Shown: in pieces, positions 1-64,000 of the stretch
How the letters are laid out: the number at the start of each line of letters is the position of its first letter
Position numbering within the stretch: the first letter of the stretch is position 1
Origin: a virus
Reading direction: 5' to 3' (one strand)
DNA length: 64,000 bases
UHGV virus genome: UHGV-0213393
Notes under the pieces: model-generated
Told to the model about the DNA's origin: nothing
The model's database searches: none
The model's input: the letters and a program-made list of their open reading frames with translations, nothing else
Position numbers and translations under genes: made by a program

Positions 1-327
1 TTGGGAGTTTGTTCATTGAGCAGAAAACACCACGTAAATCTGACGTTTGCTGATGACGCCGGAAGAACCAGAAGCATAACCATGAAAGTTGCTTCCAGGA
101 AAGTAACCGCGCCACTTATACGAGAGGCCGTAAGTGAACTTGATATGAGTGAGAATGCAGCTCTGTTATCGGTAAGCTGGCTGGGGAAAATGACGGATCA
201 GGAATACTCGGATGGTATACCCCACGGTGAGCGGCAGATAGTAAAGCGCGCGTTTAGAATTTCAGAGGTAGTTGTCGTACTGATAGCTTTGATTTATATG
301 GCATACATGCTACTCCAACACGTCTAA
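1..327 (+). CDS. hypothetical protein, 5' partial, hydrophobic C-terminal anchor
   Basis: ORF open from window edge; C-terminal VVVVLIALIYMAYMLL segment; followed by terminator hairpin. Confidence 0.4.
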   Translation: MGVCSLSRKHHVNLTFADDAGRTRSITMKVASRKVTAPLIREAVSELDMSENAALLSVSWLGKMTDQEYSDGIPHGERQIVKRAFRISEVVVVLIALIYMAYMLLQHV

Positions 328-335
328 ACGGTCAT

Positions 336-360
336 AAACCCGCCAGTTGGCGGGTTTTTT
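336..360 (+). terminator. rho-independent terminator
   Basis: aaacccgcc-agtt-ggcgggtttttt hairpin plus T-run. Confidence 0.7.
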
Positions 361-398
361 GTTGCCTGAGTCTTTTTATTGAAATTGCATACTAATAA

Positions 399-419
399 AA
401 TGTGTTAGAAAACTAATTT
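399..419. promoter_or_regulatory. operator-like motif copy (TGTTAGAAAA core)
   Basis: atgtgttagaaaactaattt about 20 bp upstream of the 437 ORF. Confidence 0.5.
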
Positions 420-436
420 CAAGGAAGGGAACAAAC

Positions 437-1645
437 ATGAGTCAGCAAGTAGAATCATCAAGCCTGGAGATCATCTCAACCGCAATTGAAACGCTGCGGA
501 CACAAATCGCGCTTATACAGAAACGAAATCCGGGCGATGACCTGTCAAAGCGACTGCATGAGAGCGTCATTGCCACTACAGATAACCTGGTGGCGGAAAT
601 CAACCAGCTCCTTGATGATGGGGCAGTTGATTACAATAAGCTGGTGGATCAGTTTGAGGAATATCAGCAAGCCGTTAATGATGGCTTGATCCGTTTTTCT
701 CAAGTCACTGGTGTATCAGCGACAGTTGAAAGCCTGGGGGATGCAGTTAATCAATTTGCCGCGAATATGCGTAATGAGATCGGCAATCTGGAGGCGCGTC
801 TTGAGCAGGCAAATACACTGCGCAAATCTGCTGAAGTCGATTTGAGTCGTTACAAAAAAGACTATCCGCCAAGCCTGACAAAACGACTGGATGTTGCGGA
901 GAAAGATAACCGCACGCTGAAAAGAGAGCGTCGCGAACTAAAAGAGCGTTTAACCAAGCTAAATCAGCAATGCGTTGAGTATCAAGGCGAACTCGTCACA
1001 CTGCGTAAAAAGTTAGCAGCGGCGCAGAGCATTATTGAAACATTGAAACGAGAGTGTTCAGAGCTTGGTCATGATCTGAATCGCGCCTGTGGCATGGGGC
1101 AAAGGCCAGAGACATTCCCGCTAATGTATGACGGAAGAGAAGCTATTGCCTATATCCATGAGTTTCCGCATGGTCTGGTCGCGGAGACTGGGCAACGTGG
1201 CGAAGCGTTGCTGACGGCAAATTACCATCAGCAAATCAGAACCAGCCGCCTGCTGACGATGGATGTGATCCCATCAGTATGGGGAACGCCGCTTTACTAC
1301 CGAATTCCTGGCTTCGAAACTGACTGGAATACCGACATAGACGAATGTCTGGCAGATAAAATTATGGCGTACCTTGAAACGGATTTTCCACGCTTGCATC
1401 GCCGGATTATGGACTCTAAGGATGCACCGATCGACGAATTGAAAATGCGTCCAGAGACGTTGGAGGCAATCAAGCAGACTGAGTTTGATACAGTGTTCAG
1501 TGTGGCCTGCATTCCAAGCAGCTTTCATGAAAGCATTCCGTTCATGCAGGGCGATCGCCGTCAGGAAATAATTGATGCTTGCCGGGTATGGGCGAACGAG
1601 TGGGATAAGAAGAACGGTGGAGTTGAAAATCTTTACGGGAAATAA
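437..1645 (+). CDS. hypothetical coiled-coil protein
   Basis: 402-aa ORF with RBS aaggaaggga; heptad-rich charged central region; no recognised catalytic motif. Confidence 0.6.
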   Translation: MSQQVESSSLEIISTAIETLRTQIALIQKRNPGDDLSKRLHESVIATTDNLVAEINQLLDDGAVDYNKLVDQFEEYQQAVNDGLIRFSQVTGVSATVESLGDAVNQFAANMRNEIGNLEARLEQANTLRKSAEVDLSRYKKDYPPSLTKRLDVAEKDNRTLKRERRELKERLTKLNQQCVEYQGELVTLRKKLAAAQSIIETLKRECSELGHDLNRACGMGQRPETFPLMYDGREAIAYIHEFPHGLVAETGQRGEALLTANYHQQIRTSRLLTMDVIPSVWGTPLYYRIPGFETDWNTDIDECLADKIMAYLETDFPRLHRRIMDSKDAPIDELKMRPETLEAIKQTEFDTVFSVACIPSSFHESIPFMQGDRRQEIIDACRVWANEWDKKNGGVENLYGK

Positions 1646-1679
1646 TGTGTTAGAAAATTAAAATTGTCTTTCTAACATA
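1646..1679. promoter_or_regulatory. operator-like inverted pair (TGTTAGAAAAT-N9-CTTTCTAACA)
   Basis: tgttagaaaat ... tctttctaaca inverted repeat directly after the 437..1645 stop. Confidence 0.55.
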
Positions 1680-1794
1680 TTGATTATAGGGTTAACTTAA
1701 CATAGAATTTTTCGTGCTGGTGGGGAGCTTCCCATGTCGCTTGCGGGTTTGATAGTCACTTCATTGTCTTTCCCCACCAGCATCAAACAAATTT

Positions 1795-1815
1795 AAGTGT
1801 TAGAAAGTAAATTTT
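1795..1815. promoter_or_regulatory. operator-like motif copy
   Basis: aagtgttagaaagtaaatttt. Confidence 0.4.
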
Positions 1816-2505
1816 AAGGTAAGGGAAAGCTCCGGCACCGTGCAAATACATGCCCGGCAGGTTTAGTGCGTAAAGTGGTTTCAGCGAGAGCATTTTACGG
1901 AGTAAACGACAGTGACTTGAGCCACGGAAGGTCTTTTTAAGGTGTTCATTGATGATGATCTGGCAGTGAGTATGTTAAGTGGGCCAGGCTGCATCGGGTC
2001 ATCATCAGTGAACATCCTCAACGTTAAGGAGGCGCAGAGTTGGGTTTTCCTCTTATTTTGCTGACTCTGAGTCTCCTTAACGTTGCGGTAATGCACCTAT
2101 GCGGATGTGGCCTTGCATTGTGTTTTGAAAGAATGGGGGTAAGGCCGGGGATATCCCCAGGGGGAGGCACCCCCGCTGCAACGAACAGCCATAGACGGCA
2201 GTCGAGTGATGAAAACGTGAAAAGACTTTAAACCTCGTTACGGCTGGCGTGGCAAACGCGACAACCGGGATAGGACGGTGACGGGCGGAGAGAGAGCCGC
2301 TTCAAGATAAAAGCCGACTATGGATTCCTTTCTGCGGGCCTTTGAAAGTGAATCTTGCTCAGGCAGTCGGCTTTTATGTTGATACGTAGCGATAACCGCG
2401 ACAGGCGCGGCGGTAAGTATGGCGGGGTTATTCCTTCCCCGTTGAGGACACCGAGTTGCCAGGTTGACCATACGCCTAAGTGGCAATACCGCGAGTGGGA
2501 TATTT

Positions 2506-2530
2506 GCCCACCTTCGGGTGGGTGTTTTTT
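2506..2530 (+). terminator. rho-independent terminator
   Basis: gcccacc-ttcg-ggtgggtg followed by tttttt; closes an ORF-poor structured region. Confidence 0.7.
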
Positions 2531-2991
2531 CAGTGTTTTCGTCATGGTTAGCGACTTTGCGGCGGTTTAGAAACTGACCATTAAAGTAAATGCAAACGAT
2601 GATCTGATGATGGTAGCGGCCTAAGAAGCCTGACGCCACGGGGTATGAGTCGTCCCCCGTCAAAAAATCGACCGCAGAGTGTCCCCGTCTGTGTATTAGG
2701 GAACGGGGAGGCATAACAGGCAAGGGCGCTGGTGTGATTAACCAGATGAATGAGAAGGGTCAGGTCTTTCTGGTCAGCGCCCTTACCTGTTACGTCCTTC
2801 CCGCGTAACAGCCATTGGTTAATGGCTTTCTGGAATAATGTCTTGTAACGGGTATATCCCGTCATGCTGAAGGCGCTAATCACGCTGGAAGCCAGGGTTA
2901 TGCATCCCCTGTTACCGAATTGCAGCCAGGGCGCGGTGCGCCGAAAAGCATACGGAGGTGGAAGCCCTCGCCGGAGACGTACCCGGCAAGT

Positions 2992-3066
2992 GATGGTGTA
3001 GCTCAGCGGTAGAGCAGTTGGCTGTTAACCAACTGGTCGGTGGTTCGAATCCACCCACCATCGCCA
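2992..3066 (+). tRNA. tRNA-Asn (anticodon GTT)
   Basis: Hand-folded cloverleaf: acceptor gatggtg/caccatc, anticodon loop ctGTTaa, T-arm ggtggttcgaatccacc, 3' CCA encoded. Confidence 0.85.
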
Positions 3067-3071
3067 ATTTA

Positions 3072-3158
3072 GGGGAGTTAGTCCGTAGAGGTAGCGGTGT
3101 AGACTGTAAATCTACTGTCATTGCGACTCGGGTGGTTCGACTCCATCACTCCCCACCA
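3072..3158 (+). tRNA. tRNA-Tyr (anticodon GTA), long variable arm
   Basis: acceptor ggggagt/actcccc, anticodon loop ctGTAaa, extra arm, T-loop ggttcgactcc, CCA encoded; D-arm not fully canonical by eye. Confidence 0.65.
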
Positions 3159-3162
3159 AATT

Positions 3163-3238
3163 GCCGGTTTAGCTCAGTTGGTAGAGCAGTCGCTTTGTAA
3201 GCGAATGGTCAGCGGTTCGATCCCGTTAACCGGCACCA
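3163..3238 (+). tRNA. tRNA-Thr (anticodon TGT)
   Basis: acceptor gccggtt/aaccggc, D-arm gctcagttggtagagc, anticodon loop ttTGTaa, T-loop ggttcgatcc, CCA encoded. Confidence 0.85.
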
Positions 3239-3479
3239 ACACAACAGGTAAGAGCATTTGTAGAGTTCGACTCTCTACCGTGGGCTTTTTCCCGCGATGC
3301 GAGCCATAAATGCTCTTTCCGTTGTGGTGAATGCGCGTTGCTGGCGCGCAAGTCCGCCCTATGGCAACGAGGCGGCGTAGTAAATATCGATGCCTCAGTC
3401 ATCAAGCGCACTGACCGGCCTTATGGGCTATGAAAAAAAGAGGCGCAGTCGGAGATCAGTACCGACCACCACAATCACT

Positions 3480-3566
3480 GGAGAGTAGGGAGCATGGTGC
3501 TCAAGCGGTCTTGAAAACCGTCCCGTCGCGCAAGCGATGATGGTTCGATTCCATTACTCTCCGCCA
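3480..3566 (+). tRNA. tRNA-Ser (anticodon TGA), long variable arm
   Basis: acceptor ggagagt/actctcc, anticodon loop ctTGAaa, long extra arm, T-loop ggttcgattcc, CCA encoded. Confidence 0.65.
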
Positions 3567-3995
3567 TCGCAACGTTAAGAGTATTTGGCTAATTAAGCGA
3601 ATGCCGGAAGCAGAACCGGATCACCAAATGCGTACAGGCGTCATCGCCGCCCAGTCAGCCAAATGCTCTTACCATTGCGGTGAATGCGGCTAAGCGCACG
3701 CGGAACAGTTAAAACAGTAAAGGTGGTCTTTTTACTGGCGTAACGAGAATCCATAAGTGATCCGGCGTTAATTGTTAACTGGTTAACGTCACCGGGAGGC
3801 ACCCGGCACCGCAACCTAACAGCAATGGCGTTTTGTCTTAAAAGGTGGCTGCAAGTGATGGATTTTTGGGCGTTTGCCGATAAAAACCCGGAGTGGACAT
3901 TATTGTTTCTGCTGGTGGTTGCATACGGGGTAGAGCAAGCGGCAAAAGCCTTACGCGGTTCTGGCAAAAAGCGTAAGCGTAATTAACAGTAATCT

Positions 3996-4071
3996 GGCCC
4001 TTTAGCTCAGTGGTTAGAGCGGGCGACTCATAATCGCACGGTCACCGGTTCAAGTCCGGTAGGGGCCACCA
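3996..4071 (+). tRNA. tRNA with CAT anticodon (Met, or Ile if lysidine-modified)
   Basis: acceptor ggccctt/aggggcc, D-arm gctcagtggttagagc, anticodon loop ctCATaa, T-loop ggttcaagtcc, CCA encoded. Confidence 0.8.
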
Positions 4072-4525
4072 CATTTGGTTGTAACACGGCGTATGGCACA
4101 TGCGTCGTTAGCGGTCTGGTGTAGCTGTTAGGTGCCTTACTAACACTGCATGGGCACATCAGGTAGCCGGAATGTGCAAGTCACCGTTGGTAGGATAGCG
4201 GACTCAGGGACTCACCATCCTGGCGATTCGGTGTGACAGCCGGAATAGCACGGCGTACAACAGGAAAAGGTGTTTAATTAATACGAGCGCCTTCTCCGTT
4301 GTGGTAATTGCGGCTATGCGCTCGTGACGAAGCCATTTTCATTCACTACGTTCTGATAAGTGTCGTCGCCGGGCGTGGCTAACCTGGCAGGTGGAGGCAC
4401 CACCGCCACAACTCCTTTCAATTCATCATATAGCCGCTCAGGCTGTAACCCTTAATTAATACGAAGTTACGACGTCACTACCGGTTCAGCCGGGGGATAG
4501 TCGCGCGTGTAAAAAAGGAGACGTT

Positions 4526-5101
4526 ATGTTAACGGCGAACGATAACGCGTATTCAGAAGATGATCTCGTTTTGAGTGACTTTATAGGGCGACGAGAATGC
4601 TGGACGCAAAAGCGCGAGGAGCTTTATGCAGCGTTAGTTCGTAAAGGCGTCAACATCGAAACCGCACAGAACGGTGATATGACAGTGGTAAGTGTTGGAC
4701 TGCACGGCGTAAGTGTGTCAGCAATCAATCACGAGCCGTACATTGCGTTATCCGAGTCGATGGTAAGGTTAGTTAAGTTCCTGAAGTACACAGAAGCGAA
4801 TAACGTGCTCATCGCCAAAAAGAACATCCCGTTCTCATCGGCCTTTTACTGGATGATGAAGGGGCTTGATGCCCGGCGAACATCATGGCCTAAAGGGAGC
4901 TATATATCGATGCTCCGTGGCAGTGTTGGTAGCAAAGAAAAGCTCGTCGAATTCCTGCCGGAAGAGGCATTCGATATTGTTGAAGGTTGTGATGTGATGG
5001 TTATGCCTCGCCTGGTAATGATGAATGGGGATTTACAGGCGCAGACAGACTGGTTTGCAACTGGTGTTGATATTATCGCTACTGACTGGGAGGTTTTTTG
5101 A
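4526..5101 (+). CDS. hypothetical protein
   Basis: 191-aa ORF with RBS aaggag; stop overlaps next start (ATGA). Confidence 0.55.
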   Translation: MLTANDNAYSEDDLVLSDFIGRRECWTQKREELYAALVRKGVNIETAQNGDMTVVSVGLHGVSVSAINHEPYIALSESMVRLVKFLKYTEANNVLIAKKNIPFSSAFYWMMKGLDARRTSWPKGSYISMLRGSVGSKEKLVEFLPEEAFDIVEGCDVMVMPRLVMMNGDLQAQTDWFATGVDIIATDWEVF

Positions 5102-5481
5102 TGTACGAGGCTACTAAATTACGCATTGAGGATGCGATGCACATTGGTTGGGACATCATCACCTGCAAGATAACATCATGCAAGGCTACACGCACAGACG
5201 CCGGACACAAGAGCACAATATCAGGTTATGTCGTGATGTCAGTCAGGAGTGTGCGCATACGCTTCAGATGGAAAGCCTGCCAGGTTACATCATCAATGCC
5301 GCTTACCGTCGAGCAGGATTACTTATGCTTACCCGAAATAGACGGAGCGTTGCTGGTGGGCAATAGTGGTCGAAAAGCCGATTTTGAAGCCAGTCTGAAG
5401 ATGGCGCAGGCGGTGATCAACAAACATAAAGGGAAGTGGGAGGCAAAAGTTAAGCATGTTGTTCGTTTATCCCGCTGGTAG
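5098..5481 (+). CDS. hypothetical protein
   Basis: 127-aa ORF translationally coupled to upstream gene. Confidence 0.5.
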   Translation: MMYEATKLRIEDAMHIGWDIITCKITSCKATRTDAGHKSTISGYVVMSVRSVRIRFRWKACQVTSSMPLTVEQDYLCLPEIDGALLVGNSGRKADFEASLKMAQAVINKHKGKWEAKVKHVVRLSRW

Positions 5482-5496
5482 CGTTAGTAAATTAAT

Positions 5497-5514
5497 ATTA
5501 ATTTTCTAATACAT
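5497..5514. promoter_or_regulatory. operator-like motif variant (ATTTTCTAATA)
   Basis: taattttctaatacat between ORFs. Confidence 0.35.
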
Positions 5515-5588
5515 CATGTTTTTGACAGTCTTCTCAGTATTAACAAGCTGATTATCATCCCCTCGGTCTTTTTCTATCCGGGGGATAA

Positions 5589-5981
5589 ATGGAGCAAATC
5601 AGTAGCGCCGAAATAGCGGATATCATGATCAGGGCTGACTGCTATCTGACGGTCACCGAAATCACCAGCCGTGCAAAAGCACAATATCCTCACCTTCATG
5701 TGTCGCGCGTAAACGTAAATAACATCATACGTTTTTTTGTTCGTTCCAGTCGTGCCATTTGCGAAATAGACGACCGCGTATACCCCCGGAAATATTGGTT
5801 ACATGGCCTGAATGGATACCAGTTCAAGGTGCGCGGGCGCACTCCTGAATTCGGTCGGCTGTTGGTGAAAAACACCAACCGAAAGATAGAAGCTCAATTA
5901 CGAAAGGAGCAGCGTCAGTTGGTGGCGATGACTAACCAGCTATGGAACGCCGCTGTGAAAAAACGTGAGGCTTCCCTATGA
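5589..5981 (+). CDS. hypothetical protein
   Basis: 130-aa ORF; overlaps start of downstream terminase small-subunit candidate. Confidence 0.5.
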   Translation: MEQISSAEIADIMIRADCYLTVTEITSRAKAQYPHLHVSRVNVNNIIRFFVRSSRAICEIDDRVYPRKYWLHGLNGYQFKVRGRTPEFGRLLVKNTNRKIEAQLRKEQRQLVAMTNQLWNAAVKKREASL

Positions 5982-7342
5982 CGTTAATTAACTGGGAGGC
6001 GCATCGAGCTAAGTTCCTGGAGTTAAGAGAAGAAACCGGGATCACCATAAAAGAATATTGCGAGCAGCATGACCTCAGCTTTAACACCGCCAGAAAGCAT
6101 CTCAATATGAAAAAAAATGAGGTTAAGGCGAAAGCTAAGGCTGCCGGGAAAAGTACAAAACAGCGCGCAAAAAGCAGCGCCACCGGCTCAAAAAAAGAGC
6201 AAAAAAAGGCTGATAAAAGCACAGAATTTACAAAAACTGACAAATCGTTAGCTGGTGGACAGTTCCGCGCCATGCCGCAAAAACAAAATGCGGATCACAA
6301 AGAAAAACCAAGTAATAACAACAGGATACACAAGGATGTGAAGGGATCATTTTGTGATGAAATGGGAGAAATGATCCCTAAAAGCAGCGAAAAAGCCCAA
6401 CGAAACAAGGGATCATTGCAAATGATCCCTGACTCATCAGCTCAAAGCGCCACTTTGCCTGCCACCAACGTCGCCCGTGAGATGATGAAGAACGGCGCGA
6501 CTGAACATTTACGACTTGCGATACAGATGGCGCAGGAACGAGCAATTCAGTATCAGGCCATCGTTGACCAGGAAGCGGAGCGACTACAGGAAGAGATTGA
6601 CGCCCTCGGCGATACACAGCCAGAGGGGATGCACCCAGGGCAGCGTCTTCTCGGCCTAATAAGCGATGCGGCCTACTACATGAATGACTTTATCAGTAGG
6701 TTGGCAGCCATCTACCAGACCGAGCAGAAGCTACGCCAGGGGGATGAAAAACTTGCGCAGGGCGCGCGTCAGCAGGCATTCAGGGAGGCTGAGGCCAGAG
6801 AAAAACTGGCGATTGCCCGCCTGCAGGCCGAGCAGCGTGGCAAGGAGATTGAGTATCGCATTGGCGCTGACGCACGCGCCGCCAGGGTTATCGCCGCCGC
6901 TATACGTATGCGTGAGCGCGAGGAGCTGGACGATATAGGCGTAGCTGAATATATCGAGCGGCAGGGCGTCAGTGTCCCAGCTATCCTGGCGGCACGAGCG
7001 GCAAAAGCGATCTCACTTCTGGAGCCTCCGGTTTCTGACGTTAACGATGTTGATGATGAGCAACTGGATAAAGAGGCGAAGCAGTTTGCCGAGCAACAAG
7101 CTGGACTCCCACAATGGCTTGCACAACGCCGGGCTGAAGTAGCGAAAATCGTTGATAGGCTTGGGATGGGGGATTACGACCGGAACGGAGAACGTAAAGC
7201 CGGTGAATTTGAGGCCAATGATGAAGACCTGAATATAGACCCTTCCGCCACGGCTGATATCTACGGTGATTATGACGCGGGGGATACCGGTTTTGATGCT
7301 GTAGATGACGAGATTGTGATAGACCAGCCGGAGGATGACTAA
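5978..7342 (+). CDS. putative terminase small subunit (PacA-like)
   Basis: Immediately upstream of and coupled to the ATPase terminase gene; N-terminal HTH-like region, K-rich linker, acidic C-terminus; contains internal GATC cluster. Confidence 0.45.
   Translation: MTLINWEAHRAKFLELREETGITIKEYCEQHDLSFNTARKHLNMKKNEVKAKAKAAGKSTKQRAKSSATGSKKEQKKADKSTEFTKTDKSLAGGQFRAMPQKQNADHKEKPSNNNRIHKDVKGSFCDEMGEMIPKSSEKAQRNKGSLQMIPDSSAQSATLPATNVAREMMKNGATEHLRLAIQMAQERAIQYQAIVDQEAERLQEEIDALGDTQPEGMHPGQRLLGLISDAAYYMNDFISRLAAIYQTEQKLRQGDEKLAQGARQQAFREAEAREKLAIARLQAEQRGKEIEYRIGADARAARVIAAAIRMREREELDDIGVAEYIERQGVSVPAILAARAAKAISLLEPPVSDVNDVDDEQLDKEAKQFAEQQAGLPQWLAQRRAEVAKIVDRLGMGDYDRNGERKAGEFEANDEDLNIDPSATADIYGDYDAGDTGFDAVDDEIVIDQPEDD
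6333..6430. promoter_or_regulatory. candidate pac site (clustered GATC inverted pairs)
   Basis: Four GATC as gggatcatt / aatgatccc pairs at 6345, 6373, 6411 and 6424 inside the small-terminase gene. Confidence 0.45.
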
Positions 7343-8850
7343 TGGCTGGTGGTCGTAAGATTAAGTGCGTCACCAGTGATCCACGTTGGCGCGATATGGT
7401 TATCAGGTATCGATACAACTTTACCCAGGCGGTTGTCGATATTTTTGGGATGTTCCCCTCCCATCAGCAGCAGCAGATCATTCAGTCAGTGCAGGAGACG
7501 GGGAGCAGGACGACCGTTACGTCCGGACACGGAACGGGTAAGTCATCCCTTACCGCGATGTTGCTACTAATTTTTATGATCCTGTTCCCCGACGCCCGCG
7601 TCATTATTGTTGCGAACAAAATAGGCCAGGTAAAAACAGGCGTATTCAAATACGTGAAACAGTTTTGGGCGAATGCTGTTAAGCGCCACGGCTGGTTACA
7701 GACCTATTTTGTCCTGTCTGACACCATGTTTTATGAGCGTTCCCGTAAAGGGATATGGGAAGTGCTCTGTAAAGGTTATCGACTCGGTAACGAAGAGGCA
7801 CTGGCGGGGGAGCACGCGGAGCATTTACTGCTAATCCTTGATGAAGCATCGGGCATATCCGATAAGGCGATTAACGTCATGACGGGGGCGTTAACGCAGA
7901 AAGATAACCGTATGCTCATGCTTTCCCAGCCTACGCGTCCAAGCGGTTACTTTTATGAATCCCACCATTCAAGGGCAAAGGCAGAAGGCAATCCGGAAGG
8001 AGTCTGGACGGCAATAGTCCTTAACTCTGAAGAATCTCCATTCGTTGAACCGAGCTTTATTCGTGAGAAATTGCTGGAGTACGGCGGCAGGGATTCGCTG
8101 GAGTACATGGTTAAGGTGCTGGGCCAGTTCCCGCGTGCAATTAACGGGTATTTGCTTGGTCGTGATGAGTGCGACCGCGCCGCACGGCGTAAAGTGTTGC
8201 TGGAGAAAGATTGGGGCTGGGTAGCGACCGCTGACGTCGGTAATGGTCGCGACAAATCGGTGCTCAATATATGCAAAGTATCCGGTTATCGTGAGAAACG
8301 ACGCGTTGTGAACTTTAAGATACTGGAGATGCCAGGCACTATGGACCCGTTGGCTTTTGCCGACTTTATCTATAACGAATGCACTCCTGATAAATACCCG
8401 AACATCACCATTGCTGTGGATGCTGATGGCTTTGGTTCAGATACGTGTGCGCAGCTTGTCCGCCGTGGTGCTAATCCCGTTCGCATCCGTTGGGGTAAGC
8501 CTATGTTTGCGCTAAGAGACAGAGAACGCTTTGTCAATCAGCGTGCTTACGCCAATATTATGGCAGGGGATGCCATTAAATCAGGGCGTATGCGTATCGA
8601 TAGTGACCCCAAAACCGCAGATCAGGCATCAAAAATCCCGTATATGCTTAACGAAGAAGGGAAGGTAGCGATGATGCGCAAGGAGCACATGCGGCAGAAG
8701 TTAAACATCAAGTCGCCGGACAGATGGGATACCTACTGCTTCACTATGCTGGTGGATTACGTGCCTGCTAATGAAGACATTGGCGCAGAACTCGCAACAT
8801 TCCGCGATCAGGTGTTGGCAGAAGTGGATATTCCTGATATTGACATTTAA
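7342..8850 (+). CDS. terminase large subunit (PacB-like)
   Basis: P-loop GHGTGKSS and Walker B LLILDEASG in N-terminal half; about 500 aa; coupled to upstream small-subunit candidate. Confidence 0.7.
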   Translation: MAGGRKIKCVTSDPRWRDMVIRYRYNFTQAVVDIFGMFPSHQQQQIIQSVQETGSRTTVTSGHGTGKSSLTAMLLLIFMILFPDARVIIVANKIGQVKTGVFKYVKQFWANAVKRHGWLQTYFVLSDTMFYERSRKGIWEVLCKGYRLGNEEALAGEHAEHLLLILDEASGISDKAINVMTGALTQKDNRMLMLSQPTRPSGYFYESHHSRAKAEGNPEGVWTAIVLNSEESPFVEPSFIREKLLEYGGRDSLEYMVKVLGQFPRAINGYLLGRDECDRAARRKVLLEKDWGWVATADVGNGRDKSVLNICKVSGYREKRRVVNFKILEMPGTMDPLAFADFIYNECTPDKYPNITIAVDADGFGSDTCAQLVRRGANPVRIRWGKPMFALRDRERFVNQRAYANIMAGDAIKSGRMRIDSDPKTADQASKIPYMLNEEGKVAMMRKEHMRQKLNIKSPDRWDTYCFTMLVDYVPANEDIGAELATFRDQVLAEVDIPDIDI

Positions 8851-8853
8851 AAG

Positions 8854-8873
8854 CCCCGGCGATTCGGGGCTTG
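8854..8873. terminator. bidirectional terminator hairpin
   Basis: gccccg-gcgatt-cggggc with T-run on minus strand, between convergent genes. Confidence 0.55.
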
Positions 8874-8887
8874 TGGGTGGTTTGCGA

Positions 8888-9925
8888 TTACCAGAGTTTT
8901 GCCGCGTACATCGTTTGTGTGAATGTGTACCCATAGCGTTCTTCAACGCTTTTACCGTATTTTTTCCTGGCTTCAGTAAGGCGGATGCCTGTCAGGTCAT
9001 CGCCGGAGGCAATCATAACTTCCAGTAGTTCCAGGTCCATTTTATCCAGCCTTGCCATTGCATCTTTAGCCTCTTGAATTTTCCGGCTAACGATCTGGTG
9101 TATGGCTGGATCGGCTTCGGCCAGCATTTTATCTGATTTGTTTTTTAAACTCTGATTGCGGATATCAATGTTTCTCAGGATATATGACTTCACGACATAG
9201 CTTGGCTGCTGCTTTTCCAGATCACGAACCCGATAAAGGTCAAATTCGCCGAGAAGTCCGCACGGAAGCGGTTTAATGCCAGTGTAAATGGTAAGGGTAC
9301 GGCGCTCACCAACGTTGTTAACAACGGGAATCTCTGTGTTTGCTTTTCTTGCAAAGATCAGCGCACCGTGCGCACCCACTCGGAAGCGTGAAAGTCCATT
9401 GTTGCCCTCGATATTGGTGGTAATCACCACATCGGTATAACCTTCTTTTCTTGCGCGGTATACCTCGCCCTCACGTTCAGCGGCGAAGAATCTGCGTTCT
9501 TCTTCAAGCGCACCGACAACCTGTGAAAATATCCTGTTTTTCATGCTTTTCTTTATAGTTTTATCGTATTTTTTCAGCAGGTCTTCGCGCGTAAATGTTC
9601 TCGTTGTGGTTGCGCTTTGCATAACGATATGCGTACTCTGATTAGTATCCTCAACAATGAATGGGATCGGTAAATAAACCGACTCAACAATGTTTGAGGC
9701 TTTGTCATCATCCTTGCGACACAGATCAACAAAGGCTTTCCATTCGGCTATGCATTTTTCAGCTTCTTCTAATACAGCCGGATCATGTGTTAATGCAACA
9801 TGGCGAAATTCCTCGCCAACATAACTGGTATCATGGAAAACAGAGTTTGCGACCACCAGCTCTTTCCACCGTTCAGCGGTTTGCAGGAACCGTTTGTACT
9901 CATTCTCGATCGACTTCTTACTCAT
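8888..9925 (-). CDS. hypothetical protein; candidate C1-type repressor by synteny only
   Basis: Start chosen at MSKKSIENEY with RBS AGGA; sits between terminase and the lox/cre module, where P1 carries c1; operator-like motif in its own promoter. Confidence 0.5.
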   Translation of the reverse strand: MSKKSIENEYKRFLQTAERWKELVVANSVFHDTSYVGEEFRHVALTHDPAVLEEAEKCIAEWKAFVDLCRKDDDKASNIVESVYLPIPFIVEDTNQSTHIVMQSATTTRTFTREDLLKKYDKTIKKSMKNRIFSQVVGALEEERRFFAAEREGEVYRARKEGYTDVVITTNIEGNNGLSRFRVGAHGALIFARKANTEIPVVNNVGERRTLTIYTGIKPLPCGLLGEFDLYRVRDLEKQQPSYVVKSYILRNIDIRNQSLKNKSDKMLAEADPAIHQIVSRKIQEAKDAMARLDKMDLELLEVMIASGDDLTGIRLTEARKKYGKSVEERYGYTFTQTMYAAKLW

Positions 9926-9940
9926 TATTCCTACTCGATT

Positions 9941-9958
9941 TAGTTTTCTAACATAAAA
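9941..9958. promoter_or_regulatory. operator-like motif copy in promoter of the 8888..9925 gene
   Basis: tagttttctaacataaaag just upstream (minus strand) of the start codon. Confidence 0.5.
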
Positions 9959-10121
9959 GTCCTGTGACAAATTTATGCTGAATAACAAGGTGAGTAAAGG
10001 ATAAAACCGCTTTTTTTTGATTGTTCCTATTAGAAAATGTAACCAGGAACAGCTACCGCATGGCTGACGGATTTGCGAAGTGATCTGGTCGGTGTTTTTT
10101 TTGGGAAAAAAGTCCTGATTT

Positions 10122-10155
10122 CTAACTTTAAATAATTGGCATTATTTAAAGTTAG
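10122..10155. other. lox-like recombination site (13-bp inverted arms, 8-bp asymmetric spacer)
   Basis: ctaactttaaata-attggcat-tatttaaagttag; arms resemble loxP ATAACTTCGTATA; about 150 bp upstream of the Cre-like gene. Confidence 0.65.
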
Positions 10156-10306
10156 GCTATAATCTCCAGTAAACAGGTAGTATTGACAAGGATGAAAAAT
10201 CATGCCTCGAATCAAAGGCTTGAATTTTGAAAATTAACTTATAACTACCCTGTCAGTTTTCTATTTTTCACGTAGCGTTATCTGTATATAGAGGTTTAAT
10301 AGTTTC

Positions 10307-11335
10307 ATGGGTGAACTAGTTATCTCCGGCGGTTCTGGTGGTTTTCTGCGCGATATTGGCACCGAATACCAAGAAGCTGCAAAAAACTTTATGCAGTTCA
10401 TGAACGACCAGGGAGCTTATGCCCCAAATACGCTTCGAGATCTCCGTCTGGTGTTTCATTCCTGGGCGCGGTGGTGTAACTCGCGCCAGCGCCCCTGGTT
10501 CCCGATTACGCCGGAAATGGCCCGCGAGTATCTTCTCCAGTTGCATGAGGCCGATCTGGCTTCGACCACCATTGATAAGCACTATGCCATGCTTAACATG
10601 CTGCTTTCGCAATGTGGCCTCCCGCCGCTCTCGGACGATAAAAGTGTGTCTCTGGCCATGCGGCGCATCCGGCGCGAAGCGGCAACGGAAAAAGGCGAGC
10701 GAACAGGCCAGGCTATACCGTTGCGGTGGGATGATCTGAAATTGCTCGACGTATTGCTGTCCCGTTCCGAGCGGCTGGTGGACCTGCGCAATCGGGCGTT
10801 TCTCTTCGTGGCATACAATACCCTGATGCGTATGTCAGAAATCTCGCGCATCCGCGTCGGAGATCTGGACCAAACAGGTGACACTGTAACGCTGCATATT
10901 TCACACACGAAGACCATCACGACCGCCGCCGGACTTGATAAGGTGCTTTCTCGTTGCACTACCGCCGTACTGAACGACTGGCTGGAGGTGTCCGGACTTC
11001 GTCAACATCCGGACGCGGTGCTATTCCCGCCAATACACCGCAGTAATAAGGCCAGAATCACGACAACTCCCCTTACTGCACCTGCAATGGAGAAAATATT
11101 CAGCGATGCCTGGGGGTTGCTGAACAAACGAGATGCCACGCCGAACAAGGGAAGATACCGGACGTGGACAGGCCATAGTGCGCGTGTTGGTGCGGCAATT
11201 GATATGGCTGAGAAACAGGTGTCAATGGTCGAGATCATGCAGGAAGGCACATGGAAAAAGCCCGAAACACTTATGCGATATTTGCGCCGTAGCGGGGCAT
11301 CCGTTGGTGCAAATAGTCGCCTGATGGATTCCTGA
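10307..11335 (+). CDS. cre: Cre-like tyrosine site-specific recombinase
   Basis: Blocks SVSLAMRRIRRE, RNRAFLFVAYNTLMRMSEISRIRVGDL and WTGHSARVGAAIDMAEK...MQEGTW match Cre as recalled; catalytic Tyr in LMRYLRR. Confidence 0.9.
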   Translation: MGELVISGGSGGFLRDIGTEYQEAAKNFMQFMNDQGAYAPNTLRDLRLVFHSWARWCNSRQRPWFPITPEMAREYLLQLHEADLASTTIDKHYAMLNMLLSQCGLPPLSDDKSVSLAMRRIRREAATEKGERTGQAIPLRWDDLKLLDVLLSRSERLVDLRNRAFLFVAYNTLMRMSEISRIRVGDLDQTGDTVTLHISHTKTITTAAGLDKVLSRCTTAVLNDWLEVSGLRQHPDAVLFPPIHRSNKARITTTPLTAPAMEKIFSDAWGLLNKRDATPNKGRYRTWTGHSARVGAAIDMAEKQVSMVEIMQEGTWKKPETLMRYLRRSGASVGANSRLMDS

Positions 11336-11353
11336 ATTAATTTTCTAACAACC
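11335..11353. promoter_or_regulatory. operator-like motif copy
   Basis: aattaattttctaacaacc directly after the cre stop. Confidence 0.45.
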
Positions 11354-11407
11354 TTTTTAGACAGTGCATTTTAATGTAAAGTACCCTCGCCTATTGCGGA
11401 GGGTACT

Positions 11408-11752
11408 TTGCACAATCGTATTACGGAATCAAAACGCTTCACTGTTGACGGTTACACCATAACCTTCACTGCGGGCGTTAAGCGAGACCAGGCGGTCGTG
11501 GTGTTCGGTGTTATGACCGGACTTGATGCCGTTCCCGTGTTTACCCTCGAAAAAAACTGGCGAAATCTGGAGGAAGCTGAACGCTACGTCCGGAAAGTAA
11601 CCGTCATTGCTGCTGAAAAACTCCTGGCCCACTATCAGGAAAATTATCGCGCTATGACCGAGAAAATTAACCATGTTTTCACTCGCCCCACCAGCGGCTT
11701 CATTGCTCCTGATGCAAATGCCGGGCGCTATCCGGCAAGGGGGCGCAAATGA
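11408..11752 (+). CDS. hypothetical protein
   Basis: 114-aa ORF. Confidence 0.5.
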   Translation: MHNRITESKRFTVDGYTITFTAGVKRDQAVVVFGVMTGLDAVPVFTLEKNWRNLEEAERYVRKVTVIAAEKLLAHYQENYRAMTEKINHVFTRPTSGFIAPDANAGRYPARGRK

Positions 11753-12237
11753 AAACTTACTACCCATCCCTGAACTGCTATCCAACCACTAATCCTGAGC
11801 TGTCAGGGAAACTTCTGTCCCTCCTGGCTGATAGTCCTGATGAATGGCATAAGCCTGGTGATATCAACACACAGTTCCCTGAGTACGGGTGTATCCGCAC
11901 CCGAAATGAGCTGAAGAACCTCATTGCTCACGGTTTTGTCCGTCACCGTAGCGGGAAAGGCTATCAGTTGGCTATCCCACAAGGAGAGGCAAGAGAACTC
12001 TTTGGCTATCGAGAAAGCCAGACGCAAGCGCGGGTGATCGCAGAAATTATCCGTAATGGCAGCGTCTATGCCCGCAAATTCTGGCTGTCTGGCGGTGGCG
12101 ATGCATCACAGTTCTTGCGTGCTGTGCGATCGCTGGAGGAACAAGGTGTAATCGAGAATACCTGCGTCTCCGTTCCGACCGCTCCGCATATCAAACGCCG
12201 GATTTATACATTTACCCGGAGAGCTAAAAAGCAATGA
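11749..12237 (+). CDS. hypothetical protein
   Basis: 162-aa ORF, coupled to neighbours. Confidence 0.5.
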   Translation: MKTYYPSLNCYPTTNPELSGKLLSLLADSPDEWHKPGDINTQFPEYGCIRTRNELKNLIAHGFVRHRSGKGYQLAIPQGEARELFGYRESQTQARVIAEIIRNGSVYARKFWLSGGGDASQFLRAVRSLEEQGVIENTCVSVPTAPHIKRRIYTFTRRAKKQ

Positions 12238-12728
12238 TTAACGTGAAAGTGAAACGCCTTCATCCGGCGGCAAAACTCCCCGTTTACGCCACCGCCGGAT
12301 CGGCGGCGATGGATTTTGTTGCTGTTGAAATAACGCCTGGTATCGATAGCAATGGCGCTATTTCCTCAAGCTGGTGGGTGCATACCGGCCTCGCTATGGC
12401 GATCCCTCCTGGCTGGTGTCTGAAACTTTATCCTCGTTCCGGATTGGGCTGCAAAAAGCATACGCGCCTGGCTAACTGCGTAGGAATTATCGACGCCGAT
12501 TATCGCGGTGAAATCATGGCAAAACTGATTACAGATCCTGGTGGTGAAGGTGTTTGCCTCAAGCCTGGAATGGCGGTCATGCAAGGCATTTTTGAGCGTG
12601 TTGAACCGGTATCGCTGGTAGAAGTTGATGAACTCGATGAAACAGAGCGAGGTGCTGGTGGCTTTGGTAGCACATCGGAAGACCGCATTGAAATCAAGCG
12701 TACACCGCTTCAGTACGAAAAGTTTTAA
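12234..12728 (+). CDS. dut: dUTP diphosphatase (dUTPase)
   Basis: Motifs AGSAAMD, PRSGLG, GIIDADYRGE and RGAGGFGSTS correspond to the conserved dUTPase motifs. Confidence 0.9.
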   Translation: MINVKVKRLHPAAKLPVYATAGSAAMDFVAVEITPGIDSNGAISSSWWVHTGLAMAIPPGWCLKLYPRSGLGCKKHTRLANCVGIIDADYRGEIMAKLITDPGGEGVCLKPGMAVMQGIFERVEPVSLVEVDELDETERGAGGFGSTSEDRIEIKRTPLQYEKF

Positions 12729-12742
12729 GTAGAGGAAAGATT

Positions 12743-13429
12743 ATGGCCAGCACTTTTCAGGTGTTCCCCAAATACAAAAGCCACAGCATCATTCGGGCAT
12801 CGAAAATCAAAGATATTGTTATTGTCGGCGAAGCTTATGCGCCCATTTTTGGCAGTATCGAAGTCGTGGAGCCAAAAGGAATGACGCTTCGTGTTGATGG
12901 TGTGTTCTTGGAAAAATTCCGACCGCAAATAGGAGGATATCTCGTCACTGCTGAAAATGGCTATCTGGTCTATGTGCCAGAGAAAGCATTTGAAAAATGC
13001 TATAGCCGGGTTAACGACGCCTCCGAAAATGGGGTATCGCTCAGCATTGAAGGTCACAATGGGGTGACATTCATTACAGCCAGGGACGTAACTATTTCTG
13101 CTGGCGGTATCGCTACTCTACAAGAAGAAATCGACCTTGAAGCAGCCGACTTTTCTGACGCGCTGATGTGGCTGAAGGATGGCAAGAAAGTTGCCCGGCG
13201 CGGGTGGAATGGCGAAAACCAATTCTGCTGGCTGGTTCCAGACAAACAGGGCGCTTCAAGACTAACCCCTATAAAACATGCCATCAATGGAGAGCTTGAA
13301 ATCAATTTCGACTCTCCTCTTGCTCCTTATGGTACGCATTTCGCTTTGAAAAATGCACAAGGTGTAGTTGTTCCGTGGGTGCCTTCAGTTGGCGACCTGC
13401 TGGCCTGTGACTGGTTTGTTGTGGAGTGA
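12743..13429 (+). CDS. hypothetical protein
   Basis: 228-aa ORF with RBS ggaaag; C-terminal LMWLKDGKKVARRGW segment; no confident assignment. Confidence 0.5.
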   Translation: MASTFQVFPKYKSHSIIRASKIKDIVIVGEAYAPIFGSIEVVEPKGMTLRVDGVFLEKFRPQIGGYLVTAENGYLVYVPEKAFEKCYSRVNDASENGVSLSIEGHNGVTFITARDVTISAGGIATLQEEIDLEAADFSDALMWLKDGKKVARRGWNGENQFCWLVPDKQGASRLTPIKHAINGELEINFDSPLAPYGTHFALKNAQGVVVPWVPSVGDLLACDWFVVE

Positions 13430-13435
13430 TTTAAC

Positions 13436-14233
13436 GTGGAAAATACCAAGAACATTCAATATCGCCTGCGTAACGGCCTGCTGGTGGATGTAAACGATGA
13501 TATGTCCCTGCCCTTTGCCACCATTGAGCGAACCATCCTTACATACCTGGGTTTAGACGAAGAGTTAGATAGTGAGAATGGCATTGCTATCTGGCGTGAC
13601 GGAAAAACGGGAGTCAGACGTTTTATTACGGCAAGAGGCATTCAGTGCACACAGGAAGAATTGTTTGAACTGGCGCAGTCTTATGGATGCATCGCGTTAG
13701 ATCCCCTGCATGACCCAGCCATAGCGCAACAACTCATTCGAGAGCTGTCGCTTTCGGTCACGCCAATAATCTTCCGCCAGGGAACCTTAACCGGCACATG
13801 GCGTGTAGAACGCATCTCTAAATATCAGCCATATAATATCCATTTGAACGGCACTATTACTGGTGTGGATCAACCAGTAGCAGGTGAAAACAAAGACCTG
13901 GAACTTGCAGTAATGATGGCTGCTTGTCGCGTGCTTGGCCTGGGCAAGCAGATGTTTATCCATTTCCCAAACGGCGCGGAAGGCGAAGTAGAGCTGATTT
14001 CCTGCGACTTTTCCTTAACCTGGATGCTTGATGAATTCCTGGACAAAACAGTATTCCGTGCTGAAGAACTGGATATGTATGTCACCTCAAGTATTCCTAA
14101 TGACGTGAAAGTTGAGGCCATCGCTACAGCCAGGGCGAAATGCCGTGCGGCGATTGCAGAACAGGCCAAAGAAGAACAGTCCGATGAAGTCGCGGCAGAT
14201 GTGGAAGCAGAGGATGCTGATGCTGACGCCTAA
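13436..14233 (+). CDS. hypothetical protein, acidic C-terminus
   Basis: 265-aa ORF. Confidence 0.5.
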   Translation: MENTKNIQYRLRNGLLVDVNDDMSLPFATIERTILTYLGLDEELDSENGIAIWRDGKTGVRRFITARGIQCTQEELFELAQSYGCIALDPLHDPAIAQQLIRELSLSVTPIIFRQGTLTGTWRVERISKYQPYNIHLNGTITGVDQPVAGENKDLELAVMMAACRVLGLGKQMFIHFPNGAEGEVELISCDFSLTWMLDEFLDKTVFRAEELDMYVTSSIPNDVKVEAIATARAKCRAAIAEQAKEEQSDEVAADVEAEDADADA

Positions 14234-14285
14234 AAGCAAGAAATTAGCTGGCTGACAGCAGAAAAAATCATTGAGTGATAGTAGG

Positions 14286-14314
14286 AAGCCCGCTTGGTTG
14301 AGCGGGCTTCTTTT
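14286..14314 (+). terminator. rho-independent terminator
   Basis: agcccgc-ttggttga-gcgggct plus tcttttc. Confidence 0.6.
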
Positions 14315-14694
14315 CAAATATTGGAACCATATAGTTCACGTAGTTTTTCCGCTACTGAAGATACGGGGATTTCACCAGTTGCAGCCCCCACCGCAAGTTC
14401 CACCAGCACGGGAGAATCATATACCTGTATACCGTTACGGCGTAGAAATAGCAGCGCACTGTTTAGCGCGGTACGCTTATTGGCATCATTGAATATATGC
14501 CCTCTCGCAGTAGCCACCAGGTAGGTTGCGGAGACTTCGAAAAGGTCGGTGATCTCTTCGTAGGCAACTCTGGCCTGAACTCTCCCGATAATGGCCTCTG
14601 CCCTACCCGGATCTGACATTCCCGGCAGGCCGCCGTAGCGGTTTATATTCGCATCATGAAGCGCAATAAGTTCTTCCGGTGATATATGCCTCAT
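14314..14694 (-). CDS. doc: Doc toxin (Fic-family kinase, death on curing)
   Basis: Sequence [17 protein letters not shown]...[19 protein letters not shown] matches P1 Doc as recalled, including the Fic-type motif. Confidence 0.95.
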
Positions 14695-14915
14695 TATCGG
14701 TTAACCAGTTCCTTGTTGGTGGAGTCCAGGGTGTCAAACAGGGATGCAAATTCAGCATCCAGCGCCGCTTTTTTGTAGGCTTCGAAAGTAGCCTTGCTGA
14801 CAATTACTGCTGGCTCACGGCCTCTGCGGGTGATTTCAACCTCTTCCCCAGCTTCAACATTGTTGAGCACTTCAGAAAGGTTGCCACGCGCGGTACGGAA
14901 GTTAATGGATTGCAT
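14694..14915 (-). CDS. phd: Phd antitoxin
   Basis: [32 protein letters not shown]... matches P1 Phd as recalled; stop overlaps doc start. Confidence 0.95.
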
Positions 14916-15059
14916 AAACACCTCGTGTACTCGTTATGTGTACACAATTATAAACTTCACAGGCATAAAGCACCAGCACTTTGCAGCTTAAATCACCGGA
15001 CAATCGTCAAACTCCCCACTTCGGGCATCATTGATGAAATGATGTGGTCACGCCAAACT

Positions 15060-15524
15060 TTAATCTTCAAGGTCTGCTTCTGATACCACTGTATAACCCA
15101 GAAATATTTTAATCTCATTCCACAATCCCATGATCTTGCCTTCATACTCTGATGGTTCTCTTACAATTACTGAATCTGGGGGAGTGTGAGCCTCTAATTC
15201 GGTTATGATCTCATGGCAAAGATTATGTTTGTAATATTGTTTTAGTTGCTCTCGAATAGGTTTTGGCGCACTTTCAATAGTTTCTTTTGCGGCATTTAGT
15301 GAAAGAATTATATTACTTGCGTCATTAACATCCCAGTCTGATCCAGCTTTTCCTGTTGCTATTTTATTTGCCCTATCAGCAAAGTTTATCAATGCTTCAC
15401 TATAAAATTTTTCCTTATCGAATAATCCAAGCTTTTTACTTGTGCGCAAACTAATAAAAGCAGCTATTGCTGACCCAAATGCCGCAATAGCTGATGCCCA
15501 ATCGGGATTGATATGAAGAAACAT
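15060..15524 (-). CDS. hypothetical membrane-anchored protein
   Basis: 154-aa ORF with N-terminal hydrophobic segment; AT-rich. Confidence 0.5.
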   Translation of the reverse strand: MFLHINPDWASAIAAFGSAIAAFISLRTSKKLGLFDKEKFYSEALINFADRANKIATGKAGSDWDVNDASNIILSLNAAKETIESAPKPIREQLKQYYKHNLCHEIITELEAHTPPDSVIVREPSEYEGKIMGLWNEIKIFLGYTVVSEADLED

Positions 15525-15608
15525 GCTATCTCTACCTAATGCCAGATCTTTAACCTAGAAATATTGTATCAGTAGTTATGGCTTTGCCACCAGTAATGCG
15601 ATTTTTTC

Positions 15609-16502
15609 CTAGTTGTCATTGCCCCCTACCAGCGGCAATAAAGCCCTGGCCATCTTATGAACCAATAGTGCATCAATAATGCCAAGCGTATGCCCCGGGT
15701 TAATGTTTAATGCCGCCTCAAGGTGACACCTTTCCAGGCCACTTTTCTCGGCTTGTTTATGATGATCTGGCGTAATAACGTCGCCCAAAACACGGCTAAT
15801 TCTTTCTCGTAATTGCTGGGTGCCAGCACACTTGATAGCTGTATCGTGGAGACGGTTAACCAGTTCGCGGTAAACATGCGGCTTAATTCGTATACGTTCG
15901 CCGGGGACGCCATTTCCTGGCGCTTGCTCCGAACTATCCAGATAGTTGCCAGCCTCGTAAGCTACCCGCAACCAGTGCATGAATGTTTCCGCAGACACAC
16001 AACCGCAGTCCACATCGATTTTCCCGCGTTGCAGTTCCAGCCATTGCTCAAAATCTAACTTGTAAGCCTTACTTTCAAGTTCATCACCATTGAACTCGAC
16101 TTTCTGAGACGCTATGCGAGCTGCTTCATACTGTTCACGAGTGACAACCGATGTGAACGCACTGCGATCAAAGTCACTGATATCGCAAATAATGCCATCA
16201 AATGAATAATTCTTTGATGGTTGGTAATTTTTGTAGCGCGTATCAAAACGAACCGTAGCCCAACTACAACCTGCCAGCGGAATGGATAGATAGCAAAAAT
16301 CTTTTCCATCAGGCCATCCAGCCCCCTTAGATAATTCCTTCACTAAAAAGTCAATCAGTGTCATTCCGTTACCATCCTTGCAAGGCGCTAACGCTATTTT
16401 GGCAAGCGCCAATACTTCATCTGCCGTATATCCAGCACCGTGACCATACATTTCAATACGGGAAATAATCTCTGATATACGCTCTTTAGTGATTCTGGTC
16501 AT
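15609..16502 (-). CDS. hypothetical protein sharing a YRELVN...QLRER module with the 26169..26780 protein
   Basis: 297-aa ORF; internal segment KPHVYRELVNRLHDTAIKCAGTQQLRERI parallels APHIYRELVNALRDIAAVYHGTEQLRERL. Confidence 0.55.
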   Translation of the reverse strand: MTRITKERISEIISRIEMYGHGAGYTADEVLALAKIALAPCKDGNGMTLIDFLVKELSKGAGWPDGKDFCYLSIPLAGCSWATVRFDTRYKNYQPSKNYSFDGIICDISDFDRSAFTSVVTREQYEAARIASQKVEFNGDELESKAYKLDFEQWLELQRGKIDVDCGCVSAETFMHWLRVAYEAGNYLDSSEQAPGNGVPGERIRIKPHVYRELVNRLHDTAIKCAGTQQLRERISRVLGDVITPDHHKQAEKSGLERCHLEAALNINPGHTLGIIDALLVHKMARALLPLVGGNDN

Positions 16503-16708
16503 AGCTGTATTTCCTTACATGATTCGCCTTTACGACACACGGCTACACGGTTATCTCGTACATTAACCACGGTCACCGTTCCGTCATCGCATTGAGTGAC
16601 TATTACAAGATTCTCTGATTCAGTTACACAGTGCTGCTGTTCTCCAGCCATTGCAGCCGGAGGAGCAAATAGCGCCAGAACAAATGCCAACCTTAAAAAA
16701 TGCTTCAT
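16499..16708 (-). CDS. small secreted protein
   Basis: 69-aa ORF with signal-peptide-like N-terminus ending AMA and cysteines in the mature part. Confidence 0.5.
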   Translation of the reverse strand: MKHFLRLAFVLALFAPPAAMAGEQQHCVTESENLVIVTQCDDGTVTVVNVRDNRVAVCRKGESCKEIQL

Positions 16709-16770
16709 TTGGCCTTATCCGTTATCAAAATTGGAATATCCGTTATCACGAGCGTGATATCCGTTATGAA
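16709..16770. promoter_or_regulatory. direct repeats plus palindrome, candidate operator
   Basis: Three copies of tatccgttat and palindrome tatcacg-ag-cgtgata upstream of the 69-aa ORF. Confidence 0.4.
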
Positions 16771-16787
16771 GGGGGTAATAAAATTAC

Positions 16788-16964
16788 TTAGTAATACCCT
16801 CCTCCAGACTGAACGCCAGCGATAACCCAGGCCGCAAGAAGCGTAAAGCCACTCCCAGCTCCACATTCCATCGTTCCCCATTCAACACCACCAGCCAGCA
16901 AAACAAATGAACCGCAAAGGCATACAAACAAAAAAGTAATCCAAAATTTCTTTCTGTTTTTCAT
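16788..16964 (-). CDS. small glycine-rich hydrophobic peptide (58 aa), absent from ORF track
   Basis: Hand translation MKNRKKFWITFLFVCLCGSF...GGGYY; start overlaps upstream stop (TAATG). Confidence 0.4.
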   Translation of the reverse strand: MKNRKKFWITFLFVCLCGSFVLLAGGVEWGTMECGAGSGFTLLAAWVIAGVQSGGGYY

Positions 16965-17263
16965 TATGGTTGACTCCAGTTATCTTCAATAACAATACTT
17001 AACCTCTGAAGCCATTCTGCTAATTTCAGCATGGCTTCTCTTTCGCTTAAACCACGCGGGAAATCATCAAGTGCAATTGTTGGCTTGAAGTTCCCAAAAT
17101 TATCCATTTCAACGGTCAGATTTTGCTCCAGCACGGTATTCCTTACGCGGCTATTGTGCCGAAGCAAATATACTGAACGTGATTTATTGTTTTTGTGGTC
17201 GAACGTATATTCGGTAAGTATCATCTGGCTTCCGCCATAATTATTACCGCGCCACATAATCAC
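16964..17263 (-). CDS. hypothetical protein
   Basis: 99-aa ORF coupled to downstream small peptide. Confidence 0.5.
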   Translation of the reverse strand: MIMWRGNNYGGSQMILTEYTFDHKNNKSRSVYLLRHNSRVRNTVLEQNLTVEMDNFGNFKPTIALDDFPRGLSEREAMLKLAEWLQRLSIVIEDNWSQP

Positions 17264-17269
17264 TCCGTG

Positions 17270-17671
17270 TTAATAAGAAAAGTAGACCGTTGCGACTCTG
17301 TTATATTGATCGAACGAAATAGCATTTACTTCATAGCTGGTGGGTATCTTTTCGCCAAGAATGTAACCAGGCCATGATTTCCACGGAATTTCTGCTCGTT
17401 CGTCATGCCACACTGCGCAACCAAGAGAACCGACCGTCTCTCCATGCCGTTTTCCGCAAGTAACAAAGCCTATATTTGGCTTATCTTGCGTGACTGCTAC
17501 AGTGGTGGTATTTGCGGATGCATTGATTGCAGTGCGTTGCTCCTGCTCGCTTGCGGCTGAGGCACTAATTGCTGCCGTTGTTGCGGCGGTTGCAACAATA
17601 ACCGATGCATGTGATAAATGGCAGGCAGATAACATTGCCAGAAAAATAATAGTTCTCCGAAATTTAGCCAT
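17270..17671 (-). CDS. secreted hypothetical protein
   Basis: Start chosen at MAKFRRTIIFLAMLSACHLSHA (signal-peptide-like); Thr/Ala-rich linker then Cys-containing domain. Confidence 0.5.
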   Translation of the reverse strand: MAKFRRTIIFLAMLSACHLSHASVIVATAATTAAISASAASEQEQRTAINASANTTTVAVTQDKPNIGFVTCGKRHGETVGSLGCAVWHDERAEIPWKSWPGYILGEKIPTSYEVNAISFDQYNRVATVYFSY

Positions 17672-17847
17672 TGATTTAACCTTTATTGCGAACATATTTA
17701 GCTGTGTGTTGCCGATGTGCGGAGATTTTCTTATATCAATTCCACGCGCTCTGCTAACGAGCAATCCAAATAATCTTCCGGATGCTTGTCGGTGTTATTA
17801 ATGATGCGAATCCTCAAATCTTTTCACCTTTGAGGATAAGTTGCAGG

Positions 17848-18903
17848 TTAGCCACGGTTAACCTCCTGCGGCGGTTCCGGTAGCCGCATCCAGTCGGTTA
17901 CATTACGACTCTGTGTTTCGAAAAATTCATCACCATTGCGGACAATATCGAAAAACTCTCCGTCTCGATATTGCGCATAAAGAACGAATGCGCCATCACA
18001 TAAAATAATTACGTGCTGACCATCATCTGGCATTCGCTCACTACAGCTTATCCAACCATCCGGAGTTACCGGATAGTTGCCAGCCAGTCTACGCAAAACA
18101 GCCTTAACAGCCTCAATACGGTCATCATCGCAACTTTCCAGCGTATCTATGCGATCGAGCATGATGATGGCGTTATCAATATCAGGATTGCCGGTCCACT
18201 CATTACCGCGATTGGATTCGGCAGCCTGGTTGCCGTGTACTGTTTGATTCTCGGCTTTACCCAGTCTGTCGTCGCTGCATGAATGCCCTTCCAGCCAGGC
18301 CAATGCTTGTCGCATGAAATACGCAATATGTTTGCCGTGGTAATCGTCTTCATCGATGTGAAAAGCGATACTGCGGATGTATTCAATTGCGTTTTCAATG
18401 GCCTCCGGCGTTATCGGCGCTGACATATTTTGATTTTGGAGTGCCAAGACGCGGCTGGCATCCTCAACATCTTTAACTGCATCTGCGCAGTAGTTATAGC
18501 GATTGCACTCCACTAACTTCTGCTTGAGATTTTCAATTGCTTGCGCGACATCAGCCTGTATTACCGGCACAGGCGGAGCGGCGTACAAAGCAATCAAACT
18601 GCCAATTGTTCGCTCTTTCGCATCATCCAGACATGGGTAGGCCGGGGTAGATACAATTGCATTATCTCTAAGGTCGTCAGCCATTACCCATGCCATCGGT
18701 TCTGCTTCCAGCGATGCCAGCACAATTCGTGCCAGCTCACGCACAACTTCAGGGGGCGCGTAACGGTCATTCAGGTCATCCCACAGACGTAGCATGTTAT
18801 CGCTACCAAGGTGAACATCCTCGTTAGTTCCGGCAAGCGCACTAATAACCTCATCGGCAGCTTCAATAATTTTCTTGGCCTGTTCTCTGGTAATACTGGT
18901 CAT
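17848..18903 (-). CDS. hypothetical protein, C-terminal phage-type small domain
   Basis: 351-aa ORF; C-terminal DGWISCSERMPDDGQHVII... resembles a recurrent phage domain (DUF551-like, from memory). Confidence 0.5.
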   Translation of the reverse strand: MTSITREQAKKIIEAADEVISALAGTNEDVHLGSDNMLRLWDDLNDRYAPPEVVRELARIVLASLEAEPMAWVMADDLRDNAIVSTPAYPCLDDAKERTIGSLIALYAAPPVPVIQADVAQAIENLKQKLVECNRYNYCADAVKDVEDASRVLALQNQNMSAPITPEAIENAIEYIRSIAFHIDEDDYHGKHIAYFMRQALAWLEGHSCSDDRLGKAENQTVHGNQAAESNRGNEWTGNPDIDNAIIMLDRIDTLESCDDDRIEAVKAVLRRLAGNYPVTPDGWISCSERMPDDGQHVIILCDGAFVLYAQYRDGEFFDIVRNGDEFFETQSRNVTDWMRLPEPPQEVNRG

Positions 18904-18913
18904 AATTTATGCT

Positions 18914-19447
18914 TTAGTTGTAGCCAATCGGATTAACAGCAACAATAACGCCATCCGCGAACAAATCTTTAATGAGGTGTTCGCTCGGCTCGCCTTTTTC
19001 GTACTCTTCAATAAGGTAAGTGTCTCCATCTTCATTGATATAAACAGGAAGAATGGAACCGTTGATGAAGTAGGTTCCGTTGTTATCGAGGATTTTTGCC
19101 TCGGCGATTTGTTTTTTGGTAAAACGATCTTCTTTTTTCAAAGTTGCCATATCTGTTTCCTTATGTGGGTTAATTTTATTGTGTAGCTTCCTGAATGGGG
19201 TCCACACTATATCGATATACAGTTCAACTAACGGTTCAAATACTTTCCCCATTAGAACAGTCACTAATATTGAGGCTATTGGTATCAGCAACACGAAAAA
19301 CAGAATGATAAACAGCAATTCTATTGCTCTACTCTTTCGCGGATATTCTTTTCTGAATAAAGTGGGCATTTCCTCCCCATTAAATGCGTCAATGATTTCT
19401 CCAGTGTTTTGCGCTGCACCGGAATTATCTTTAAATCCTTCTTTCAT
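18914..19447 (-). CDS. hypothetical membrane protein
   Basis: 177-aa ORF with central hydrophobic helix; AT-rich. Confidence 0.5.
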   Translation of the reverse strand: MKEGFKDNSGAAQNTGEIIDAFNGEEMPTLFRKEYPRKSRAIELLFIILFFVLLIPIASILVTVLMGKVFEPLVELYIDIVWTPFRKLHNKINPHKETDMATLKKEDRFTKKQIAEAKILDNNGTYFINGSILPVYINEDGDTYLIEEYEKGEPSEHLIKDLFADGVIVAVNPIGYN

Positions 19448-19453
19448 CGTTTG

Positions 19454-19594
19454 CTATTCTTCCTCACACCCAAGATATGAAAGAGATGTAATTGCTTTTG
19501 CACGGAAACCACCAATCTTGCTAAGTGCGCTTTTAAGTGCGTCAAGGTCAGATTGTGATTTGATCATGAAAGTTAACCGCGCAATTCCAGACAT
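19454..19594 (-). CDS. possible small ORF (46 aa), absent from ORF track
   Basis: Hand translation MSGIARLTFMIKSQSDLDALKSALSKIGGFRAK...; stop 6 nt before next gene start; weak RBS. Confidence 0.25.
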   Translation of the reverse strand: MSGIARLTFMIKSQSDLDALKSALSKIGGFRAKAITSLSYLGCEEE

Positions 19595-19645
19595 AGAGTC
19601 AGAACCATTCACTGCGTTGTAGTGATATATGTATCGGGTGACTGA

Positions 19646-20230
19646 TTAGGTCACGCCCTCCTGCTGGTGGTTTATATTGGCGTCCTGTCTTGTGTTGGCC
19701 TGCACCATCTCTTCGATTCGTTTAGCCAATGCTGCGCGTTCTTCAGAGTAACGCAATGCTTTCCGTATCCATTCGGCACGTTGCTTTCTAAGGTCTGCAA
19801 TCAGTCTGTCTTTGCCTTTCAGCTTAAAACGTGGGCGGCCTGCCGTTTGCTCAATCTCCACATTCTCATGCTCAATGGAGGTGGTCATTACGTGTCTCAG
19901 CCCGGCGTTCTCTGCCACCAGCGTCGCTAGAATAGTCTCAAGCTCTGAAATTCGGCACGTGGCATCAATATTTGTGTCTTCCAGGCGTTTAACTTCATCC
20001 AACAATGCCAGCGCAACTTTTGGTGGGATAGCCGCGATATAACGGGCATTAGCACCAGCATTCCTTTGTCCATCAATGCCAGGCCAGTCAATAAAGTATC
20101 CGCAATGCCTACCCTCAGACGTGCGCGCAGGATAAATGCCGTTATGACCCGGCAAAATATATGCTACCCATTCATCTTGCGTTGCCTGTTCCGCCGCCTC
20201 GCGCAGTTCTTGATAGTTAATTTTGCTCAC
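19646..20230 (-). CDS. Ead/Ea22-like protein
   Basis: N-terminus MSKINYQELREAAEQATQDEW typical of Ead/Ea22-like phage proteins; paralogous N-terminus in the 24644..25135 gene. Confidence 0.55.
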   Translation of the reverse strand: MSKINYQELREAAEQATQDEWVAYILPGHNGIYPARTSEGRHCGYFIDWPGIDGQRNAGANARYIAAIPPKVALALLDEVKRLEDTNIDATCRISELETILATLVAENAGLRHVMTTSIEHENVEIEQTAGRPRFKLKGKDRLIADLRKQRAEWIRKALRYSEERAALAKRIEEMVQANTRQDANINHQQEGVT

Positions 20231-20507
20231 TGGTTGCCTCCGCTTCCCACGTTTTCAGACTTTCACCACAGAACGGGCAAAATGAAACTCGAATCGGCGA
20301 TTTAGAAAATTCACCAGACCGCAGCATGATCAGGTCTTGTGAACGAATTAATTCATGGTTATAGATTTTGTATTTCAGCAGACCTTTTCGCGTCGTGTAT
20401 TCAGCGTCATGCTCCAGGGATTTTGCCAACGCCGCGCACGGTTCTATCTTGTTGCCATTAATTTGGCATTTTGACTCACTCACTGGTTGCCCCCTGAATA
20501 CGCTCAA
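20217..20507 (-). CDS. hypothetical protein with Cys motifs
   Basis: 96-aa ORF with C...C and CPFC pairs. Confidence 0.45.
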   Translation of the reverse strand: MSVFRGQPVSESKCQINGNKIEPCAALAKSLEHDAEYTTRKGLLKYKIYNHELIRSQDLIMLRSGEFSKSPIRVSFCPFCGESLKTWEAEATSEQN

Positions 20508-21057
20508 ACTCTATTACCCACACCCAAGGATTAGCGTTCCAACTATCTTCGCCATAAATTGATTTCCATAGGCTACGGAAACCTGGGTAATGCTTATCGC
20601 CAATGAGGGTCGATTCTGTTGGTGCGCCCTCAGCCCTTGCATCGCATTCGCTGATATCGTTCAACCGCTCAACGCGCACGTTGGTAATTTCCAGAAGAAT
20701 GCGCGATGCCCAGCGCGGCATGTGAATTGATGGCGTCCACTTTTCTGATACTGGTTTATTACAAACCTCGACCGGAACCCGGTGCGTTTGTTCTGTCCAG
20801 GAGTTACGCACGCTTGCGCGATAAACCAGCGTTGCGACGTCCGTCGCTTTGCCATGTACCCGGTAGGTTTCGCGAACCCAAATACGATCGCCCGGTTGAC
20901 CATATGGACAATGCTTAGCAAGCAACTCTGCGGCCACTGCCCGTCCATAGAATTTTTCTTCAACAATCCTGCGAGTCTGTGTTTTATTCCCGCCAATAAT
21001 TGCCCGGACCATTTCATCGTTAAAAATCATCCCGCGTTCTTTCATTTTTTGATCCAC
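20476..21057 (-). CDS. ASCH-like domain protein
   Basis: N-terminal MIFNDEMVRAIIGGNKTQTRR resembles the ASCH signature. Confidence 0.45.
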   Translation of the reverse strand: MDQKMKERGMIFNDEMVRAIIGGNKTQTRRIVEEKFYGRAVAAELLAKHCPYGQPGDRIWVRETYRVHGKATDVATLVYRASVRNSWTEQTHRVPVEVCNKPVSEKWTPSIHMPRWASRILLEITNVRVERLNDISECDARAEGAPTESTLIGDKHYPGFRSLWKSIYGEDSWNANPWVWVIEFERIQGATSE

Positions 21058-21061
21058 TCCA

Positions 21062-22057
21062 TCAGTTATTGAACGTGATCACTCCGCGCTCGATGGCGAA
21101 GTCGAAAAGCTGGTTAGCGGCTACGTAAAGGCGTATGCCATGTGCTTTTTCCCATGCCCGGACATCGTTTTCTGCGCTTCTGGCGCATTCATCGCAAAGA
21201 GGAACGGCCCAGCGATCGTGTTCGTTTAACGAGCGGGCGCGGTACATGAACGGGTGATTAACTTTGCCACCGCATCCGATGCACGGACGAGAAATCACAA
21301 ACCGGAGATAAGCCGGGCTTTTACCGAGAACCGCTTTTGGTCGGCGCATATACAGCAGGCCGGAATCCTCATCTACAGACAGGTTGACGATCTGCTCTGC
21401 GGTTATGTCCACCAGCTCACGGGTGCTGTGCTCCCAGGTGATATCCGATTCTTTCAGTGTGCCGGTAGGGATTTCCTGTTTTGGCTGACAAAATGCAATG
21501 CGACCGGCTTCATCTGGCAGCTCGTCTTTAAGATTTCGGCGAATGGCCCAAAAAGTGAGTTCAACCATGCTCAGATCGCGTTCTGGCGGTAGTTTTAACT
21601 CGCTCGCAGCCCAGTTCATAACCCAGTTGGCACGATTCAGGGATAACTGGTCGTCCAGCTTGCTGTACCCCTTCATCATGTATTCCGCATCATGCTTCCA
21701 GCACAGGCGAACGGCAGAGCCGTTATAGAAATGAGTGGTTAGCTGGTGGCTGCAATCGCGCTTATCGTGCGCCTGGCAATCGTGGATATTGGAACTTACC
21801 CAATGAACAAGCGAATCTTCACCGCCCAACGCGTTAAATACGCGCTCGCTTTGAAAAAACGGTTTCAGAGACTGGTTGGCAACCAGCGAATAATTCAGAT
21901 CCACTACGCCATCTGGCGTGTTTTCAGCCTGTTCACGCGGAAGTGGGGAGATAATGAAACGGCGACCTGCGCCAATGTAGTTGCTGGTGGGCTTGTCTAC
22001 CGGAAAGACAGCCACACCAGCTCCGTTTACGAAATGAGGTGTGATTATTGCACTCAT
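21062..22057 (-). CDS. hypothetical protein with C-terminal Cys/His motif
   Basis: 331-aa ORF; C-terminal CIGCGGKVNHP...CDEC motif. Confidence 0.5.
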   Translation of the reverse strand: MSAIITPHFVNGAGVAVFPVDKPTSNYIGAGRRFIISPLPREQAENTPDGVVDLNYSLVANQSLKPFFQSERVFNALGGEDSLVHWVSSNIHDCQAHDKRDCSHQLTTHFYNGSAVRLCWKHDAEYMMKGYSKLDDQLSLNRANWVMNWAASELKLPPERDLSMVELTFWAIRRNLKDELPDEAGRIAFCQPKQEIPTGTLKESDITWEHSTRELVDITAEQIVNLSVDEDSGLLYMRRPKAVLGKSPAYLRFVISRPCIGCGGKVNHPFMYRARSLNEHDRWAVPLCDECARSAENDVRAWEKAHGIRLYVAANQLFDFAIERGVITFNN

Positions 22058-22095
22058 AATGTATACCGACTCCGTTTTGTTCCGAGCGGTAAAAT

Positions 22096-22131
22096 AATAT
22101 GTTAGAAAATTAAAATTAATATTCTAACACG
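22096..22131. promoter_or_regulatory. operator-like inverted pair
   Basis: atgttagaaaat-N9-atattctaacac upstream of the minus-strand 21062..22057 gene. Confidence 0.55.
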
Positions 22132-22161
22132 ATTTTGAGTGCATAAACGATGTGTACAGGA

Positions 22162-22848
22162 TTACGACGGTCCTCCCTTCACCTGCTTTAGCGTCAGATT
22201 TCCGCAAAAAACCGCGCCAGTGTCTATGTAGTGCTGGTTCCAGAAAGATTTCTGCCTGTTTACTGGCGTATGCCCGAAAATAAAGCTATCTGCACCAGTG
22301 ATCATTCCACCAACACCATCAACCGCGTCATAAAATCGCTCACGCCGCCAGGTAACATTGAGATCGCTAACAGGTTTACCAAACTGGTATTCGTTATCAG
22401 GATAGTCGGCATGGGCTATAACGATAGTTTCATGCCCGGTGTTCAACTCAATGATATAGGGCAGACGTCTTACCAGCTCCACCAGCGCCCTGGCTAATAT
22501 TTCCCGATCAGCGTCCAGCATGAAGAACCATTGACCGCCATTCATTAGCCAGTTATTCACATTGCCTGCGAGACTTAACGCATCGATCATTAATCGCTCG
22601 TGGTTTCCCATAACCGACCGAAACCAAGGCATCTGCAATAGCTCCAGGCATTCAACATTTTCGGTGCCGCGATCGATAAGGTCGCCAACCGATATCAGTA
22701 AATCCTGTGTCGGGTCAAAGTCCACACGATGAAGTTCAGACATCAATCTGGTGTAGCAACCATGCAGATCACCAACAACCCATATGTTTCTGTAGCCTGA
22801 ACCATCAATACGGCTATATAAATTCACTTCATGCAGCGCCTGGGTCAT
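22162..22848 (-). CDS. Ser/Thr protein phosphatase (lambda PPase-like metallophosphoesterase)
   Basis: Motifs GDLHG, GDLIDRG and GNHE; extended collinearity with lambda phosphatase as recalled; start set at MTQALHEV. Confidence 0.85.
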
Positions 22849-23149
22849 GCGGCAACCTTCTCCCGCAGCCAGATACAAACCGGACCATCTTCAGTGTCAT
22901 GAATAGAGCCAACAAACCAGCCTTCGCCCTCTGGTCGCTCCGGTTCCCAGGCGGCAATATCGGGACCATCTGCGTCCAGATTAAAATCATCTTCATCCAT
23001 ACTGCGAATAGTCCACTGAAGATTATCATCCAGGCGTCAAATTCCTCAGTGGATATATATTCACGACCTGCGCAAAACTTTTCATGCTCCGGATGTGTCC
23101 AGCAGCCATATTCATCACGTTCTACCGGCATTTCTTTAATGATGCTCAC
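22829..23149 (-). CDS. hypothetical protein
   Basis: 106-aa ORF in a tightly packed minus-strand operon. Confidence 0.45.
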
Positions 23150-23370
23150 TCTTCATCCTCCAAGTCGGCAACGGCCTCCATCACATCAGAACCGCGAATA
23201 ACCTCAAAAGCACGGCAGGCCATTTCAAACACCTGTTGTTCTTGCGGATGCGGTGACTCCCAATACTTAAAACCAGGTCGATGCTCGTACCCCATCATGG
23301 AATAAAAATCGCCAGCAAGTTCAATCGCGGCATCAACAAGTTCGCGATTTGTCATCGTCTGTTCTGTCAT
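23146..23370 (-). CDS. hypothetical protein
   Basis: 74-aa acidic ORF, coupled. Confidence 0.45.
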   Translation of the reverse strand: MTEQTMTNRELVDAAIELAGDFYSMMGYEHRPGFKYWESPHPQEQQVFEMACRAFEVIRGSDVMEAVADLEDEE

Positions 23371-23642
23371 TTTGTTTTCTCCTGTCTGAACATCACTATC
23401 ATCAGGTCGCCTTTTGTCGCTATCCTCGCTGTTGTGCCTGGTTCAATGCTGCCAAGTTCAAATGCGTCATAGAACGCTTCTAATGCCTTCTGGCGTAGTT
23501 CCTGTTTGCGCCGTTTTTTCCACTGTTTCAGGAAAATGGAACCCAGCCATCGCCATGTACGGGACATGATGTAAAGCCAACCGAGAAGTGCCAGACCGGA
23601 ATTTAGGAGCGTATCGATCGTTATTGTCGTGTCGATATTCAC
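23367..23642 (-). CDS. hypothetical membrane protein
   Basis: 91-aa ORF with a hydrophobic helix. Confidence 0.45.
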   Translation of the reverse strand: MNIDTTITIDTLLNSGLALLGWLYIMSRTWRWLGSIFLKQWKKRRKQELRQKALEAFYDAFELGSIEPGTTARIATKGDLMIVMFRQEKTK

Positions 23643-24322
23643 TTGCTGCTTCCTCTTCGAAGCTCATCGGCAATACTTACGCATATCTCTGCGCCTCTAA
23701 TCAGCCCCGGAACGTTCTTGTTTGGCCCAACTTCACCATCAACAAAATCAATCATCGCGTTACGAGCCATATCCACGCCCTGCGCCCGTACTTCAGCCAG
23801 AATTTCGTCAGTGGCTAGAGTTTTTCTCGAACGGTAAGACCAAACAATGTCGTCTGTTTCACTAGGCTCTTCATGAGAGCAATTTGGACAGACAGCAGTA
23901 CAACCGGCATGATCTTCTATGAGCATCTTCAACCACTCATTTTCCGCCGCCAGCCTCACGCGACTGGCCTCCAGTTCTGCTACGCGCTGTTTTGCAGCAT
24001 CCAGCTCAACCGACAATTTTTCCAACTGCTCTTTATGCTTCTTGTATTCCTGATATGCGTGCCAAGACTGACCTTTGCGCACACTATCAGTGATATCAGC
24101 AACCTGCTCTGGTGTTAGCGTGGTCAGTGGCTGTGCTGGAAAAATCATCACTTGCCCGGCATCCCAATCAAAACCCACCTGAATTGACTGAACCTCAACT
24201 GATGGTGTTGAACCGATGCGACCAGGCGAATGAACAACGATCGTTACATCCATATCGCGATGATGGCTGTGGTTGTTGGACAAAATGCGATTCACCAACT
24301 CAGAAAATTTGGAAAATTTCAT
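23639..24322 (-). CDS. hypothetical protein
   Basis: Start chosen at MKFSKF where ATG overlaps upstream stop (ATGA); coiled-coil plus Cys pairs. Confidence 0.5.
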
Positions 24323-24642
24323 GCTGATTCCCTTTGCTCTTCCTGGATAATGTTGTTGCAATCTTTCACGCACTCGTTGCAGATGAAAACGTTGTCCCCG
24401 GCAATTAACTTTTTAACGGTGTGCTGGGATTTGTTGCAGAAGCTGCAATAAAGCGTTGGACTGGCTGATACGGATGGTGCGCCAGATGTCAGCCGCGCGA
24501 TGTCGTTCTTGCGACGCAATATCACACGGCTGCACTCGACCAGCATCTCCGGGGATATATCCTCCTCCGTGGCGAGCGCCTCCAGACGTTCGAGCAAGCG
24601 AAATACTTTTTCCTGGGTGATTGCAGAATGCGATGTGGTCAT
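24319..24642 (-). CDS. small protein with ClpX-type zinc-binding-domain-like C-terminus
   Basis: C-terminus [39 protein letters not shown] resembles the ClpX N-terminal zinc-binding domain; start at MTTSHS with RBS AAGGAG. Confidence 0.55.
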
Positions 24643-24643
24643 C

Positions 24644-25135
24644 TCACTCTCCTTTGATGCGAATGCCTGTTGCAATGCTGTTTATGATGCTGTCAGTGCA
24701 TGGGGTAGAAAGCTGGGCATCTCCAGCAATTTTCATGACCTCAACATCTGCATATCGAATACCGAGGTGTATCAGACCGGCTATGCCTGACTTAAGCCGA
24801 GCATTTTCCATAAATAGAACCTTTGCCCGCTGTTTTTCTGCTTCAAGCTCAACGCGCAGCTTCCCTACCGTTAGCGCAATATCCTCGTTCTCCTGGTCGC
24901 GGCGTTTGATGTATTGCTGGTTTCTTTCCCGTTCATCCAGAAGCGCCAGCACGGTTTCTGGTCCGGCCAGAAATTTGAAGGCGTTGAGCGCATCAATATC
25001 CACACCGTAATCTTTAAGTTCCTGTTCACTTATCAGATCATCATCAACTGGCAACATTAACAGGCGTTCCATTGCCGGAATTGCACGTTCTGCCGCCTCA
25101 CGCAGCGCCAGTGTGTCGATGTCGATTTTGCTCAT
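24644..25135 (-). CDS. Ead/Ea22-like protein
   Basis: N-terminus [18 protein letters not shown]; RBS GAGGAGG. Confidence 0.55.
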
Positions 25136-25398
25136 TGTGCCTCCTCGATTTCGTCCCATTCCACCCAGGCATTCTCTCCATCAGCATCGATTTCACCTTT
25201 GTGACCGCATTTGGAACAAACGGCCTCATCACCCGCCCACAAAGAATCTTTGGTTACCGACCATCCTGTTACCTTGGCTTTGCCGTGCTGGCACTTAGGG
25301 CAATCATCAAGCCATTCGACTTCGACCGTTGAAGGACCAAATCCATGTTCAGTTCGGATGCTCATGACTGAACTCCTTTGCGAATCTGTTCCGCCCAT
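25132..25398 (-). CDS. small zinc-ribbon protein
   Basis: 88-aa ORF with CPKC ... CSKC. Confidence 0.45.
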   Translation of the reverse strand: MGGTDSQRSSVMSIRTEHGFGPSTVEVEWLDDCPKCQHGKAKVTGWSVTKDSLWAGDEAVCSKCGHKGEIDADGENAWVEWDEIEEAQ

Positions 25399-25865
25399 TC
25401 TTCAAGGGATTTCTCCGCATATTCACCGGACAGGCCATCAATCGGATGCGGTTCATTAGCCAACTCTTCTTTCGCTGACAAAATCATGCGTGTAACGTCG
25501 AAAACTTCACGCAAAGACTTATTGATAAATCCGTGATTGAACGCAGCAGCAAGACGGCTTGCGGTGTAGTTAATCCCCTCGTTGCGTGCCTCCGCACGTA
25601 TTTCAGCCAGGAAAGCGTCGGTGGCTGACATATTTCCTGTTGCCTTCATGGCCTTCAAAATAACCAGAACGCCATCTTGCCCAACCAACTCGGAGATAAT
25701 CTCAGTGTTGTCGCCAACAACCTCACAGAATGCCTGAACAGCTTTACGAGCAAGAGCATTCTCCGCCGCCAGCGCCGCGCGCTCTTTCTCAAGTCGGGAA
25801 ATTTCCGTTACATACTCAGCGTTACGCTCTGCCAGTTGTGCGGGCGTTAAACCTTCAGACTTCAT
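25362..25865 (-). CDS. hypothetical protein
   Basis: 167-aa ORF. Confidence 0.45.
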   Translation of the reverse strand: MKSEGLTPAQLAERNAEYVTEISRLEKERAALAAENALARKAVQAFCEVVGDNTEIISELVGQDGVLVILKAMKATGNMSATDAFLAEIRAEARNEGINYTASRLAAAFNHGFINKSLREVFDVTRMILSAKEELANEPHPIDGLSGEYAEKSLEEWAEQIRKGVQS

Positions 25866-26172
25866 GCACTCTCCTTTCGAAATAAACGTACTGATTAATC
25901 ATGCCCAGGGGCATTTCGAGTTTTTCTGCGATCTCACGGCGGGGAACGCCACACTGATGAAGCTGCCGCGCCAGCTCTATATCGCTCTGCCGGTATTTGG
26001 CTGACTGGTGAAAGTCACCTTTCAGAATCATGCTGATCCGCAATTGCCGCGCTTTAGTCCTGACAGCACCACCGGTACGCCCGATCAGTCTCCCAATACC
26101 CTCGACTGTCATAGTCCCGGCGCACTGGCGGAGTATCATGATTTCTGCCCTTCCCCATCCCCGCCAGCTCAC
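25855..26172 (-). CDS. HTH DNA-binding protein
   Basis: 105-aa ORF with helix-turn-helix-like segments. Confidence 0.4.
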   Translation of the reverse strand: MSWRGWGRAEIMILRQCAGTMTVEGIGRLIGRTGGAVRTKARQLRISMILKGDFHQSAKYRQSDIELARQLHQCGVPRREIAEKLEMPLGMINQYVYFERRVHEV

Positions 26173-26780
26173 GCAGAACTCCTTCTAACCAAAAGAACGC
26201 CATCTTCAGAAACAACGTTGCAGGACTTCAGGTAATTCATTGCCTCTTTCGGTAATGGATTCTTTGGATCGGCGCTTGCCAGGGATTTCGATAACCTCAT
26301 GATAAATTTGATCATTACCTTCTGACGGAGCTTGTGCTCATGAGATGCAGACAGGTAATAGGAAATGGTATGGGCTAAACGCTCACGAAGCTGTTCTGTG
26401 CCGTGATATACAGCAGCGATATCACGTAGTGCATTGACCAGTTCCCGGTAAATATGCGGAGCAACCTGGCATTCAATGTTGGTTGGTGACTCATAAATTA
26501 CATTCAGCCCCAGCTTTTGAGCCAGCTCGTGCTCTGCACGAGCGCCAACTGATTCCTCCCACCCCTTGAGCAAATAGACCGCATTAGCCGAACGCACCAT
26601 TGCAAGGCAAATATCCATGTATTCGCTCTCGCAGAGGCCAGCAGGTAACAGCGCCGGATTCAGAACAATATGCCCTACCTCCATCAGCTCTTTTGCTTTC
26701 GAAAAAAACGCTGTGCGGTTGTAGTCGGGATAACCAGTCATCGGACCCGCGATGTAAATTTTCATAATGCGTTTTGACAT
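26169..26780 (-). CDS. DUF4406 / nucleoside 2-deoxyribosyltransferase-like protein with C-terminal shared module
   Basis: MKIYIAGPMTGYPDYNRTAFF...VLNPA pattern; C-terminal YRELVN...QLRER module shared with the 15609..16502 protein; start ambiguous (26765/26780/26807). Confidence 0.5.
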   Translation of the reverse strand: MSKRIMKIYIAGPMTGYPDYNRTAFFSKAKELMEVGHIVLNPALLPAGLCESEYMDICLAMVRSANAVYLLKGWEESVGARAEHELAQKLGLNVIYESPTNIECQVAPHIYRELVNALRDIAAVYHGTEQLRERLAHTISYYLSASHEHKLRQKVMIKFIMRLSKSLASADPKNPLPKEAMNYLKSCNVVSEDGVLLVRRSSA

Positions 26781-26973
26781 CAAAGTTTCCCCAGGAACGT
26801 TACGCAAAAGTTGATGAGAGCAAAGAGTTCAATGCCCAGCTCAAACAACGCCAGGACAGTGAAAAACAGGGCATATAGCAACCCAATTTCTGTACCGGAT
26901 TGCTGGTGGATTGCACTTATTGCGACAAGCATCATGACCTCCTGATATAGCGTCTGAAAAAAGTATCTTCATT

Positions 26974-27010
26974 TTGTGTTAGAAAATCAATTTTGATTTT
27001 CTAACATATT
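26974..27010. promoter_or_regulatory. operator-like inverted pair in a divergent promoter
   Basis: gtgttagaaaatc-N6-gattttctaacat between the minus-strand operon and the ref-like gene. Confidence 0.6.
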
Positions 27011-27051
27011 TGATCAACCATAGCGGCGATGTAGACAAACCGGGTATTTCT

Positions 27052-27627
27052 ATGAAGCAAAGCTATTGGGAGAAACAGACACAAAAAGCCCTGCAAAAAC
27101 TGGCTGATCCGAAATGGCGGGAGGAACAAAGGGCAAAGCGTCTTCAGCAAGCTCAACGCCAGCAGCAGCGTGCGCGAGAAAAAGCCGCATCGCCTGAATA
27201 TCGGCAAAAGAAAATTGAAAAAGCGAAGCAATATGAACAGCGAAGAAAAGAGAAGGCCGCTTCTGCTCCTGTCAAAAAAACTCGCGCGTCACGCGGCCTG
27301 AAAGGCAGAACACTCACAGCAGATGAGCGCCGGATACAAACTGCCATCGGTGCTCTCCCCTGCATTGCCTGCCATATGCACGGACAGCATAGCCCTGTGG
27401 TATCCCTGCACCACATCTTCGGAAGAACAGCAGAGAACGCGCATAAATACGTCCTCCCTTTGTGTAAATGGCACCATCAACACGCAGCGCCAGCAGAGAT
27501 CCGCGAGCAATACCCCTGGTTGGTTCCTGTTCATGCTGATGGAAAAATAGGCGGCAAAGCAGATTTCAGGCGGCACAATGCTGATGAAATGACGTTGTAT
27601 CAGATGGTGACTGAATTAATAAATTAA
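27052..27627 (+). CDS. ref: Ref-like HNH-motif protein (recombination enhancement function-like)
   Basis: Lys/Arg/Gln-rich N-terminus then CIACHMHGQ...HHIFG...CKWHH Cys/His cluster; flanked by operator motifs as P1 ref is by C1 operators. Confidence 0.55.
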   Translation: MKQSYWEKQTQKALQKLADPKWREEQRAKRLQQAQRQQQRAREKAASPEYRQKKIEKAKQYEQRRKEKAASAPVKKTRASRGLKGRTLTADERRIQTAIGALPCIACHMHGQHSPVVSLHHIFGRTAENAHKYVLPLCKWHHQHAAPAEIREQYPWLVPVHADGKIGGKADFRRHNADEMTLYQMVTELIN

Positions 27628-27642
27628 TTTTCTAACATTTTA
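27620..27642. promoter_or_regulatory. operator-like motif copy
   Basis: aattaattttctaacatttt after the ref-like stop. Confidence 0.5.
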
Positions 27643-27958
27643 AGTTGAATTGTGAGATTCGCCGTTGTACATTCACAACCGATTGGTACACCGGTCAACT
27701 TTTTGAGACAAACCGTTTGGTTTTTCGTATGATTGCCGCCGCCATACCAATGGCGGTGCAATATAGGTGGCTGAAAAGCCCCCGTTGACTCACGGTGTTC
27801 CAACCTTTATTGCGCCGCCACCAGACCGTGGAACAGTCGATGGCGGCTCCGAAAGCAAGGAGTCACTACACTATGAACAGCTACTGTCTTTTCCCATCAC
27901 TCGTTGTCCGCCACTCACGCGATAATCTGCATTCTTTACTCGCGCTGGGGGTGTCAAA

Positions 27959-28126
27959 ATGACCGTTCGCTACCTCAACTTTCAAATCCAGAACATCACT
28001 GGCGGTTGCTATGACTGGTTTGTCACTCTCGGAAAAGAAGTGTTCACCGGGAAGCTGGATGAAGTGAAAGCTAAAGCAATGGCCTACGCCTGCAAGCAAG
28101 CCCAAAAGAAGAAAAGAAAAGCATAA
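27959..28126 (+). CDS. possible small basic protein (55 aa), absent from ORF track
   Basis: Hand translation MTVRYLNFQIQNITGGCYDWF...KQAQKKKRKA; G-rich SD-like sequence upstream; terminator downstream. Confidence 0.3.
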   Translation: MTVRYLNFQIQNITGGCYDWFVTLGKEVFTGKLDEVKAKAMAYACKQAQKKKRKA

Positions 28127-28232
28127 GAAAACACACAGTTGCGCCCTGGCATTATCGTGGGGTATATTTCTACGGCACCTTAGAAAAACGGGTGCCGGGA
28201 TTGGAACCCCGGATAATGTCAAAGGCGACACA

Positions 28233-28255
28233 GACGCCGAACGCGTCTTTTTTTG
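28233..28255 (+). terminator. rho-independent terminator
   Basis: gacgc-cgaac-gcgtc followed by ttttttt. Confidence 0.7.
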
Positions 28256-28439
28256 TGTCATGCCATCGCACAGCCATACTTAGCGTTTAGCTCAGAGATC
28301 AATGGTAGTGCTGGCTGGGCTGCCGAAAGGCAGGCCGGTTCCCTTTGACGCCGGTAGTTCCAACCCAGTCAGTGCTACCGCCATTGAGATTGGAACCTCA
28401 CGCGGTAGCTCCTTAACTTAGTCAAAGGAGGCTGCCAAT

Positions 28440-28655
28440 ATGGCTACTATCCCTACCCCAACTCATTCTGAATTTATCTGGCGTTTCTATTCCTGCCAAA
28501 AACACCTCTATATCTGCGTAATGGCTGCTACCGAAGCAGAGGCGCGCTCATACCTTCCCGAAGAACCCTGCATTTTTGCTGCTCGCTTCACTCTTGATGC
28601 GATGGAGATCCTCAATTACTGGAATCTGCCAATGAACTGCGTGGAGGTGCACTGA
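28440..28655 (+). CDS. small protein overlapping the antirepressor start (icd-like position)
   Basis: 71-aa ORF whose stop overlaps the next ATG; arrangement recalls P1 icd-ant. Confidence 0.4.
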   Translation: MATIPTPTHSEFIWRFYSCQKHLYICVMAATEAEARSYLPEEPCIFAARFTLDAMEILNYWNLPMNCVEVH

Positions 28656-29596
28656 TGAATCTGTCCATCTCTCAAAAAGCGACAATGACCAGTATTGAGA
28701 TCGCGGAACTGGTAGGTAAGCGTCATGATAATGTGAAGCGTACCATTGAAGTATTAACTAAAGGTGGTGTCATTCAATTTCCTCAAATTGAGGAAATTGA
28801 AAATAAACAATCAGTTGGCCCTCGTCGATTTTCCAAGGCTTACATCTTTGAAGGCGAACAAGGCAAGCGCGATAGCATCATTGTCGTCGCGCAGCTCTCT
28901 CCCGAATTCACCGCCCGGCTGGTGGACCGCTGGCGCGAACTGGAGAATGCCAGGGGACCGTTAAAATCAAAAGCCGAAATCTTGGCCGAAATGGCGCAAA
29001 TGCATCTTGAGCATGAACGCCGGATCAACGCCGTTAATGCCCAGGTAGCCGAAGTATCGGCACAAGTGTCCAAAGTCGCTGAAACCGTCGAGCAAATAAA
29101 GAAAGGCAATATTCCGGAAGGCTACATTAGCTACCGCCAGTTAGCGGCAAAATGCGGCCTGACTGAAGCCAAATGCCGTAACCTGGTCAATGCGTATCGG
29201 ATTCCCACCGATACACATGAGTTTTTAACTCCCGATGGTTTGCTCGCGAGACGCTCCATTGTGGCCCTGGCCCCCTTCCGGAAAGCCTTTAAGCAGGTTA
29301 TGTCGGAGGCAGAACCACGTAACAAACGCTGGTATCATCCCAGGATGGGGCTATTTCAGGCCATTCACCATCCTGTGCCTGAAAGTCCAAAGGCAAACCT
29401 GTCGTTGCATACCGCCAGAGAGAAGATTAAAACAGGGTATGCAACCGTATGCCGTCGAGCATCCTGGCCTGAAAGTGTCTGGGTATGGCCCGAAAGAGGC
29501 TCACGGAAAAACTGGCGCACCATTCGCGACGGCAAAATCTGTGCGATTGATTTACAGCCAGAAGATGTAGCAGCGACCGACTGGATTGTTAGTTAA
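28655..29596 (+). CDS. Rha-family phage regulatory protein / antirepressor-like
   Basis: N-terminal TSIEIAELVGKRHDNVKRTIEVL matches the Rha/antirepressor N-terminal signature. Confidence 0.65.
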   Translation: MNLSISQKATMTSIEIAELVGKRHDNVKRTIEVLTKGGVIQFPQIEEIENKQSVGPRRFSKAYIFEGEQGKRDSIIVVAQLSPEFTARLVDRWRELENARGPLKSKAEILAEMAQMHLEHERRINAVNAQVAEVSAQVSKVAETVEQIKKGNIPEGYISYRQLAAKCGLTEAKCRNLVNAYRIPTDTHEFLTPDGLLARRSIVALAPFRKAFKQVMSEAEPRNKRWYHPRMGLFQAIHHPVPESPKANLSLHTAREKIKTGYATVCRRASWPESVWVWPERGSRKNWRTIRDGKICAIDLQPEDVAATDWIVS

Positions 29597-29634
29597 TAGA
29601 TTTGCCCCGGTCATGCCGGGGCTTTAACTACTAA

Positions 29635-29949
29635 GTGACCGGACACAGCAAAATGTATGCCACGAAAAAAATTGATTTCACTTATTCTTCCGCCACAATT
29701 GAGCGGCGCTTCACCCTCATTAGAGAGTTGGAACTGTCAAAAGTCTGGTATCAAATTCTACTGGATGAAGAGTTCTCACTGATGATAATGGCTGAAAAAG
29801 AAGCAATGCCGAATGACCGGCATAAAGTCATTGCCAGCCTTGACCTGGTGACAAACAGATACTGGGAGACAGAGGAACTGCGTGAAGCGGGAGTAATTCG
29901 TGACCTGATGGATAATTCCGTTCCCCGTCGTTATCGAGTAATGAGCTAA
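29635..29949 (+). CDS. hypothetical protein
   Basis: 104-aa ORF (GTG start in track; alternative ATG at 29652). Confidence 0.4.
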   Translation: MTGHSKMYATKKIDFTYSSATIERRFTLIRELELSKVWYQILLDEEFSLMIMAEKEAMPNDRHKVIASLDLVTNRYWETEELREAGVIRDLMDNSVPRRYRVMS

Positions 29950-30094
29950 AACTCACCTACACACCGTCAGGCCCAACGCTAATAAATGAAACACCCCGCT
30001 CTTAGTGTTTCAGGGAGCCAGCTCATTTTTAGCTTGGAAGCAACTTGATTATGAGCTAAGCCTGACATACACTTCAGCGAGAAAATGATCAAGT

Positions 30095-30135
30095 TAAAGA
30101 CACAAAAGCTCTGTTAAAACAGAGCTTTTGTGTCT
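30095..30135. other. perfect 17-bp stem-loop at left edge of AT-rich island
   Basis: aagacacaaaagctctg-ttaaaa-cagagcttttgtgtctt. Confidence 0.5.
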
Positions 30136-30275
30136 TTAAAACATAGATATCATGCCATATATAGTGCCAAAGTTAGTTTTAGACACTATATATATTACAA
30201 AAGGTAAAAACCGCTTCTACTTTTAACATACACAGAAAAAAAGAAAGCGGTTATAGATAAGGGAAAGGAGGGGTT

Positions 30276-30581
30276 ATGCTCTATGCGGTTCCTCAGCAAG
30301 CTTCTGATTCTTTGAAGTTGATCAAGACTGTACTTCAGCTTATAGCATCTCAACAAGAAGTGTCACAGCAGTTAAAGTTACGGGTTTATGAGGTGATCAG
30401 AGAAGCCTCAAACTTAAGTGTAGATAAAGGTGATCAACTACAGATTCCCTCTCACAGAGAGTCCATCTCGCTCGCGGTAGAAATACGCCATACTAAGGCG
30501 CTAGCCAAGGTGCTAACCAAAGTAACTAGCGAAGATATGTTAGAACCCGTAATGGCCCGGAATGTATTAGAGTACATTTAA
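30276..30581 (+). CDS. hypothetical protein, first gene of AT-rich three-gene operon
   Basis: 101-aa ORF with RBS aaggagggg; stop overlaps next start. Confidence 0.55.
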   Translation: MLYAVPQQASDSLKLIKTVLQLIASQQEVSQQLKLRVYEVIREASNLSVDKGDQLQIPSHRESISLAVEIRHTKALAKVLTKVTSEDMLEPVMARNVLEYI

Positions 30582-31666
30582 TGCTTGCATTTACACAACT
30601 TACATTAGTTCGAAATAAGCTAAGGGAGATTTCAGAATCTCCCTATTTTTCTAAAGACATGCATGAATATCTCGCTGTTCTACAAGAAGCAGCAGATAAG
30701 CTATATGAAAACCATGAGAAGGTTGCCGATGAAATAATTGCTGATTGTACTTTTTTTATCACCGATGCAGTTAATTTTTTCACTGGCAGTACTACAAAGA
30801 AAATTCCCTACGAGATTGTTTATTGCTTAAATGATGCCTGTAAAAAATGGATAAGTGAAAAAACACTTATTACAACGGCTCTATCGCCAGATATGAATGG
30901 GTTTTATTTTAAGTCTGTAAGTAAGAATTTCTACACTTTACTTAATGAAATTTTACATGTTAAATGCGATATCGAATTAATTCAGATTTCATTACCTGAA
31001 ATGTACCGAAGACGACCATTGTGCTCAACACCTTTATATCACGAGTTGGGCCACTTTGTTGATATTAGCAAAGGTATTTCTGAGCTTGCCAATCTAAACT
31101 TTCGTTCTATTAATCAAGGTACGCTTCCTGTGCCACATAAAGGTATTGAGTGGTCTAAATTACCTGATGTTATTTGGCTGAATCACTGTAGGGAGTATTT
31201 TGCAGATCTTTTCAGTGCGCAATTTGTAGGGGAAAGCGGTGTGGATTTCTTATACAAATTAGCTGGTTCTCATCCTGCAAGCGAAACTCACCCATCAACA
31301 GAAAACAGGGTTAAAGTTGTAAGCGACTTTTTGAACAAAGTGGAAAATCCAGTTATTGGCATGTTCAATGCTGTGATATCAGCCTTACATAAGGGTGGGC
31401 AAATTATTTCTCCTTGTTTGACATTGCCGACACCTTTGCTTGATGTGAAATCAGCTTTTGATAATGTGCGTCCTTTTGTTATTCGCGACCACAATGAAAT
31501 GCATGCTTTTATTAACAGCAGCTGGCAGTACTTATGCTCTGAATGGGAAAAACCTACGGGTATATGGTCTGGGTTGTCAAAAGAAGCCATAGAAAAAACT
31601 ATAAATGATTTGGTTGAAAAATCGATTCGAAACGTAATGATTCTTGAAAAATGGAATGCACAATGA
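30581..31666 (+). CDS. HExxH-motif protein, possible zinc metallopeptidase
   Basis: 361-aa ORF with PLYHELGHFVD motif; AT-rich; coupled on both sides. Confidence 0.55.
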   Translation: MLAFTQLTLVRNKLREISESPYFSKDMHEYLAVLQEAADKLYENHEKVADEIIADCTFFITDAVNFFTGSTTKKIPYEIVYCLNDACKKWISEKTLITTALSPDMNGFYFKSVSKNFYTLLNEILHVKCDIELIQISLPEMYRRRPLCSTPLYHELGHFVDISKGISELANLNFRSINQGTLPVPHKGIEWSKLPDVIWLNHCREYFADLFSAQFVGESGVDFLYKLAGSHPASETHPSTENRVKVVSDFLNKVENPVIGMFNAVISALHKGGQIISPCLTLPTPLLDVKSAFDNVRPFVIRDHNEMHAFINSSWQYLCSEWEKPTGIWSGLSKEAIEKTINDLVEKSIRNVMILEKWNAQ

Positions 31667-32280
31667 ATCTCCTAAGCAAAGCTGAATTACTGCAATATTA
31701 TGAATCAGAAGAACCTGAATCGTTGTTCATTGAACCTCTTCTAAATAAAAACCAAATTGGGAACTTCACCATAGACCTTAGACTTGGTTACGATTTTTTA
31801 GTGTCTATTATGACAAGGAAGCCGTCAATAGAGTTAATTCCCTCTAAAAACAATGATACTCATCAACCAATCAGAACATTTTTCCAGGAAACAAGGAGAG
31901 ATCTTGGGGATAGATTCATTGTTTACCCGAATCAAGTGGTACTGGCAACAACATTAGAATATGTTTGTTTGCCACCAGATTGCTACGCTGATGTATTGTC
32001 CAGAAGCAGCTATACAAGGCTTGGTCTTTCATTAAATACCATGATACAACCAGGGTACAGAGGCTGTATATCTTTAGAGTTATTTAATCATGGGAATAGC
32101 CCTGTGGAACTTATTGTTGGATCTCGCATATGTCAAATTCGTATATTCAAGAATGAAACTGTCGGTGAATACATAAGTCATGAGTCTCACAGGAAATATT
32201 TCGGAAATGTGAGGCCAACCGTCTCAGCAGCAGAAAGTGATAATGAATTAAATATGCTGGAAAAGATCCGACAAAAATGA
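31651..32280 (+). CDS. dCTP deaminase-family protein (dUTPase-fold)
   Basis: IDLRLGYDF, SRSSYTRLGL and IQPGYRGCISLELFNHG align with the E. coli Dcd catalytic Ser/Arg/Glu motifs; alternative start 31663 overlaps upstream stop. Confidence 0.7.
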   Translation: MECTMNLLSKAELLQYYESEEPESLFIEPLLNKNQIGNFTIDLRLGYDFLVSIMTRKPSIELIPSKNNDTHQPIRTFFQETRRDLGDRFIVYPNQVVLATTLEYVCLPPDCYADVLSRSSYTRLGLSLNTMIQPGYRGCISLELFNHGNSPVELIVGSRICQIRIFKNETVGEYISHESHRKYFGNVRPTVSAAESDNELNMLEKIRQK

Positions 32281-32368
32281 AAACTTTAATGCTTTATATT
32301 ATAAAAGCATACAGCGACAACGCAGCCACCAAGATGTGTTGTCGCCATGTTCAAAGTTCTAACGCAGT

Positions 32369-32761
32369 TTAAAAATCACCTGCGCGCTGTTTTTCAAGCA
32401 CAGATTTAACATTTGGCGCTTTCCCTTTAAAAGAATGGAAAGTGCCACATTTTTCTGTTTTAACCTCGCGCAGAGCTTCGCCATCGGCGTTCTGCCATTG
32501 ATGGGATAATGTCATATCACCGCGAGAAGGAACATCCAGCGAGTACAGCGTGTAAGTTCCCCCCATCTCCGCATACTACTGGAACACATAGCTCATTACG
32601 TCAGATTCAGTTTTTCGGTGTGCGTTATCAACCTTATTCCCATTCAGAAATATGGCATCTGGATAGATTTTTATATCAAACCGACCGCACTTAACTTGTA
32701 AATTTCCGGCGCTCGCGATCAAAGGGAAAGACGCCAGTAAAGCAATAGCAAATCTTTTCAA
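32369..32761 (-). pseudogene. secreted protein reading frame interrupted by an in-frame TAG
   Basis: ORFs 32576..32761 (signal peptide MKRFAIALLASFPLIASA) and 32369..32566 are in the same frame, separated by one TAG and three codons. Confidence 0.3.
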
Positions 32762-32781
32762 TTCTGCCTCCGCTGCGTAAC

Positions 32782-33405
32782 TTATTGCCCGTATTTTTTA
32801 CACCATTGCTCTGCCATTTGTTTGGCTAAAGGCCCGGCTACTGCACTGTATTCTGCTGTTTTACTTTGCACACATGAAGCAGATGGTTTTTTATTTCGCT
32901 GCTCGGTTAGTTTGCGCTCATAAGCCATCATGCTATCGAACCCGGCAATATCACTTTGGCGAAGCATTCCCTTTTTAACCAAAAATTGCTGCCCCTCTGG
33001 CACCAACGCAAGCATAAAAAGAGGTTGCAATAACTCACCTAATCCTTGCTGGCGATACACTTCGAATTGCTGCCATCCCTGACTTAATCTGGAAAGAGTA
33101 TCTTTGGTTGAATAACCTGTTTTTGTTATAGCTTTGTCCGTCAGATATGCTGTATATGCAAAAACGCAAAAGTCAGTTTTACCAATAAACTGAGTTCCAA
33201 CAGGCCGTAATAGAATGCCCTCCCTCTTGCAAAAGTCCATAATTGCCGCTTGTGAATGATCCCCACCAGCGTTATTCATAACCTGCTGTCCTGCCCTGAA
33301 TTGTGCAGGTAACGCAGTTGCATTGGCAGTATTAACAGATACGCATCCCAACATAGCCGCGAGCGCGGCCCCTAAAACCCTTAACTTCACTACACCATCC
33401 TTCAT
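32782..33405 (-). CDS. secreted/periplasmic hypothetical protein
   Basis: 207-aa ORF with N-terminal signal-peptide-like segment. Confidence 0.55.
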   Translation of the reverse strand: MKDGVVKLRVLGAALAAMLGCVSVNTANATALPAQFRAGQQVMNNAGGDHSQAAIMDFCKREGILLRPVGTQFIGKTDFCVFAYTAYLTDKAITKTGYSTKDTLSRLSQGWQQFEVYRQQGLGELLQPLFMLALVPEGQQFLVKKGMLRQSDIAGFDSMMAYERKLTEQRNKKPSASCVQSKTAEYSAVAGPLAKQMAEQWCKKYGQ

Positions 33406-33621
33406 GTAAACAAAATGAAGTTTTATGTTATAAAAACAATTAACTACATCAACATGATTTAGGCCAAATTTCGGTCAAAAAATAAAATCCACAAAAAGTG
33501 GTTGACACTATTTTGGAAATCACAAACTACACATAATCCATCGCGCTAACGGCTCCCGTTGAAGGTTCTTTTGACGATTAACTTTCAGCCGAAGCGCGGT
33601 AGGGAGTCATAACGCCAAAGC

Positions 33622-33647
33622 AGGCCGCCATGTGCGGCCTTTTTTTG
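33622..33647 (+). terminator. rho-independent terminator
   Basis: aggccgca-catg-tgcggcct followed by ttttttt. Confidence 0.7.
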
Positions 33648-33673
33648 TATCCGTCATCCGTGGAGGAAGGACA

Positions 33674-34327
33674 ATGGAAAAGATCGCAATATTCAGCCTG
33701 ACCACCAGCAAGCCTCAAATGCTCACTGCAATACTGAAAGACGGTGCTCTCATTATTAACGAAGTAAAACCCCTTCCCGCGTCAGCATTGGAGCAAAAGC
33801 AAAAAATTCCTCCAGCTATAGCAGCCCTGCGGAAAAGCAAATTTAAGGTACTGGTAGACGAAATTACGCCAACGATCTCCGCTGGCACCGGAGCAAGCCA
33901 AGTGACTCTCAAGACACGTCATGCCGATGGCAGAGCAGCAATCATCGTCGGGATGGAAAGATACAGAGAGTTAAAACTCCAGAAGCTATTATCCCTGCCG
34001 CAAAATAACAAAGGTGCTTTCGAAATCCCCGACTCTATCGTTGATACCGAATACAACGGTAACGGAGAAGAAGTCTACAGGGTGAACTGGCAGGATATCA
34101 GGCCGGAGCATATTCTGATGATCCTGTGTTGCTACGCGACCGTATACCACAACGTTGCCAGTGCGGATTACGTAGAGCAGATGACCGGGACAGTCGAGAA
34201 AGAGCAAAAAACAGGCATACTCGCTTCGTTCCTTTCCATTATTGGGCATGAAAAAGTTAAAGCAGGCACCTCCCAGCCAAAGTCACTGGCTGGGAAAGAA
34301 GTTGATGAAGATACCGTGATACTTTGA
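33674..34327 (+). CDS. hypothetical protein
   Basis: Start at MEKIAIF with RBS ggaggaagg. Confidence 0.5.
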   Translation: MEKIAIFSLTTSKPQMLTAILKDGALIINEVKPLPASALEQKQKIPPAIAALRKSKFKVLVDEITPTISAGTGASQVTLKTRHADGRAAIIVGMERYRELKLQKLLSLPQNNKGAFEIPDSIVDTEYNGNGEEVYRVNWQDIRPEHILMILCCYATVYHNVASADYVEQMTGTVEKEQKTGILASFLSIIGHEKVKAGTSQPKSLAGKEVDEDTVIL

Positions 34328-34655
34328 TCACATTAGTAGCTTTGTTAACTCCCTCAATACTAGGTAGAAGAGTAACAAAAATACTGACGCCAGTATTTGC
34401 GTGGTCAATGAGGCGTTCATAAACAGATCAATAAGCTTTAACAATTCTAGAATAACATCCATGTCATTCACTCCGTTTAATTTTTAATCTAATGCCAGCA
34501 AATGAAGCTGGCCCCCGCATAAAGATTAATGAAAGTCACTTGTCACCAATGAGGGGATTTATGAACCACATCCCCCTGAACTGGTGGCCTGTCTGTTTCT
34601 CGCATTTCACACCCTGTATACAGTTTCCCCCAGGTTATGACTGTGAGGAACTGTT

Positions 34656-34985
34656 ATGAGTTACAGCAGGCTCGACGATCGATGCATTGAAGACGATGTG
34701 CTGCGCGCACTATTCCATCAGGAGATGATCAAGCGGGTATCGGAGTATCACTCCGATAATTTCCAGTACACGATAAAAATTGATGAGGTTTATCGCTCAG
34801 ACCTGGCGGCCTATCGCGCCTATGGCAACGCTGATTTGCGCTGGGTATTTCGCGTGCTGGTGGGCCATGAGTCAGAAATGGAAGAAATGCCGGTAGGGAC
34901 AACGTTAACTCTTCCTGACGCAGCATGGCTAAGAAACAAGATTCGCGATTACGCTGGCTCGGCACCGGAGATAGAAAATGCCTGA
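34656..34985 (+). CDS. hypothetical protein
   Basis: 109-aa ORF coupled to downstream gene. Confidence 0.5.
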   Translation: MSYSRLDDRCIEDDVLRALFHQEMIKRVSEYHSDNFQYTIKIDEVYRSDLAAYRAYGNADLRWVFRVLVGHESEMEEMPVGTTLTLPDAAWLRNKIRDYAGSAPEIENA

Positions 34986-36174
34986 CTTCCTGAAAAATCA
35001 GGACGGGCGATATATCACTGACGGCCTGTCCTCTAAGGATTTCACACGCGTATTTGAACTCATCAGGAAAGAGCAAAACCGCAAACGCCGCCAGGCGCAC
35101 AGGACACTCACGCCGGGCAGGCTTAGGAATAAATCAGCCGAAGACATTCTTAAGCTGGGGAAAAAGAAAGGCGGCACGTTCTTTACGCGTGACGATCTGA
35201 AAGGCTTCGAAAAGCTGCGAAGCAAAGCACGCGAAAAATACGACAGCAAGACGGCTGGCATTACATACGCACAACTGGTAGCGTCCAGCCAGGCTATCGA
35301 TATTAAGCGAGCAAATAACGCCGTAGACGACGGTTCTGGTATCAAAAGAGCTACGCCCGTATCTCTTCGTCACAATGTGATTAATATCCGCGTGGAAGCG
35401 TCCGATATATCCGTTCACCAGCACCACATTGTCCGGGTACGTTTTGAAGAATGGGATCAGATGGTCGATGACATCGCAGAAGACGATAAATCAGCCCTGA
35501 AAGTCACAAAATCACTGTGTGCCGGGCGAGTGTCTTTCGATTGTGACTGCGGTCGCCATCAATACTGGTATCGCTACATCGCCACTGCGGGTAACTTTGC
35601 CCTGGCCCCGCCAAAAGAATACGCCTATCCAAAAGTTCGCAACCCTAAGCTGCAAGGCGTCGCCTGTAAACATGTGATCCACTCAATGACACGACTACAG
35701 TCTGCCAGTTGGCAGATGAGTATTGCTCGCGCCCTGCAAAAAGCTGCAACGCAAGTTGCCTTTGGTGACGATCGCCGCCGCACGACAAAACACTTCACAA
35801 AAGAAGACGAGAAGGCGTTCAATCGAAATCGTAGCAGCAAAACGAATGTTGAGGCAGCTAAACGTGAATGGAAGCTCTATCAGAAACGCCAGGCCGCTTT
35901 AAGCACAAAACTGGCAAAGGACAACGGCAAGATTGACAAGCTACGTGATCAGCTGACCAGGGCCAGAAAGTTGTCCGATGCACAGAAAAAACGGGCAGCA
36001 GCAAAAGAAGCAGCCTTGCAACGTGAGAAACAGAAAAACAAGGAGCTTCAGCAACGCCTTGCCGATCAATTCGCACTGAAGAAGCAAGCGTTCATTGATG
36101 CGCTGGTCATGACAGGAACGTCACCTGAGCAAGCTGAAAAAATGTTTATGGAGTATGTGAAGAAAGGTTCTTAA
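34978..36174 (+). CDS. SWIM-type zinc-finger protein with lysine-rich coiled-coil C-terminus
   Basis: CxC-x(n)-CxH pattern (DCDCGRH...ACKHV). Confidence 0.5.
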   Translation: MPDFLKNQDGRYITDGLSSKDFTRVFELIRKEQNRKRRQAHRTLTPGRLRNKSAEDILKLGKKKGGTFFTRDDLKGFEKLRSKAREKYDSKTAGITYAQLVASSQAIDIKRANNAVDDGSGIKRATPVSLRHNVINIRVEASDISVHQHHIVRVRFEEWDQMVDDIAEDDKSALKVTKSLCAGRVSFDCDCGRHQYWYRYIATAGNFALAPPKEYAYPKVRNPKLQGVACKHVIHSMTRLQSASWQMSIARALQKAATQVAFGDDRRRTTKHFTKEDEKAFNRNRSSKTNVEAAKREWKLYQKRQAALSTKLAKDNGKIDKLRDQLTRARKLSDAQKKRAAAKEAALQREKQKNKELQQRLADQFALKKQAFIDALVMTGTSPEQAEKMFMEYVKKGS

Positions 36175-36182
36175 TTTACAAC

Positions 36183-36206
36183 AAAGGCGGTTATCCCGCC
36201 TTTTAT
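36183..36206. terminator. bidirectional terminator
   Basis: aaaggcgg-ttatc-ccgcctttt between convergent genes. Confidence 0.65.
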
Positions 36207-36207
36207 A

Positions 36208-36957
36208 TTACTTGTCCTTTGATGTCGATTGAGACTCATATATTGTCTCTACGTCATCTATTAGTTTATTAATACCCCACAATCCAGTGTCTTTATAAAA
36301 ATCGCTTTCTTCAATTGCTTTTAATAAATCGGCAAAATCTTCTTGGGTGGAAATTCTTTTCTTTTTTGCTTTATATACATCGACAATTACTTTTATGCCG
36401 TGATACAGAGCCACTCTGGCACTCTCAGTCTCTCTCTTCTTCTCTTCAATTGCAGACAATAATTTATATTGATCTTCTGTTTGCTTTTCTAGACTTAAAA
36501 GCTTGCTCTCTTTTTGCTTCAAGTTGATCTGCAACTCTTTTATTCTTGCCCTCTCTTCTAAATCAAACTCATAGTCAATGTATCTAATTCTTGCATAGTT
36601 CCTGCCTGTTGCTTTTGATATATACATTGTTATATAAGGCATTACCACTGACGCAGTGGTTCCATATATAAATGGCATAACAAAATGAGCCACAAACGGA
36701 GATACAATGATGGGGCCAACATAAGGAAAGTGATATTTCTCACCAACCCATACTATAGACAATGTTGTATATATATCGTACTTTGATTTAAATAATATAA
36801 TAATATCCTGCCAGTTAACGACAAAAAAAGAAACCACAACATATGCAAACAACTTATTAAATAACTTGTCTCTTATGGCTTCTTCTATTGTGTTCCTGAC
36901 TGTGACATTTTCATCTTTATTTTCTAATGATGAATCTTTGCTCATATAAAAATTCAA
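36208..36957 (-). CDS. hypothetical membrane protein with cytoplasmic coiled-coil
   Basis: 249-aa ORF; hydrophobic helices then charged coiled-coil; strongly AT-rich. Confidence 0.55.
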   Translation of the reverse strand: MNFYMSKDSSLENKDENVTVRNTIEEAIRDKLFNKLFAYVVVSFFVVNWQDIIILFKSKYDIYTTLSIVWVGEKYHFPYVGPIIVSPFVAHFVMPFIYGTTASVVMPYITMYISKATGRNYARIRYIDYEFDLEERARIKELQINLKQKESKLLSLEKQTEDQYKLLSAIEEKKRETESARVALYHGIKVIVDVYKAKKKRISTQEDFADLLKAIEESDFYKDTGLWGINKLIDDVETIYESQSTSKDK

Positions 36958-37006
36958 ACCTTCTTATCTTTATTTTTGGTGAAGGCGGTCTTCCAGACCG
37001 CCAGAC

Positions 37007-37366
37007 TCAAACACCAACCAGGCTTTCAAGAGGAATGCCAAACTGGGAATGTAAACGACGAATCATAGGTAACGTCAAATTTCGCGTGCCATTAAGCACT
37101 TCGTAAACACGGTTTGACTTACCAATTGCCGGTTCCAGATCCTTCACTGTCAGCCCTTGCTGTTCCATACGAAACTTAATGGCTTCAATAGGTGATGGTG
37201 GCTCAATTGGGTAATGCTTTTTCTCGTACTCTTCGATGAGCAGGCACATTACTTCAAAGAAATCGCCTTCCGGTGTGTTCATTTCCGGTTCGTTATCGAA
37301 CATCGGTTCGACCGCACGCAGTGCGGCCTCATAATCTTGTTCTGTACGGATAGGTTTAATGTTCAT
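37007..37366 (-). CDS. higA: HigA-family antitoxin (HTH)
   Basis: C-terminal LTVKDLEPAIGKSNRVYEVLNGTRNLTLPMIRRLHSQFGIP parallels E. coli HigA. Confidence 0.8.
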   Translation of the reverse strand: MNIKPIRTEQDYEAALRAVEPMFDNEPEMNTPEGDFFEVMCLLIEEYEKKHYPIEPPSPIEAIKFRMEQQGLTVKDLEPAIGKSNRVYEVLNGTRNLTLPMIRRLHSQFGIPLESLVGV

Positions 37367-37369
37367 GAT

Positions 37370-37672
37370 TTACTCCAGTTCTATTGTATCCGCTTCAATG
37401 GCATCGTATTCCTTATGTGTTCCAATAAACTTAACGAACATCCATCCTCGCTGATAAGCAATTGCGACAATTAACCTGTAATCATTTCCCTTAATATTAA
37501 ACACCACGCGCCTGTTTTTAAGGATGCTGGCTGTCCGGTACTGTTCTTTGATCTCAGCCGGGTTTTTCCAGTCAGCCTTTGTTGCTTCATCAACCCATGC
37601 CTTTAATGGCTGTTCTGCATCGGGATTCTTCGCCCAGAAATCCCTTAGTGTTTTTACCGAAATTATTTTCAT
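37370..37672 (-). CDS. higB: HigB-family toxin (RelE-fold mRNA interferase)
   Basis: VVFNIKGNDYRLIVAIAY...VKFIGTHKEYD matches the HigB signature; start at MKIISVK. Confidence 0.8.
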   Translation of the reverse strand: MKIISVKTLRDFWAKNPDAEQPLKAWVDEATKADWKNPAEIKEQYRTASILKNRRVVFNIKGNDYRLIVAIAYQRGWMFVKFIGTHKEYDAIEADTIELE

Positions 37673-37699
37673 CACAGATTCCTTCTCTCTGAAAGTATA

Positions 37700-37750
37700 G
37701 TAGTCCCAATATGGGACAATGTAAAGCACTTTAGTCCCATGCTGGGATAT
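37700..37750. promoter_or_regulatory. palindromic operators in higBA promoter
   Basis: gtccca-ata-tgggac and atccca-tgc-tgggat upstream of higB. Confidence 0.55.
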
Positions 37751-38608
37751 GAATTGAAATCACAATCTCCAGACAATGCCCCTCGATACCAGATAAATCG
37801 ACCTTTGAGGACGCTTATGGGCCGTTTTGATGAATGGCTTGCTGATGATGCAAGCCTGATGAGAAAGGGAACAGAACATGACAGCACGCAGAGAGAAGAG
37901 ACAACGACGGTTGAAGCGAATGAAGGAAGCACAACGGAAAATGGGAATGTCAGTGCAGGGCCATTCAGTATTCTGGAAGAGCACGCCGCCACCCAATCTA
38001 ATAGCCATGATAATTGGCCTGATAATGCTGGTGACTCTGTTACGGAAGTGATTGAACCTGACATCGCTCCCCTACCGGCATCGCTCGCTAACAGAGAACC
38101 AAACCAGCAGCTTAAAACCCGATATAACGGACATAAAGCGTTCAACGACCAGATCCGCGCCGATTGGATGCTCATTATTGAATCAAGCCCTGACGCGTTC
38201 GAGGCGCTTTTATACCGCCCGGCTGATGGCACCTATGGCGTCGTAAACGATGAAACAGGTGAAGAGTCTTTCACGCAACTGGACAACAACCAGCGTGAGC
38301 TTACCTATCTGGAACCGGAAATCGTATACGTCCTAGATAACCCGGACGGAAGGGATTCGTTTCATGCCATTGATGCCGATGGAGAACAGGATGGTCTTGC
38401 TGATGAAGTGCTAATCCTACGTATTGCTGCAAACAACGTACCTGTTGGTTCAATCCTGGAATGGAACGAAGAAATGGCGAATGGCCTCGCCCGCCGCTGG
38501 TGGTACGTGCATCGAATCTTCAGCTACGGAACACAACACGTCGGCTCCCTTTATTACTGCATCCCGGCCAGGAACTTTGATACCACTCAAAACGGAGTGA
38601 TCGAATGA
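37739..38608 (+). CDS. hypothetical acidic protein
   Basis: 289-aa ORF; true start uncertain because 5' end overlaps the higBA promoter. Confidence 0.45.
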   Translation: MLGYELKSQSPDNAPRYQINRPLRTLMGRFDEWLADDASLMRKGTEHDSTQREETTTVEANEGSTTENGNVSAGPFSILEEHAATQSNSHDNWPDNAGDSVTEVIEPDIAPLPASLANREPNQQLKTRYNGHKAFNDQIRADWMLIIESSPDAFEALLYRPADGTYGVVNDETGEESFTQLDNNQRELTYLEPEIVYVLDNPDGRDSFHAIDADGEQDGLADEVLILRIAANNVPVGSILEWNEEMANGLARRWWYVHRIFSYGTQHVGSLYYCIPARNFDTTQNGVIE

Positions 38609-39372
38609 CACCCAACAAAACTCTCCTGTCCCGCATTGGCGAGTGGCAGACAACGCGTACTGGAAAATTCCAGACAACTGGTCTGGAAAGAGTGGATAAC
38701 GCTTTTGCTACGCTAATCAGTGACATTTTTTCTGACGTAACGCTGGTGGAACCAGCAAAAGAAGAAAGGCGCTTTGCATCATTCCTGAGTCGCCCACCAG
38801 CGGAGCGTGTTTATGTTGCCCGTTTTGATAACGCGGTCGAGTTCCTTAAAGCGGTTCGCCGTGCTAATGCCGGGCAAGGGAGAAAGCCAGAGAATCCGAA
38901 CATTAATCGCGATGCACTCCCTCTGATTAATATCTCGCGCTCAATGGATATCAGCTATATCAACAATGACCAGCAGATAGACCGCAAAAGCTGTGATCAC
39001 TTCTGCGAACCTGGCAGCGGTATGCCTTTAGTAGCCCTGGAATACACCCAGGCAAATCTGACGTATGACGTTACATTAATGGCGACGGATAAGGCGACCA
39101 TGAGTCTGATGTGTAATTCGCTAGGAGCACGTCTTCGCTTGATGGCAGGAACGCAGTTTGAAGCAACAACCCCGCTGGTACGAGTACCCGTCCCGCTAAT
39201 TTGCGCGATTCAGGATGCTAAAGACATCAGTTTTACTGATGTTTCAGCCCCAATTGGGGAAGAGCGTATTTATGCTGCACAAACGGCAATTAGTGTTATA
39301 GCAGACGTGATCACCGCCTGGGAGCTGGACGCGAAACGAATTATTACTGAAACCTCTCTGAGAATGGGGTAA
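38605..39372 (+). CDS. hypothetical protein
   Basis: 255-aa ORF, coupled. Confidence 0.5.
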   Translation: MTPNKTLLSRIGEWQTTRTGKFQTTGLERVDNAFATLISDIFSDVTLVEPAKEERRFASFLSRPPAERVYVARFDNAVEFLKAVRRANAGQGRKPENPNINRDALPLINISRSMDISYINNDQQIDRKSCDHFCEPGSGMPLVALEYTQANLTYDVTLMATDKATMSLMCNSLGARLRLMAGTQFEATTPLVRVPVPLICAIQDAKDISFTDVSAPIGEERIYAAQTAISVIADVITAWELDAKRIITETSLRMG

Positions 39373-39375
39373 GCC

Positions 39376-40356
39376 ATGTCCCAGGAGCTACAGCAATACT
39401 TTCTACAGTCCGTTACCATCAACGGAAACAAAGTGCCCAGGGAGTGGATATTCACTGCCGTATATGTGGAAAAGGCAAACCTGCGTGCACCATTGCTGAA
39501 ACTGGAAATTCACGATATTACCGGCACCATAATTGATGACTGGAAAACAAAATACGGCGCAGCACTGGTTGCAGAGATGGGTGATCCACAAGGCAATTCA
39601 GGCACGTTTAAAACAACTTTTTTCGTAACATCTGCGGTGCTGGCTGGTGATGTCATTACGGTCATTGCAGTCAGTGAAGACGTTCGGATATTTAAGATCC
39701 CCGCTCTACGGGCTAACCTGCATACAAACAAAACGCCTGATACCATTTTCAAGACGTATACCGGTACACTGAAAGTTTCCTCCAGCGCATTGAAACGAAG
39801 CTGTACGTACCATCTTTCCGCCGGGGAAAAACCCTCCAAAATGCTATCTGAAATGGCCCGCGACAAAGGCGCTTTATGCTGGGCCTGCCGTGGTCAGTTT
39901 AACTTTTATACATTAGCTGACCTTATGAAAGCTAAACCATCATTCACCTATGAAGGGAACAACCCCAGGGCGGAATACACGATTTCAAAAATGAGGCTTA
40001 TACAGCAAGAGTATGCCGTTACGGCAAATACTCAGTATCGATTTACCGGCTATTCAATGACTGAAGGCTATGTCGAATATGGCGATAGCTCACTTCCAAT
40101 ACGCTATATATCCGATCCGGATATGGAAACTCTGCGCAATATGCAATTGTCGCTCGTACCCAAAATGGATATTGAGGTCGCGGGTAATCCCGACATCACG
40201 CCGGGAATGGTTATTGAGATCCTCGTGTATCGTTACGACCAGGAAAATAAGCTGGACGAATCGTTGCCTCGTAAGCTGTTGGTGAAAAACGTAGCCCATT
40301 TTGAGGACCGGATCGGCTATACAACACGAATGATATTAGGAGTACCCAACCAGTGA
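39376..40356 (+). CDS. hypothetical protein (possible virion component)
   Basis: 326-aa ORF upstream of spike-like gene. Confidence 0.45.
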   Translation: MSQELQQYFLQSVTINGNKVPREWIFTAVYVEKANLRAPLLKLEIHDITGTIIDDWKTKYGAALVAEMGDPQGNSGTFKTTFFVTSAVLAGDVITVIAVSEDVRIFKIPALRANLHTNKTPDTIFKTYTGTLKVSSSALKRSCTYHLSAGEKPSKMLSEMARDKGALCWACRGQFNFYTLADLMKAKPSFTYEGNNPRAEYTISKMRLIQQEYAVTANTQYRFTGYSMTEGYVEYGDSSLPIRYISDPDMETLRNMQLSLVPKMDIEVAGNPDITPGMVIEILVYRYDQENKLDESLPRKLLVKNVAHFEDRIGYTTRMILGVPNQ

Positions 40357-41030
40357 AACGCAGAGCGCAAATCGTAGGGACCAAACACCCTGCCGGACTT
40401 ATGCGAGCGCAGGTCCGCATACTGCCTGACTGGAACGGTGTACCGGATGAAGACCTCCCATGGGCAGAGTATCAAATGCCTATCGGTAACGCCTTTACAC
40501 CTACAGTCAGCGGCGATTTAGTCTGGGTCGAATTTCCTTATCTGGATGCTAAAGGCAGGATAGACACGCGCCGACCTTTAATCGTTGGCGCGGCGCAGGA
40601 TGCCCCAGGAGGCGTACCAAATGTGCCTCCGGAAGCCTCCGGACAAGGAAACGGATGGTCGCCAGAAGAAGTTGATGGTGCTCCTGCCCGCCCCCAGTTT
40701 TCGGCGACTGAAGATTTTGTTATTCACCGAAACAATATCCTTGAGGTCAGAACGGCTGGCGGTGGCTATGAAATAGCAAACACCGCCGCAGGATCAAGGA
40801 TAGGGATGAACGAATCCGGCCAGATTTACATAATCGGCCCGGCGAATATAGTGCTTAATGCTGGAGGTGAGGTTAACGTCAAATCAAGCAGCAAAACCAA
40901 TGTATCCTCAGATGGAGACGTTAATGTAAAAGGCAGCAATGTAACCGTCGCCGCTGATGGTGATATAGCCCTGAAAGCTGGTGGCGCGCTAAAAGCAACA
41001 GCGAGCAATTTCTCCTTTGTGAAGGGATAG
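40353..41030 (+). CDS. putative baseplate spike protein (gpV-like)
   Basis: C-terminal repetitive VNVKSS...DGDVNVKGSNVTVAADGDIALKAGG suggests a beta-helical spike. Confidence 0.45.
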   Translation: MKRRAQIVGTKHPAGLMRAQVRILPDWNGVPDEDLPWAEYQMPIGNAFTPTVSGDLVWVEFPYLDAKGRIDTRRPLIVGAAQDAPGGVPNVPPEASGQGNGWSPEEVDGAPARPQFSATEDFVIHRNNILEVRTAGGGYEIANTAAGSRIGMNESGQIYIIGPANIVLNAGGEVNVKSSSKTNVSSDGDVNVKGSNVTVAADGDIALKAGGALKATASNFSFVKG

Positions 41031-41042
41031 CAAAATGCAAAA

Positions 41043-41079
41043 CTGTGTTAGATAATTGAGTTTTATTTTCTAACATAGT
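41043..41079. promoter_or_regulatory. operator-like inverted pair
   Basis: tgtgttagataatt-N6-tattttctaacatag upstream of rdgC. Confidence 0.55.
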
Positions 41080-41089
41080 TTTGCGAAAC

Positions 41090-41995
41090 ATGAGATTAGT
41101 CGCCTTTAAAAACATATACGTCTATCGCCTTGCCCGCGAAATAAAACTGGACTCAACCACCGTTAGTGATGCCTTAAGCCAATTCACATTCACTCCATGC
41201 GCATCACAAGAAATGGCAAAAGTCGGATGGGTGCCGGTTCTGGCTGACAACCTGATCCATGAATACCACGGTTTTCTACTTCTCCAGCAACAGCGAGAAA
41301 TTAAGCTCCTGCCCTCTCATGTCATTAAGGAGGAAGTGCAGAAAAAAGTGGAAAAGCTCGAAAATGAGCAATCTCGTAAGCTGAAGAAGTCGGAAAAAAA
41401 CACCCTGAAGGATGAAGTTCTCCACTCTTTGTTGCCTCGCGCATTCACTCGCAAATCATTGTCGCGAATCCTTATTGATCGCGACAACTATCTGGTCTTC
41501 GTAGAAGCTTCCAGCGCCAGAAAAGCAGAAGAAATGCTGGCGCTCTTACGTAAATCACTTGGCAGCCTGCCAGTGATTCCATTCACGCCGATAGAACCGC
41601 TCGAAATGACTATGACCGAATGGTTCAAGTCAACATTTCCTCAAGGCTTTAAAGCAGGCGAAGAAGCCATATTGAAATCTCTGTTCGATGACGGCGGCGC
41701 AGTTCGTTGCAAGAAAGTAGACCTACAGTCAGAGGAAATAATGACTCATATTGAAGCCGGAAAAGTTGCAACAACAGTTGCAATCAACTGGCAGGACCGC
41801 GCGACCTTCAGGTTAAACGATGACATGAGCATCAAAGCACTGACGTTTTGCGATGATCTCTATGACCAGAACGATGACATCGACCGTGAAGATGTTGCCC
41901 AGCGATTTGATGCTGACTTCATTCTGTTCACAAGCGAATTATCCGCGATGTTTAGCTCGCTGGTGGAGGCCATTGGCGGTGAAGCAGAGCATTAA
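41090..41995 (+). CDS. rdgC: RdgC recombination-associated protein homologue
   Basis: Collinear with E. coli RdgC as recalled: FKNIYVYRL, EKNTLKDEVLHSLLPRAF, LALLRKSLGSLPV, DIDREDVAQRFDADFIL. Confidence 0.85.
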   Translation: MRLVAFKNIYVYRLAREIKLDSTTVSDALSQFTFTPCASQEMAKVGWVPVLADNLIHEYHGFLLLQQQREIKLLPSHVIKEEVQKKVEKLENEQSRKLKKSEKNTLKDEVLHSLLPRAFTRKSLSRILIDRDNYLVFVEASSARKAEEMLALLRKSLGSLPVIPFTPIEPLEMTMTEWFKSTFPQGFKAGEEAILKSLFDDGGAVRCKKVDLQSEEIMTHIEAGKVATTVAINWQDRATFRLNDDMSIKALTFCDDLYDQNDDIDREDVAQRFDADFILFTSELSAMFSSLVEAIGGEAEH

Positions 41996-42659
41996 TAACC
42001 GACCGCTGGCGGTGAGTCTTTGTGATTATACAGGGAATATGGTTTCCCCCTGGCTGGAACACGGCATTGATGCAGTCATTGTCGATCCGCAACACCAGGA
42101 GTCCGGCAGCCAATTGATGGAGTCAGGTGCTGTACTCACACGTATCAGCGCAATTATTGACAGTGATGAGGTCTACAATTTCCTTCGGAAAAATTTGCAC
42201 AGAGTTGTATTTTTAGCCGGTTTCCCTCCATGTACTGACCTGGCTGTATCTGGCGCACGCTGGTTCGCAGATAAAGCGAAAAAAGATCCGGTTTTCCAGT
42301 TCAAAGCAATGCAGGTTGTCTGGCAGTGTTACGACATTGCAAAGATGATTGGTTGCCCGTACATGATTGAAAACCCGGTCAGCCAAATATCGACATTCTG
42401 GCGTAAACCTGATCACATATTCCATCCTTATCACTTCACTGCATATTGCAAGGAAGACAATTACACCAAAAAAACATGCCTGTGGAGCGGACAAGGATTC
42501 ATCATGCCAACTCCGCGAATCGACGAGTCGTTAGGTGATCCAGACAACCGAATACACAAGGCACCGCCAGGACCTGAAAGAGCGAATTTTCGTAGCGCGA
42601 CACCTTACGGTTTTGCAAGAGCTGTATTTGAAGCAAATAAGGAGGGAATCCGTGGCTGA
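41853..42659 (+). CDS. C5-cytosine methyltransferase-like protein (start uncertain)
   Basis: GFPPCTDLAVSG (motif IV-like PC) and MIENPV (ENV motif); overlaps the rdgC 3' end. Confidence 0.45.
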   Translation: MISMTRTMTSTVKMLPSDLMLTSFCSQANYPRCLARWWRPLAVKQSINNRPLAVSLCDYTGNMVSPWLEHGIDAVIVDPQHQESGSQLMESGAVLTRISAIIDSDEVYNFLRKNLHRVVFLAGFPPCTDLAVSGARWFADKAKKDPVFQFKAMQVVWQCYDIAKMIGCPYMIENPVSQISTFWRKPDHIFHPYHFTAYCKEDNYTKKTCLWSGQGFIMPTPRIDESLGDPDNRIHKAPPGPERANFRSATPYGFARAVFEANKEGIRG

Positions 42660-43569
42660 TATTGGTGCTAAATTTATTTCTTATAGCGACAATCATCGTC
42701 CTGCGGCGGAAGCCACTATCAGCCATATGCGACGTATTCGCTCGGAGGACGAATTTGATCGCCCCGTCTTTAAGTGGGTCGGCGGCAAATTTTCTGCACT
42801 GCCCATTATCTTCGAACACCTGCCCCACGGAAAACGGTTGATAGAACCTTTCGTTGGAGGTGGCGCTGTTTTCACTAATGCCGGATTTAAAAGCAACCTG
42901 CTGAACGATATCAATAATGACCTGATTAACTTCTATCAGACATTGCAGCGTGAAGGGCATTCTCTTATCACACTGGCATATCGTTTTTTTCAGGATTACA
43001 ACTCTGCTGATGCATTTTTGAATGTTCGCAATGCATTCAACAATGGTGCTTATGATTCCCTTCACCATGCAGCGGCGTTCCTGTATCTCAATCGTCATTG
43101 TTTTAATGGCGTCACTCGCTATAACCGTAAAGGAGAGTTCAACGTCGGATATGGAAAGCAGAAATCCCCCCACTTCCCTCTCGCGGAAATGGAGGCGTTC
43201 CTGGCTGACGATATTTCAAAGTATTCGGAATTTGTGTCCGGCGATTTTGCTGGTGTAATTGAGGCTGCAGGGAATGATGATGTGATTTTCTGCGATCCCC
43301 CCTATGAACCATTGCCCGACACTACCGGATTTACAAATTACTCAGGGCATAGCTTTAGGTTTGAAGATCAACAACGGCTGGTGTCACTGCTGGTGGATGC
43401 CCACAGACGCGGAGCGAAAATTGTGATAACAAACAGTGGTGCGCCTAACATTCGCGAACTTTACGTTGGCAATGGCTTCAAGGTGTATCCTATGCCATCC
43501 CGTCGCTCTGTATCCTGTAAAGCATCAACCCGAATGATAGCTAACGACATTATAGCCACGCTCAATTAA
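42652..43569 (+). CDS. dam: DNA adenine methyltransferase (Dam-like)
   Basis: FKWVGGK, EPFVGGGAV and DPPY motifs; GTG start with RBS AGGAGGG overlapping upstream stop. Confidence 0.8.
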   Translation: MADIGAKFISYSDNHRPAAEATISHMRRIRSEDEFDRPVFKWVGGKFSALPIIFEHLPHGKRLIEPFVGGGAVFTNAGFKSNLLNDINNDLINFYQTLQREGHSLITLAYRFFQDYNSADAFLNVRNAFNNGAYDSLHHAAAFLYLNRHCFNGVTRYNRKGEFNVGYGKQKSPHFPLAEMEAFLADDISKYSEFVSGDFAGVIEAAGNDDVIFCDPPYEPLPDTTGFTNYSGHSFRFEDQQRLVSLLVDAHRRGAKIVITNSGAPNIRELYVGNGFKVYPMPSRRSVSCKASTRMIANDIIATLN

Positions 43570-43570
43570 G

Positions 43571-43590
43571 AAAAGCCCCATATGGGGCTT
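43571..43590. terminator. bidirectional terminator
   Basis: aaagcccca-ta-tggggcttt between dam and parG-like gene. Confidence 0.65.
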
Positions 43591-43599
43591 TATAACATC

Positions 43600-43700
43600 A
43601 AATAAACGCCATTACGGTACACTAATAACACCATTCTGGTACTAAAAAGGCATCAAGGTAGTATCAAAATACCACATGGAACCAAAACGGTGTTATTCCG
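43600..43700. repeat. centromere-like repeats downstream of parG-like gene
   Basis: aacaccattctggtactaaaaag and ggaaccaaaacggtgtt recur, with near-identical copies at 44640-44850. Confidence 0.45.
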
Positions 43701-43703
43701 GCG

Positions 43704-43991
43704 TCATTTTGTATCCTCAGACTCTGCAAGCATGAGGATAGCATGGCGGATCATATTCAATTTGCTGCGATTATGCTTTTTGCTTAACGCATCAAGTACC
43801 TGGTACTCGTATTCATTGAAGCCAACACGAATGGATTTAAAATCACGTGGGGCGTCCTTATCGAGCACTTTGTTGTCTTCTGGTTGCTCACCCGGCACCA
43901 AATCAGCCTTACTGGCAAAATCCTCAATTCGGCGTTCAAGATCGGGGTCTTTTACTTCGGGGGCTTTTACCGATTTACGAGGCTTAATCAC
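43704..43991 (-). CDS. ParG-like small partition protein
   Basis: 95-aa ORF directly downstream of and overlapping parA-like gene. Confidence 0.5.
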   Translation of the reverse strand: MIKPRKSVKAPEVKDPDLERRIEDFASKADLVPGEQPEDNKVLDKDAPRDFKSIRVGFNEYEYQVLDALSKKHNRSKLNMIRHAILMLAESEDTK

Positions 43992-44625
43992 TTAATAACT
44001 CCTTAACCAACATCTGGATTTCACCTTTAGCTTTCCCGTTGTCCATCTCAACAACGCCCTTCCCTTCAGCCATGCAATCGCGGTAAACCTTACGATCACG
44101 AATGATGGTTTTCAGCAACTTCAGTTGCGGATATTCAGCCAGGTACTCTTTGGCCTCATTGGTTTCATTCACAACCGGATTGGATGGGGCCATTGTTAAG
44201 ACTGCGAACGCCTTAATGCTAGGATTAGGCATCAGGTCCAAAGCCTCTTCAAACACTTCAACAAAGTGTGCCAGCGTGTCTAAATCTGGTTGAGATGGTC
44301 TAAATGGGACCAACACAATATCTGCAGCGGTTATGCCTGTACGCATCTCTTTGCTATCGCGCCCGGCTGTATCAACAACTACAAATTCATAACGCTTATC
44401 CAGATCGAGAAGTGTTTCTCGAATATTACCAAACTTCTGGACACAATGAATTACAGGAGAAACCTCTGCCGTGTTACGGTCAGCTGCCCAGCGGGCAGCT
44501 GTTCCTTGCTTGTCTGCATCTAGTAACACTACATCCTTATTTTCGCGGGCAAGCTCCGCACAGATGTTTACGCTTGTGGTTGATTTTCCACAGCCACCTT
44601 TTTGGCTGACTACCAATATAATCAT
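43984..44625 (-). CDS. parA: ParA/ParF-family partition ATPase
   Basis: Deviant Walker A VVSQKGGCGKST and overall ParA-like architecture. Confidence 0.85.
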   Translation of the reverse strand: MIILVVSQKGGCGKSTTSVNICAELARENKDVVLLDADKQGTAARWAADRNTAEVSPVIHCVQKFGNIRETLLDLDKRYEFVVVDTAGRDSKEMRTGITAADIVLVPFRPSQPDLDTLAHFVEVFEEALDLMPNPSIKAFAVLTMAPSNPVVNETNEAKEYLAEYPQLKLLKTIIRDRKVYRDCMAEGKGVVEMDNGKAKGEIQMLVKELLSD

Positions 44626-44639
44626 ATCCGTTCCTCGGT

Positions 44640-44850
44640 GTTATTTTGGTATCAAACTGGTTCCAAACAGAAGCCTTATTGATGCGGTTTTGGCTCTATA
44701 GTGGAGTCACTATGCTTTGCAAAAGTATAACACTAAACACTCTAAATTTACCCTCTGTTGCATCCTGTTTAACACGAAATCAGCCTCAAAGTGGAACCAG
44801 ACACAAAACAGCACCATAACAACACCGTTTTGGTACTAAAAGAACACTAA
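44640..44850. repeat. centromere-like repeats upstream of parA
   Basis: ttttggtatcaaactggttccaaac, gtggaaccagac, aacaccgttttggtactaaaag. Confidence 0.45.
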
Positions 44851-44869
44851 ATTAGAACCATAACAGTAT

Positions 44870-44892
44870 AAAAAAGGCTGCAAATTGCAGCC
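44870..44892 (-). terminator. rho-independent terminator for parMR operon
   Basis: ggctgcaa-a-ttgcagcc with A-run upstream on plus strand. Confidence 0.6.
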
Positions 44893-44910
44893 TTTGAAGA
44901 TGTAGATTTG

Positions 44911-45276
44911 TTAATCAGGGAGTGAGTTTGCCAAATTCTGTGCAGAGCGGCTTTTCGAAACGCCAGGTTTTTTAACATCCGCTGAGGCTGAGGGGTTTCC
45001 TTCAGGGTTTTCCCGAACTTCAGGCGAAATTTCAAGAAATGAAACCAGCATTTTTCTGATCACTTCAGGGCTATTATCACCGGATAAAAGCGATGCCAAC
45101 ATGGGAGGTAATCTGCTATCAACCTCGCCAAGAGCGATACCTGCAAGCATCGCTGTGCGCGCCATATCATTGCGATCTCTTAATGGATGGCCCTCAAGTT
45201 TTGCATCAGCATATTGCTCACTGGCGTTAAGACCAGGACGAAGATAAAACAATACTTTTCGACGTTCCTGAGACAT
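44911..45276 (-). CDS. parR: ParR centromere-binding protein
   Basis: Directly downstream of parM; RNDMARTAMLAGIAL parallels R1 ParR. Confidence 0.75.
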   Translation of the reverse strand: MSQERRKVLFYLRPGLNASEQYADAKLEGHPLRDRNDMARTAMLAGIALGEVDSRLPPMLASLLSGDNSPEVIRKMLVSFLEISPEVRENPEGNPSASADVKKPGVSKSRSAQNLANSLPD

Positions 45277-45286
45277 GGCAACCTCA

Positions 45287-46246
45287 TCAACCGATAGATT
45301 TTAGACCATAGACAAGAGCAAGTTGTGGATCATCAGCAACGAAAAACCTATCGTCACGAATGTTTACCTGCTCACGGATAGCATCAGCAACAAGCGGCGC
45401 GCCGCCACCAATGACCATAACATGCGTGTATCCTTTGAAATCACTGATCACATCCAGTACGCGTGTACGGAGTCGTTCTATGCTTGACGAAATGGCTTTC
45501 TTAACATCATCAATAGCAGACGGATCGTTAATATTGTCGGTCAAATAATCCTCATCATCACGATTAATGATTAATTGATCGACATTATAATTAGAGGTTT
45601 CGGTATTCGCTTTTGCAAGTGCCTGTCTGACCTCTTTAGTTACCAGCGAAACGCCGAGATTAGAATCGCCAAATACGCGAGAAACGGCGGTCATTTGCCC
45701 GGCGACCATCGACACATCCAGAGTAGTCCCACCAAGATCAACAATAAGCACAGAATGCGCTGGCACAAGGCTGTCGCACAGACCGATCCCTGCGGGTATT
45801 GACTCCGGGCGCACAGTCACTTTTTTGATAGTAAAAACCTGACCTTTGTTAAGGGTGACTGGTCGCATCAGGCTGGCCTTTTTCCGCTCAATATTTTTCA
45901 TGTTGTATTGTGCGTCGTCGTCATAAAACTCTGCCAGTGGCAACGTGACAACTATTTCCACTTCTTGAGGCTCAATGCCACTTGTAAGCAGGGCATGATG
46001 AACAGCAAGCACATTAAGCGGGCTGTATTGCCATTCAACGTTATTCGTCGGCAGCACATCCGGCGAGATCAAGTCATATGAATATTTTTCGTCATCAATG
46101 ATGTAGTTAAACGGCTTTCCTGCGCCAAATGTGGCGGACCATCCACGTTTAAAACTGTTCGGACAGATATGGGTTCGAGTTTCCCCGTCTTGTTCCCACA
46201 GCATTTTGATATTGGTAGAACCATCGTCGATAAAAATGCGCATCAT
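45287..46246 (-). CDS. parM: ParM/StbA actin-like partition ATPase
   Basis: MMRIFIDDGSTNIK, HHALLTSG, IVDLGGTTLDVS, GYTHVMVIGGGA closely parallel R1 ParM as recalled; RBS GGAG. Confidence 0.9.
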   Translation of the reverse strand: MMRIFIDDGSTNIKMLWEQDGETRTHICPNSFKRGWSATFGAGKPFNYIIDDEKYSYDLISPDVLPTNNVEWQYSPLNVLAVHHALLTSGIEPQEVEIVVTLPLAEFYDDDAQYNMKNIERKKASLMRPVTLNKGQVFTIKKVTVRPESIPAGIGLCDSLVPAHSVLIVDLGGTTLDVSMVAGQMTAVSRVFGDSNLGVSLVTKEVRQALAKANTETSNYNVDQLIINRDDEDYLTDNINDPSAIDDVKKAISSSIERLRTRVLDVISDFKGYTHVMVIGGGAPLVADAIREQVNIRDDRFFVADDPQLALVYGLKSIG

Positions 46247-46339
46247 ATTGCTCCACTTCTGAGACACATTTGAGAAAGAATTGAATTTTATATGAGAAAA
46301 CAAAATAAGACCAGAAGTTAGATAGCGTAAAAAGCATCA

Positions 46340-46435
46340 AACTAGAGACGCAATAGAGACACAAAAGAGACTTAGATGATACATGATGTACCCACGATAC
46401 CCGTTTGAGACAAATCAGAGACAAATGTGAGAAGT
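46340..46435. repeat. parC-like iterated AGAGAC repeats upstream of parM
   Basis: At least five AGAGAC(A) copies. Confidence 0.5.
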
Positions 46436-46495
46436 AAGAAATCTGAAGAGTGAAAATCACAAAGTGGAGAAGATTTAAGAAAAAGGAGGTGTTAG

Positions 46496-46780
46496 ATGAG
46501 TGCAATAGCGACCAGTGACACAGTTTGTTCTGGTCATGGAGGATTCCCTCCGCGACCTGTAGCAGAAACAGTTTCCTGGTTTACCGTAAATGGAAAGCCA
46601 GTGGTTGTAGATGGGGGAGCGTTCCCAAGCCATACAGACGGAAATAGCGCGCACCCCGGATCAGCCGTATCGACGCGCTCATGGTTTGCAATAGGCGGGA
46701 AAGGAGTTGTTTGTGTGGGAGATCCCCTTTCTTGTGGCTCAGTCATCGCCAATGGTGAAGCAATTTTTCAGGTGTCATAA
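46496..46780 (+). CDS. PAAR-domain protein
   Basis: TVNGKPVVVDG and GGKGVVCVGDPLSCGSVIA match PAAR repeat pattern; RBS AGGAGG. Confidence 0.6.
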   Translation: MSAIATSDTVCSGHGGFPPRPVAETVSWFTVNGKPVVVDGGAFPSHTDGNSAHPGSAVSTRSWFAIGGKGVVCVGDPLSCGSVIANGEAIFQVS

Positions 46781-47574
46781 TGCTTGATTCAATCGCTGAA
46801 GTTAATGCATTCAAAATTCTAAATGCATCAGGCACAACTACGCCTGCATCTATCACGCTAAGTAAAACAGCGTCATCCAATGCCAGTTCTCTGGAAGAGA
46901 ATATCCAGGCTCTTATCCTGAAGGATAAAGCATACCCGGCGTCGGTGGTTTCATGGGTCAATCAGCTTTCTGTCTTTTCAGAACAACTGAAAACTGTCAG
47001 TGCAGAAGCAACCAATTTAGCCGACTCGCTGTCTCCGTATACTTCGCCAACTGAATTACTTCAGATGAAAATTGGCTGGGAATGTTACGTCAAAGGTAAT
47101 GAGTTATCTCCTGCGCCAGAATTTGCTCTCGTAACAGTTATGGGAGATACCCTGCATCCGCAATCGCTTATTGACGCGTTGGCAGCATTTGAACTGGTGC
47201 CAATCACTTCAGCCATGACCGCTATAAATGCAAAAGTTCAGGCGTCAAGCGGGGAGGCTTCAGGCAACGGAAGTTCCACCGGAACAACACAGCAACCAGC
47301 ACTAACAGAAGAAGAGATCAAAGCACTAAAAGACGCTGTGGAAGCAGCAACAGAACAAATAAATGCAATAAACAACACGAGCAGTAGTCTCTCAACACTT
47401 GTACAGCAAGTTAAGGACTCTACCGGAAAAGCCAAACAGGGACTGGAGAATGCTGTAGCTATTACGTTAACCGGTTCTCTACTGGGCGATGAAGTAATGA
47501 GTCCGGCAATCAGTTTGATCATGCCACAAGGTGTGATCGATGCGCTCCAAAGCAACACTAAAAAGGAACCATAA
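46780..47574 (+). CDS. hypothetical protein
   Basis: 264-aa ORF coupled to PAAR gene. Confidence 0.5.
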   Translation: MLDSIAEVNAFKILNASGTTTPASITLSKTASSNASSLEENIQALILKDKAYPASVVSWVNQLSVFSEQLKTVSAEATNLADSLSPYTSPTELLQMKIGWECYVKGNELSPAPEFALVTVMGDTLHPQSLIDALAAFELVPITSAMTAINAKVQASSGEASGNGSSTGTTQQPALTEEEIKALKDAVEAATEQINAINNTSSSLSTLVQQVKDSTGKAKQGLENAVAITLTGSLLGDEVMSPAISLIMPQGVIDALQSNTKKEP

Positions 47575-47644
47575 CCACACCATTTAAGCCCATAAATGGT
47601 TACAAATTGGTACACATATCACACCAACAAAAAATCTGAAGAGG

Positions 47645-48103
47645 ATGGTTTTGAAAAAGATAATTTTGATAGTAGTTGCGCTTTTAGCCATTTATGGAAT
47701 TTACCGTACTACGGCGGCAGTTATCGATCACATCAGGTATATCCGTTCCCTGGAAGACTCAAAATCACAACTTGAAAGCGAGAACAACACGCTTTCTACC
47801 GCATTGCAGTTAAGTGAAAAATCGCGATCTGCCATGATGGCTGAAAACGAAAGAATTAAAACACTGGAGAAGGAGTACCAGCGCAAAACAGCAGAACTGA
47901 ATACCAGCCTGATCAAACAACGGGAGGAAAGCCAGAATGAAATCAATCGTCTTGAAACTGCGTTACGCAATGCCGGGGTTAATGATGTGCGTGTGCCTGA
48001 TGACGTTATCAGGATGCAGCGGGAACGGGCAAAAGAAATCAATCAGCGTGCCAATGCAAATTACCGTAGAAGCCACCAGCAAACCGCAGGGAAATCTGAT
48101 TGA
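47645..48103 (+). CDS. i-spanin (Rz-like)
   Basis: N-terminal TM helix then long coiled-coil. Confidence 0.55.
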   Translation: MVLKKIILIVVALLAIYGIYRTTAAVIDHIRYIRSLEDSKSQLESENNTLSTALQLSEKSRSAMMAENERIKTLEKEYQRKTAELNTSLIKQREESQNEINRLETALRNAGVNDVRVPDDVIRMQRERAKEINQRANANYRRSHQQTAGKSD

Positions 48104-48317
48104 TTATACCCCTTGCATAGTGCCAGAGGACACGCCTGTGCTGTTAAACAAGTATCCGGCATACACTGAACAGTTATTCAGCACTATCGATGAATGCAAC
48201 CAACGAAACGCACTGAATAACCAAAGGAATAGGGAGATTTGGGAAGGGAAGGGGGTTAAGGCTCCTGAAGCCAGATGTCCTGGCTGTCAGCTTCTTCGAA
48301 ACCGTGACAGACGTTAA
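47937..48317 (+). CDS. o-spanin (Rz1-like lipoprotein), overlapping i-spanin in another frame
   Basis: Positively charged n-region, hydrophobic core, lipobox LSGC; Pro-rich; overlaps 3' part of Rz-like gene. Confidence 0.5.
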   Translation: MKSIVLKLRYAMPGLMMCVCLMTLSGCSGNGQKKSISVPMQITVEATSKPQGNLIDYTPCIVPEDTPVLLNKYPAYTEQLFSTIDECNQRNALNNQRNREIWEGKGVKAPEARCPGCQLLRNRDRR

Positions 48318-48738
48318 AGTCACTCAAGCGATACTGGCGCTGACGGCCTCTATTTCGCTCATGCCAATGCATATATCCACCAGCAAATGCCAGCGGACAA
48401 TCGCTATAGTCGATGTAGCCAATACCATTACCCAAACGCGCTTCGCGCGCCCCGGCTTTCCAGGACAGCAGAAAAGAGTCACGATCTGCCAGCATGACTA
48501 CAAAATCATCCGGATCGCCTATGCAGTGAAGAATGCCTGCCTTGCATAACTGTTTGAGTGCCTTGGACTGACTCAGGATGTCTTCACCGTAATACTGAAA
48601 ACAATCATCAACAATAGCAGGATAGCCAGCGGGTGGATTCAGGCTGGTTGGTATAGCTGACGCGATAGCCAGCATTAAACGATATTGTGTTTTCGATGGG
48701 TTCGCGTGACTCATGTTTCCTCTACTCACTGTCTCCAT
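48256..48738 (-). CDS. hypothetical protein
   Basis: 160-aa ORF. Confidence 0.45.
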   Translation of the reverse strand: METVSRGNMSHANPSKTQYRLMLAIASAIPTSLNPPAGYPAIVDDCFQYYGEDILSQSKALKQLCKAGILHCIGDPDDFVVMLADRDSFLLSWKAGAREARLGNGIGYIDYSDCPLAFAGGYMHWHERNRGRQRQYRLSDFNVCHGFEEADSQDIWLQEP

Positions 48739-49118
48739 GCATTTTTCAGCTCCGGAATATCAGCCATTTCAACCAGCTTCCGAAGCCCCGCGCTGACCTT
48801 CCCATTACCAACCGCAGCAAGCCAATCCCTTACTGACTTCGGCATATAAAGAGTGGTCGTTACAGGATCTTCCACTCTTACAGGCGTGCCAATTTGAGGC
48901 CACTTAACAGATGCCAAAACGTCAGAAGGCGGGGTAAGCGCGGGAACATTAAGAATAGCCTTTCCTGAATGGAGAATCACGATTCGTTCAGCCAGGGAAA
49001 GAATGTCTCTTTCAGTAAGGATTGATGACAGTTGAGCTTCTACAAGGCATCTGCTGCTTGTATTCAGAGAATGGCTTTTAGCACCATTTTTGTATGAAAC
49101 GAAGATCTTGTACGCCAT
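48726..49118 (-). CDS. hypothetical protein
   Basis: 130-aa ORF; promoter region carries operator motifs. Confidence 0.45.
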   Translation of the reverse strand: MAYKIFVSYKNGAKSHSLNTSSRCLVEAQLSSILTERDILSLAERIVILHSGKAILNVPALTPPSDVLASVKWPQIGTPVRVEDPVTTTLYMPKSVRDWLAAVGNGKVSAGLRKLVEMADIPELKNAWRQ

Positions 49119-49200
49119 TTGTTCTAATGTTTTATGTTAGAAAATTAAGATTAAACCATACTAACACAAGATTGTTAACGAAAATTATTTTTCTAATGCT
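49118..49200. promoter_or_regulatory. operator-like motif cluster in divergent promoter
   Basis: ttgttctaatg, tatgttagaaaattaag, ctaaca, attatttttctaatgc. Confidence 0.55.
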
Positions 49201-49277
49201 ATTGACTAAATAACAAAGTGAGTATTGTCACCTCGTCAAAAGAATCTTCACGCCGCGCCCGAATTTAGGGTTTAACC

Positions 49278-50975
49278 GTGAACAAGAACATTGAGCCAGC
49301 TCGTAAGCGCGAGCGCGAGATTATGAATCGGGCGGCAAGCGTCATGGCTATGACCGTCGATCCAACCACTGATGCTGCCGGTAACATGATTACCGACAAC
49401 GAAGTGATGATGGCTAACCTGGAAAAAGCTATCCAGAAAGAGCCTATGTTTGAAGGCGTTGGACCAGAAGCAGCTCGCCAGATCATTGGTAGCTGGGCCA
49501 TGTCTATTCATGAATACAAACGCCAGCATGGGCATTATCCGGCAAGCGATGTATTAGCCAACGCCCATGTAGCACTTGAGCGCCTGATGATGGAGTCCGC
49601 TAAAGAGACGCATGAAGGCGCTGGCAAAGCCATGTTTGAATCAGTAGCCAAGGACATGCGCACCTCCGATGGTGTAATGAAGGTTGCACAATATGCCGCA
49701 CTGATCCTGCCTGCTTCTCTCGGCGCAGCCACCAGCGACGCATGTACGTTTATCCCTTGTGATCGTGATGAAACCAATATTTACGAGCTGACCAACGTTG
49801 CTGGTACAAAATTCGGTACATTCGAGCAGGGCGATGAGCTGAACATGCAATCTGCGGGCGTGTATTCGCAGATGAAACGCCTGTACATCCTGACCGAAAA
49901 AGGCGATGGCAGCAAAACCACCTTCCAGTTTGATATCCAGAACTTCGAAGGCCAGGCCTGCCCGCTGCGCCAGGGCTACAACAAACTGCTGATTAACCGC
50001 AAACCGTCCAAAGTAGATGATGGTGACGGCAACCTGTATTTCAACGACAAAGACGTCAACGGCAACTCTTTCTCTGCTACAGCAAAAGTTAAATACGATA
50101 CCGGCGTTATCGATATCACCTTTACTGAAGCACCAGCAGAAGGCACAGAAATCGCTGTTCAGGTTGAAATCAACATTGAACGCAATCCTAGCCTGATCCC
50201 AGTCATTAACCAGTCCATGCGCAATTACGCCCTGCGCCCGTCGCAGTACGTGATCGCATCCGAACATACGGTTATGACAGCATCTGACCTGAGCCGTGAA
50301 CACGGACTCGAACTGGCAGCATTGCAATTCTCCGCAATGCGCAACTGGATTTCCCACGAAATCGATATGATGCGCCTGCGCACCCTGGTATTCCATACCG
50401 TTTACGGTCGTGAATTTGACGTGGCACTGCCGGAAGCGCAGAACTACGAATCGTGGGTTGGTTTAATTCGCCATGTAGTGAACGCGCTGTCACAGGATAT
50501 GGCTGACCGCACCCTGACTACCGGTATCCGTGGTGGCTTTGCTGGTGGCGATGCTGCTAACTTCCTGCGTTCCTTACCGCCGCAGCACTTCCAGTTGGCA
50601 CCTGGCTATGTACAGTCGCCATACATTCAATACATCGGCACCCTGTTTGGTTCCATTCGTATCTACGAAGTGCCGAAGCCTATCTGCAAACAATTCCAGG
50701 AACATGGCTACGACTTTGGCCTGGACGACATCTACTTCTATGGTCGTGGCGAAGGCATTGGTAAAGCTGGCCTGGTCGCTGGTGATGCTGTGCCTGCTAT
50801 TCCGTACGTCCACGAAACAAATCCAGCCCTGGTAAACCGCACCACTCTTTGGGGTACAGCAATCAACGATGTGCATCCGCGCAACGGTGAGAACTATTTC
50901 ACTCGCCTTCGTCTGACACGTTCGAAAGAAGGTGCGATTGACATGTTGAGCGGGCAAATCAACGAAAAAAAGTAG
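49278..50975 (+). CDS. putative major capsid protein
   Basis: 565-aa ORF, first of a plus-strand structural operon, followed by an Ig-like small protein; size matches my recollection of P1 major head protein. Confidence 0.4.
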   Translation: MNKNIEPARKREREIMNRAASVMAMTVDPTTDAAGNMITDNEVMMANLEKAIQKEPMFEGVGPEAARQIIGSWAMSIHEYKRQHGHYPASDVLANAHVALERLMMESAKETHEGAGKAMFESVAKDMRTSDGVMKVAQYAALILPASLGAATSDACTFIPCDRDETNIYELTNVAGTKFGTFEQGDELNMQSAGVYSQMKRLYILTEKGDGSKTTFQFDIQNFEGQACPLRQGYNKLLINRKPSKVDDGDGNLYFNDKDVNGNSFSATAKVKYDTGVIDITFTEAPAEGTEIAVQVEINIERNPSLIPVINQSMRNYALRPSQYVIASEHTVMTASDLSREHGLELAALQFSAMRNWISHEIDMMRLRTLVFHTVYGREFDVALPEAQNYESWVGLIRHVVNALSQDMADRTLTTGIRGGFAGGDAANFLRSLPPQHFQLAPGYVQSPYIQYIGTLFGSIRIYEVPKPICKQFQEHGYDFGLDDIYFYGRGEGIGKAGLVAGDAVPAIPYVHETNPALVNRTTLWGTAINDVHPRNGENYFTRLRLTRSKEGAIDMLSGQINEKK

Positions 50976-51104
50976 CAGTGGCGAACGTGTCAGTTTCACC
51001 AACATCAATTGAAGTAAACGAAGGTGAAACTATCGCCGCGAGCACTTCAAAGACACGAAAAACACCCAAAAAGAAGTAAGACCAGCCCCTGAATAAGGGG
51101 CTAT

Positions 51105-51395
51105 ATGGAGGAAAAAATGGCTGATATTCAGGTAACTATTACACCTTCCGATGCGACAGATAAATCTTTCACTATCGAGTCAGATCATCCGGAAATTGTG
51201 AGCGTAGATGGCAAAACCTGTACCGCACTTAAAGCAGGTCAGGCAGTGCTCACTATCAAAACCACCGATGGCAATAAAACGGCAACATGCACCGTAACGG
51301 TTAATGAAGCCCCAAAGAGCGTCAGCGCCGTCAGCGTTGAACCGTCAACCAAAGAAGTGACGGTAGGTGACAGCTTCACGGTCGGCGAAGCCTGA
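51105..51395 (+). CDS. Ig-like (Big_2-type) domain protein, possible decoration protein
   Basis: VTITPSDATDKSFTIESDHPEIVSVDG...TALKAGQAVLTIKTTDG typical of bacterial Ig-like group 2 domains. Confidence 0.5.
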   Translation: MEEKMADIQVTITPSDATDKSFTIESDHPEIVSVDGKTCTALKAGQAVLTIKTTDGNKTATCTVTVNEAPKSVSAVSVEPSTKEVTVGDSFTVGEA

Positions 51396-51400
51396 TAAAA

Positions 51401-51422
51401 GTCTCCCCATGCAAATGGGGAG
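51401..51422 (+). terminator. possible terminator hairpin
   Basis: ctcccca-tgcaaa-tggggag. Confidence 0.4.
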
Positions 51423-51460
51423 GCTTCTCTAATCCGCTCGATAAAGAGGAAAAGAGCAGC

Positions 51461-53116
51461 ATGAATAAAATTGGTTTTTCTGTTGGTCAGGCGGCGGGCG
51501 TTGCGGTAGCGGACGTAAATGCCGATGCTACCCTGTCCAACACATCTGGCGGTGCTTCCGTCTTTGCCGGGTTGGTTATTTCCCGCAGAGGAGCACCAGG
51601 CAAGGTTTTGCAGGTTACAGCAGCCAACTATCAGAGCGTGTTAGGTTCACCTCTTCACCCGCGCACCGGGGCCGCATTTGAACCATATCGCCACGTTGAA
51701 CGCGCAGTAAAAGGCGGCACCGGTTATGTGGTTCGCGTATGCGCAAAAGACATGAAAGTACCGGGCATTGCCGTTTCTGTTCAGGCCAGGTCGAAAAGCA
51801 CCAAGTCTGCAAAAACTCTGCAAATTGCTCCGACCGAAGCAACGGTAAATATCGGCGATACACTGACCGTTCGTGCCGTTTCTGGAGTCACTTCTCCGGT
51901 AACTTTCGCTGCAAGCGAAACACCTGAAATTTCCGGCAGTGAACTGGCTATTTTCTACATAAAGGACGGTGATGCTTCGACAAACCGCACGTTATCACTG
52001 ACCCGTGAGGACGAAGAAAATGACCTGTTCACTCTGGAACTGAAAGAGACACAGACCGATGGTTCTGTAGAAACGCTGGAAAGCTACCAGGTTTCTTTCG
52101 ATCCGGATGCAACGAACGATATGGGCCAGCCAGCATGGATTCCTGCGTTGTTAGAAAGTCAGTCCACCAGGCTTGGAGCTGTACTGGCTGATGGTGCCGA
52201 AGACTCCGCTCACTTGCTGACTTTCGAAGATGTAGCGTTTGAAGGCGGTACAGATGGCGATCTGTCCTCAATTGACACTGATGATTATCTGAAAGCGTTA
52301 GAGGTTCTCGAAGCGTCAGAAGTTAATTATACCGCGCTGCTTTCTATGGGCTGCTACGACGCATCCGTGCTGGCAAAAATTAATTCGCTGGCAGAAGACG
52401 TTCGCGTGGATATGTTCTACGACCTGAAATGTGCTCAGACTGGTGATAACGCTATCGCGGAAGCTAAATCACATGGTTTCGGCAAATCCCACCAGGCTGC
52501 ACGTTATCACTTCCCGTACTCATGCCGTGACACTTTCAGCGGTATGAATGTGGTTTACGGAATCAGTTGCGACGCATTTGTGGCAAAAGCTAAAGGCGTT
52601 GCGCTTGTGTCTGATGTAGGCGGCTGGCATTACGCCCCGGCTGGTCTGTCTCGCGCAATCATTGATCGCCAGAACATCACCAGACTCTCCGGGATTGGCA
52701 CAATCGATCGTGAAGCGTATGTGACCGCTCGTATTAACCCTGTAAGCGTTGCAGCGGATGGTTCTGTCTACATCGACGACTCCCTGACGACATACAGCAA
52801 AAATAACTATCTGCGATTCCAGCACGTTTCATCACTGATGAATGCAATTGCCCGCAATTTCTATGAAGTTGCTCAGGCAATCAAGCATGAACCTGATGGC
52901 GTAACGCAGGAAAGTCTGACTAACGCACTGACAGATCTTCTGGACCGTTTTTATGCGGCTGGTGCGCTGGTTACACCACGCGATGAATCTCAAGGTTCTG
53001 CCCCTTATGTGGTCAAGGTAACTCAAAAAGACATCGACTTGTGGGAAGTGGAATGGTCCGTGTGTCCAACAGGCACTGCTCGTCGAATCCTCGGCAAACC
53101 AATCCTGATGCGTTGA
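51461..53116 (+). CDS. putative tail sheath protein
   Basis: 551-aa ORF; C-terminal region pattern resembles contractile-sheath C-terminal domains; capsid versus sheath assignment is tentative. Confidence 0.4.
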   Translation: MNKIGFSVGQAAGVAVADVNADATLSNTSGGASVFAGLVISRRGAPGKVLQVTAANYQSVLGSPLHPRTGAAFEPYRHVERAVKGGTGYVVRVCAKDMKVPGIAVSVQARSKSTKSAKTLQIAPTEATVNIGDTLTVRAVSGVTSPVTFAASETPEISGSELAIFYIKDGDASTNRTLSLTREDEENDLFTLELKETQTDGSVETLESYQVSFDPDATNDMGQPAWIPALLESQSTRLGAVLADGAEDSAHLLTFEDVAFEGGTDGDLSSIDTDDYLKALEVLEASEVNYTALLSMGCYDASVLAKINSLAEDVRVDMFYDLKCAQTGDNAIAEAKSHGFGKSHQAARYHFPYSCRDTFSGMNVVYGISCDAFVAKAKGVALVSDVGGWHYAPAGLSRAIIDRQNITRLSGIGTIDREAYVTARINPVSVAADGSVYIDDSLTTYSKNNYLRFQHVSSLMNAIARNFYEVAQAIKHEPDGVTQESLTNALTDLLDRFYAAGALVTPRDESQGSAPYVVKVTQKDIDLWEVEWSVCPTGTARRILGKPILMR

Positions 53117-53159
53117 TTTATCTTCCCCGCTGAAACGCGGGGATGAATGAGGTTTCCTA

Positions 53160-53900
53160 ATGAAAAACTATTCTGTTGTTGATCCATTCATGCGCGCGCT
53201 ATTTGCAGGCAAAACAGCCGGTAACGCAGATACAGCCATACTGGAAAGCGCCAAAGATTCTGGTTGTTTTGAAAGTGGCGATAACGCCATCCTGGAAAGT
53301 GCCAAGAATGGAACCGATGGCGCGGATATCGAAGCCGCAATGATGGAAGCGGTGGAATCCCGTGCACAAAGTGACATCCGCAGTCTGGCAGCTTCAATGC
53401 TGGCGAGCTGGGTAGAAGATGGCGACCCTGAAGCGGATTCATTTGATGCGCTGGCAATCACAATGGCTGGCCTGGCCGACATTGACGAAGACACGGAACT
53501 GACCGACGAACAGGTTGACGCATATAACGACGCACTCGCGGCGTTGGCTAACGCGGCTGTGGCCCTGGGCGCTGATCAGGACGACGTCACCGAGATGATC
53601 GATGACGAAGATGACGCGGCAGCAGAACGCGTATTTGACGCACTGTCAGAAAGCGATAGTGAAATGATGGAAGAAGCCATTGCGATTTACACCGTTGCTG
53701 GTGGCAATGCCGCAATGCTCGAAGCTGTCAGCAAAAAAGTCGTTCGTGATGGCAAGGTTACTATCATCCGCAAACGCCCGCGTCGCATGACGTCCTTACA
53801 AAAGCAGGCGCTGAAAAAAGCTCGCCGTAAGGCACATACGTCGATAGCTAACACTCGCCGCCGTAAGTCTATCCGCATTCGCAAAAAACGCGGTCTGTAA
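53160..53900 (+). CDS. hypothetical acidic protein with Arg/Lys-rich C-terminus
   Basis: 246-aa ORF. Confidence 0.45.
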   Translation: MKNYSVVDPFMRALFAGKTAGNADTAILESAKDSGCFESGDNAILESAKNGTDGADIEAAMMEAVESRAQSDIRSLAASMLASWVEDGDPEADSFDALAITMAGLADIDEDTELTDEQVDAYNDALAALANAAVALGADQDDVTEMIDDEDDAAAERVFDALSESDSEMMEEAIAIYTVAGGNAAMLEAVSKKVVRDGKVTIIRKRPRRMTSLQKQALKKARRKAHTSIANTRRRKSIRIRKKRGL

Positions 53901-53918
53901 TGATGTAAGCCACCTGTA

Positions 53919-54536
53919 ATGGTGGCCTGTTTGGGAGAAATAGCAGTGATTTGCGGCGCTAACGTTGCGGACGGAATCAGTCCGCTAATGAAAGCATACA
54001 TCATATCAAGCGAGGATATGGTCATCGGATATATCGGAGAAGGTTCCTCTGCCGAATTAACGTCTCTGTGGCAGTCGCCGTTCGAAGATAAGGCAATGGG
54101 CAGTGTGTTAGGCGCTATCAGCGAGGCGACGTCAGCTCTTACTGGCGTGGCACAGGTGATAAGCGGGCGCACAACCAAAAGCCGCCTCAACTCCACCCTT
54201 GTGTGGGAAGGGCAGCAGCCGCCGGAGTTTACCCTGGTGCTGGATTTTTTAGCGATGTCCAACGCAAAAACTGAGGTAAACGACGCCATAACGACGTTGC
54301 TGAAAATGGCATCGCCAGAACTAAACGACGTTGCTCTTTTTGGTCGAATCCCGGAAGCCGTAACGATAAATATCGGCAGAAACGTGATGTTAACGAACGT
54401 TGTGATCAAAAGCGTGAGCTATCAGCTTGACGCCCCACGCACATCGGAAGGCTATTTCACCCACAACACGGTCACTCTGCAATGCAGTGGTAACACATCT
54501 ATTAACCGCAGCAATATCTCATCTGTTTTTGTTTAG
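53919..54536 (+). CDS. hypothetical structural protein
   Basis: 205-aa ORF in structural operon. Confidence 0.45.
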   Translation: MVACLGEIAVICGANVADGISPLMKAYIISSEDMVIGYIGEGSSAELTSLWQSPFEDKAMGSVLGAISEATSALTGVAQVISGRTTKSRLNSTLVWEGQQPPEFTLVLDFLAMSNAKTEVNDAITTLLKMASPELNDVALFGRIPEAVTINIGRNVMLTNVVIKSVSYQLDAPRTSEGYFTHNTVTLQCSGNTSINRSNISSVFV

Positions 54537-54544
54537 GAGTAATT

Positions 54545-55036
54545 ATGGCCGGTTTTTCAAACACAAAAGCCGATCTCGCCTTCCTGAAATCCAGATTCAA
54601 CAAGAACCTGGCAGCAGGCGAAAAATTAATAGGCACTGAATACTGGATGACCATTAAGGGATACGAAAATCTGTCAGTGCTGATCCGCACTGCGCAGTTA
54701 CCGGAAATGACGCGTGAAGACGTAGAAGATTACGCTCCAGGCGGTATGAAGTTCAACCAACACGGCCCGCTGCGTAACTCAGGTGAATTTCAGGTTACCT
54801 GTGCGGAGACGATTGAAGGTGTTGTACTCGCTGCCGTCAAAGAGATGGTTTATGAGAAGAAATATCTGGATATCTCTTTCCAGGCTGCCGCTGAATCTAA
54901 CAGCGGTGACAGCAAAGGTCTGTCACGTACTTACTCACACTGCAAAGTGTATTCCGATGCCGTTGATTTCTCATCAGAAGATGTAACGGCGGTTGTCAGA
55001 CCGACCCTGCGTATTGTGTACAACTGGGTTGAGTAA
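54545..55036 (+). CDS. hypothetical structural protein (possible tail tube)
   Basis: 163-aa ORF following sheath candidate. Confidence 0.4.
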   Translation: MAGFSNTKADLAFLKSRFNKNLAAGEKLIGTEYWMTIKGYENLSVLIRTAQLPEMTREDVEDYAPGGMKFNQHGPLRNSGEFQVTCAETIEGVVLAAVKEMVYEKKYLDISFQAAAESNSGDSKGLSRTYSHCKVYSDAVDFSSEDVTAVVRPTLRIVYNWVE

Positions 55037-55087
55037 TACCGATCCCGCTCAAAAGAGCGGGGTTATCCCCTTCCGTCCGGAGCATCT

Positions 55088-55639
55088 ATGACACCTTCTG
55101 AACTATTAGAAAGCGTTAAAGCGCGATTCAATCCTCTTCTTGTACGGGAAGAGGAGACACTGAAAGCATTCCTGATCAAAGCATTGACTACTTACCAGGA
55201 CAGAGCGGGAGTAGTGAAGGCATTAAAGCTGGAGAAAGCAGACGGTACGGCGATCCCTGTTCCGGATGATTATCTGTCTCTGATCCACGTCACTGACCAC
55301 AACGGACTTCTGGTTTACGCCGACGAGATTGCCGGTTTTGTCGAACTTGAGCTTACCGGTTCTGAACGCTGGCCTTTCAAGATGCAATACCTTGTAAATC
55401 TCCGCGATCGCAACCTGGATGAGTGGCAAGTTCCACCTGCGATTATCGGAATGCTTGAGGAATATCTTGAAGCACTTATCAATGTCCGCAACGTTGCCCG
55501 CCAGCGAAGGGCGTCAATTGATGGCAAGTTTGATTACTCCGATCTTCCTGATGAGGCGACGCTCTACGCGCGTGTTCAGGAGATAGAAGAAAAAATGGCA
55601 GCCAACCGGGCCATTATCCCTGGTGCTACCATTTTTTAA
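55088..55639 (+). CDS. hypothetical structural protein
   Basis: 183-aa ORF. Confidence 0.45.
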   Translation: MTPSELLESVKARFNPLLVREEETLKAFLIKALTTYQDRAGVVKALKLEKADGTAIPVPDDYLSLIHVTDHNGLLVYADEIAGFVELELTGSERWPFKMQYLVNLRDRNLDEWQVPPAIIGMLEEYLEALINVRNVARQRRASIDGKFDYSDLPDEATLYARVQEIEEKMAANRAIIPGATIF

Positions 55640-56360
55640 CACGGAGGGCTACGTGAGTATTTTTAGTGCTGCAACGCAAACGCTAGCCAGTGCGGTATCG
55701 TTTAGCGCGAAATCGTTCACCAGCAACCTTATCAGCGACATTCTGGATAGAGCGGTGTCTGGCAGTGGCGTTAGTGGGAGCTATGGCAATGACATCGCTT
55801 ACGGAAAGAACGTAGTTGCTACGGCTATGCGTATCCGCTATGCCCAGGGCTGGCAGTGGACGGTAGATGTAGACGGATTAAGCGGCTTTGATATGTTCGT
55901 TAAGGACATAACTTACAGTAGCGGGAATATTGAAACAGAAAGCAAAATCATTGGTAGCGTCGAGTTCAATAAGCCAACGCACGTAACCGCCGGACCGGTA
56001 ACAATGACGGTCAGAGACACAGAAGACGGCAAAATAATGAATTGGTTCAAGGAGCGCCGCGCCCGTGTAACCAATAGCGATGGTACGCTAAACCTGCCGC
56101 CAGATTATCTCATGAATATCAGGCTATACCGCGTTACACAGGAAGGCGGGAAAGAGCTGGAAGAGGAAATGCGTGTATTTCCTACTCAGATAGGAGAGAT
56201 CAGCCGCTCACGTGATCAGGTGTCCGAATTCTTGTCCTATCCGATCACGTTCCAGCGATACACATCTGCTGGTTCCGGCCTGTCCGCATTAGTCAATGGA
56301 GCTGCTGGTTTAGCAACAAGCGCACTTAAAAGCGCCGCCAGCAACGTGATCAAGTTTTGA
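55623..56360 (+). CDS. hypothetical structural protein
   Basis: 245-aa ORF. Confidence 0.45.
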   Translation: MLPFFNTEGYVSIFSAATQTLASAVSFSAKSFTSNLISDILDRAVSGSGVSGSYGNDIAYGKNVVATAMRIRYAQGWQWTVDVDGLSGFDMFVKDITYSSGNIETESKIIGSVEFNKPTHVTAGPVTMTVRDTEDGKIMNWFKERRARVTNSDGTLNLPPDYLMNIRLYRVTQEGGKELEEEMRVFPTQIGEISRSRDQVSEFLSYPITFQRYTSAGSGLSALVNGAAGLATSALKSAASNVIKF

Positions 56361-56395
56361 AATGCAATATTAAAGTGCGAGAAGGTGGGGAAGGG

Positions 56396-56693
56396 GCAAA
56401 CTTGAGGGCAATTTCTACACCTGCTGTTTACGTCAATGATGGCATTTTTTACACATCACAACAAAATCAATGAGTTACATTCAAAAAACACTTAACAGGT
56501 GTGCTATAAAAATAGCTATAACATACGATGCTATCTGAGGGTGATTTTTACACATTACTTATTAATCAATAAATTACAAATGATGTTAGCCGTTAAAGCT
56601 CCAACCAACTCACTAATGGTGTAAGAATTGCCCTCAATCTCCCATCTTTAAGGGCAAATCCTACACCTACAGAGAGGTGTAGAAATTGCCCTT
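56396..56693. repeat. repeated GGGCAA(W)TTCTACACCT sites including an 18-bp-arm palindrome
   Basis: gggcaatttctacacct at 56406; agggcaaatcctacacct-acagag-aggtgtagaaattgccct at 56651-56693. Confidence 0.5.
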
Positions 56694-56711
56694 AAGACTG
56701 CTGATGGAGAA

Positions 56712-56942
56712 ATGTTGACTATAGTCGAAATGGCTTACAACTAATGTTGACTGTACTCGATACCGATCACAAAACATTGACTACACACGACAAGAAATGA
56801 GGAAAGATTGACTATAAGCGACAAATACTCAATGAAATAGCTGGTTTATCCATTGATCATGTGAAAAAGTTAATAACTAAATCCGCCAGCATCAATGTTT
56901 GTCGCGTATAGTCAACGCTTGGAATCGCACACAGTCAATGTT
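56712..56942. repeat. iteron array downstream of repA (incA-like)
   Basis: About six 19-bp repeats related to ATCGCACATAGTCAACATT in both orientations. Confidence 0.7.
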
Positions 56943-57825
56943 ATGGATTTCGTTTATGGATCTGGAAACCTATTTTCCGACCATTCTTTATCTCTGAAAA
57001 TTTAAGATATTCAACAGCTTCCAAGTCTTTCATGGCTTTACGAATCACACTGTTCTGAACGCTAACCGATGATTTGAGGTTCAATCTGGCGCGAAGGCGC
57101 TCAATACTCACTGGCGCAGGGTTTGAAGGTAACGCTTCGAAAAACGTATAAAGCACCTTGGCTGTCTCTTTCCTGCCAAGTTTATCGAGCATTTTGAGCT
57201 TCAATATTCGCTTATAGTCAACGTAATACAACTCAGACAACTGCTTCTGCGGTTGGATTCTTATAATGTCATTTTCAGTATCAAGTTCACTAAATGCCAA
57301 TAAATTCATCTGGATATAACGAACATGTTCTTTGCTGGTGGGCAAGTTGAACTTCAGCAACGTCTGCTGAATACGCGTTAGAGAGTCGCCAATGCTCTTG
57401 CGAAAAGCCTTGGACAGCCGCTTCCTTGGATAACCGCAACGATCCACAAATTCAGAGAATGTCAGGGTGATCACACCATCATTATCTGGTTTATAGTCAA
57501 ACAATGCAGATGTAATGCCTATCCACACCTTAAAATCAGTATCCATATCCAGCCGTGGCCCATGAATCTCAATACCCTGATACCCTTCCTGCTCTACAAT
57601 CTTCAGGCTGGACAGTTCTTCTGTCGCATCAGTGGAGTTAGTTAAACCGGCGTTCTTGCGACGTAAAGCAACACTGGTAGATTTCAATGTGGGAACAAAC
57701 ACCCCAAGCCGCAACAAAGCTATCGGCTGAATAGTGCTATTATTGTTAGGCTTTAAGCTGTGGATTTCTCCGGTATTCCCTGATATTTCCTCAACGTTCA
57801 GAAAGCCTTTTTTGTCATCTACCAT
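56941..57825 (-). CDS. repA: RepA iteron-binding replication initiator (P1 RepA family)
   Basis: IQPIALLRLGVFVP and GPRLDMDTDFKVWIGI match P1 RepA as recalled; flanked by iterons on both sides. Confidence 0.9.
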   Translation of the reverse strand: MVDDKKGFLNVEEISGNTGEIHSLKPNNNSTIQPIALLRLGVFVPTLKSTSVALRRKNAGLTNSTDATEELSSLKIVEQEGYQGIEIHGPRLDMDTDFKVWIGITSALFDYKPDNDGVITLTFSEFVDRCGYPRKRLSKAFRKSIGDSLTRIQQTLLKFNLPTSKEHVRYIQMNLLAFSELDTENDIIRIQPQKQLSELYYVDYKRILKLKMLDKLGRKETAKVLYTFFEALPSNPAPVSIERLRARLNLKSSVSVQNSVIRKAMKDLEAVEYLKFSEIKNGRKIGFQIHKRNP

Positions 57826-57874
57826 CCTGTTATTTCCTTGATTGACGGGGCTTTATAGCCAAATGAAAGATACT

Positions 57875-57883
57875 TATCCACAG
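57875..57883. promoter_or_regulatory. DnaA box
   Basis: TTATCCACA adjacent to the upstream iterons. Confidence 0.6.
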
Positions 57884-57904
57884 CCGTCTGAGGGCTGAGA
57901 GAAT

Positions 57905-58009
57905 TATCGCATACAGTCAATGTTTATATCGCATATAGTCAACATTAAATCGCGTACAGTCAACATTAAATCGCACATAGTCAACATTAAATCGCACATA
58001 GTCAATGTT
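57905..58009. repeat. five direct 19-bp iterons upstream of repA (origin/incC-like)
   Basis: atcgcatacagtcaatgtt, atcgcatatagtcaacatt, atcgcgtacagtcaacatt, atcgcacatagtcaacatt, atcgcacatagtcaatgtt at 21-23 bp spacing. Confidence 0.85.
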
Positions 58010-58044
58010 GATCTCCATTTAGGCCAGTGATGGCGCGGCTCGCA

Positions 58045-58125
58045 GCGATCCGGGATCTTCTTTGGATCTTACTGGTTCTCTTTGGGATCTATTTATTGGA
58101 TCTACCCTGTGGATAAATAGGTTAA
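58045..58125. promoter_or_regulatory. GATC cluster with second DnaA box, origin-associated
   Basis: Five GATC within about 70 bp then ctgtggataaa. Confidence 0.6.
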
Positions 58126-59009
58126 AGTCAAAATCACACACTCCCTATCCTCCAGCCAAACGAGTACCGACTTTTCTGGAGGAATCCTTGAACATTCCCA
58201 AATTCCCATTACCTTCACAGCCTGAAATAGAAATTCAGTTTCATGCACCTACTGTGAAAGATGCCCTGAAATATTCAGACATCAATCCGGCAGAAGACGA
58301 GGCAACCACAACAGAATACCTCAACGCCATGCAAGATGGCGAAATTAACGACAGCTCAAACTGGACAGTTCAGGATCGCAGAACCGCGCTATGGTGGATC
58401 TTTGTCAATTCCAGACCAGATGCCGTAATGACTTACTCATACGAGTGTGGTCACTGTGGAAACGTTCATCACGCAGATATTAACCTTTCAGACCTTGCCG
58501 AAACGGTAGAAATCCTGACTGTCCCGCCGTTTATTAAAACTATGGTCCCTATAAACGGAGTACCAACCGAGTGGACGCTTAAACCACTAACAGGGAAAGG
58601 CGCTGAATTGCTTGAACGTATGCGCGCCACTTTGCCTGATATGAAAACTCCAGAGTACAGTGCTGAGGTTGCTCGTCTCCGCATAGCTGAGTTGGCCTTG
58701 TGTACATCTCTGAACGACGATCCAGAAGACTTCACACAAGCTGCAAACAGACGATTCGATATCATTGAAAACATGGCACTGGAAACCGAGTTTACCCCTC
58801 TGGTAGCTCGCATTCAGCTCATGCAGAAAGACCTTCGCCACGGCTTAAAAATGGCTATTGAACGAGGCACAAGCCGCCTGATCCTACCGCCACAACGCTG
58901 CAAAAACGCTAAGGAGGGTGCAGACGTGACTACCACGCTGTACGCCCCATTTCTCAATAGAGAGTTTATCCCATCAATTAGATCTGAATGGATGGCTAAC
59001 CATTATTAA
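58062..59009 (+). CDS. hypothetical protein (5' end overlaps origin GATC cluster; true start probably downstream)
   Basis: 315-aa ORF; contains CGHCGNVHH motif. Confidence 0.45.
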   Translation: MDLTGSLWDLFIGSTLWINRLKSKSHTPYPPAKRVPTFLEESLNIPKFPLPSQPEIEIQFHAPTVKDALKYSDINPAEDEATTTEYLNAMQDGEINDSSNWTVQDRRTALWWIFVNSRPDAVMTYSYECGHCGNVHHADINLSDLAETVEILTVPPFIKTMVPINGVPTEWTLKPLTGKGAELLERMRATLPDMKTPEYSAEVARLRIAELALCTSLNDDPEDFTQAANRRFDIIENMALETEFTPLVARIQLMQKDLRHGLKMAIERGTSRLILPPQRCKNAKEGADVTTTLYAPFLNREFIPSIRSEWMANHY

Positions 59010-59063
59010 TAACCTGACGTTATACGGCTACCAGCCAGTTAGTGACGTTGAACAATTACCGCA

Positions 59064-62000
59064 GTGGCGGGCACTCCATATGGAAAAAGCACTGGAAGAG
59101 AAATACAAAGCCCACGCCAAAAAAACAGGGTGATCACCGCCGATGTAAGTGAGGTTATTTTGAACGATAAAAAAGACCGAATAGCGATAATCGACGCAAT
59201 ACAAACGGCAAACGCGAAAGAGCTAGCTGCGCTTTCAGAAATAAAAAAAGCACTTGAGTCTTACGGACGCAATCCTGATACCAGCGACGCACCACAAGGA
59301 CGCGTAAGTCGTCGCCTGGCCCGAACAGGGAAAGCAGGGGCGCAACGCAACAGTTTCACACAGGGGCCGTATAAAGACCGGCTCCCTACCAGGAAACAGA
59401 GATTACGTATAAACAACACTAGCGAGATAGATAATCCGCAAAAAGCAGCAGCAGATCACCGCACCGCTCATTCGGAATCAAAAACAGCACCACTGGCTGA
59501 AGGCAAAGCCACGAAGTCATCGCCAGAGCGCATTCAGTTGCTCACTCCTGACATTCAGCCTGCAAGGCAAGAACAACCAGTTAGAGAAAGCCAGAGCACC
59601 TCTGGTGCACCGTTACGGGATAGCAACGGACGATTTGCCTCTCAGAAAAAAAACGAGGATCTCGCACGCCAGAATGAGCTACGCGCACAGGCAAAACTAC
59701 AGGTTGGGTTCCTGCGAAAACTCGGTTCCATTATGGGGGTTGATGGTTCAGGGAAAGCCGACGATGGAGCTGTAACCGATGCTGCCGGGGTAGGGGCTGG
59801 TGGTCCACTATGGATGGCAGCACGGGGCGTATTTGATATCAGCCGCGAGATTACTGGTAAGGCTAAATCATTGAAAGAATGGATAGATAATGGCAACGAT
59901 AAAGCGGCTGGCGCACCGGTGGTCGCAAAAGCCCCCGCCATTACTTACCCGGCACCTGACAATGAAAGGAAGACTCCAGATAACGCGCCCGGTTCAGCAA
60001 AGGCATTTACTGAAGCCGTTAAAGAAAAATCTGTACGTGCGATCGAAGAACAAACGAAAGTTCTTCAACGCAACGACAGCCAGATAATTGATGAGCTGGA
60101 AACTGTATCCGAAGAGATCCGGAAACTACGAAAGTCGCAGGAGAGTGGGCTAAAACTGAGCGACCTCCTCGGCGGTGGCAGATTACGTTCCAAAATATCC
60201 CCTACACGCGGTCGTAGCAGTGCACGTGGTGGCAACACGGGCCGCACTGGAGACAGTAAAGAAAACAAGGGCAAGAAGGGAAAAAACACCAGCAAACCTA
60301 CTGAGACGGGCAGGAGTCAGGAAGGCAAAGAGGGGAAAAAAAATCAGCCAGGCAAAAACAACAGTGCGGGCGAGGAAAAAAATCGGACAAAAAATGCTGG
60401 TGGGAACGAGGGTAGTACCTCACCAAAATCATCGGGTGATAAATCTTCAGTTAAAACCAGAGCAGGTAAGGTCACTGAAGAAAGCGTAGCCAAAACGGCG
60501 GCTGGTGGAGCGGCAGGGAAAGACGCTGGTAAAGCGGCAACTTCCGCTGGGGAAAGCCTTACCAGGAAAGAGGCGGGTAAGGTTGCCGTTGCCACTGGTG
60601 AAAACATCGCGAAAAAAGAAGCTGGAAAAGTGGCTCTCAAAGCTGCCGGAGGTGTTGCCGCAAGGGCCGGATTCAGGGCGATTCCAGTCATCGGCCAGGT
60701 GGCTATGGTTGGTTATGATGCCGTAGACGGCTACAGCGACACAGAAGCGCAGAGGGCGACTTATAACCTGAAGGAAGGGCAGGACGTTACAACACAGCAA
60801 AAGAGCGCCTACGCCGCTGCTAACGTCCTGGATATGGGCGGTCTGGTGACGGGAGCGGCTAACCTCATTGGCGAGGGGATGTCCGCGCTAGGCTTTGAAG
60901 GTGTCGGACAAAAACTTCAGAGTCTTGATACCAGCAATATCGCTCGCGGCATAAATAGTTCTATCGACGCGTCGAAGAACGCATTCAGCAGCCTAAAAGA
61001 ATCGTTCTCATCAAGCAGCGAAGGCACTGCGCAGGTTAAGAAAGCCGTTGAAGATGGCACCAAGCAAACGGTAGCCGCAATTAATGATCTGGCCCGACAG
61101 CTACAGGGCGGGCGCAGAGGTGAGGATGGCGTGGGTGAACACGGCTACAAATCGCCAGACGAATTTAAAGCGCCTGAAAAAAATACAATAACGACTGATC
61201 TGAATATAGGCGGAAGCAACGCCAAGAACAGGAATTACCGGAATAACAACCTGGGGAACCTGGTTTTTGCAAATCAGGAGGGGGCGGTACTGGAAGCGCC
61301 GAACGCGAAAGGCGAACAGCGTTTTGCGCGGTTTAATACGCCCGAAGAAGGGATTCGGGCATTGGCAAACCAGGTATCGAGTTATTACAACGGTACAAGT
61401 GCTGCCGCTGGGTATCAGAAGCTGCAAACAGTATCCAGCATCATTTCAAAATGGGCACCACCAACAGAGAACAACACCAATCAGTACATTGAAAACGTCA
61501 GCAAATATCTAGGGGTATCCCCCAACGATAAAATAGACGTTAGCAACCCTGAAGTTATGACGCACCTTGTTCGCGCTATTGCGACGAAGGAGGGGGGTAA
61601 CCCGGCGGTTAACAACAATTTCATCAAAACAGCTCTTGGTTCATTCAACGCTAAAACTGGGCGTTGGGAAGGGCAATTCAATGATGAAACGCTGGAACAC
61701 ATTAATAAAATCCAGAAGGAAAAGGGCGGTCCTCTAATCGCTCGCAACTCCCAATATAGTGTCGGTAGCAAAGTCAAATACGCCAACGGCTCATCTTCTG
61801 CTATTCCTGCGTCAAGCGTAGCCCAGGCTGTAATGCCTAGCCCTACTGACGTGGTTCAACACGCACAGGCAGCTAAAAAACCGAAGGCAGCTCAACAGGA
61901 AAATGCCCAAGCGATCAGCCACGCGAAAGCTAGTGGCAATTCTTCCGCCGCAGCCGGATTGACGGAGCGGTTAATGAGTGCAGACGGTGTTGGGGGCGTC

Positions 62001-62927
62001 ATCGCCGGGATAGTTGGGGGAGATCCCAATATGGGGCTAAATCTCGGCCCTGTCAGTTCTCCGGAAGAGATGTCCTCGTTAGCAGCAAAAGCCAAGCAAT
62101 TGGATAAGTTTCTTGTTGAAAAAATATCCAGAGCAACGGGCAAAAACTTTAGTTTCCAGAAGGCGGAACAGATCGCCGATATCACTACGGCTATACAGCA
62201 AAAGCGCAACGTTAACCGCGATACAGAAACCATTGGCCTGCTTCCGGAGAGTCCGGCAACCATCAGCGAGAAGCGTGCCACATCGACACCGGCGGGTGTG
62301 CAGATGTACGACAACGGCTACAAGGTGGTTGAAGGTGAGGACAGGGGCTTCTTTGGCTCGCTATTTGATTCAACTGTGTCAGGGCTTAACCAGGTAGGCT
62401 CCGCCGTCCTCCCCGCCGTTGGAGATAACCTCTCGCGACTTGTGGGCGGTATTGATAGCACCGGAATGTTAAATGACTTTGTATTGCAGTCCTCTGGACA
62501 GAATACCGATGTTGCTCGCGCTATTAGTCCGTTAACAAGGAGTGTTGGCGGTTGGCTGAATGGTGGCATACAGAAAACGGCGGATACGATCAGGGACACA
62601 ACTGGCGCAATCAATCAAAGCCTGTTTGCTTCGGGCGTGGCTGCTAAAGAACCGTTCCTTGCAATGCCTCCGCAGCTACCAATCGTCACGGACCTCGCAC
62701 GAAGCGGAATAAGGCAGATGCTAACAACAGATACCGCAAATAACGATCCGGCTATGTTGAAAGCACTGGAGAACGTTTATTCCGTTCTTAAAGAGATTCT
62801 TGGCGTAAGCAAAGACAACCGCAAAGGCGATCAGGACAAAGTTGTGAACACATCACAACCACAACCTCGTCAGCGTGCCAGCACGACTATCAATGACCCA
62901 TCTCTTGACAAATTACTGGAGGATTAA
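59064..62927 (+). CDS. large virion-associated protein with Lys/Gly-rich low-complexity linker
   Basis: 1287-aa ORF; low-complexity basic/glycine-rich region around residues 370-520; lies immediately upstream of baseplate W/J-like genes. Confidence 0.5.
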   Translation: MAGTPYGKSTGREIQSPRQKNRVITADVSEVILNDKKDRIAIIDAIQTANAKELAALSEIKKALESYGRNPDTSDAPQGRVSRRLARTGKAGAQRNSFTQGPYKDRLPTRKQRLRINNTSEIDNPQKAAADHRTAHSESKTAPLAEGKATKSSPERIQLLTPDIQPARQEQPVRESQSTSGAPLRDSNGRFASQKKNEDLARQNELRAQAKLQVGFLRKLGSIMGVDGSGKADDGAVTDAAGVGAGGPLWMAARGVFDISREITGKAKSLKEWIDNGNDKAAGAPVVAKAPAITYPAPDNERKTPDNAPGSAKAFTEAVKEKSVRAIEEQTKVLQRNDSQIIDELETVSEEIRKLRKSQESGLKLSDLLGGGRLRSKISPTRGRSSARGGNTGRTGDSKENKGKKGKNTSKPTETGRSQEGKEGKKNQPGKNNSAGEEKNRTKNAGGNEGSTSPKSSGDKSSVKTRAGKVTEESVAKTAAGGAAGKDAGKAATSAGESLTRKEAGKVAVATGENIAKKEAGKVALKAAGGVAARAGFRAIPVIGQVAMVGYDAVDGYSDTEAQRATYNLKEGQDVTTQQKSAYAAANVLDMGGLVTGAANLIGEGMSALGFEGVGQKLQSLDTSNIARGINSSIDASKNAFSSLKESFSSSSEGTAQVKKAVEDGTKQTVAAINDLARQLQGGRRGEDGVGEHGYKSPDEFKAPEKNTITTDLNIGGSNAKNRNYRNNNLGNLVFANQEGAVLEAPNAKGEQRFARFNTPEEGIRALANQVSSYYNGTSAAAGYQKLQTVSSIISKWAPPTENNTNQYIENVSKYLGVSPNDKIDVSNPEVMTHLVRAIATKEGGNPAVNNNFIKTALGSFNAKTGRWEGQFNDETLEHINKIQKEKGGPLIARNSQYSVGSKVKYANGSSSAIPASSVAQAVMPSPTDVVQHAQAAKKPKAAQQENAQAISHAKASGNSSAAAGLTERLMSADGVGGVIAGIVGGDPNMGLNLGPVSSPEEMSSLAAKAKQLDKFLVEKISRATGKNFSFQKAEQIADITTAIQQKRNVNRDTETIGLLPESPATISEKRATSTPAGVQMYDNGYKVVEGEDRGFFGSLFDSTVSGLNQVGSAVLPAVGDNLSRLVGGIDSTGMLNDFVLQSSGQNTDVARAISPLTRSVGGWLNGGIQKTADTIRDTTGAINQSLFASGVAAKEPFLAMPPQLPIVTDLARSGIRQMLTTDTANNDPAMLKALENVYSVLKEILGVSKDNRKGDQDKVVNTSQPQPRQRASTTINDPSLDKLLED

Positions 62928-62932
62928 GACCG

Positions 62933-63307
62933 ATGCTTTATGAGATTGATGCCCGCCTTCAGACAAACGAGAGCGGGGTGGTAATCGCTGAAGGCGACAC
63001 AAACGCCTGGATAGCCCGACTCGATGAATGGCTACGGACACCAAATGGCAGCGTTTACGGATTGCCGTCATGGGGGAATCCGATGGAGGAGTTCAAACAC
63101 GAACCCTTCGGTTCTGATACGTCACACATTGTTGAAGTGGCGATTGAAGCGCGAATGATGACGAAGCTACAGCAGGACTTACCAGGGCTTGGACTCCAGG
63201 CGATCCGCTGCGCGACTGTCTCTGAAGACCAGTTACTAATTAGCTTCCAGGCAAAAGGAGGCACCGTGAATGTTGTTATGCAGAAAGATAGCGGAGATAC
63301 AGCGTGA
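62933..63307 (+). CDS. putative baseplate wedge protein (GpW/gp25-like)
   Basis: 124-aa ORF preceding J-like gene; size and position typical. Confidence 0.45.
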   Translation: MLYEIDARLQTNESGVVIAEGDTNAWIARLDEWLRTPNGSVYGLPSWGNPMEEFKHEPFGSDTSHIVEVAIEARMMTKLQQDLPGLGLQAIRCATVSEDQLLISFQAKGGTVNVVMQKDSGDTA

Positions 63308-64000
63308 GTATTACCGAATTACTGGACAAGTTTAATGCCAAGCTGAACGAAAACCCCTGGTGGGCGCGATTTGTAAACAGCCAGTTTATTCAAATGCAGT
63401 CCGTTTTGGGCGCGCAGATTGTTTATATTGCGCGTACATTTGCAAGCCGTGCACTTACAGAAGGATTCATTTCCACCGCGACGCGTAGAGCAAGTATTCT
63501 CGCGGCAGCGGAAGACCGTGGCTATGTCGGTCGTTTGGTCGATGCGTCATACGGCACTGTTTCCATCACCAACAAAACCGACAGGGATATTACTCTACCC
63601 GGAGGGGCTGAATTACTGACAAGTGACCAGACACCAATTGCAACCAGCAGTAGTGTTGTTATCCCTGCTGGTGAAACAGTACCCGGCATAGAAGTAAAAC
63701 AGCATGAAGCAGTCAGCGTAACGTTCGACGTGGTGCAAGAAACACCATTCTTGACGCTGTTACTTTCCCGTGAGTTAACAGCAGAAGTCGCCAGCCTGGA
63801 AGTTGTCGTGATAACTAATGGTGTCGAGGAAAAATGGACACATAACCCCCTGTTCCGCATGTCCAGGGATAACAGTAAACATTATGTGTTGGTTTATAAG
63901 CCGACAGAACAGATCGGCGTGCGCTTCGGTGATGGATCAATGGGGATGATGCCAGCGGCAGGGAGTCAGGTACGCATTGATATTATGGCAAGCCTCGGTG
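63304..64000 (+). CDS. putative baseplate J-like protein, 3' partial, absent from ORF track
   Basis: Open frame from GTG at 63304 (overlapping upstream stop, GTGA) to window end with no stops; product VSITELLDKFNAKL...RRASILAAAEDRGYVG. Confidence 0.45.
   Translation, partial: MSITELLDKFNAKLNENPWWARFVNSQFIQMQSVLGAQIVYIARTFASRALTEGFISTATRRASILAAAEDRGYVGRLVDASYGTVSITNKTDRDITLPGGAELLTSDQTPIATSSSVVIPAGETVPGIEVKQHEAVSVTFDVVQETPFLTLLLSRELTAEVASLEVVVITNGVEEKWTHNPLFRMSRDNSKHYVLVYKPTEQIGVRFGDGSMGMMPAAGSQVRIDIMASLG

Follow-up and report, generated by a model that had tools for sequence, protein, structure and literature searches.

A cluster of five GATC-containing elements at positions 6291–6430 of the window (the whole stretch of DNA analysed, 64,000 nucleotides) very probably forms the recognition region of the pac site in a D6-like phage-plasmid of the P1 family. 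The site is best read as a P1-type pac with a variant architecture, in which one element stands apart from a group of four and the 4 + 3 split is absent. A sequence-only reading had proposed a candidate P1-type, methylation-controlled pac site inside the small-terminase gene, and the comparisons made here argue for that proposal through the position of the cluster, its conservation, the occurrence of GATCA arrays throughout the family, the presence of a Dam-family methylase and the distance to rox. The binding of PacA, the initiation of packaging, the position of the cut, the direction of packaging and the dependence on methylation are features that we infer by analogy with P1; the D6 GenBank records carry no annotated virion DNA end.

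Homology identifies the window as a D6-like member of the P1-family phage-plasmids. The order of modules is lpa-pacA-pacB-c1-rox-dre, the lpa-pacA-pacB DNA is 79% identical to that of phage D6 (over 3.5 kb), and the genes and the recombination site of the packaging region are the following.

5978–7342, plus strand: pacA, small terminase (pacase A subunit), 454 aa, carrying the cluster in its 5' third
7342–8850, plus strand: pacB, large terminase (pacase B subunit), 502 aa, directly after pacA
10123–10154, plus strand: rox site, target of the Dre recombinase, an exact match to D6 rox

PacA matches the profiles phrog_1711 'terminase' (558 bits) and phrog_370 'terminase small subunit', and is 74% identical to D6 PacA and only 20% identical to P1 PacA (E 3e-8). 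PacB matches phrog_2 'terminase large subunit' and shares 56% identity with P1 PacB over 488 aa. The match to rox was found in none of the shuffles, and the neighbouring Dre ORF (10307–11335) is 94% identical to D6 Dre. The rox site lies 3.7 kb downstream of the GATC cluster; in P1, the cut is annotated at 90805–90813 and lox at 94784, which places pac 4.0 kb upstream of lox (NC_005856 annotation), and the cluster–rox distance thus mirrors the pac–lox distance of P1. A programmed frameshift at the A8 run at 6110 was also considered and rejected, as the alternative-frame ORF is not conserved and a −1 slip leads to an immediate stop.

Four of the elements had previously been described as GATC sites arranged in inverted pairs inside the PacA-like ORF, and GATC is indeed found at 6345, 6373, 6411, and 6424. 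The interval then given, 6333–6430, holds for these four sites but not for the extent of the cluster, which includes a fifth site of the same type upstream, at 6291–6298.

6291–6298, plus strand: site 0, cGGATCAc (CGGATCAC), GATC at 6293–6296, with the same GGATCA core as sites 1–4
6342–6352, plus strand: site 1, AGGGATCATTT, GATC at 6345–6348
6369–6379, minus strand: site 2, AAATGATCCCT, opposite orientation, GATC at 6373–6376
6408–6417, plus strand: site 3, AGGGATCATT, GATC at 6411–6414
6421–6430, minus strand: site 4, AATGATCCCT, opposite orientation, GATC at 6424–6427

The sequence GGGATCATT occurs at 6343–6351 and 6409–6417 and its complement, AATGATCCC, at 6370–6378 and 6421–6429, with only one further copy of either elsewhere in the 64-kb window. 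The first inverted pair has the form AGGGATCATTT-N16-AAATGATCCCT (6342–6379) and the second the form AGGGATCATT-gca-AATGATCCCT (6408–6430). Successive sites are spaced by 52, 28, 38, and 13 bp, the 52-bp interval being the largest gap, and the whole cluster occupies nt 316–450 of the 1365 nt of pacA. The consensus, GGGATCATTT, is an asymmetric 9–10-mer in which GATCA is preceded by G, and never by T, at all five sites; TGATCA has 30 copies in the window, none of which falls within the cluster.

One account of such a cluster is that it arose by chance and has no function, and the bare density of GATC does lie within the range of random placement (P ~0.2–0.4). The window contains 225 GATC sites against 244 expected, and therefore shows no over-representation; at this number per window, four GATC within 79 bp arise somewhere in 43% of random placements and five within 131 bp in 21%, and a denser cluster exists at the replication origin (58010–58099). 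Enrichment in GATC density over the rest of the genome, which had been set as a check on the original proposal, is accordingly not significant. At the level of the motif, however, the clustering greatly exceeds what chance would give. Of the five copies of the 9-mer GGGATCAT in 64 kb, four lie within 87 bp, an arrangement seen in 0 of 20,000 random placements, and five of the 39 copies of GGATCA in the window lie within 135 bp (1 of 20,000). The packaging-site reading is thus upheld because of the repeated 9–10-mer and its conservation, rather than by GATC density, and the combination of motif-level clustering and conservation across clades effectively refutes an origin by chance.

Conservation was assessed in 27 distinct D6-like pacA sequences from four clades, with relatives drawn from plasmid, IMG/VR, and PacB-profile searches; a PacA scan of GTDB species-representative genomes returned no relatives, and one plasmid (L034, pSa1423-160k) was left out, its pacA region being fragmented into small ORFs. 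Plasmids of the same clade as the window, such as NZ_CP099353, NZ_CP104667, and NZ_LR890273, encode PacA proteins 97.6–98.9% identical to the one described here. The positions of the sites are identical across all 27 sequences, without indels, and none of the 20 GATC columns varies among the four D6-like clades, whereas only 47% of linker columns are free of variation. Between the window and D6, the cluster retains five of five GATC at 56–60% local DNA identity, whereas the flanking 6 kb retain 11 of 22 at ~80% identity. The remaining GATC sites of pacA (nt 589, 1032, 1086, 1147, and 1261) are clade-specific. The GATC of site 0 (pacA nt 316) is kept in 27 of 27 sequences, with its Asp codon always GAT, and that of site 1 survives a Gly (GGA) to Arg (AGA) replacement in the D6 clade and is lost (GACC) only in L026. 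At site 2, AAATGATCCC is a 10-nt invariant run in the four clades, and GATC is lost only in L030. At site 3, GATC does not vary among D6-like sequences, although the bases around it and the encoded residues do (GGA/AGA; TCA/TCT), and at site 4, AATGATCCC is a 9-nt run that is invariant in the four clades and is also present in the more distant L033.

As these sites lie in a coding region, their conservation could in principle be that of the protein, with a short repeated peptide (K-G-S-F/L ... M-I-P) in the PacA linker under selection and the GATC sites incidental to it. In keeping with this, every D6-like clade retains Met-Ile-Pro and Gly/Arg-Ser, and the site positions are fixed in frame without indels. 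A repeated peptide would not, however, yield what is observed, namely one DNA 9-mer read in two frames and two orientations to give two peptide types, Gly-Ser-Phe/Leu and Met-Ile-Pro. The Gly-to-Arg replacements retain GATC, and the wobble bases internal to GATC (GAT, GGA/AGA, ATC) are invariant, whereas wobble positions in codons with a conserved amino acid are invariant in only 35% of cases. Outside the sites, the linker protein shares only 38% identity with that of D6, and other lineages hold GATCA arrays yet encode unrelated peptides, such as (G/S)DH repeats. Selection on the peptide is therefore considered very unlikely; the alignments indicate that the constraint acts on DNA, not protein, and that the sites stand out as phylogenetic footprints from a linker that otherwise evolves fast.

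The inverted pairs could also be conserved as hairpins, whether as RNA structure in the pacA mRNA, as an antisense terminator (minus strand, 6430–6408), or as a DNA cruciform. The region does fold better than its shuffles (z = −3.1), a terminator-like hairpin was found on the minus strand in the scan, and 94% of cells are paired on that strand, through G-U. Much of the pairing, however, follows trivially from the self-complementarity of GATC, and site 0 has no partner. On the plus strand, variation disrupts pairs (84% paired) and no compensatory covariation is seen, a compensatory change being confined to one terminal pair. On neither strand does the percentage paired exceed the shuffled mean by more than 1.2 points, and the minus strand, for which alone a candidate function can be named, does not exceed its shuffles (46/500); the T-tract that follows its hairpin is weak and is absent from the L038/L032 clade. 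A structural role for the inverted pairs is, on this evidence, highly improbable.

GATCA arrays are not confined to the D6-like clade. In all of the lineages examined (P1, Pantoea, Citrobacter, Serratia, Leclercia, Enterobacter, and IMG/VR contigs), nt 100–500 of pacA contain 10–22 GATC/kb, compared with 1–7/kb in the rest of the gene. Nearly all of the GATC sites in these arrays are GATCA, while the 5' flank is lineage-specific: TGATCA in P1, GGGATCA in D6-like genes, and GCGATCA in others. The other P1-family plasmid prophages with arrays in the equivalent region of pacA, all uncharacterised, comprise E. hormaechei p60214CZ_1 (L033), plasmids of Pantoea, Citrobacter, Serratia, and Leclercia, and the IMG/VR contigs L078–L116. 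Most of them combine a left array of strict 12-bp period, coding for the (G/S)DH repeats, with a smaller right array; TGATCA or GCGATCA flanks are used in other lineages. In L033 and L078 (53% PacA identity), the right-hand cluster aligns with the D6-like cluster, and a P1-like left array of 12-bp period is present as well; the D6-like clade has the right-hand cluster only, with a 12-nt gap at the spot where its nearest outgroup carries the left array. L033/L078 and L080/L111 share with the D6-like genes both the G-type flank (GGGATCA) and an Arg-Lys pair (..RK[HK]L) in the presumed recognition helix of PacA.

These lineage-specific flanks bear on another possible function of the cluster, that of a regulatory element sensitive to Dam and SeqA, in which the timing of pacA/pacB expression, or the coupling of some other process to replication, would depend on SeqA or a different methylation-sensitive protein bound to the clustered hemimethylated GATC sites, with pac located elsewhere. 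GATC clusters have such a role at origins, and the window possesses one at 58010–58099, beside iterons and a DnaA box; a spacing of 13 bp, as between sites 3 and 4, would also suit SeqA. However, no promoter-like site was found in or near the cluster when both strands were scanned, the conserved asymmetric 9–10-mer far exceeds what SeqA or Dam would need, and the origin cluster of the window uses a different flank, GGATCT. The variation of the 5' flank with the pacA lineage points to PacA as the reader, and the corresponding arrays in P1 are the pac site (PMC10028697). A Dam/SeqA-sensitive regulatory element is therefore regarded as unlikely.

The P1 pac site contains seven TGATCA/G hexamers and must be methylated by Dam to be cleaved; hemimethylated sites are bound but not cut, and IHF/HU is required (PMC10028697, which covers the primary work of Sternberg & Coulby 1987/1988 and Skorupski et al. 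1994). The hexamers occupy nt 195–229 and 325–376 of the 1194-nt P1 pacA, with cleavage at about nt 276–285 (NC_005856 annotation). Like P1 pac, the cluster described here lies within the 5' third of pacA, just upstream of pacB and ~4 kb upstream of a recombination site (lox in P1, rox here), consists of several short repeats that each contain a Dam site and a GATCA core, and is embedded in DNA coding for a poorly conserved hydrophilic linker. In place of the palindromic hexamer TGATCA/G of P1, it uses the asymmetric GGGATCATT(T) in both orientations, in two head-to-head pairs, and in place of 4 + 3 hexamers around a cleavage core of ~90 bp, it has 1 + 4 sites in 135 bp. The presumed recognition helix of PacA reads Arg-Lys-His here and Arg-Arg-Tyr in P1.

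The window resembles P1 also in encoding a methylase of the Dam family, which is listed here together with a weak IHF-like element.

42652–43569, plus strand: Dam-family N6-adenine DNA methyltransferase (PF02086, TIGR00571, Dam homology)
6316–6328, plus strand: weak IHF-like element TAACAACAGGATA, between sites 0 and 1

The Dam-like methyltransferase attributed to the element in the sequence-only reading is borne out as a Dam-family enzyme by its matches to PF02086 (E 1.7e-53), TIGR00571 (231.6 bits), E. coli Dam 2G1P (E 1.6e-51), and DpnII M1 (E 7e-45), and is 80% identical to the D6 'site-specific DNA-adenine methylase'; its predicted specificity is GATC. The invariance of the GATC cores could result from base-specific recognition by PacA, with methylation playing no role. 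The IHF-like element differs from WATCAANNNNTTR by two mismatches, a kind of weak match that is common in the A-rich DNA of this region, and no match to the IHF consensus with one mismatch or fewer was found in nt 1–580 of pacA. An element at the matching alignment position is present in all clades (D6, TAACAATGAGATA; L038/L032, TAACAGTGAGTTA; L033, AAACAATAGGATA) and is similar to the annotated IHF site of P1 pac, AAACAAAGAGTTA.

Origins such as E. coli oriC and P1 oriR likewise have groups of GATC sites at which a protein senses the state of methylation; there the reader would be SeqA with the replication machinery, not a terminase. The GATC cluster of the window at 58010–58099, within the origin-type stretch 57900–58120, is of this type and lies next to iterons and a DnaA box, whereas the pacA cluster lies inside a coding region and has no iterons. 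In P22, SPP1, and Gally-type prophages, pac is embedded, as here, in the gene of the small terminase that recognises it; to our knowledge, those pac sites are neither GATC arrays nor methylation-gated.

In the late phase of infection, PacA would bind the five oriented GGGATCATT-type elements through its N-terminal DNA-binding domain (about aa 1–47) when both strands carry methylated adenines at GATC, the methyl groups coming from host Dam and/or from the Dam-family enzyme of the element. PacA would then recruit PacB, perhaps together with a host protein that bends DNA at the weak IHF-like element, and the PacA–PacB complex would cut the concatemer in or beside the cluster, from where headful packaging would proceed rightwards via pacB and c1 towards rox. 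If headfuls proceed rightwards from the cluster, the first of them would therefore carry rox in their terminal redundancy and could be circularised by Dre. Copies fresh from replication, being hemimethylated, would be bound without being cut, which would delay cleavage and protect the plasmid prophage. We further suggest, tentatively, that the D6-type pac has an altered recognition code and a layout that is compact and one-sided, with oriented GGGATCATT elements in head-to-head pairs read by an Arg-Lys-His PacA, and that the base or bases before GATCA (T, GG, or GC) have co-evolved with PacA across the P1 supergroup while the Dam gate was kept. If this is true, related phage-plasmids in one cell would each package only their own DNA, and the family would provide a natural set of orthogonal, methylation-gated packaging signals.

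That a relative of P1 has a P1-like pac in pacA is expected by specialists and is no surprise in kind; what sets this very probable pac site apart from the methylation-gated pac of P1 is its repeat sequence and layout. No description of a D6-type packaging signal was found in the searchable literature, which did not include the D6 genome paper (Gilcrease & Casjens 2018). Plasmid prophages of the D6 type occur widely in E. coli, Shigella, and Salmonella, and their hosts include invasive multidrug-resistant lineages (PMC6799933; bioRxiv 10.1101/2025.09.12.675607). The 140-bp candidate tells where the first virion end should be sought; it would allow the construction of D6-based phagemids or transduction-enhancing inserts, as has been done with P1 pac, and D6-derived helpers could be inactivated by recoding it synonymously. 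The flank of GATCA, specific to each lineage, also offers a testable model in which the small subunit of a terminase evolves together with its site and a methylation switch is retained.

One further element may lie outside the cluster, in the part of pacA that codes for the N-terminal domain.

6038–6045, plus strand: possible outlying site GGGATCAC, of uncertain membership

This sequence is invariant in the four D6-like clades and is replaced by GGCATTAC in L033, and its conservation may be owed to the protein, in which it encodes Gly-Ile-Thr.

Five GATC-containing elements within pacA, the gene for the small terminase subunit, very probably form the pac recognition region from which DNA packaging starts. 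The GATCs lie at 6293, 6345, 6373, 6411 and 6424. The last four are arranged as two inverted pairs, just as the sequence-only reading had described, and site 0, the fifth, lies outside its coordinates (6333-6430).

Repeat anatomy of the pacA cluster (sites 0-4, in order)
5978-7342, plus strand: pacA ORF, 454 codons, containing all five GATCs
6291-6298: site 0, cGGATCAc, sharing its GGATCA core with the other four
6342-6379: inverted pair 1, AGGGATCATTT-N16-AAATGATCCCT, the 9-mer extended by 1-2 matching bases
6343-6351 and 6409-6417: repeat GGGATCATT, around two of the last four GATCs
6370-6378 and 6421-6429: AATGATCCC, reverse complement of GGGATCATT, around the other two
6408-6430: inverted pair 2, AGGGATCATT-gca-AATGATCCCT, also extended by 1-2 matching bases

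Beyond the cluster, AATGATCCC occurs only at 33255-33263, a single copy being about the chance expectation.

The cluster is beyond chance as a repeated motif, but not as bare GATC density. The window holds 225 GATCs against approximately 244 expected; four in 79 bp are reached somewhere in 43% of random placements and five in 131 bp in 21%, and the cluster at 58010-58099 is denser. The lack of GATC-density enrichment over the rest of the genome, which had been proposed as a refuting outcome, is therefore an uninformative test. In contrast, the 9-mer occurs five times in 64 kb, four of them inside 87 bp (matched by 0 of 20,000 random placements), and 5 of the 39 GGATCA copies fall inside 135 bp (matched by 1 of 20,000). 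The signal is carried by the repeat surrounding GATC, not by density.

The denser cluster belongs to a plasmid replication origin (57900-58120), in which about five 21-bp iterons (atcgcaYaYagtcaaYattaa) are followed by the window's densest GATC group (six in 89 bp, four of them GGATCT) and a DnaA box, TGTGGATAA, at 58110-58118; by density alone, the GATCs in pacA would thus not stand out. The origin adjoins a 294-aa minus-strand ORF (56941-57825), a putative rep gene.

Conservation was assessed in 28 distinct pacA sequences from IMG/VR and PLSDB, comprising 27 D6-like sequences and an outgroup, Enterobacter hormaechei plasmid p60214CZ_1 (L033). The GATCs at pacA nt 316, 368, 396, 434 and 447 are identically positioned throughout the D6-like set, except that one is lost in L026 and a different one in L030, both by GATC to GACC changes, whereas the remaining pacA GATCs (nt 589, 1032, 1086, 1147 and 1261) are each restricted to single clades. 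The sites occupy the most variable portion of the gene: DNA identity between clades is 61-64% over nt 130-480, and the linker protein (aa 48-160) shares 38% identity with its D6 counterpart, compared with 79% and 87% for the flanking domains. Among four clade representatives, 20 of 20 GATC columns are invariant, against 47% of linker columns, and only three invariant runs of at least 8 bases lie wholly within the linker, two being AAATGATCCC and AATGATCCC. Against D6 alone, the cluster keeps 5 of 5 GATCs at 56-60% local identity, whereas the flanking 6 kb keeps 11 of 22 at approximately 80%.

The evidence points to constraint on DNA rather than on protein. Two orientations and two reading frames of the 9-mer are translated, giving Gly-Ser-Phe/Leu and Met-Ile-Pro; GATC survives a Gly(GGA) to Arg(AGA) change at sites 1 and 3; and no wobble base within the GATCs changes, while gene-wide 35% of wobble positions are invariant at amino-acid-conserved codons. 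A hairpin reading of the inverted repeats was rejected, as compensatory changes are lacking apart from one terminal pair. Variation on the plus strand disrupts pairs (84% paired), changes on the minus strand lead mostly to G-U (94% paired) but do no better than shuffles (46/500), and the paired percentage exceeds the shuffled mean by at most 1.2 points on either strand. We therefore read the repeats as putative independent, oriented protein-binding elements.

No promoter-like site was found near the cluster, and the sole terminator-like match (minus strand, 6430-6408) comprises inverted pair 2 and, after it, the weak T-tract TGTTTCGTTG. In the D6 counterpart of this antisense hairpin the stem is followed by AATTTTTGG, and the L038/L032 clade has no T-tract. 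Elsewhere in pacA, a 35-nt run, GCCAGAAAGCATCTCAATATGAAAAAAAATGAGGT (6089-6123; nt 112-146), is invariant throughout, all 11 wobble positions included, across four D6-like clades (31/32 sequences), with pacA overall approximately 75% identical. In the protein it corresponds to the end of the presumed recognition helix, and it includes an A8 run, at which a -1 slip would meet an immediate TGA and yield an N-terminal peptide of approximately 46 aa; there is no conserved alternative-frame ORF, and the 35-nt run is not conserved in L033.

Across lpa, pacA, pacB and c1 (5500-9000), the DNA shares 79% identity with Escherichia phage D6. PacA matches terminase PHROGs 1711 and 370 and is 74% identical to D6 PacA, but only 20% to P1 PacA (E 3e-8); PacA proteins 97.6-98.9% identical occur on non-mobilizable plasmids of approximately 92 kb in E. 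marmotae and E. coli.

Associated features
5589-5981: late-promoter activator ORF (lpa), Pfam BPP1_LPA
7342-8850: pacB, the ORF after pacA, 56% identical to P1 PacB
10123-10154: rox site, exact copy of D6 rox
10307-11335: Dre recombinase, 94% identical to D6 Dre
42652-43569: Dam-family methylase ORF, PF02086 (E 2e-53), TIGR00571 (232 bits)

By these matches and the plasmid relatives, the window is assigned to a D6-like, P1-family plasmid prophage. Within this module, rox and Dre are conserved far above PacA. Upstream of lpa, a 191-aa ORF (4526-5101) carries a Tad2-like (Thoeris anti-defence 2) domain (PF11195, E 4e-10), and related plasmids carry homologues labelled 'MW1434 family type I TA system toxin'. 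The expectation that the element encodes its own Dam-like methyltransferase is confirmed by the domain matches and by similarity to E. coli Dam (2G1P, E 2e-51) and DpnII M1 (E 7e-45); the enzyme is 80% identical to that of D6 and likely GATC-specific.

Further pacA genes were retrieved through PacA and PacB-profile searches from Enterobacter, Pantoea, Citrobacter, Serratia and Leclercia plasmids and many IMG/VR contigs. In all lineages examined, pacA nt 100-500 holds 10-22 GATC/kb, against 1-7/kb in the remaining gene, and nearly all array sites are GATCA. Most lineages combine a smaller right array with a left array of strict 12-bp period, which is translated as (G/S)DH repeats. In L033/L078 (PacA identity 53%), the right cluster aligns with that of the window and the left array contains GGGATCATT twice at 12-bp period; in the D6-like clade this left array is absent, and a 12-nt gap takes its place.

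Array flanks and presumed PacA recognition helices
TGATCA: P1, Pantoea, Serratia, Citrobacter; NTARR[YE]L
GGGATCA: D6-like clades, L033/L078, L080/L111; ..RK[HK]L
GCGATCA: L115, L116; GTARRNL, NSVRREF

The lineage-specific pairing of flank and helix hints that PacA and its site have co-evolved; this is not proven, because the GGGATCA lineages may be a single clade. The distant P1-family pacA genes of two IMG/VR contigs, L115 (nt 209-277) and L116 (nt 187-520), carry very large (A/C)GCGATCA arrays, a third repeat type, with 14 GATCs within approximately 330 nt in L116.

In the annotated pac of P1, TGATCA/G hexamers occupy pacA nt 195-229 and 325-376, on either side of the cut positions and an IHF site. 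The present cluster resembles it in its location in pacA, its GATC repeats, the encoded Dam-family methylase and the distance to the recombination site (rox 3.7 kb downstream, against 4.0 kb for P1 lox), but its repeat departs from TGATCA/G, and it lacks the 4+3 layout about a central core. With a spacing of approximately 4 kb, P1 lox falls within the terminally redundant part of the first headfuls. No IHF consensus with at most one mismatch is present in pacA nt 1-580; TAACAACAGGATA at 6316-6328, at an alignment position shared by all clades, resembles the P1 IHF site AAACAAAGAGTTA but is a weak match with two mismatches.

The assignment as pac draws on the observed anatomy, non-random clustering, conservation, family-wide pattern and synteny; PacA binding, the place of the cut, the direction of packaging and any need for methylation are modelled on P1 pac (PMC10028697). 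By this analogy, the cluster would work like P1 pac with a variant repeat and layout. PacA would bind methylated GGGATCATT elements, by homology with P1, and recruit PacB, possibly together with a host bending protein; the complex would cut within or near the cluster, and headful packaging would head to pacB, c1 and rox. Hemimethylated new copies would be bound without being cut, and such methylation gating is probable, if somewhat less so than the pac assignment itself. We found no account of a pac site of D6 type in the searchable literature (the text of the D6 genome paper excluded) or in GenBank records; the cluster is a useful and testable candidate, of an unsurprising kind.

One 23.6-kb isolate-genome contig with a D6-clade pacA (L029, IMGVR_UViG_2537562191_000021) begins exactly one base past the site-0 GATC (…GGATC/ATGAAAATAATG…); this single case could reflect either a genuine DNA end or an artefact of assembly or library.

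Follow-up and report, generated by a model that had tools for sequence, protein, structure and literature searches.

A natural allele of dre with an identical rox site in the sequence of a D6-like phage-plasmid

Identification of the recombination module

The tyrosine recombinase gene and the palindrome upstream of it in the viral genome sequence UHGV-0213393, of which a stretch of 64,000 nucleotides was analyzed (hereafter the window), almost certainly constitute the Dre/rox site-specific recombination system of a D6-like, P1-family phage-plasmid, a system that is already known. When the window was compared with phage records using megablast, only Escherichia phage D6 matched (AY753669 and MF356679/NC_050154), with 86% nucleotide identity, and the D6 features under the match were annotated as "dre: tyrosine recombinase" and "region of crossover (rox) site for Dre recombinase." Positions 10123–10154 of the window (TAACTTTAAATAATTGGCATTATTTAAAGTTA) were identical in 32 of 32 bases to positions 4909–4940 of AY753669, which are annotated as the misc_recomb feature rox. 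The window protein and D6 Dre were of equal length and were aligned with no gaps, and 321 of the 342 residues were identical (94%). This high identity, the same length, and conserved synteny, with c1 on one side and orf2/orf3/dut on the other, indicate that the window protein is the ortholog of Dre. The dre gene of the window is therefore a natural 94% allele that is accompanied by an identical rox site.

The protein sequence was also found in public databases. It was identical to RefSeq WP_072770514.1, from the Escherichia marmotae plasmid pRHBSTW-00605_3, and the identical protein was present in IMG/VR contigs. The Dre/rox system of Escherichia (Salmonella) phage D6 reportedly goes back to Sauer and McDermott (2004) and is said to have been the standard partner to Cre/loxP since 2004. 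The primary papers on D6 are reportedly those of Sauer and McDermott (2004) and of Gilcrease and Casjens (2018), and the facts on D6 used here rest on secondary citations and the GenBank annotation. As a discovery, the module holds nothing new, with Dre/rox known since 2004 and the exact protein already deposited in RefSeq.

Structure and uniqueness of the site

The 34-nt string CTAACTTTAAATAATTGGCATTATTTAAAGTTAG at 10122–10155 was a perfect inverted repeat. A repeat finder resolved it into two 15-nt arms (10122–10136 and 10141–10155), which were 100% complementary and separated by 4 nt (15-4-15), and it reported no other inverted repeat between 9900 and 10400. A perfect 34-bp site upstream of the recombinase, which had been claimed in the earlier note, was thus confirmed, and it was found to be unique: the string occurred as a single copy in the 64-kb window even when up to three mismatches were allowed, and it appeared in none of 100 dinucleotide-preserving shuffles of the window.

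The palindrome, to which no strand is assigned, encloses the 32-bp rox site at 10123–10154. According to the arm definition in the literature (PMC4777119), the left arm of 14 bp (TAACTTTAAATAAT; 10123–10136, plus strand) is the binding site of a Dre monomer. It is followed by the 4-bp core TGGC (10137–10140, plus strand), whose asymmetry gives the site its direction (PMC4777119), and by the right arm of 14 bp (10141–10154, minus strand), which was recognized in a half-site search as the inverted left arm. The Dre target has been described as a 14-4-14 site of 32 bp (PMC4777119; PMC12331466), and these 32 bp are the experimentally defined minimal target of recombination (PMC4777119). The division into 13-8-13 that had been suggested earlier is a possible reading, but the perfect symmetry extends further (15-4-15) and the literature gives 14-4-14. 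The accompanying suggestion that the site is like loxP in plan and different from it in arms and spacer agrees with our comparison, in which the site matched rox and not loxP.

The site has the form of a recombination target, with two inverted arms, a short asymmetric core, an adjoining recombinase gene, and no further half-sites in the window. A second rox or pseudo-rox site, which would permit inversion or deletion, was considered and rejected, as searches of the window for the full site (up to three mismatches) and for additional half-sites (up to two mismatches) retrieved none.

The recombinase

The dre ortholog (10307–11335, plus strand, stop codon included) was an intact open reading frame starting with ATG and encoding a Cre-family tyrosine recombinase of 342 amino acids, and rox was located upstream, 152 bp from the start codon. 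The protein matched the Pfam family Phage_integrase (PF00589; E value of 1e-16, above the gathering score) and contained the N-terminal SAM-like domain PF02899. In a phmmer search, it matched the Cre chains of Cre–loxP structures in the PDB with an E value of 7e-72, and residues 22–341 of the query were aligned with residues 21–340 of Cre, which corresponds to a full-length, two-domain likeness. A PDB sequence search with the translation of 10307–11332 matched only Cre and Cre-derived Tre chains, and the PDB of 2026 apparently contains neither Dre nor a Dre–rox complex. The earlier note had described a recombinase that shares the catalytic blocks of Cre and is clearly diverged from it, and this description holds: the protein was 41% identical to Cre, and all the catalytic residues (R175, K202, H290, R293, W316, and Y325) were kept, corresponding to R173, K201, H289, R292, W315, and Y324 of Cre. 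These catalytic positions are the same as those given for Dre (PMC4777119).

Membership in the Pfam family "Phage integrase" would also accord with an integrase inserting the element at a chromosomal attachment site, but this is barely conceivable here, given that the target is a simple symmetric 32-bp site immediately adjacent to the gene, an arrangement also seen in Cre/loxP, that the close relatives reside on circular plasmids of approximately 90 kb (193 records), and that the window aligns collinearly with D6, a phage with a circular public record that the literature treats as a plasmid prophage.

Considered as a Dre ortholog, the window protein differs from the D6 enzyme by 21 substitutions, which are located at the positions corresponding to Cre residues 2, 5, 9, 15, 18, 25, 29, 57, 58, 61, 62, 67, 75, 80, 101, 216, 226, 232, 270, 328, and 330. 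None of the 21 substitutions was at a catalytic residue, and none was at K43, R259, or G263, the positions that experimentally separate the recognition of loxP from that of rox/pox (PMC4957104). At the nucleotide level, 136 of the 1026 nucleotides differed between the two dre genes, 108 of them at third codon positions. The codon differences comprised 107 synonymous and 21 non-synonymous changes, which argues for purifying selection on dre.

The clustering of the substitutions in the N-terminal domain (residues 2–102) could be taken as a sign that the window encodes a paralog of Dre that has diverged in function, with a changed or relaxed specificity and, as such, a new orthogonal tool; specificities in the Cre family can overlap or shift, as exemplified by Panto and Dre, which act on each other's sites (PMC4957104). 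We consider this very unlikely, as the adjoining site is rox in 32 of 32 bases, the substitutions spare the catalytic positions and those discriminating rox from loxP, and relatives with either type of protein have the same rox. Dre of D6 recombines rox (PMC4777119; PMC4957104), and we infer from the sequence that the 94% variant, as an allele of Dre, would also be active on it.

The element and its gene neighborhood

Judged from its sequence, the window is a D6-like, P1-family phage-plasmid. This assignment is based on collinearity with D6, gene order, the presence of a C4 antisense RNA, and relatives that are circular plasmids of approximately 90 kb. In a BLASTN comparison with the complete D6 genome (MF356679), the window was collinear in the reverse orientation, with 47.8 of 64 kb aligned at 69–96% identity, and the alignment wrapped through the coordinate origin of D6, which is located centrally in rox; the public D6 record is circular. 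The gene order lpa-pacA-pacB-c1-rox-dre-orf-orf-dut was as in the immC region of D6. The pacA gene for the small terminase subunit, which contains pac in P1, was placed at 5978–7342 (plus strand) by an offset of −2001 from the annotation of the 99.7%-identical plasmid and by the D6 gene order. It is followed by pacB for the large terminase subunit (7342–8850, plus strand; open reading frame and D6 annotation) and by a c1-type prophage repressor gene reading away from dre (8888–9925, minus strand), which corresponds to c1 of D6 and is annotated as "phage repressor protein" in NZ_CP056699. The dut gene for dUTPase (12234–12728, plus strand; open reading frame with D6 and plasmid annotation) lies after two small open reading frames downstream of dre, as in D6.

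The best match was the 94-kb circular E. marmotae plasmid pRHBSTW-00605_3, with 99.7% identity over the region. The module was found on 193 plasmid records of approximately 90 kb, mostly from Escherichia, Salmonella, and Shigella. The presence of pacA, pacB, c1, phd/doc, dut, and the C4 antisense RNA places the window among the D6-like members of the P1 family. Its gene order and collinearity also bear out the P1-like setting that had been proposed for the element. D6-like phage-plasmids have been described (PMC6799933), and D6 is treated as a plasmid prophage in the literature.

Other parts of the window were annotated in the same analysis. A tRNA cluster at 2992–4071 comprised five genes (Asn-GTT, Tyr-GTA, Thr-TGT, Ser-TGA, and Met-CAT), compared with three (Ser, Thr, and Asn) annotated for D6. 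Rfam matches to the Hfq-binding RNA isrK (28175–28253) and to the C4 antisense RNA (28298–28385) identify 28175–28385 as the immI control region of the P1 type that precedes icd/ant-like genes. An insert with no counterpart in D6 was observed at 30276–32280 and contained three genes encoding proteins of 101, 361, and 209 amino acids. The 361-residue protein had an HELGH motif and a weak match to Peptidase_M48 below the threshold, and the 209-residue protein was dCTP-deaminase-like (PF22769, E value of 1e-30). A comparison of the proteins of this insert with PADLOC gave no convincing match; the insert might represent cargo, or else a module for defence or counter-defence. In the BLASTN comparison, 15955–18053, 56717–58130, and 59204–60674 were likewise unmatched in D6, and the open reading frames in 15609–18903 included a DUF551 protein and unannotated proteins.

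Promoter overlap and mosaic joint at rox

A putative sigma-70-like promoter directed toward dre (10136–10163, plus strand), with 11 of 12 consensus matches, overlaps the site. Its −35 element TTGGCA (10136–10141) consists of the core together with the arm base adjoining it on either side, and a perfect −10 element TATAAT (10158–10163) is located 3 bp past rox, giving a spacer of 16 nt. The TATAAT element and its spacing were kept in the relatives of the Dre clade down to 69% amino acid identity. The overlap was rejected as a trait of the whole family, as it was found in none of 48 distinct site contexts from Pantoea and Rahnella; at most, it characterizes the Dre clade.

With this promoter of 11 matches, the rox core serving as its −35 element, and a TATAAT 3 bp after the site that is conserved in the Dre clade, the palindrome might be mainly transcriptional, functioning between the divergently oriented c1 and dre as an operator, promoter, or terminator, with recombination as a secondary function. 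Such a primary role is highly improbable. The same 32 bp are the defined minimal target of recombination (PMC4777119), the promoter layout was missing in all 48 Pantoea/Rahnella contexts that keep the inverted-repeat site, and the palindrome was rejected as a terminator because nothing resembling one was detected there in the scan. Any regulation would add to recombination and not replace it.

For a rox site that is primarily a recombination target, an additional regulatory function can be tentatively proposed, although we regard it as rather doubtful. rox might also be the operator of the dre promoter, in which case occupation of the right arm by Dre would repress synthesis of the recombinase; core variants would then alter both crossover compatibility and promoter strength, and the allele with 21 substitutions might differ in activity or toxicity from the laboratory enzyme. 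A search of the available literature on rox and autoregulation retrieved nothing relevant.

The two flanks of the site differed in their conservation. The left flank of rox, over approximately 100–120 bp (10020–10121 of the window compared with the loci L001 and L076–L111), occurred in at least four unrelated versions, and the right flank was conserved. When the types of left and right flank were cross-tabulated, all four combinations were observed among close relatives. A mosaic joint at rox would be expected if rox or its vicinity were a recombination joint between co-resident elements.

Conservation and natural variants of the site

rox was unchanged between the window and D6, while the 152-bp stretch from rox to the start codon contained 28 differences and the left flank was unalignable. 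The chance of 32 unchanged bases at a per-site identity of 86% is approximately 0.008. An unchanged site amid a diverged right flank and an unalignable left flank points to constraint on rox. In all 35 IMG/VR relatives for which the upstream region was available, with 55–100% amino acid identity, a rox site was found 151–153 bp before the start codon, and the canonical rox was invariant across at least two lineages of Dre protein that are 6% apart. An absent or non-conserved site in related elements had been named in the earlier note as the observation that would speak against the module; the site was present in every close relative examined.

Natural variants of rox were observed in the loci L081, L084, L088, L093, L095, L099–L101, L104–L106, L108, L110, and L111 (at approximately 1317–1349 in each). 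The substitution A9G in the left arm (TAACTTTAGATAAT) was found in 10 loci of the IMG/VR relatives. The core was changed to GGGG in L093, to TAGC in L108, and to TGGAG in L105, a change that also affects a single base in the neighboring right arm. In the relatives with 55–56% identity to the window recombinase by tblastn (L110 and L111), both arms contained TAACTTTATATAA, a symmetric change by which the palindrome was kept. The natural variants could be heterospecific sites.

In species-representative genomes, the relatives were proteins of Pantoea, Erwinia, Rahnella, and Mixta with approximately 45% identity. A rox/pox-like site of the form 13-6-13 was found in 51 of 74 of these relatives, 158–368 bp before the position where the match begins, which agrees with the published Panto/pox system (PMC4957104). 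In many of the Pantoea/Erwinia relatives (L002–L075), the site was directly followed by a conserved GGATCC, which holds the Dam site GATC, or by GGACA.

Proposed mechanism and role

By the proposed mechanism, one Dre monomer would bind each 14-bp arm, and two occupied rox sites would synapse as a tetramer. Tyr325 would cut on both sides of the central crossover region, forming 3′-phosphotyrosine links, and strands would be exchanged via a Holliday junction without cofactors, the asymmetry of TGGC setting the direction. Recombination by Dre needs no accessory proteins or cofactors, and mutagenesis has suggested that the crossover region extends past the 4-bp core to the equivalents of positions 2 and 7 of the loxP spacer (PMC4777119).

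In the phage cycle, rox present at both ends of terminally redundant virion DNA would allow the DNA to be circularized after injection, as by Cre/loxP in P1. In the plasmid prophage, dimers would be resolved to monomers before partition, so that a low-copy plasmid would be segregated faithfully. The role of Cre/loxP in cyclization and dimer resolution in P1 reportedly comes from the work of Sternberg and Austin. The location of rox approximately 3–4 kb from the packaging genes pacA and pacB fits circularization. By analogy with P1, the circularization of injected DNA together with the resolution of plasmid dimers is likely to be the role of the module. The earlier note had assigned the module this role; the kind of module is supported by our results, and the role is carried over from P1.

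Significance

Through this module, the window is recognizable as a phage-plasmid of the D6 type, and rox provides the conventional origin of its map. It had also been suggested that a distinct site would be useful as an orthogonal recombination tool. This value has already been realized by Dre/rox, which has not been seen to cross-react with Cre/loxP (PMC12331466; PMC4957104) and which is combined with it as a matter of routine in the engineering of mouse, zebrafish, CHO-cell, and bacterial genomes (PMC4777119; PMC4957104; PMC12331466). The natural variants in the arms and core of rox and the 94% allele of Dre are candidates for tool developers.

Comparison with known systems

The module resembles Cre/loxP of P1 in the fold family, the two domains, the catalytic residues, and the full-length alignment to Cre structures, in the target plan of an asymmetric core with an inverted arm on each side, and in its setting within a P1-type phage-plasmid, next to c1 and the pac genes; the two systems presumably also share mechanism and biological role. 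It is unlike Cre/loxP in that the recombinases share 41% identity and that loxP is a 13-8-13 site of 34 bp with other arm and core sequences, whereas rox is a 14-4-14 site of 32 bp. Cross-recombination between the two systems has not been observed (PMC12331466).

Panto/pox of Pantoea sp. aB belongs to the same family, and the arm of pox (TAACTTTATATAA) is approximately one base apart from that of rox (TAACTTTAAATAA). However, the relatives of Panto/pox in Pantoea, Erwinia, and Rahnella are approximately 45% identical to the window protein and have other cores. They also lack the promoter overlapping the site, and for many the location is not a P1-like phage-plasmid but a long contig or a very large plasmid.

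Dre/rox of D6 has the same 32-bp site, 342 amino acids, catalytic residues, and 152-bp distance from rox to the start codon as the module of the window, and the same neighbors, namely c1 upstream and two small open reading frames and dut downstream. It differs from the window in 21 amino acid substitutions and in 13% of the nucleotides of the gene, and the approximately 120 bp to the left of the window rox are unrelated to D6. The base pair just outside rox is A/G in D6, whereas it is C/G in the window, by which the perfect symmetry grows to 15-4-15. With approximately 75% of the window alignable to D6 at 69–96% identity, the element of the window represents a different D6-like lineage.

Follow-up and report, generated by a model that had tools for sequence, protein, structure and literature searches.

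Six co-oriented open reading frames (ORFs; genes A–F) on the minus strand of a D6/P1-like phage-plasmid, all within 15060-17764, are real genes of uncharacterised function that recombination has assembled; they do not amount to a single dedicated system. The window, i.e. the whole 64,000-nucleotide stretch that was analysed, shows 100% identity to Escherichia marmotae pRHBSTW-00605_3. An initial annotation had placed six small minus-strand genes here; the ORFs were indeed found at the claimed places, and comparison with orthologues gave dN/dS values of 0.07-0.5 across genes A–F, demonstrating purifying selection on all six. The overall reading that we consider probable is that these genes are accessory modules of a phage-plasmid, recombined within a known variable region and acting separately, with an envelope role as a guess for some of their products and with a repeat array that is most likely a recombination relic.

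Variable region 8 and the mosaic origin of genes A–F

Small accessory genes form a long leftward run here, and the interval makes up its distal part, which ends at the phd-doc addiction module (Table 1). The initial annotation described the cluster as downstream of phd-doc, whereas it lies upstream in the sense of transcription. Region 8, which corresponds to pmgT...humD in P1, is one of eight highly variable regions of P1-like phage-plasmids (PMC9603915), and the P1 counterparts (pmgT to humD) are non-essential in P1 (PMC10695390). Genes A–F belong to this region, as they lie directly upstream of phd-doc in matching orientation on a P1/D6-like plasmid prophage, and otherwise similar elements differ in gene content at this place. 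The earlier description of a phage-plasmid accessory region is therefore borne out both by the identity of the phage-plasmid and by the published variable region. In P1, region 8 has the same position directly upstream of phd-doc and the same orientation, and a PmgU-like C-terminal domain is shared by gene B. Apart from this part of gene B, the genes differ: humD, lxr and hot are missing here, gene A occupies the position that humD has in other relatives, and the D6-type backbone, in which cre lies near doc, sets the plasmid apart from P1. Relatives hold other small membrane proteins in the slot next to phd-doc. No P1 C1 operator was found within the window.

Table 1. Features of the interval and of the adjoining addiction module, in window coordinates
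Feature	Coordinates	Strand	Remarks
phd-doc addiction module	14314..14915	-	conserved anchor, 3′ of the variable genes in the sense of transcription
Gene A, 154 aa	15060..15524	-	PHROG 1779 (function unknown); GC 38%
Promoter-like site B/A	15563..15590	-	GTGGCA, 16 nt, TG-TACAAT; consensus match only, weak
Gene B, 297 aa	15609..16502	-	predicted cytoplasmic mosaic protein; start overlaps gene C stop (ATGA)
Gene C, 69-aa precursor	16499..16708	-	PHROG 20764; predicted Sec signal peptide
Three 21-bp direct repeats	16716..16778		cores TATCCGTTAT at 16716, 16737 and 16758
Palindrome TATCACG-AG-CGTGATA	16744..16759		junction of repeats 2 and 3
Gene D, 58 aa, 19% Gly	16788..16964	-	start overlaps gene E stop (TAATG)
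Gene E, 97 aa	16964..17257	-	PHROG 1258; predicted cytoplasmic
Gene F, 133 aa	17270..17671	-	PHROG 8805; predicted exported

Sliding identity profiles resolved the interval into a patchwork from at least three lineages. Gene A and the 3′ half of gene B are ∼100% identical to one lineage and gene F is ∼100% identical to another, while genes E, D and C, together with the 5′ half of gene B, show 55-100% identity to a third. Among 5,426 complete E. coli genomes, not one contained ≥80% of the A–F set, let alone all of it. As a unit the cluster thus falls away: its genes are not co-inherited, and the set is complete only in this plasmid. In agreement, the genes are unequally spread in the plasmid collection, with 11 records for gene A, 45 for gene D (DNA match), 63 for gene F and 168 for gene C, and an 801-bp query over genes C, D and E matched 488 records, mostly across gene E alone. 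Tight coupling was seen in two pairs only, E/D and C/B, each with overlapping stop and start codons. We propose that genes A–F would act as separate accessory modules, with E-D and C-B as the sole tight couplings. No promoter was found within the cluster save the weak site before gene A, which could give gene A its own transcript, and promoter-like sites in the region were fewer than in shuffled sequences. This is already known to be a hypervariable recombination region of P1-like phage-plasmids, and the 'cluster' is a one-off combination.

The individual genes have relatives in other phage settings. Gene E is a common nin-region gene of lambdoid prophages and a bona fide member of that region, where it lies between the replication genes and NinB/NinE/NinG/Q. 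Its product has 97 residues (ATG at 17257) and not the 99 given earlier, and its modelled fold is predicted to be a four-strand sheet with a C-terminal helix. Relatives of gene F are found in the early region of Mu-like prophages, between a MuB-like gene and GemA/Mor. The accessory genes of the nin and Mu-early regions of temperate enterobacterial phages resemble genes A–F in being small, mosaic and mostly unknown; here, however, the element is a plasmid prophage whose virion is of the P1 type, and the regulatory setting differs.

Gene B is itself a mosaic. Residues 181-295 match PHROG 21459 (E = 3.9e-69), and homology to P1 PmgU covers the last 115 aa; the P1 sequence was aligned with the C-terminus by eye. 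The N-terminal modules are common to Ea-type phage proteins. The 297-aa ORF is where it had been placed, with a long start that is backed by homologues. RefSeq gives only 252 aa, a start that is probably too short because the homologues begin MTRITKERISEI...

Predicted envelope-directed products and their possible role

The suggestion that the interval encodes small envelope-targeted proteins held in part. Genes A, C, D and F appear to encode conserved membrane-anchor or Sec-type signals, which persist while the sequences diverge; the 97-aa and 297-aa proteins of genes E and B, on the other hand, are predicted to be cytoplasmic. All export and topology calls rest on sequence rules. For C and F, the Sec features retained in divergent homologues comprise a basic n-region, a hydrophobic h-region and a small-x-small site.

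Gene A encodes a single predicted N-terminal transmembrane helix (residues 9-26) of conserved hydrophobicity. Because basic residues come after this helix, the product is predicted to be anchored in the inner membrane with its C-terminal domain on the cytoplasmic side. The helix is kept in homologues, consistent with the membrane-anchored protein described initially, and gene A is 99% identical in E. albertii p06-3542.

The 69-aa product of gene C had been called a secreted Cys-containing protein, and a predicted signal peptide and four invariant Cys agree with this. Cleavage is predicted after AMA and before GEQQHC, leaving a mature domain of 47 aa. Relatives carry three different signal peptides ahead of this domain, and a small-x-small motif before GEQ (AMA, AIA, VTA) is kept in four different signal peptides. 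Gene C is under purifying selection (dN/dS 0.18-0.28), has no annotated feature in the source record and is missing from the NZ_CP173593.1 table too. A homologue with 71% identity is the 71-aa secreted protein of IncI2 conjugative plasmids (e.g. WP_001360344.1), which shares the four Cys and the mature domain (dN/dS 0.28) and accounts for the 118 of the 168 gene C plasmid records that are conjugative plasmids. The IncI2 protein differs from gene C in its signal peptide and in having no triple repeat upstream, and its gene sits just before VirB-type secretion genes, whereas gene C is part of a phage operon.

The gene F product starts with a putative signal peptide, followed by a linker rich in Ala, Thr and Ser; its C-terminal domain of 65 aa is conserved and has two invariant Cys. 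This agrees with the secreted protein described earlier, and the length is corrected from 134 to 133 aa (ATG at 17671); coordinate 17764 belongs only to the longest TTG-started ORF. A signal peptidase I-type site (SHA↓S or AQA↓S) was recognised in 23 homologues. Assignment of the family to the lipoproteins was considered and rejected, as it would require a family-wide lipobox, [LVI][ASTVI][GAS]C, and the one seen, LSAC, is confined to the window allele and one homologue (P0009), and the others have LSAS or no Cys there; members of the family appear generally to be cut by signal peptidase I. A structure model of the gene F product reached a pLDDT of 46, too poor for use. The invariant Cys in C and F are of the kind expected for periplasmic disulfides, and Sec may carry both products to the periplasm, where disulfides would stabilise them.

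Phages can block superinfection with small, non-essential envelope proteins, including T4 Imm and Sp, T5 Llp, Cor (phi80/N15), HK97 gp15 and P1 Sim. A signal peptide, a lipobox or one to two transmembrane helices direct these proteins to the inner membrane, periplasm or outer membrane, and their genes often lie within variable regions. The products described here are likewise small, phage-encoded and, as predicted, envelope-directed; no sequence, profile or fold similarity to the listed proteins was detected. Superinfection exclusion or another envelope role is a plausible guess. Our best guess, put forward tentatively and at clearly less than even odds, is that the envelope-directed products bar other phages or DNA from the infected or lysogenic cell, or modulate a host membrane protein; the parallel with T4 Imm/Sp or HK97 gp15 would be one of logic rather than of sequence. 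Searches of genes A–F against Pfam, PHROGs, NCBIfam and PADLOC gave no match to an exclusion, toxin/immunity, surface-modification or defence family. Similarly, PDB sequence searches (A, B, E and F) and fold searches (E) found no similarity to a known exclusion or defence protein. Its nin-like and Mu-early relatives suggest that the operon may be expressed only in the lytic cycle, in which case protection of the lysogen becomes less likely.

Gene D, a small hydrophobic peptide

Gene D is a real gene under selection and is already catalogued. It was initially presented as an unannotated Gly-rich hydrophobic peptide; the peptide is real and hydrophobic, and it is present in the source record, in RefSeq (WP_157942684.1) and in UniProt (A0A7W3G131), with the exact sequence on 68 contigs. 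Codon-level conservation of the 58-aa ORF had been set in advance as the check that could overturn it; when run, it gave a dN/dS of 0.25-0.28. It is extremely improbable that chance open frames account for some of the small ORFs, gene D in particular. Gene D does lack a PHROG, Pfam or NCBIfam match and has few homologues, as such a frame might, yet the ORF is intact in relatives at 72-78% protein identity, the indels that set apart a more distant 54-aa version keep the frame, and the other two same-strand frames contain stop codons. Together with the dN/dS, these observations led us to reject a chance frame. The family is tiny, with 7 clusters among 5.8 billion proteins. Its few database homologues are mostly on ∼86-95 kb contigs, which is the size of P1-like plasmids, and no counterpart was found in the chromosomal prophage loci examined.

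The product has a basic N-terminus (MKNRKK), a strongly hydrophobic helix at residues 7-26 and then a Gly-rich second hydrophobic stretch, with Cys15, Cys17 and Cys34 conserved among intact homologues. We propose that it inserts in the inner membrane via the conserved N-terminal helix, in the form of a small hairpin or of a cleaved hydrophobic peptide. Two familiar classes were considered and rejected. A holin is disfavoured by the C-terminus, QSGGGYY, which has no charged tail, and by the neighbours, which are genes E and C with no adjacent endolysin or lysis gene. A class II microcin is disfavoured by the basic, hydrophobic, Sec-type N-terminus, and no exporter or immunity gene was annotated or detected nearby.

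It is very unlikely that gene D encodes a Sec-exported glycine-rich bacteriocin-like peptide, cut after LAGG, with immunity provided by a neighbouring gene. The signal-peptide-like N-terminus, the A-G-G ahead of the possible cut and the Gly-rich, hydrophobic character of the remaining 32 residues, which are the variable part of the protein, would all suit such a peptide. However, there is no double-glycine leader, ABC exporter or immunity-type gene nearby, a Sec-exported peptide would halt in the Gram-negative periplasm, and conservation is highest in the N-terminal helix, as would suit a membrane anchor more than a leader that is thrown away.

The overlap of the gene E stop with the gene D start, seen in the window and in the four relatives read (L003-L006), raises the question of whether the two genes make up a module, with D as a small, toxic, holin-like or abortive-infection-like peptide of the membrane that E controls as an antitoxin controls its toxin. 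The small size and high hydrophobicity of gene D and the selection upon it agree with this, but we regard it as quite unlikely: in the lambdoid nin regions examined gene E occurs without D and next to unrelated soluble proteins, many other plasmid records, including P1-like plasmids, match E and not D, the gene D family is very small, no lysis gene is adjacent, the charged C-terminal tail is missing and a PADLOC scan was empty. A type II toxin-antitoxin pair was rejected, since obligate pairing fails in the lambdoid loci examined and in many P1-like plasmids.

The repeat array before gene C

Triple direct repeats and a palindrome had been reported in the middle of the cluster. The repeats are real and have an exact 21-bp period; their cores have no other exact copies in the 64 kb. 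Read as mRNA they are 3 x ATAACGGATA, with the last core directly next to the gene C ribosome-binding site. The palindrome is present too but incidental, being not conserved in relatives: the site reads TATCACTCTCGTGATA in L005 and TATGACTTCAGTGATA in L007, and by our own estimate chance alone would give dozens (∼40) of palindromes with 7-bp arms per 64 kb. The RNA fold of the palindrome and leader was not significant (z = 0.46), 16700-16800 contains no sigma-70 promoter or intrinsic terminator, and the repeat region gave no Rfam match and no stable fold. Promoter, Rfam and fold scans thus lend the repeat and palindrome no look of a promoter, terminator or structured RNA element.

At three other loci (L011, L014 and L018) the 21-nt unit is coding, and within nin-region phage proteins it specifies a linker of heptads, xITDSxx. 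Because the same sequence encodes this linker, the repeat is probably a recombination relic, and homology between the window and L007 begins at the edge of the array. We propose that the xITDSxx linker sequence was left at a recombination junction and now forms the 5′ leader of gene C.

That the array is instead a working control element for gene C and not a mere relic is rather unlikely, though it is the least unlikely of the alternatives. It could offer a DNA-binding protein a series of sites on one helix face (21 bp being two turns), or the three A(N)GGA leader motifs could serve a CsrA-type translational regulator or ribosome standby. ACGGA occurs at -56, -35 and -14 from the start codon (0.29 expected per 90 nt), the last motif touches the ribosome-binding site, and the array accompanies gene C even where the upstream gene is different. 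The cores are also conserved beyond neutral expectation, which speaks against a relic: the spacers are 38% diverged between the window and E. albertii p2RM9973 with the cores intact (0 of 10 substitutions in 24 core positions, P = 5e-4), and other variants have spacer-only changes too. However, gene C does without the array in E. albertii p06-3542 and on IncI2 plasmids, and therefore does not need it; the same sequence is plain coding DNA elsewhere; the promoter, Rfam and fold scans were empty; and the block of 98-100% identity that holds the array extends over the signal-peptide codons as well, as expected of a recent recombination tract. CsrA-bound leaders typically present several A(N)GGA motifs in hairpin loops, one of them at the ribosome-binding site; the three ACGGA motifs here lie outside loops, and the leader has no significant structure. 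A broader reading, less likely than the control element by itself, is that ATAACGGA x3 is a heptad-linker repeat captured at a recombination junction and reused to control gene C, with C and D blocking phage or conjugative DNA at the envelope; control in that case may come from binding of a protein or a CsrA-type regulator to the array, or from ribosome standby.

Returning to the recombined accessory modules that we favour, the result mainly clears the record on gene D, on the region and on the 'cluster'. The occurrence of gene C in both phage-plasmids and IncI2 plasmids is a concrete case of gene flow between two kinds of element, and the conserved repeat before it is a small, cheap case in which a former coding repeat may have turned into a regulatory site. 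The slot beside phd-doc repeatedly gathers small membrane and periplasmic proteins, and is therefore a reasonable site to screen for exclusion or host-modulating factors.

Six genes in a D6-type accessory region

The initial annotation described six small minus-strand genes (A to F), with an array of direct repeats between D and C. All six open reading frames are present, comparison with orthologues indicated purifying selection on each, and the anatomy given was largely right. D was conserved at the codon level: its frame is intact in relatives with 72-78% identical proteins, a more distant 54-aa version is separated by in-frame indels, dS was 0.3-0.7 compared with a dN of 0.08-0.18, and stops occur in both other same-strand frames. 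D is a gene, and was not unannotated as first believed, since it already has RefSeq (WP_157942684.1) and UniProt (A0A7W3G131) entries; its exact sequence was found on 68 contigs. C is a gene without a feature in the source RefSeq record, and is also missing from the NZ_CP173593.1 table. E and F stood as genes with corrected lengths: E, given as 99 aa, has 97 aa from the family start MWRG (GGAG 7 nt upstream), and F, given as 134 aa, has 133 aa from the start MAKFRR. The 297-aa length of B held and, because homologues start MTRITKERISEI, the RefSeq start (252 aa) is probably 45 codons too short. Stop and start codons overlap in two pairs only, E-D (TAATG) and C-B (ATGA). In two 82-aa D variants from Logan assemblies (P0004 and P0006), the open frame runs on into the repeats in the NGY frame. 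Set against the normal D sequence, both seem to have lost 1 nt close to the 3' end, which may reflect assembly error or natural frameshift alleles.

A 4.65-kb segment spanning the cluster was 100% identical to Escherichia marmotae plasmid pRHBSTW-00605_3 (NZ_CP056699.1), a P1-like plasmid prophage of 94 kb that is non-mobilizable and whose layout (cre near doc) agrees with the described D6-like branch (PMC6799933). Next to doc we found plus-strand genes and cre, and not pdcA, pdcB, lpa or pacAB; this organisation is D6-type. The P1 C1 operator (ATTGCTCTAATAAATTT) was absent from the whole 64-kb window with up to 3 mismatches allowed. The six genes are the final part of a run of small, nearly all co-oriented minus-strand genes, which begins near a divergent ref gene ~8 kb off and ends in phd-doc. 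Since the run finishes with phd-doc, the cluster is transcriptionally upstream of phd-doc and not, as initially stated, downstream. A survey of 77 P1-like phage-plasmids counted this slot (pmgT to humD in P1) among eight highly variable regions (PMC9603915), and the P1 genes of the slot that were tested in a CRISPRi screen, a set that left upfM outside, were non-essential (PMC10695390). Within 1.2 kb that carry no entry in the plasmid's gene table there is a minus-strand ORF of 177 aa and 37% GC; its residues 38-76 form a long hydrophobic segment, and it may be a further membrane-protein gene of the same operon.

Features of the cluster and of compared loci. Unprefixed coordinates refer to the window, L-numbers to the compared loci; records are matches in the plasmid collection, with the type of search
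Feature	Coordinates	dN/dS	Records (search)
Gene A (154 aa)		0.27 (just two substitutions)	11 (protein)
Gene B (297 aa)		0.25-0.51	
Gene C (69 aa)	16499-16708	0.18-0.28	168 (protein), 118 conjugative plasmids (two examined, IncI2)
Gene D (58 aa)		0.26-0.28	45 (DNA)
Gene E (97 aa)		0.07-0.27	
Gene F (133 aa)	start 17671	0.16 (just three substitutions)	63 (protein)
C+D+E, 801-bp query			488 (DNA), mostly over E only
Genes next to doc	9280-14314		
GC comparison, gene A	15000-15400		
Promoter-like site before A	15563-15590		
B codons before RefSeq start	16365-16502		
40-nt patch in C	16600-16640		
Direct repeats	16716, 16737, 16758		
Palindrome	16744-16759		
177-aa ORF, minus strand	18914-19447		
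C homologues, IncI2 plasmids	L009 2992-3243; L010 576-791		
Small membrane proteins around E	L002 5361-5735, 6043-6165; L007 2898-3284, 2603-2908; L006 1985-2359; L003 4613-4735		
Relatives of F	L232-L234 4001-4411; L235 4001-4411		
Coding 21-nt repeat	L011 130-180; L014 53-103; L018 7276-7326; L216 4141-4191		

Patchwork origin of the cluster

Identity profiles, gene content and gene spread revealed a patchwork rather than a functional unit. Sliding identity profiles pointed to three sources. In A and the 3' half of B, identity to E. albertii p06-3542 was ~100%, compared with 0-50% over most other parts. E. coli pMUB-MIN14-1 was ~100% identical over F and the gap preceding it; across E, D, C and B its identity varied between ~100% and, in parts of B, next to none. 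A Salmonella Concord plasmid, which lacks F entirely, matched the 5' part of B at 80-98%. Gene content around E differed in every relative examined. Of the 5,426 complete genomes of E. coli, none contained at least 80% of the six-gene interval at a single location; the best match took in F, E, D, C and one half of B, at 97%. Spread in the plasmid collection was very unequal between genes.

The relatives of each gene lie in different settings. E (PHROG 1258) is a standard nin-region gene in lambdoid prophages of Klebsiella, Erwinia and others, located between replication genes and NinB/NinE/NinG/Q; a D-like peptide never followed E in the lambdoid prophage loci examined, where unrelated soluble proteins were found instead. 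In relatives without D, the gene following E encodes 124-128 aa with an extended hydrophobic region that probably forms two transmembrane helices; close to it is a membrane peptide of 40 aa. Small membrane proteins thus turn up repeatedly beside E, a slot that seems to collect them. A 101-aa protein with two hydrophobic segments also occurs around E in relatives. Homologues of D formed seven clusters among 5.8 billion proteins, mostly on contigs of ~86-95 kb, which is P1-like plasmid size; those with a name were from E. coli. For F (PHROG 8805), relatives at 53% identity lie in E. coli Mu-like prophages, in the early region, between a MuB-like gene and GemA/Mor, and one at 44% identity lies on a Cronobacter contig, ~1.7 kb from an Ivy-type lysozyme inhibitor gene. 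B has a PmgU-like domain at its C-terminal end. A had 22 representatives among 1.8 billion; its GC content is 38% compared with ~49% nearby, it is preceded by the sole promoter-like site (extended -10) in the cluster, and it takes the place of humD beside phd in a handful of plasmids. We read this low GC, promoter-like site and humD replacement as the signature of a separately acquired gene.

C (PHROG 20764) is shared with IncI2 plasmids, and in two of these its homologues, with a signal peptide different from that of the window, lie just upstream of VirB-type secretion genes. C is a concrete case of gene flow between phage-plasmids and conjugative plasmids. Where the mature protein begins, a patch of 40 nt (VTESENLVIVTQ versus TKENEHPFIVIQ) was only 55% identical to relatives, with 98-100% in its flanks (signal-peptide codons and repeat), and looks allele-swapped or diversifying.

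The repeat array before C

The triple direct repeat was borne out, as TATCCGTTAT occurs at a 21-bp period in the sole exact copies in the window. In the mRNA sense, three copies of ATAACGGATA lie between the D stop and the C start, the last abutting the ribosome-binding site. The palindrome reported here arises at the junction of two repeats and is not conserved, and many of its size are expected by chance in 64 kb; it is not a meaningful element. The array accompanies C on 10 IMG/VR contigs. It does so too in E. albertii p2RM9973, which has a gene other than D upstream and shares homology with the window from the array edge onward. It is absent before C in p06-3542, where the D stop overlaps the C start, and in IncI2 plasmids.

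On other contigs of enterobacterial temperate phages, one of them with a lambdoid nin-like context (L018), this 21-nt repeat forms part of the coding sequence of small proteins. There it contains ATAACGGAT and specifies (M/V/L)ITDSxx, a heptad linker lying between two modules of the protein (e.g. LEQQE-MITDSQP-VITDSAG-VITDSAERGEGWIEW; PHROGs 343, 9174 and 26870). ATA-ACG-GAT, a run of rare codons, is common to nearly all coding copies, a hint of recent spread or of DNA-level constraint. In the linker frame the window reads FITDITL-VITDIPI-LITDKAK-stop, with no usable start codon, and the simplest reading of the array is a linker repeat remaining at a recombination junction. Variation within the array argues against pure neutrality: the window and p2RM9973 differ there at 10 positions, all of them among the 26 of the spacers, with the 24 of the cores unchanged (P = 5e-4), and other variants are likewise altered in spacers only. 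No promoter- or terminator-like site was found at the repeat or palindrome, Rfam gave no match at the repeat, and its RNA fold was not significant (z = 0.46). We consider a control role unlikely, and a leftover linker repeat remains our preferred reading. Three ACGGA motifs in the window and three CAGGA motifs within ~50 nt in the leader of the IncI2 C homologue (40-90 nt upstream) prompted the idea of CsrA, for which the C leader is a candidate binding site.

Predicted location and possible role of the products

Signal peptides and membrane segments were predicted by sequence rules. The description of the products as envelope-targeted applies to A, C, D and F, which carry export or membrane signals, and fails for B and E, where a search of both proteins found no hydrophobic segment. 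C has a basic n-region, a hydrophobic core, a predicted cut at AMA/GEQQHC and four cysteines, all invariant among relatives, in which three other signal peptides precede the same mature domain. In F, a signal peptide and a linker rich in Ala, Thr and Ser precede a conserved domain of 65 aa, in which two cysteines are invariant. A lipoprotein family was considered for F and rejected; because the LSAC lipobox of the window allele is not kept (other alleles have LSAS or AQA/S), the family is predicted to be exported, with lipidation allele-specific at most. D begins MKNRKK. Residues 7-26 then form a strongly hydrophobic helix (Kyte-Doolittle 2.4), and a second hydrophobic stretch is rich in Gly. 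The N-terminal part of D is the most conserved, at the nucleotide level too. Since a single N-terminal helix precedes basic residues in 18/18 aligned family members, the 125-aa domain of A should face the cytoplasm.

Pfam, NCBIfam and PADLOC gave nothing above threshold for the six products, PHROGs matches were to families of unknown function only, PDB sequence searches with A, B, E and F returned no matches, and the structure model of F (pLDDT 46) was too poor for use. Superinfection exclusion, a toxin/immunity pair and host-surface modification remain candidates drawn from location and targeting. Relatives in nin regions and Mu-early regions suggest that expression occurs during early lytic growth, not in the lysogen. 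Such timing would be more in keeping with exclusion of the kind exerted by T4 Imm/Sp or T5 Llp than with lysogenic conversion in the classical sense. An envelope-acting role in exclusion or host modulation is possible, if somewhat doubtful. Overall, the initial interpretation is partly supported, in its envelope targeting and not in its functional unit. The locus is an ordinary, if tidy, case of a known hypervariable accessory region holding uncharacterised phage genes.

What the first reader, a model, noticed from the sequence alone, without database searches (positions are those of the whole stretch)
24319..24642. Standalone ClpX zinc-binding-domain-like protein
The C-terminal 40 residues ([30 protein letters not shown]) closely resemble the N-terminal zinc-binding domain of ClpX, which mediates adaptor and substrate recognition. 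A free copy could titrate ClpX adaptors or substrates and so protect phage or plasmid proteins from ClpXP, or redirect proteolysis.
Basis: partly seen in the sequence, partly recalled or inferred. Interest (0 to 1): 0.5.

Follow-up and report, generated by a model that had tools for sequence, protein, structure and literature searches.

The report
Phage copy of ClpX docking domain
A temperate E. coli phage-plasmid carries a small, well-conserved gene whose product joins a novel helical domain to a faithful copy of the zinc-binding "docking" domain of the host unfoldase ClpX, most likely a decoy that diverts adaptors or substrates from the ClpXP protease, though no experiment has tested this.

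Summary
Window 24319-24642 (-) is a real 107-aa gene with a strong ribosome-binding site, packed inside a long early accessory operon of a D6/P1-like phage-plasmid. Residues about 64-101 are a ClpX C4 zinc-binding domain (ZBD): Pfam E=1e-17, about 70% identity to E. coli ClpX, and a model that superposes at 0.6-0.8 Å. All four Cys and the F16/I46 ligand pocket are kept.

Residues 1-53 are a conserved helical hairpin found nowhere else. The two-domain protein also recurs in three unrelated temperate phage types: D6-like plasmids, lambdoid prophages and P2-like prophages. It is present in 195 of 5426 complete E. coli genomes.

Both domains are under purifying selection (dN/dS about 0.2-0.6). Synonymous sites against host clpX are saturated, so selection, not recent capture, keeps the ClpX likeness.

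The best reading is a dimeric decoy or competitor for ligands that dock on the ClpX N-domain. Published in-vitro data show that isolated ZBD inhibits RssB-dependent sigma-S degradation. No experiment on this family was found.

RefSeq already names it "ClpX C4-type zinc finger protein", or wrongly "carboxylate--amine ligase". Only the function would be new. Interest is moderate.

The parts
24319..24642 (-). Complete 107-aa gene with ATG start and TGA stop. It encodes a two-domain protein: an N-terminal helical hairpin followed by a C-terminal ClpX-type zinc-binding domain.
   Evidence: ORF list and sequence. Full-length match to phrog_6797 at E=1e-56. 100% identical copies are annotated 'ClpX C4-type zinc finger protein' on E. 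coli plasmids.
24484..24642 (-). N-terminal domain, residues 1-53, predicted as a helix-turn-helix hairpin (helices 10-25 and 31-52). Invariant charged residues are E11, E18, R19, E21, E26, E27, E36, R43, R44 and D47.
   Evidence: AF2 secondary structure. Alignment A3. dN/dS is 0.27-0.30. No Pfam or PDB match. An exhaustive phmmer search of 1.84 billion representative proteins found 9 hits; the full-length relatives among them also carry the ZBD.
24454..24483 (-). Flexible linker, residues 54-63 ([10 protein letters not shown]). It is also the recombination junction in chimeric relatives.
   Evidence: pLDDT is below 50 for residues 56-60. dN/dS is about 1. P0022 and P0024 carry other N-termini fused at GAPSVS.
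24322..24453 (-). ClpX-type C4 zinc-binding domain (treble clef), residues 64-107. The zinc ligands are C66, C69, C88 and C91. The equivalents of the ClpX F16/I46 pocket are F68 and I98.
   Evidence: Pfam PF06689 at E=9.8e-18. PDB sequence match. Foldseek rmsd of 0.6-0.8 Å to 2ds5/2ds6/2ds8. Per-site conservation.
24649..24654 (-). Shine-Dalgarno AAGGAG, 6 nt upstream of the ATG.
   Evidence: Read directly from the sequence.
24319..24322 (-). ATGA overlap of this gene's stop with the start of the downstream 227-aa gene (23639-24322), which suggests translational coupling.
   Evidence: Sequence and ORF list.
22162..26935 (-). Segment of the accessory operon that holds the gene. In order: a small 51-aa ORF, DUF4406, a 105-aa DNA-binding-like protein, a 167-aa protein, an 88-aa Cys-rich protein, an Ead/Ea22-like protein, the ZBD protein, a 227-aa protein, DUF4752, two small ORFs and a metallophosphoesterase (ppp).
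   Evidence: ORFs. Pfam. Annotation of near-identical plasmid NZ_LR890273 and of phage D6.
26977..27006 (.). Perfect palindrome TGTTAGAAAATCA-ATTT-TGATTTTCTAACA in the divergent promoter region between ref (+) and the accessory operon (-). It is probably the operator of the prophage master repressor.
   Evidence: Sequence. The 13-mer occurs 16 times in the window against 2.2 expected, and 15 of the 16 sites are intergenic.

Best explanation
The gene encodes a small soluble mimic of the ClpX N-terminal docking domain. Its C-terminal ZBD folds and probably dimerises like the ClpX ZBD. It presents the same hydrophobic pocket (F16/I46) that ClpX uses to dock adaptors (SspB tail, RssB, trigger factor) and ZBD-dependent substrates (lambda O-type initiators, MuA). 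The gene is probably expressed from a repressor-controlled early operon after derepression or infection. The protein would then compete with ClpX for those ligands and so lower adaptor- or ZBD-dependent ClpXP degradation and remodelling, leaving ZBD-independent degradation such as ssrA tags intact. The conserved N-terminal hairpin is inferred either to add a second dimerisation or avidity element, or to bind one particular host partner. Shown here: the fold, the conserved pocket, selection on both domains, the fixed two-domain architecture, and the phage distribution. Inferred: zinc binding, dimerisation, competition, timing of expression, and the identity of the physiological target.
For: The ZBD is identified by sequence and by model. 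The four Cys, F68 and I99 are invariant, and position 98 (I46) is I/V in nearly all of 41 distinct sequences. F16/I46 form the pocket shared by trigger factor, lambda O, SspB and RssB (PMC7804408 section 13). Deleting the ZBD abolishes lambda O and RssB/sigma-S degradation, and isolated ZBD in trans inhibits sigma-S turnover (PMC7804408; PMC7226468). Against E. coli clpX, pS is 0.86-1.0 (saturated) while pN is only 0.15-0.28 and 26-31 of 37 residues are identical, so selection preserves the ClpX-like surfaces. dN/dS is 0.22-0.63 for the ZBD core and 0.27-0.30 for the N-domain, but about 1 for the linker and tail. The family sits in D6-like phage-plasmids, lambdoid prophages and P2-like prophages with no neighbour shared across types, which points to a host target. 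The operon starts at an operator-like palindrome that recurs at other operon starts.
Against: No experiment on this family was found in ten literature searches. A plain decoy would not need a second conserved domain, yet the N-domain is always present and is at least as constrained as the ZBD. In clade A, including the window protein, the pocket-side helix positions 41, 42 and 45 vary. L42 is Asp in the window subclade, and ZBD dN/dS rises to 0.63, so specificity may differ from ClpX. A titration mechanism needs expression at least comparable to the ligands, and expression level is unknown.
Confidence: 0.45

Rival explanations
1. The protein is a direct ClpX binder, acting as a poison or as an adaptor. 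Its ZBD would heterodimerise with a ClpX ZBD, or its N-terminal hairpin would dock on ClpX. That would either block the N-domain trimer-of-dimers or tether a specific phage or host protein to ClpXP for degradation or remodelling.
For: ClpX ZBDs are constitutive dimers and the phage ZBD is 68-84% identical across the core. The obligatory N-domain, with its invariant charged residues, looks like a specific protein-binding surface. Movement of the ZBD dimers and their occupancy are known to control degradation rates (PMC7804408).
Against: The three ZBD dimers of a ClpX hexamer form at very high local concentration, so exchange with a free ZBD is unlikely without co-translational assembly (inference). 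Dimer-interface residues could not be checked. No partner gene is conserved next to it across phage types.
Confidence: 0.2
2. The function is independent of ClpX. The ZBD would be reused only as a small zinc-stabilised dimerisation module for the N-terminal hairpin, which would carry the real activity, for example an anti-repressor, a replication or recombination modulator, or a superinfection-exclusion factor.
For: The N-domain is under the stronger constraint in clade A: 0.27 against 0.63. PF06689 domains occur fused to unrelated modules elsewhere, for example to cyanobacterial sigma factors (PMC11119718, found but not read). In P2-like phages the gene lies between gpA and the portal gene, a region known from the literature (from memory) to collect morons and defence genes.
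Against: A mere dimerisation scaffold would not need to stay this close to enterobacterial ClpX at ligand-pocket positions while synonymous sites are saturated. Clade B keeps 30-31 of 37 ClpX residues, including P31, S32, Y34, L42, I46 and I47.
Confidence: 0.2
3. The gene is a decaying remnant of a captured clpX 5' end with no function.
For: Occasional broken copies exist: L030 is a frameshift fusion and L048 is a truncated copy with an over-long reading frame.
Against: 74 of 77 viral loci and 110 E. coli genomes carry intact copies. dN/dS is well below 1 in both domains. The gene has a strong SD and tight operon packing. There is no DNA similarity to host clpX.
Confidence: 0.02

Closest known systems
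[quoted passage not shown]
   Same: Same treble-clef C4 fold. 68-71% identity over 38 aligned residues, with rmsd 0.6-0.8 Å against the crystal structures. Same four Cys and the same F16/I46 hydrophobic pocket.
   Different: It is not attached to an AAA+ ATPase. The domain is at the C-terminus of a 107-aa protein, behind an unrelated helical hairpin. Helix positions 41, 42 and 45 and loop positions 31-32 have diverged in the window's clade. Synonymous sites are saturated relative to host clpX.
Recombinant isolated ClpX ZBD used as a competitor in vitro (Wojtyra 2003, from memory; Micevski 2020, PMC7226468)
   Same: A free ZBD without the ATPase. It was shown to inhibit RssB-dependent sigma-S degradation by competing for adaptor docking. 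This is exactly the mechanism proposed for the phage protein.
   Different: That is a laboratory construct of the host sequence. The phage protein is a natural, selected gene with an extra domain, and its ligands are untested.
Anti-adaptors IraP, IraM and IraD, and phage-encoded protease inhibitors (T4 PinA and T7 gp4.5 against Lon; from memory)
   Same: Small proteins that stabilise substrates of an AAA+ protease by blocking delivery or recognition rather than the active site.
   Different: No sequence relationship: the Pfam scan returned only PF06689. Ira proteins bind the adaptor RssB through unrelated folds. None of them mimics the protease's own docking domain.
Other stand-alone ZBD ORFs in phages (phrog_12435, phrog_5259, phrog_20296; the unannotated Caulobacter phage Cr30 ORF)
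   Same: Short phage proteins consisting largely of a ClpX-type ZBD. They suggest that phages have acquired this domain repeatedly.
   Different: They lack the N-terminal hairpin of phrog_6797 and occur in unrelated phages and hosts. None has a known function. Several jumbo-phage hits are full-length ClpX instead.

Membership tests
Pfam PF06689 zf-C4_ClpX (domain family) | Score above the Pfam gathering threshold across the whole 39-position model. | tested here: met
   64.2 bits against a cut-off of 27, with model positions 2-39 aligned to residues 65-101.
Pfam PF06689 zf-C4_ClpX (domain family) | Four zinc-ligand cysteines in a CxxC...CxxC arrangement with a treble-clef fold. | tested here: met
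   C66, C69, C88 and C91 are invariant in 41 distinct sequences. The model superposes on the ZBD crystal structures at 0.6-0.8 Å. Actual zinc binding was not tested.
ClpX (AAA+ unfoldase; NCBIfam TIGR00382 / NF003745) | An AAA+ module (Walker A/B, pore loops, IGF loop for ClpP docking) following the ZBD, with the whole protein scoring above the equivalog cut-off. | tested here: not met
   The protein is 107 aa. It scores 43.6-47.5 bits against cut-offs of 359-371, and only model positions 5-50 match. It is not a ClpX.
phrog_6797 (phage protein family of unknown function) | Full-length match to the family profile. | tested here: met
   E=1.1e-56, with residues 1-106 aligned to profile positions 1-106 of 107.
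Functional ClpX N-domain mimic (adaptor or substrate docking site) | Conservation of the F16/I46 hydrophobic pocket used by trigger factor, lambda O, SspB and RssB. | tested here: met
   F68 is invariant. Position 98 is I/V in 39 of 41 distinct sequences and I99 is invariant. The pocket is defined in PMC7804408. The neighbouring L42 is replaced by Asp in the window subclade.
Functional ClpX N-domain mimic (adaptor or substrate docking site) | Binds the SspB XB tail, RssB or lambda O, and inhibits ZBD-dependent ClpXP degradation. | not testable with these tools
   This needs biochemistry. Only the host ZBD has been shown to do it (PMC7226468).
Functional ClpX N-domain mimic (adaptor or substrate docking site) | Forms a ZBD-type homodimer. 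| not testable with these tools
Known anti-phage defence systems (PADLOC) | Match to any PADLOC model. | tested here: not met
   No families at E up to 1.
Carboxylate--amine ligase (the name given in some GenBank/RefSeq records) | Homology to an ATP-grasp or GCS2-type ligase domain. | tested here: not met
   Pfam and NCBIfam return only ClpX N-terminal matches. The name on the D6 and P88 homologues and on several protein clusters is a propagated misannotation.

The most novel reading that the evidence does not exclude
Three lineages of temperate enterobacterial phages (D6/P1-like phage-plasmids, lambdoid and P2-like) carry a dedicated mimic of the adaptor-docking domain of the host ClpX unfoldase. 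It would act as a viral 'anti-adaptor' that reprograms which proteins ClpXP degrades during early lytic development, for example by stabilising RpoS, replication initiators, antitoxins such as Phd, or SOS proteins. It would be the first natural inhibitor that works by impersonating a AAA+ protease's own substrate-recruitment domain. Its unique N-terminal hairpin would confer a second, still unknown host specificity.
Probability: 0.4. Interest if true: 0.65.

Novelty: new variant of a known kind. Interest (0 to 1): 0.5.

Why it matters
ClpXP controls RpoS, SOS proteins, antitoxins (including Phd of the phd-doc module carried on this same element), lambda O-type initiators and Mu transposase. 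Phage inhibitors are known for Lon, but I found none described for ClpX in the accessible literature.

A natural, selected ZBD decoy would be a simple new route of host takeover. It could also serve as a genetically encoded tool to switch off adaptor-dependent ClpXP degradation without touching ssrA-type degradation. The family is present in about 3.6% of complete E. coli genomes, many of them clinical isolates carrying phage-plasmids.

Separately, the finding corrects a propagated misannotation ('carboxylate--amine ligase').

Tried and rejected
(1) I looked for an identity for the N-terminal domain. There was no Pfam hit. A profile of 9 N-domains against all PDB sequences gave nothing below E=0.37. 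Foldseek against the PDB matched only the ZBD part.

(2) I scanned one genome per species (GTDB) with the N-domain. The only hit, L012 in an Acidobacteriota MAG, is a chance match ([13 protein letters not shown]) inside an unrelated 582-aa protein.

(3) I tested for recent capture from host clpX and rejected it. blastn of the gene against 5426 E. coli genomes never hit clpX, although clpX itself is in 5425 of them. Synonymous sites are saturated.

(4) I looked for a conserved partner gene. Neighbours are conserved only within each phage type, never across types.

(6) The P1 C1 operator consensus ATTGCTCTAATAAATTT has no site in the window. A different repeated palindrome was found instead.

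(7) A defence-system assignment through PADLOC returned nothing. The 'antitoxin' phrog_4681 hit is insignificant at E=0.1.

(8) Ten literature searches found no functional study of a stand-alone phage ZBD. Wojtyra 2003 and Thibault 2006 could not be opened; Donaldson 2003, Park 2007 and Thibault & Houry 2012 were not attempted. As a result, residue-level dimer and XB contacts rest on memory and were not used as tests.

Full report
**Observation**

The minus-strand ORF at 24319-24642 runs from an ATG at 24642 to a TGA at 24319-24321 and encodes 107 aa: [107 protein letters not shown]. An AAGGAG Shine-Dalgarno lies 6 nt upstream, at 24649-24654. The upstream gene stops at 24644. The stop overlaps the next start as ATGA at 24319-24322. 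The gene is therefore packed tightly in an operon.

Pfam zf-C4_ClpX matches residues 65-101 at E=9.8e-18 and 64.2 bits, against a cut-off of 27. phmmer against all PDB chains returns E. coli ClpX ZBD entries 1ovx and 2ds5 at about 1e-15. An AlphaFold2 model built from 15 family members has mean pLDDT 74, with the ZBD blocks at 77-87. It superposes on the ZBD crystal structures 2ds5, 2ds6, 2ds7 and 2ds8 at 0.6-0.8 Å over 38 residues with 68-71% identity.

Residues 10-25 and 31-52 are predicted helices forming a hairpin. Residues 54-63 are a low-confidence linker. The hairpin has no Pfam match and no PDB sequence match even with a profile.

An exhaustive phmmer search of residues 1-60 against 1.84 billion representative proteins found only nine hits. 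The full-length relatives among them (P0039, P0008, P0041, P0044) all continue into a ClpX-type ZBD. The remaining hits are a truncated copy, two disrupted copies and two repetitive proteins. The whole protein matches phrog_6797, a family of unknown function, end to end at E=1e-56. The unit is therefore hairpin + linker + ZBD, not a bare ZBD.

**Genomic setting**

The window is a D6-like (P1-related) phage-plasmid of E. coli. The 3-kb neighbourhood matches about 90-kb non-mobilizable plasmids at up to 97.6% identity, and phage D6 itself at about 91%. The gene sits in a long minus-strand operon of small accessory genes. These include DUF4406, a DNA-binding-like protein, an Ead/Ea22-like protein, DUF4752 and the metallophosphoesterase ppp, followed by DUF968/pdcB.

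The operon begins at a divergent promoter region shared with ref. That region holds a perfect palindrome, TGTTAGAAAATCA-N4-TGATTTTCTAACA, at 26977-27006. The 13-mer occurs 16 times in the window against 2.2 expected, and 15 of the 16 sites are intergenic at operon boundaries. One of them lies upstream of the c1-position gene. The P1 C1 operator consensus is absent. I infer that this is the operator of the D6-type master repressor and that the operon is an early, repressor-controlled one. This step is inference.

The same element carries the P1-type phd-doc addiction pair at 14314-14915. Phd is a classic ClpXP substrate (Lehnherr and Yarmolinsky 1995, as cited in PMC4963847 Table 2).

**Distribution**

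blastn finds the gene in 195 of 5426 complete E. coli genomes. About half the copies are on plasmids and half on chromosomes, and the copy is near full length in 110 genomes. The chromosomal copies sit in two contexts:

- Lambdoid prophages, in the nin-like region between the replication genes and RusA (L004).
- P2-like prophages, between the gpA replication endonuclease/ParM genes and the portal gene (UTI89 L003, phage P88 L006, L005).

An IMG/VR scan with the N-domain alignment returned 77 viral loci, of which 74 encode an intact two-domain protein. Two clades exist:

- Clade A (MTTSHSAIT...) occurs in D6-like and lambdoid elements.
- Clade B (MQHIDREKAQ...) occurs in P2-like phages.

No true member was found among one genome per species of GTDB; the only hit was a chance match. 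No neighbouring gene is shared across the three phage types. What the carriers have in common is the host, which suggests a host-encoded target.

**Selection**

Nei-Gojobori estimates on 41 distinct coding sequences:

| Region | Within clade A | Within clade B | Between clades |
|---|---|---|---|
| N-domain | 0.27 | 0.30 | not computable (saturated) |
| ZBD core | 0.63 | 0.22 | 0.29 |
| Linker | 1.07 | 0.69 | 1.39 |
| C-terminal tail | 1.11 | 1.14 | not computable (saturated) |

Both domains are therefore functional.

Against E. coli clpX, whose sequence I verified as 100% identical to real clpX, the ZBD codons show pS=0.86-1.0. That is fully saturated. pN is only 0.15-0.28, and 26-31 of 37 residues are identical. 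The window gene's DNA never hit clpX in 5426 genomes. The ClpX likeness is therefore old and is kept by selection. It is not a recent pick-up.

The following are conserved: the four Cys, L12/Y13, F16, K19, Q21, V24, K26, I28-A29-G30, V33, I35, E38, V40, N44 and I47. Position I46 is I/V in 39 of 41 sequences.

The variable positions are 22-23, 31-32, 37, 41-42, 45 and 48. In the window's subclade L42 is Asp. Clade B keeps the ClpX residues P31, S32, Y34, D41 and L42.

**Mechanism**

[quoted passage not shown] That pocket overlaps the binding sites of trigger factor, lambda O, SspB and RssB (PMC7804408). Lambda O and RssB/sigma-S degradation both need the ZBD. Isolated ZBD added in trans inhibits RssB-mediated sigma-S turnover (PMC7804408; PMC7226468). 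From memory, Wojtyra et al. 2003 showed the same for lambda O and MuA.

A phage protein that preserves this pocket under selection is most simply a competitor for those ligands. It would act as a natural anti-adaptor or decoy that spares ZBD-independent degradation. I put this at 0.45.

The obligatory N-domain is the main unexplained feature. It may add avidity through a hairpin dimer forming a four-helix bundle, or it may bind a specific host factor.

The rivals are:

- Direct binding to ClpX as a heterodimer poison or an adaptor (0.2).
- A ClpX-independent function that uses the ZBD only as a dimerisation scaffold (0.2). This is weakened by the selected ClpX likeness.
- A decaying remnant (0.02). 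This is excluded by the selection analysis.

**Comparison and membership**

The protein is a member of the PF06689 domain family and of phrog_6797. It is not a ClpX, because it has no AAA+ module and scores 44-48 bits against cut-offs of 359-371. It matches no PADLOC model. It has no sequence relationship to Ira anti-adaptors or other families, since Pfam returned only PF06689.

The label 'carboxylate--amine ligase' on the D6 and P88 homologues and on many protein clusters has no support. RefSeq's 'ClpX C4-type zinc finger protein' is accurate but says nothing about function.

**Novelty**

The domain call is already in public annotation. What would be new is the function. Ten literature searches found no study of a stand-alone phage ZBD.

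Other phages also carry short ZBD ORFs: phrog_12435, phrog_5259 and phrog_20296, plus an unannotated ORF in Caulobacter phage Cr30. Jumbo phages carry whole ClpX genes.

I rate this a new variant of a known kind, namely phage-encoded modulators of host AAA+ proteases, with interest 0.5.

Noticed in passing
window 26977-27006; also 1648-1677, 22100-22129, and single sites at 403, 1798, 5499, 9941, 11338, 27625, 33426, 41063, 49135, 52149: The operator-like 13-mer TGTTAGAAAAT[C/T]A occurs 16 times against 2.2 expected, and 15 of the 16 sites are intergenic at operon starts. Three sites are inverted pairs with a 4-bp spacer. It is probably the operator set of the D6-type master repressor. The P1 C1 operator consensus has no match in the window.
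   Followed up: partly
window 14314-14694 (-) and 14694-14915 (-): A P1-type doc (Fic/DOC Pfam) and phd addiction pair sit on the same element. Phd is a known ClpXP substrate, so the element carries both a ClpXP-dependent addiction system and a putative ClpX-domain mimic. ZBD-gene carriers of the P2-like and lambdoid types show no phd-doc in the flanks examined.
   Followed up: partly
L009 (Caulobacter phage Cr30) 1186-1425 (+): An ORF encoding a ZBD-only protein of about 72-79 aa (...[42 protein letters not shown]...). It is not annotated as such: the record splits the region into two 'hypothetical protein' CDSs. This suggests an independent acquisition of a free ClpX ZBD by a large virulent-type phage.
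   Followed up: partly
P0022, P0024, P0001/P0003 and loci L039, L040, L043, L030: Mosaic variants of the gene. In some, Ea22-like N-termini are fused at the GAPSVS linker to the same ZBD. In others, the first 20 aa of the 167-aa upstream gene (window 25362-25865) replace residues 1-8. L030 is a frameshift that fuses a truncated ZBD to the downstream Ea22-like gene. The accessory operon recombines at short shared motifs.
   Followed up: partly
P0025 (145 aa): A protein with two tandem ClpX-type ZBDs in one chain separated by a low-complexity DSR/DSK linker. It could be a natural 'single-chain dimer'.
   Followed up: no
L002 6742-7062 (phage D6 orf93), L006 3932-4264 (phage P88 gp19), and several clusters: Homologues are named 'carboxylate--amine ligase' in GenBank/RefSeq. 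No ligase domain is detectable, so this is a propagated misannotation.
   Followed up: yes
window 25132-25398 (-): An 88-aa protein in the same operon with two CxxC pairs (CPKCQHG...CSKCGHKG) and a weak rubredoxin-like hit at E=0.0025. It is a second small putative zinc-ribbon protein two genes upstream of the ZBD gene.
   Followed up: no
window 23639-24322 (-) and 24644-25159 (-): The genes on either side of the ZBD gene are coiled-coil proteins of the Ead/Ea22 kind. The upstream one has a Pfam Ead_Ea22 hit at E=4.5e-28. The downstream 227-aa one has no Pfam hit but carries similar AAENEWLK-type motifs. Ead/Ea22-like genes accompany the ZBD gene in D6-like, lambdoid and one P2-like context (L005).
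   Followed up: partly
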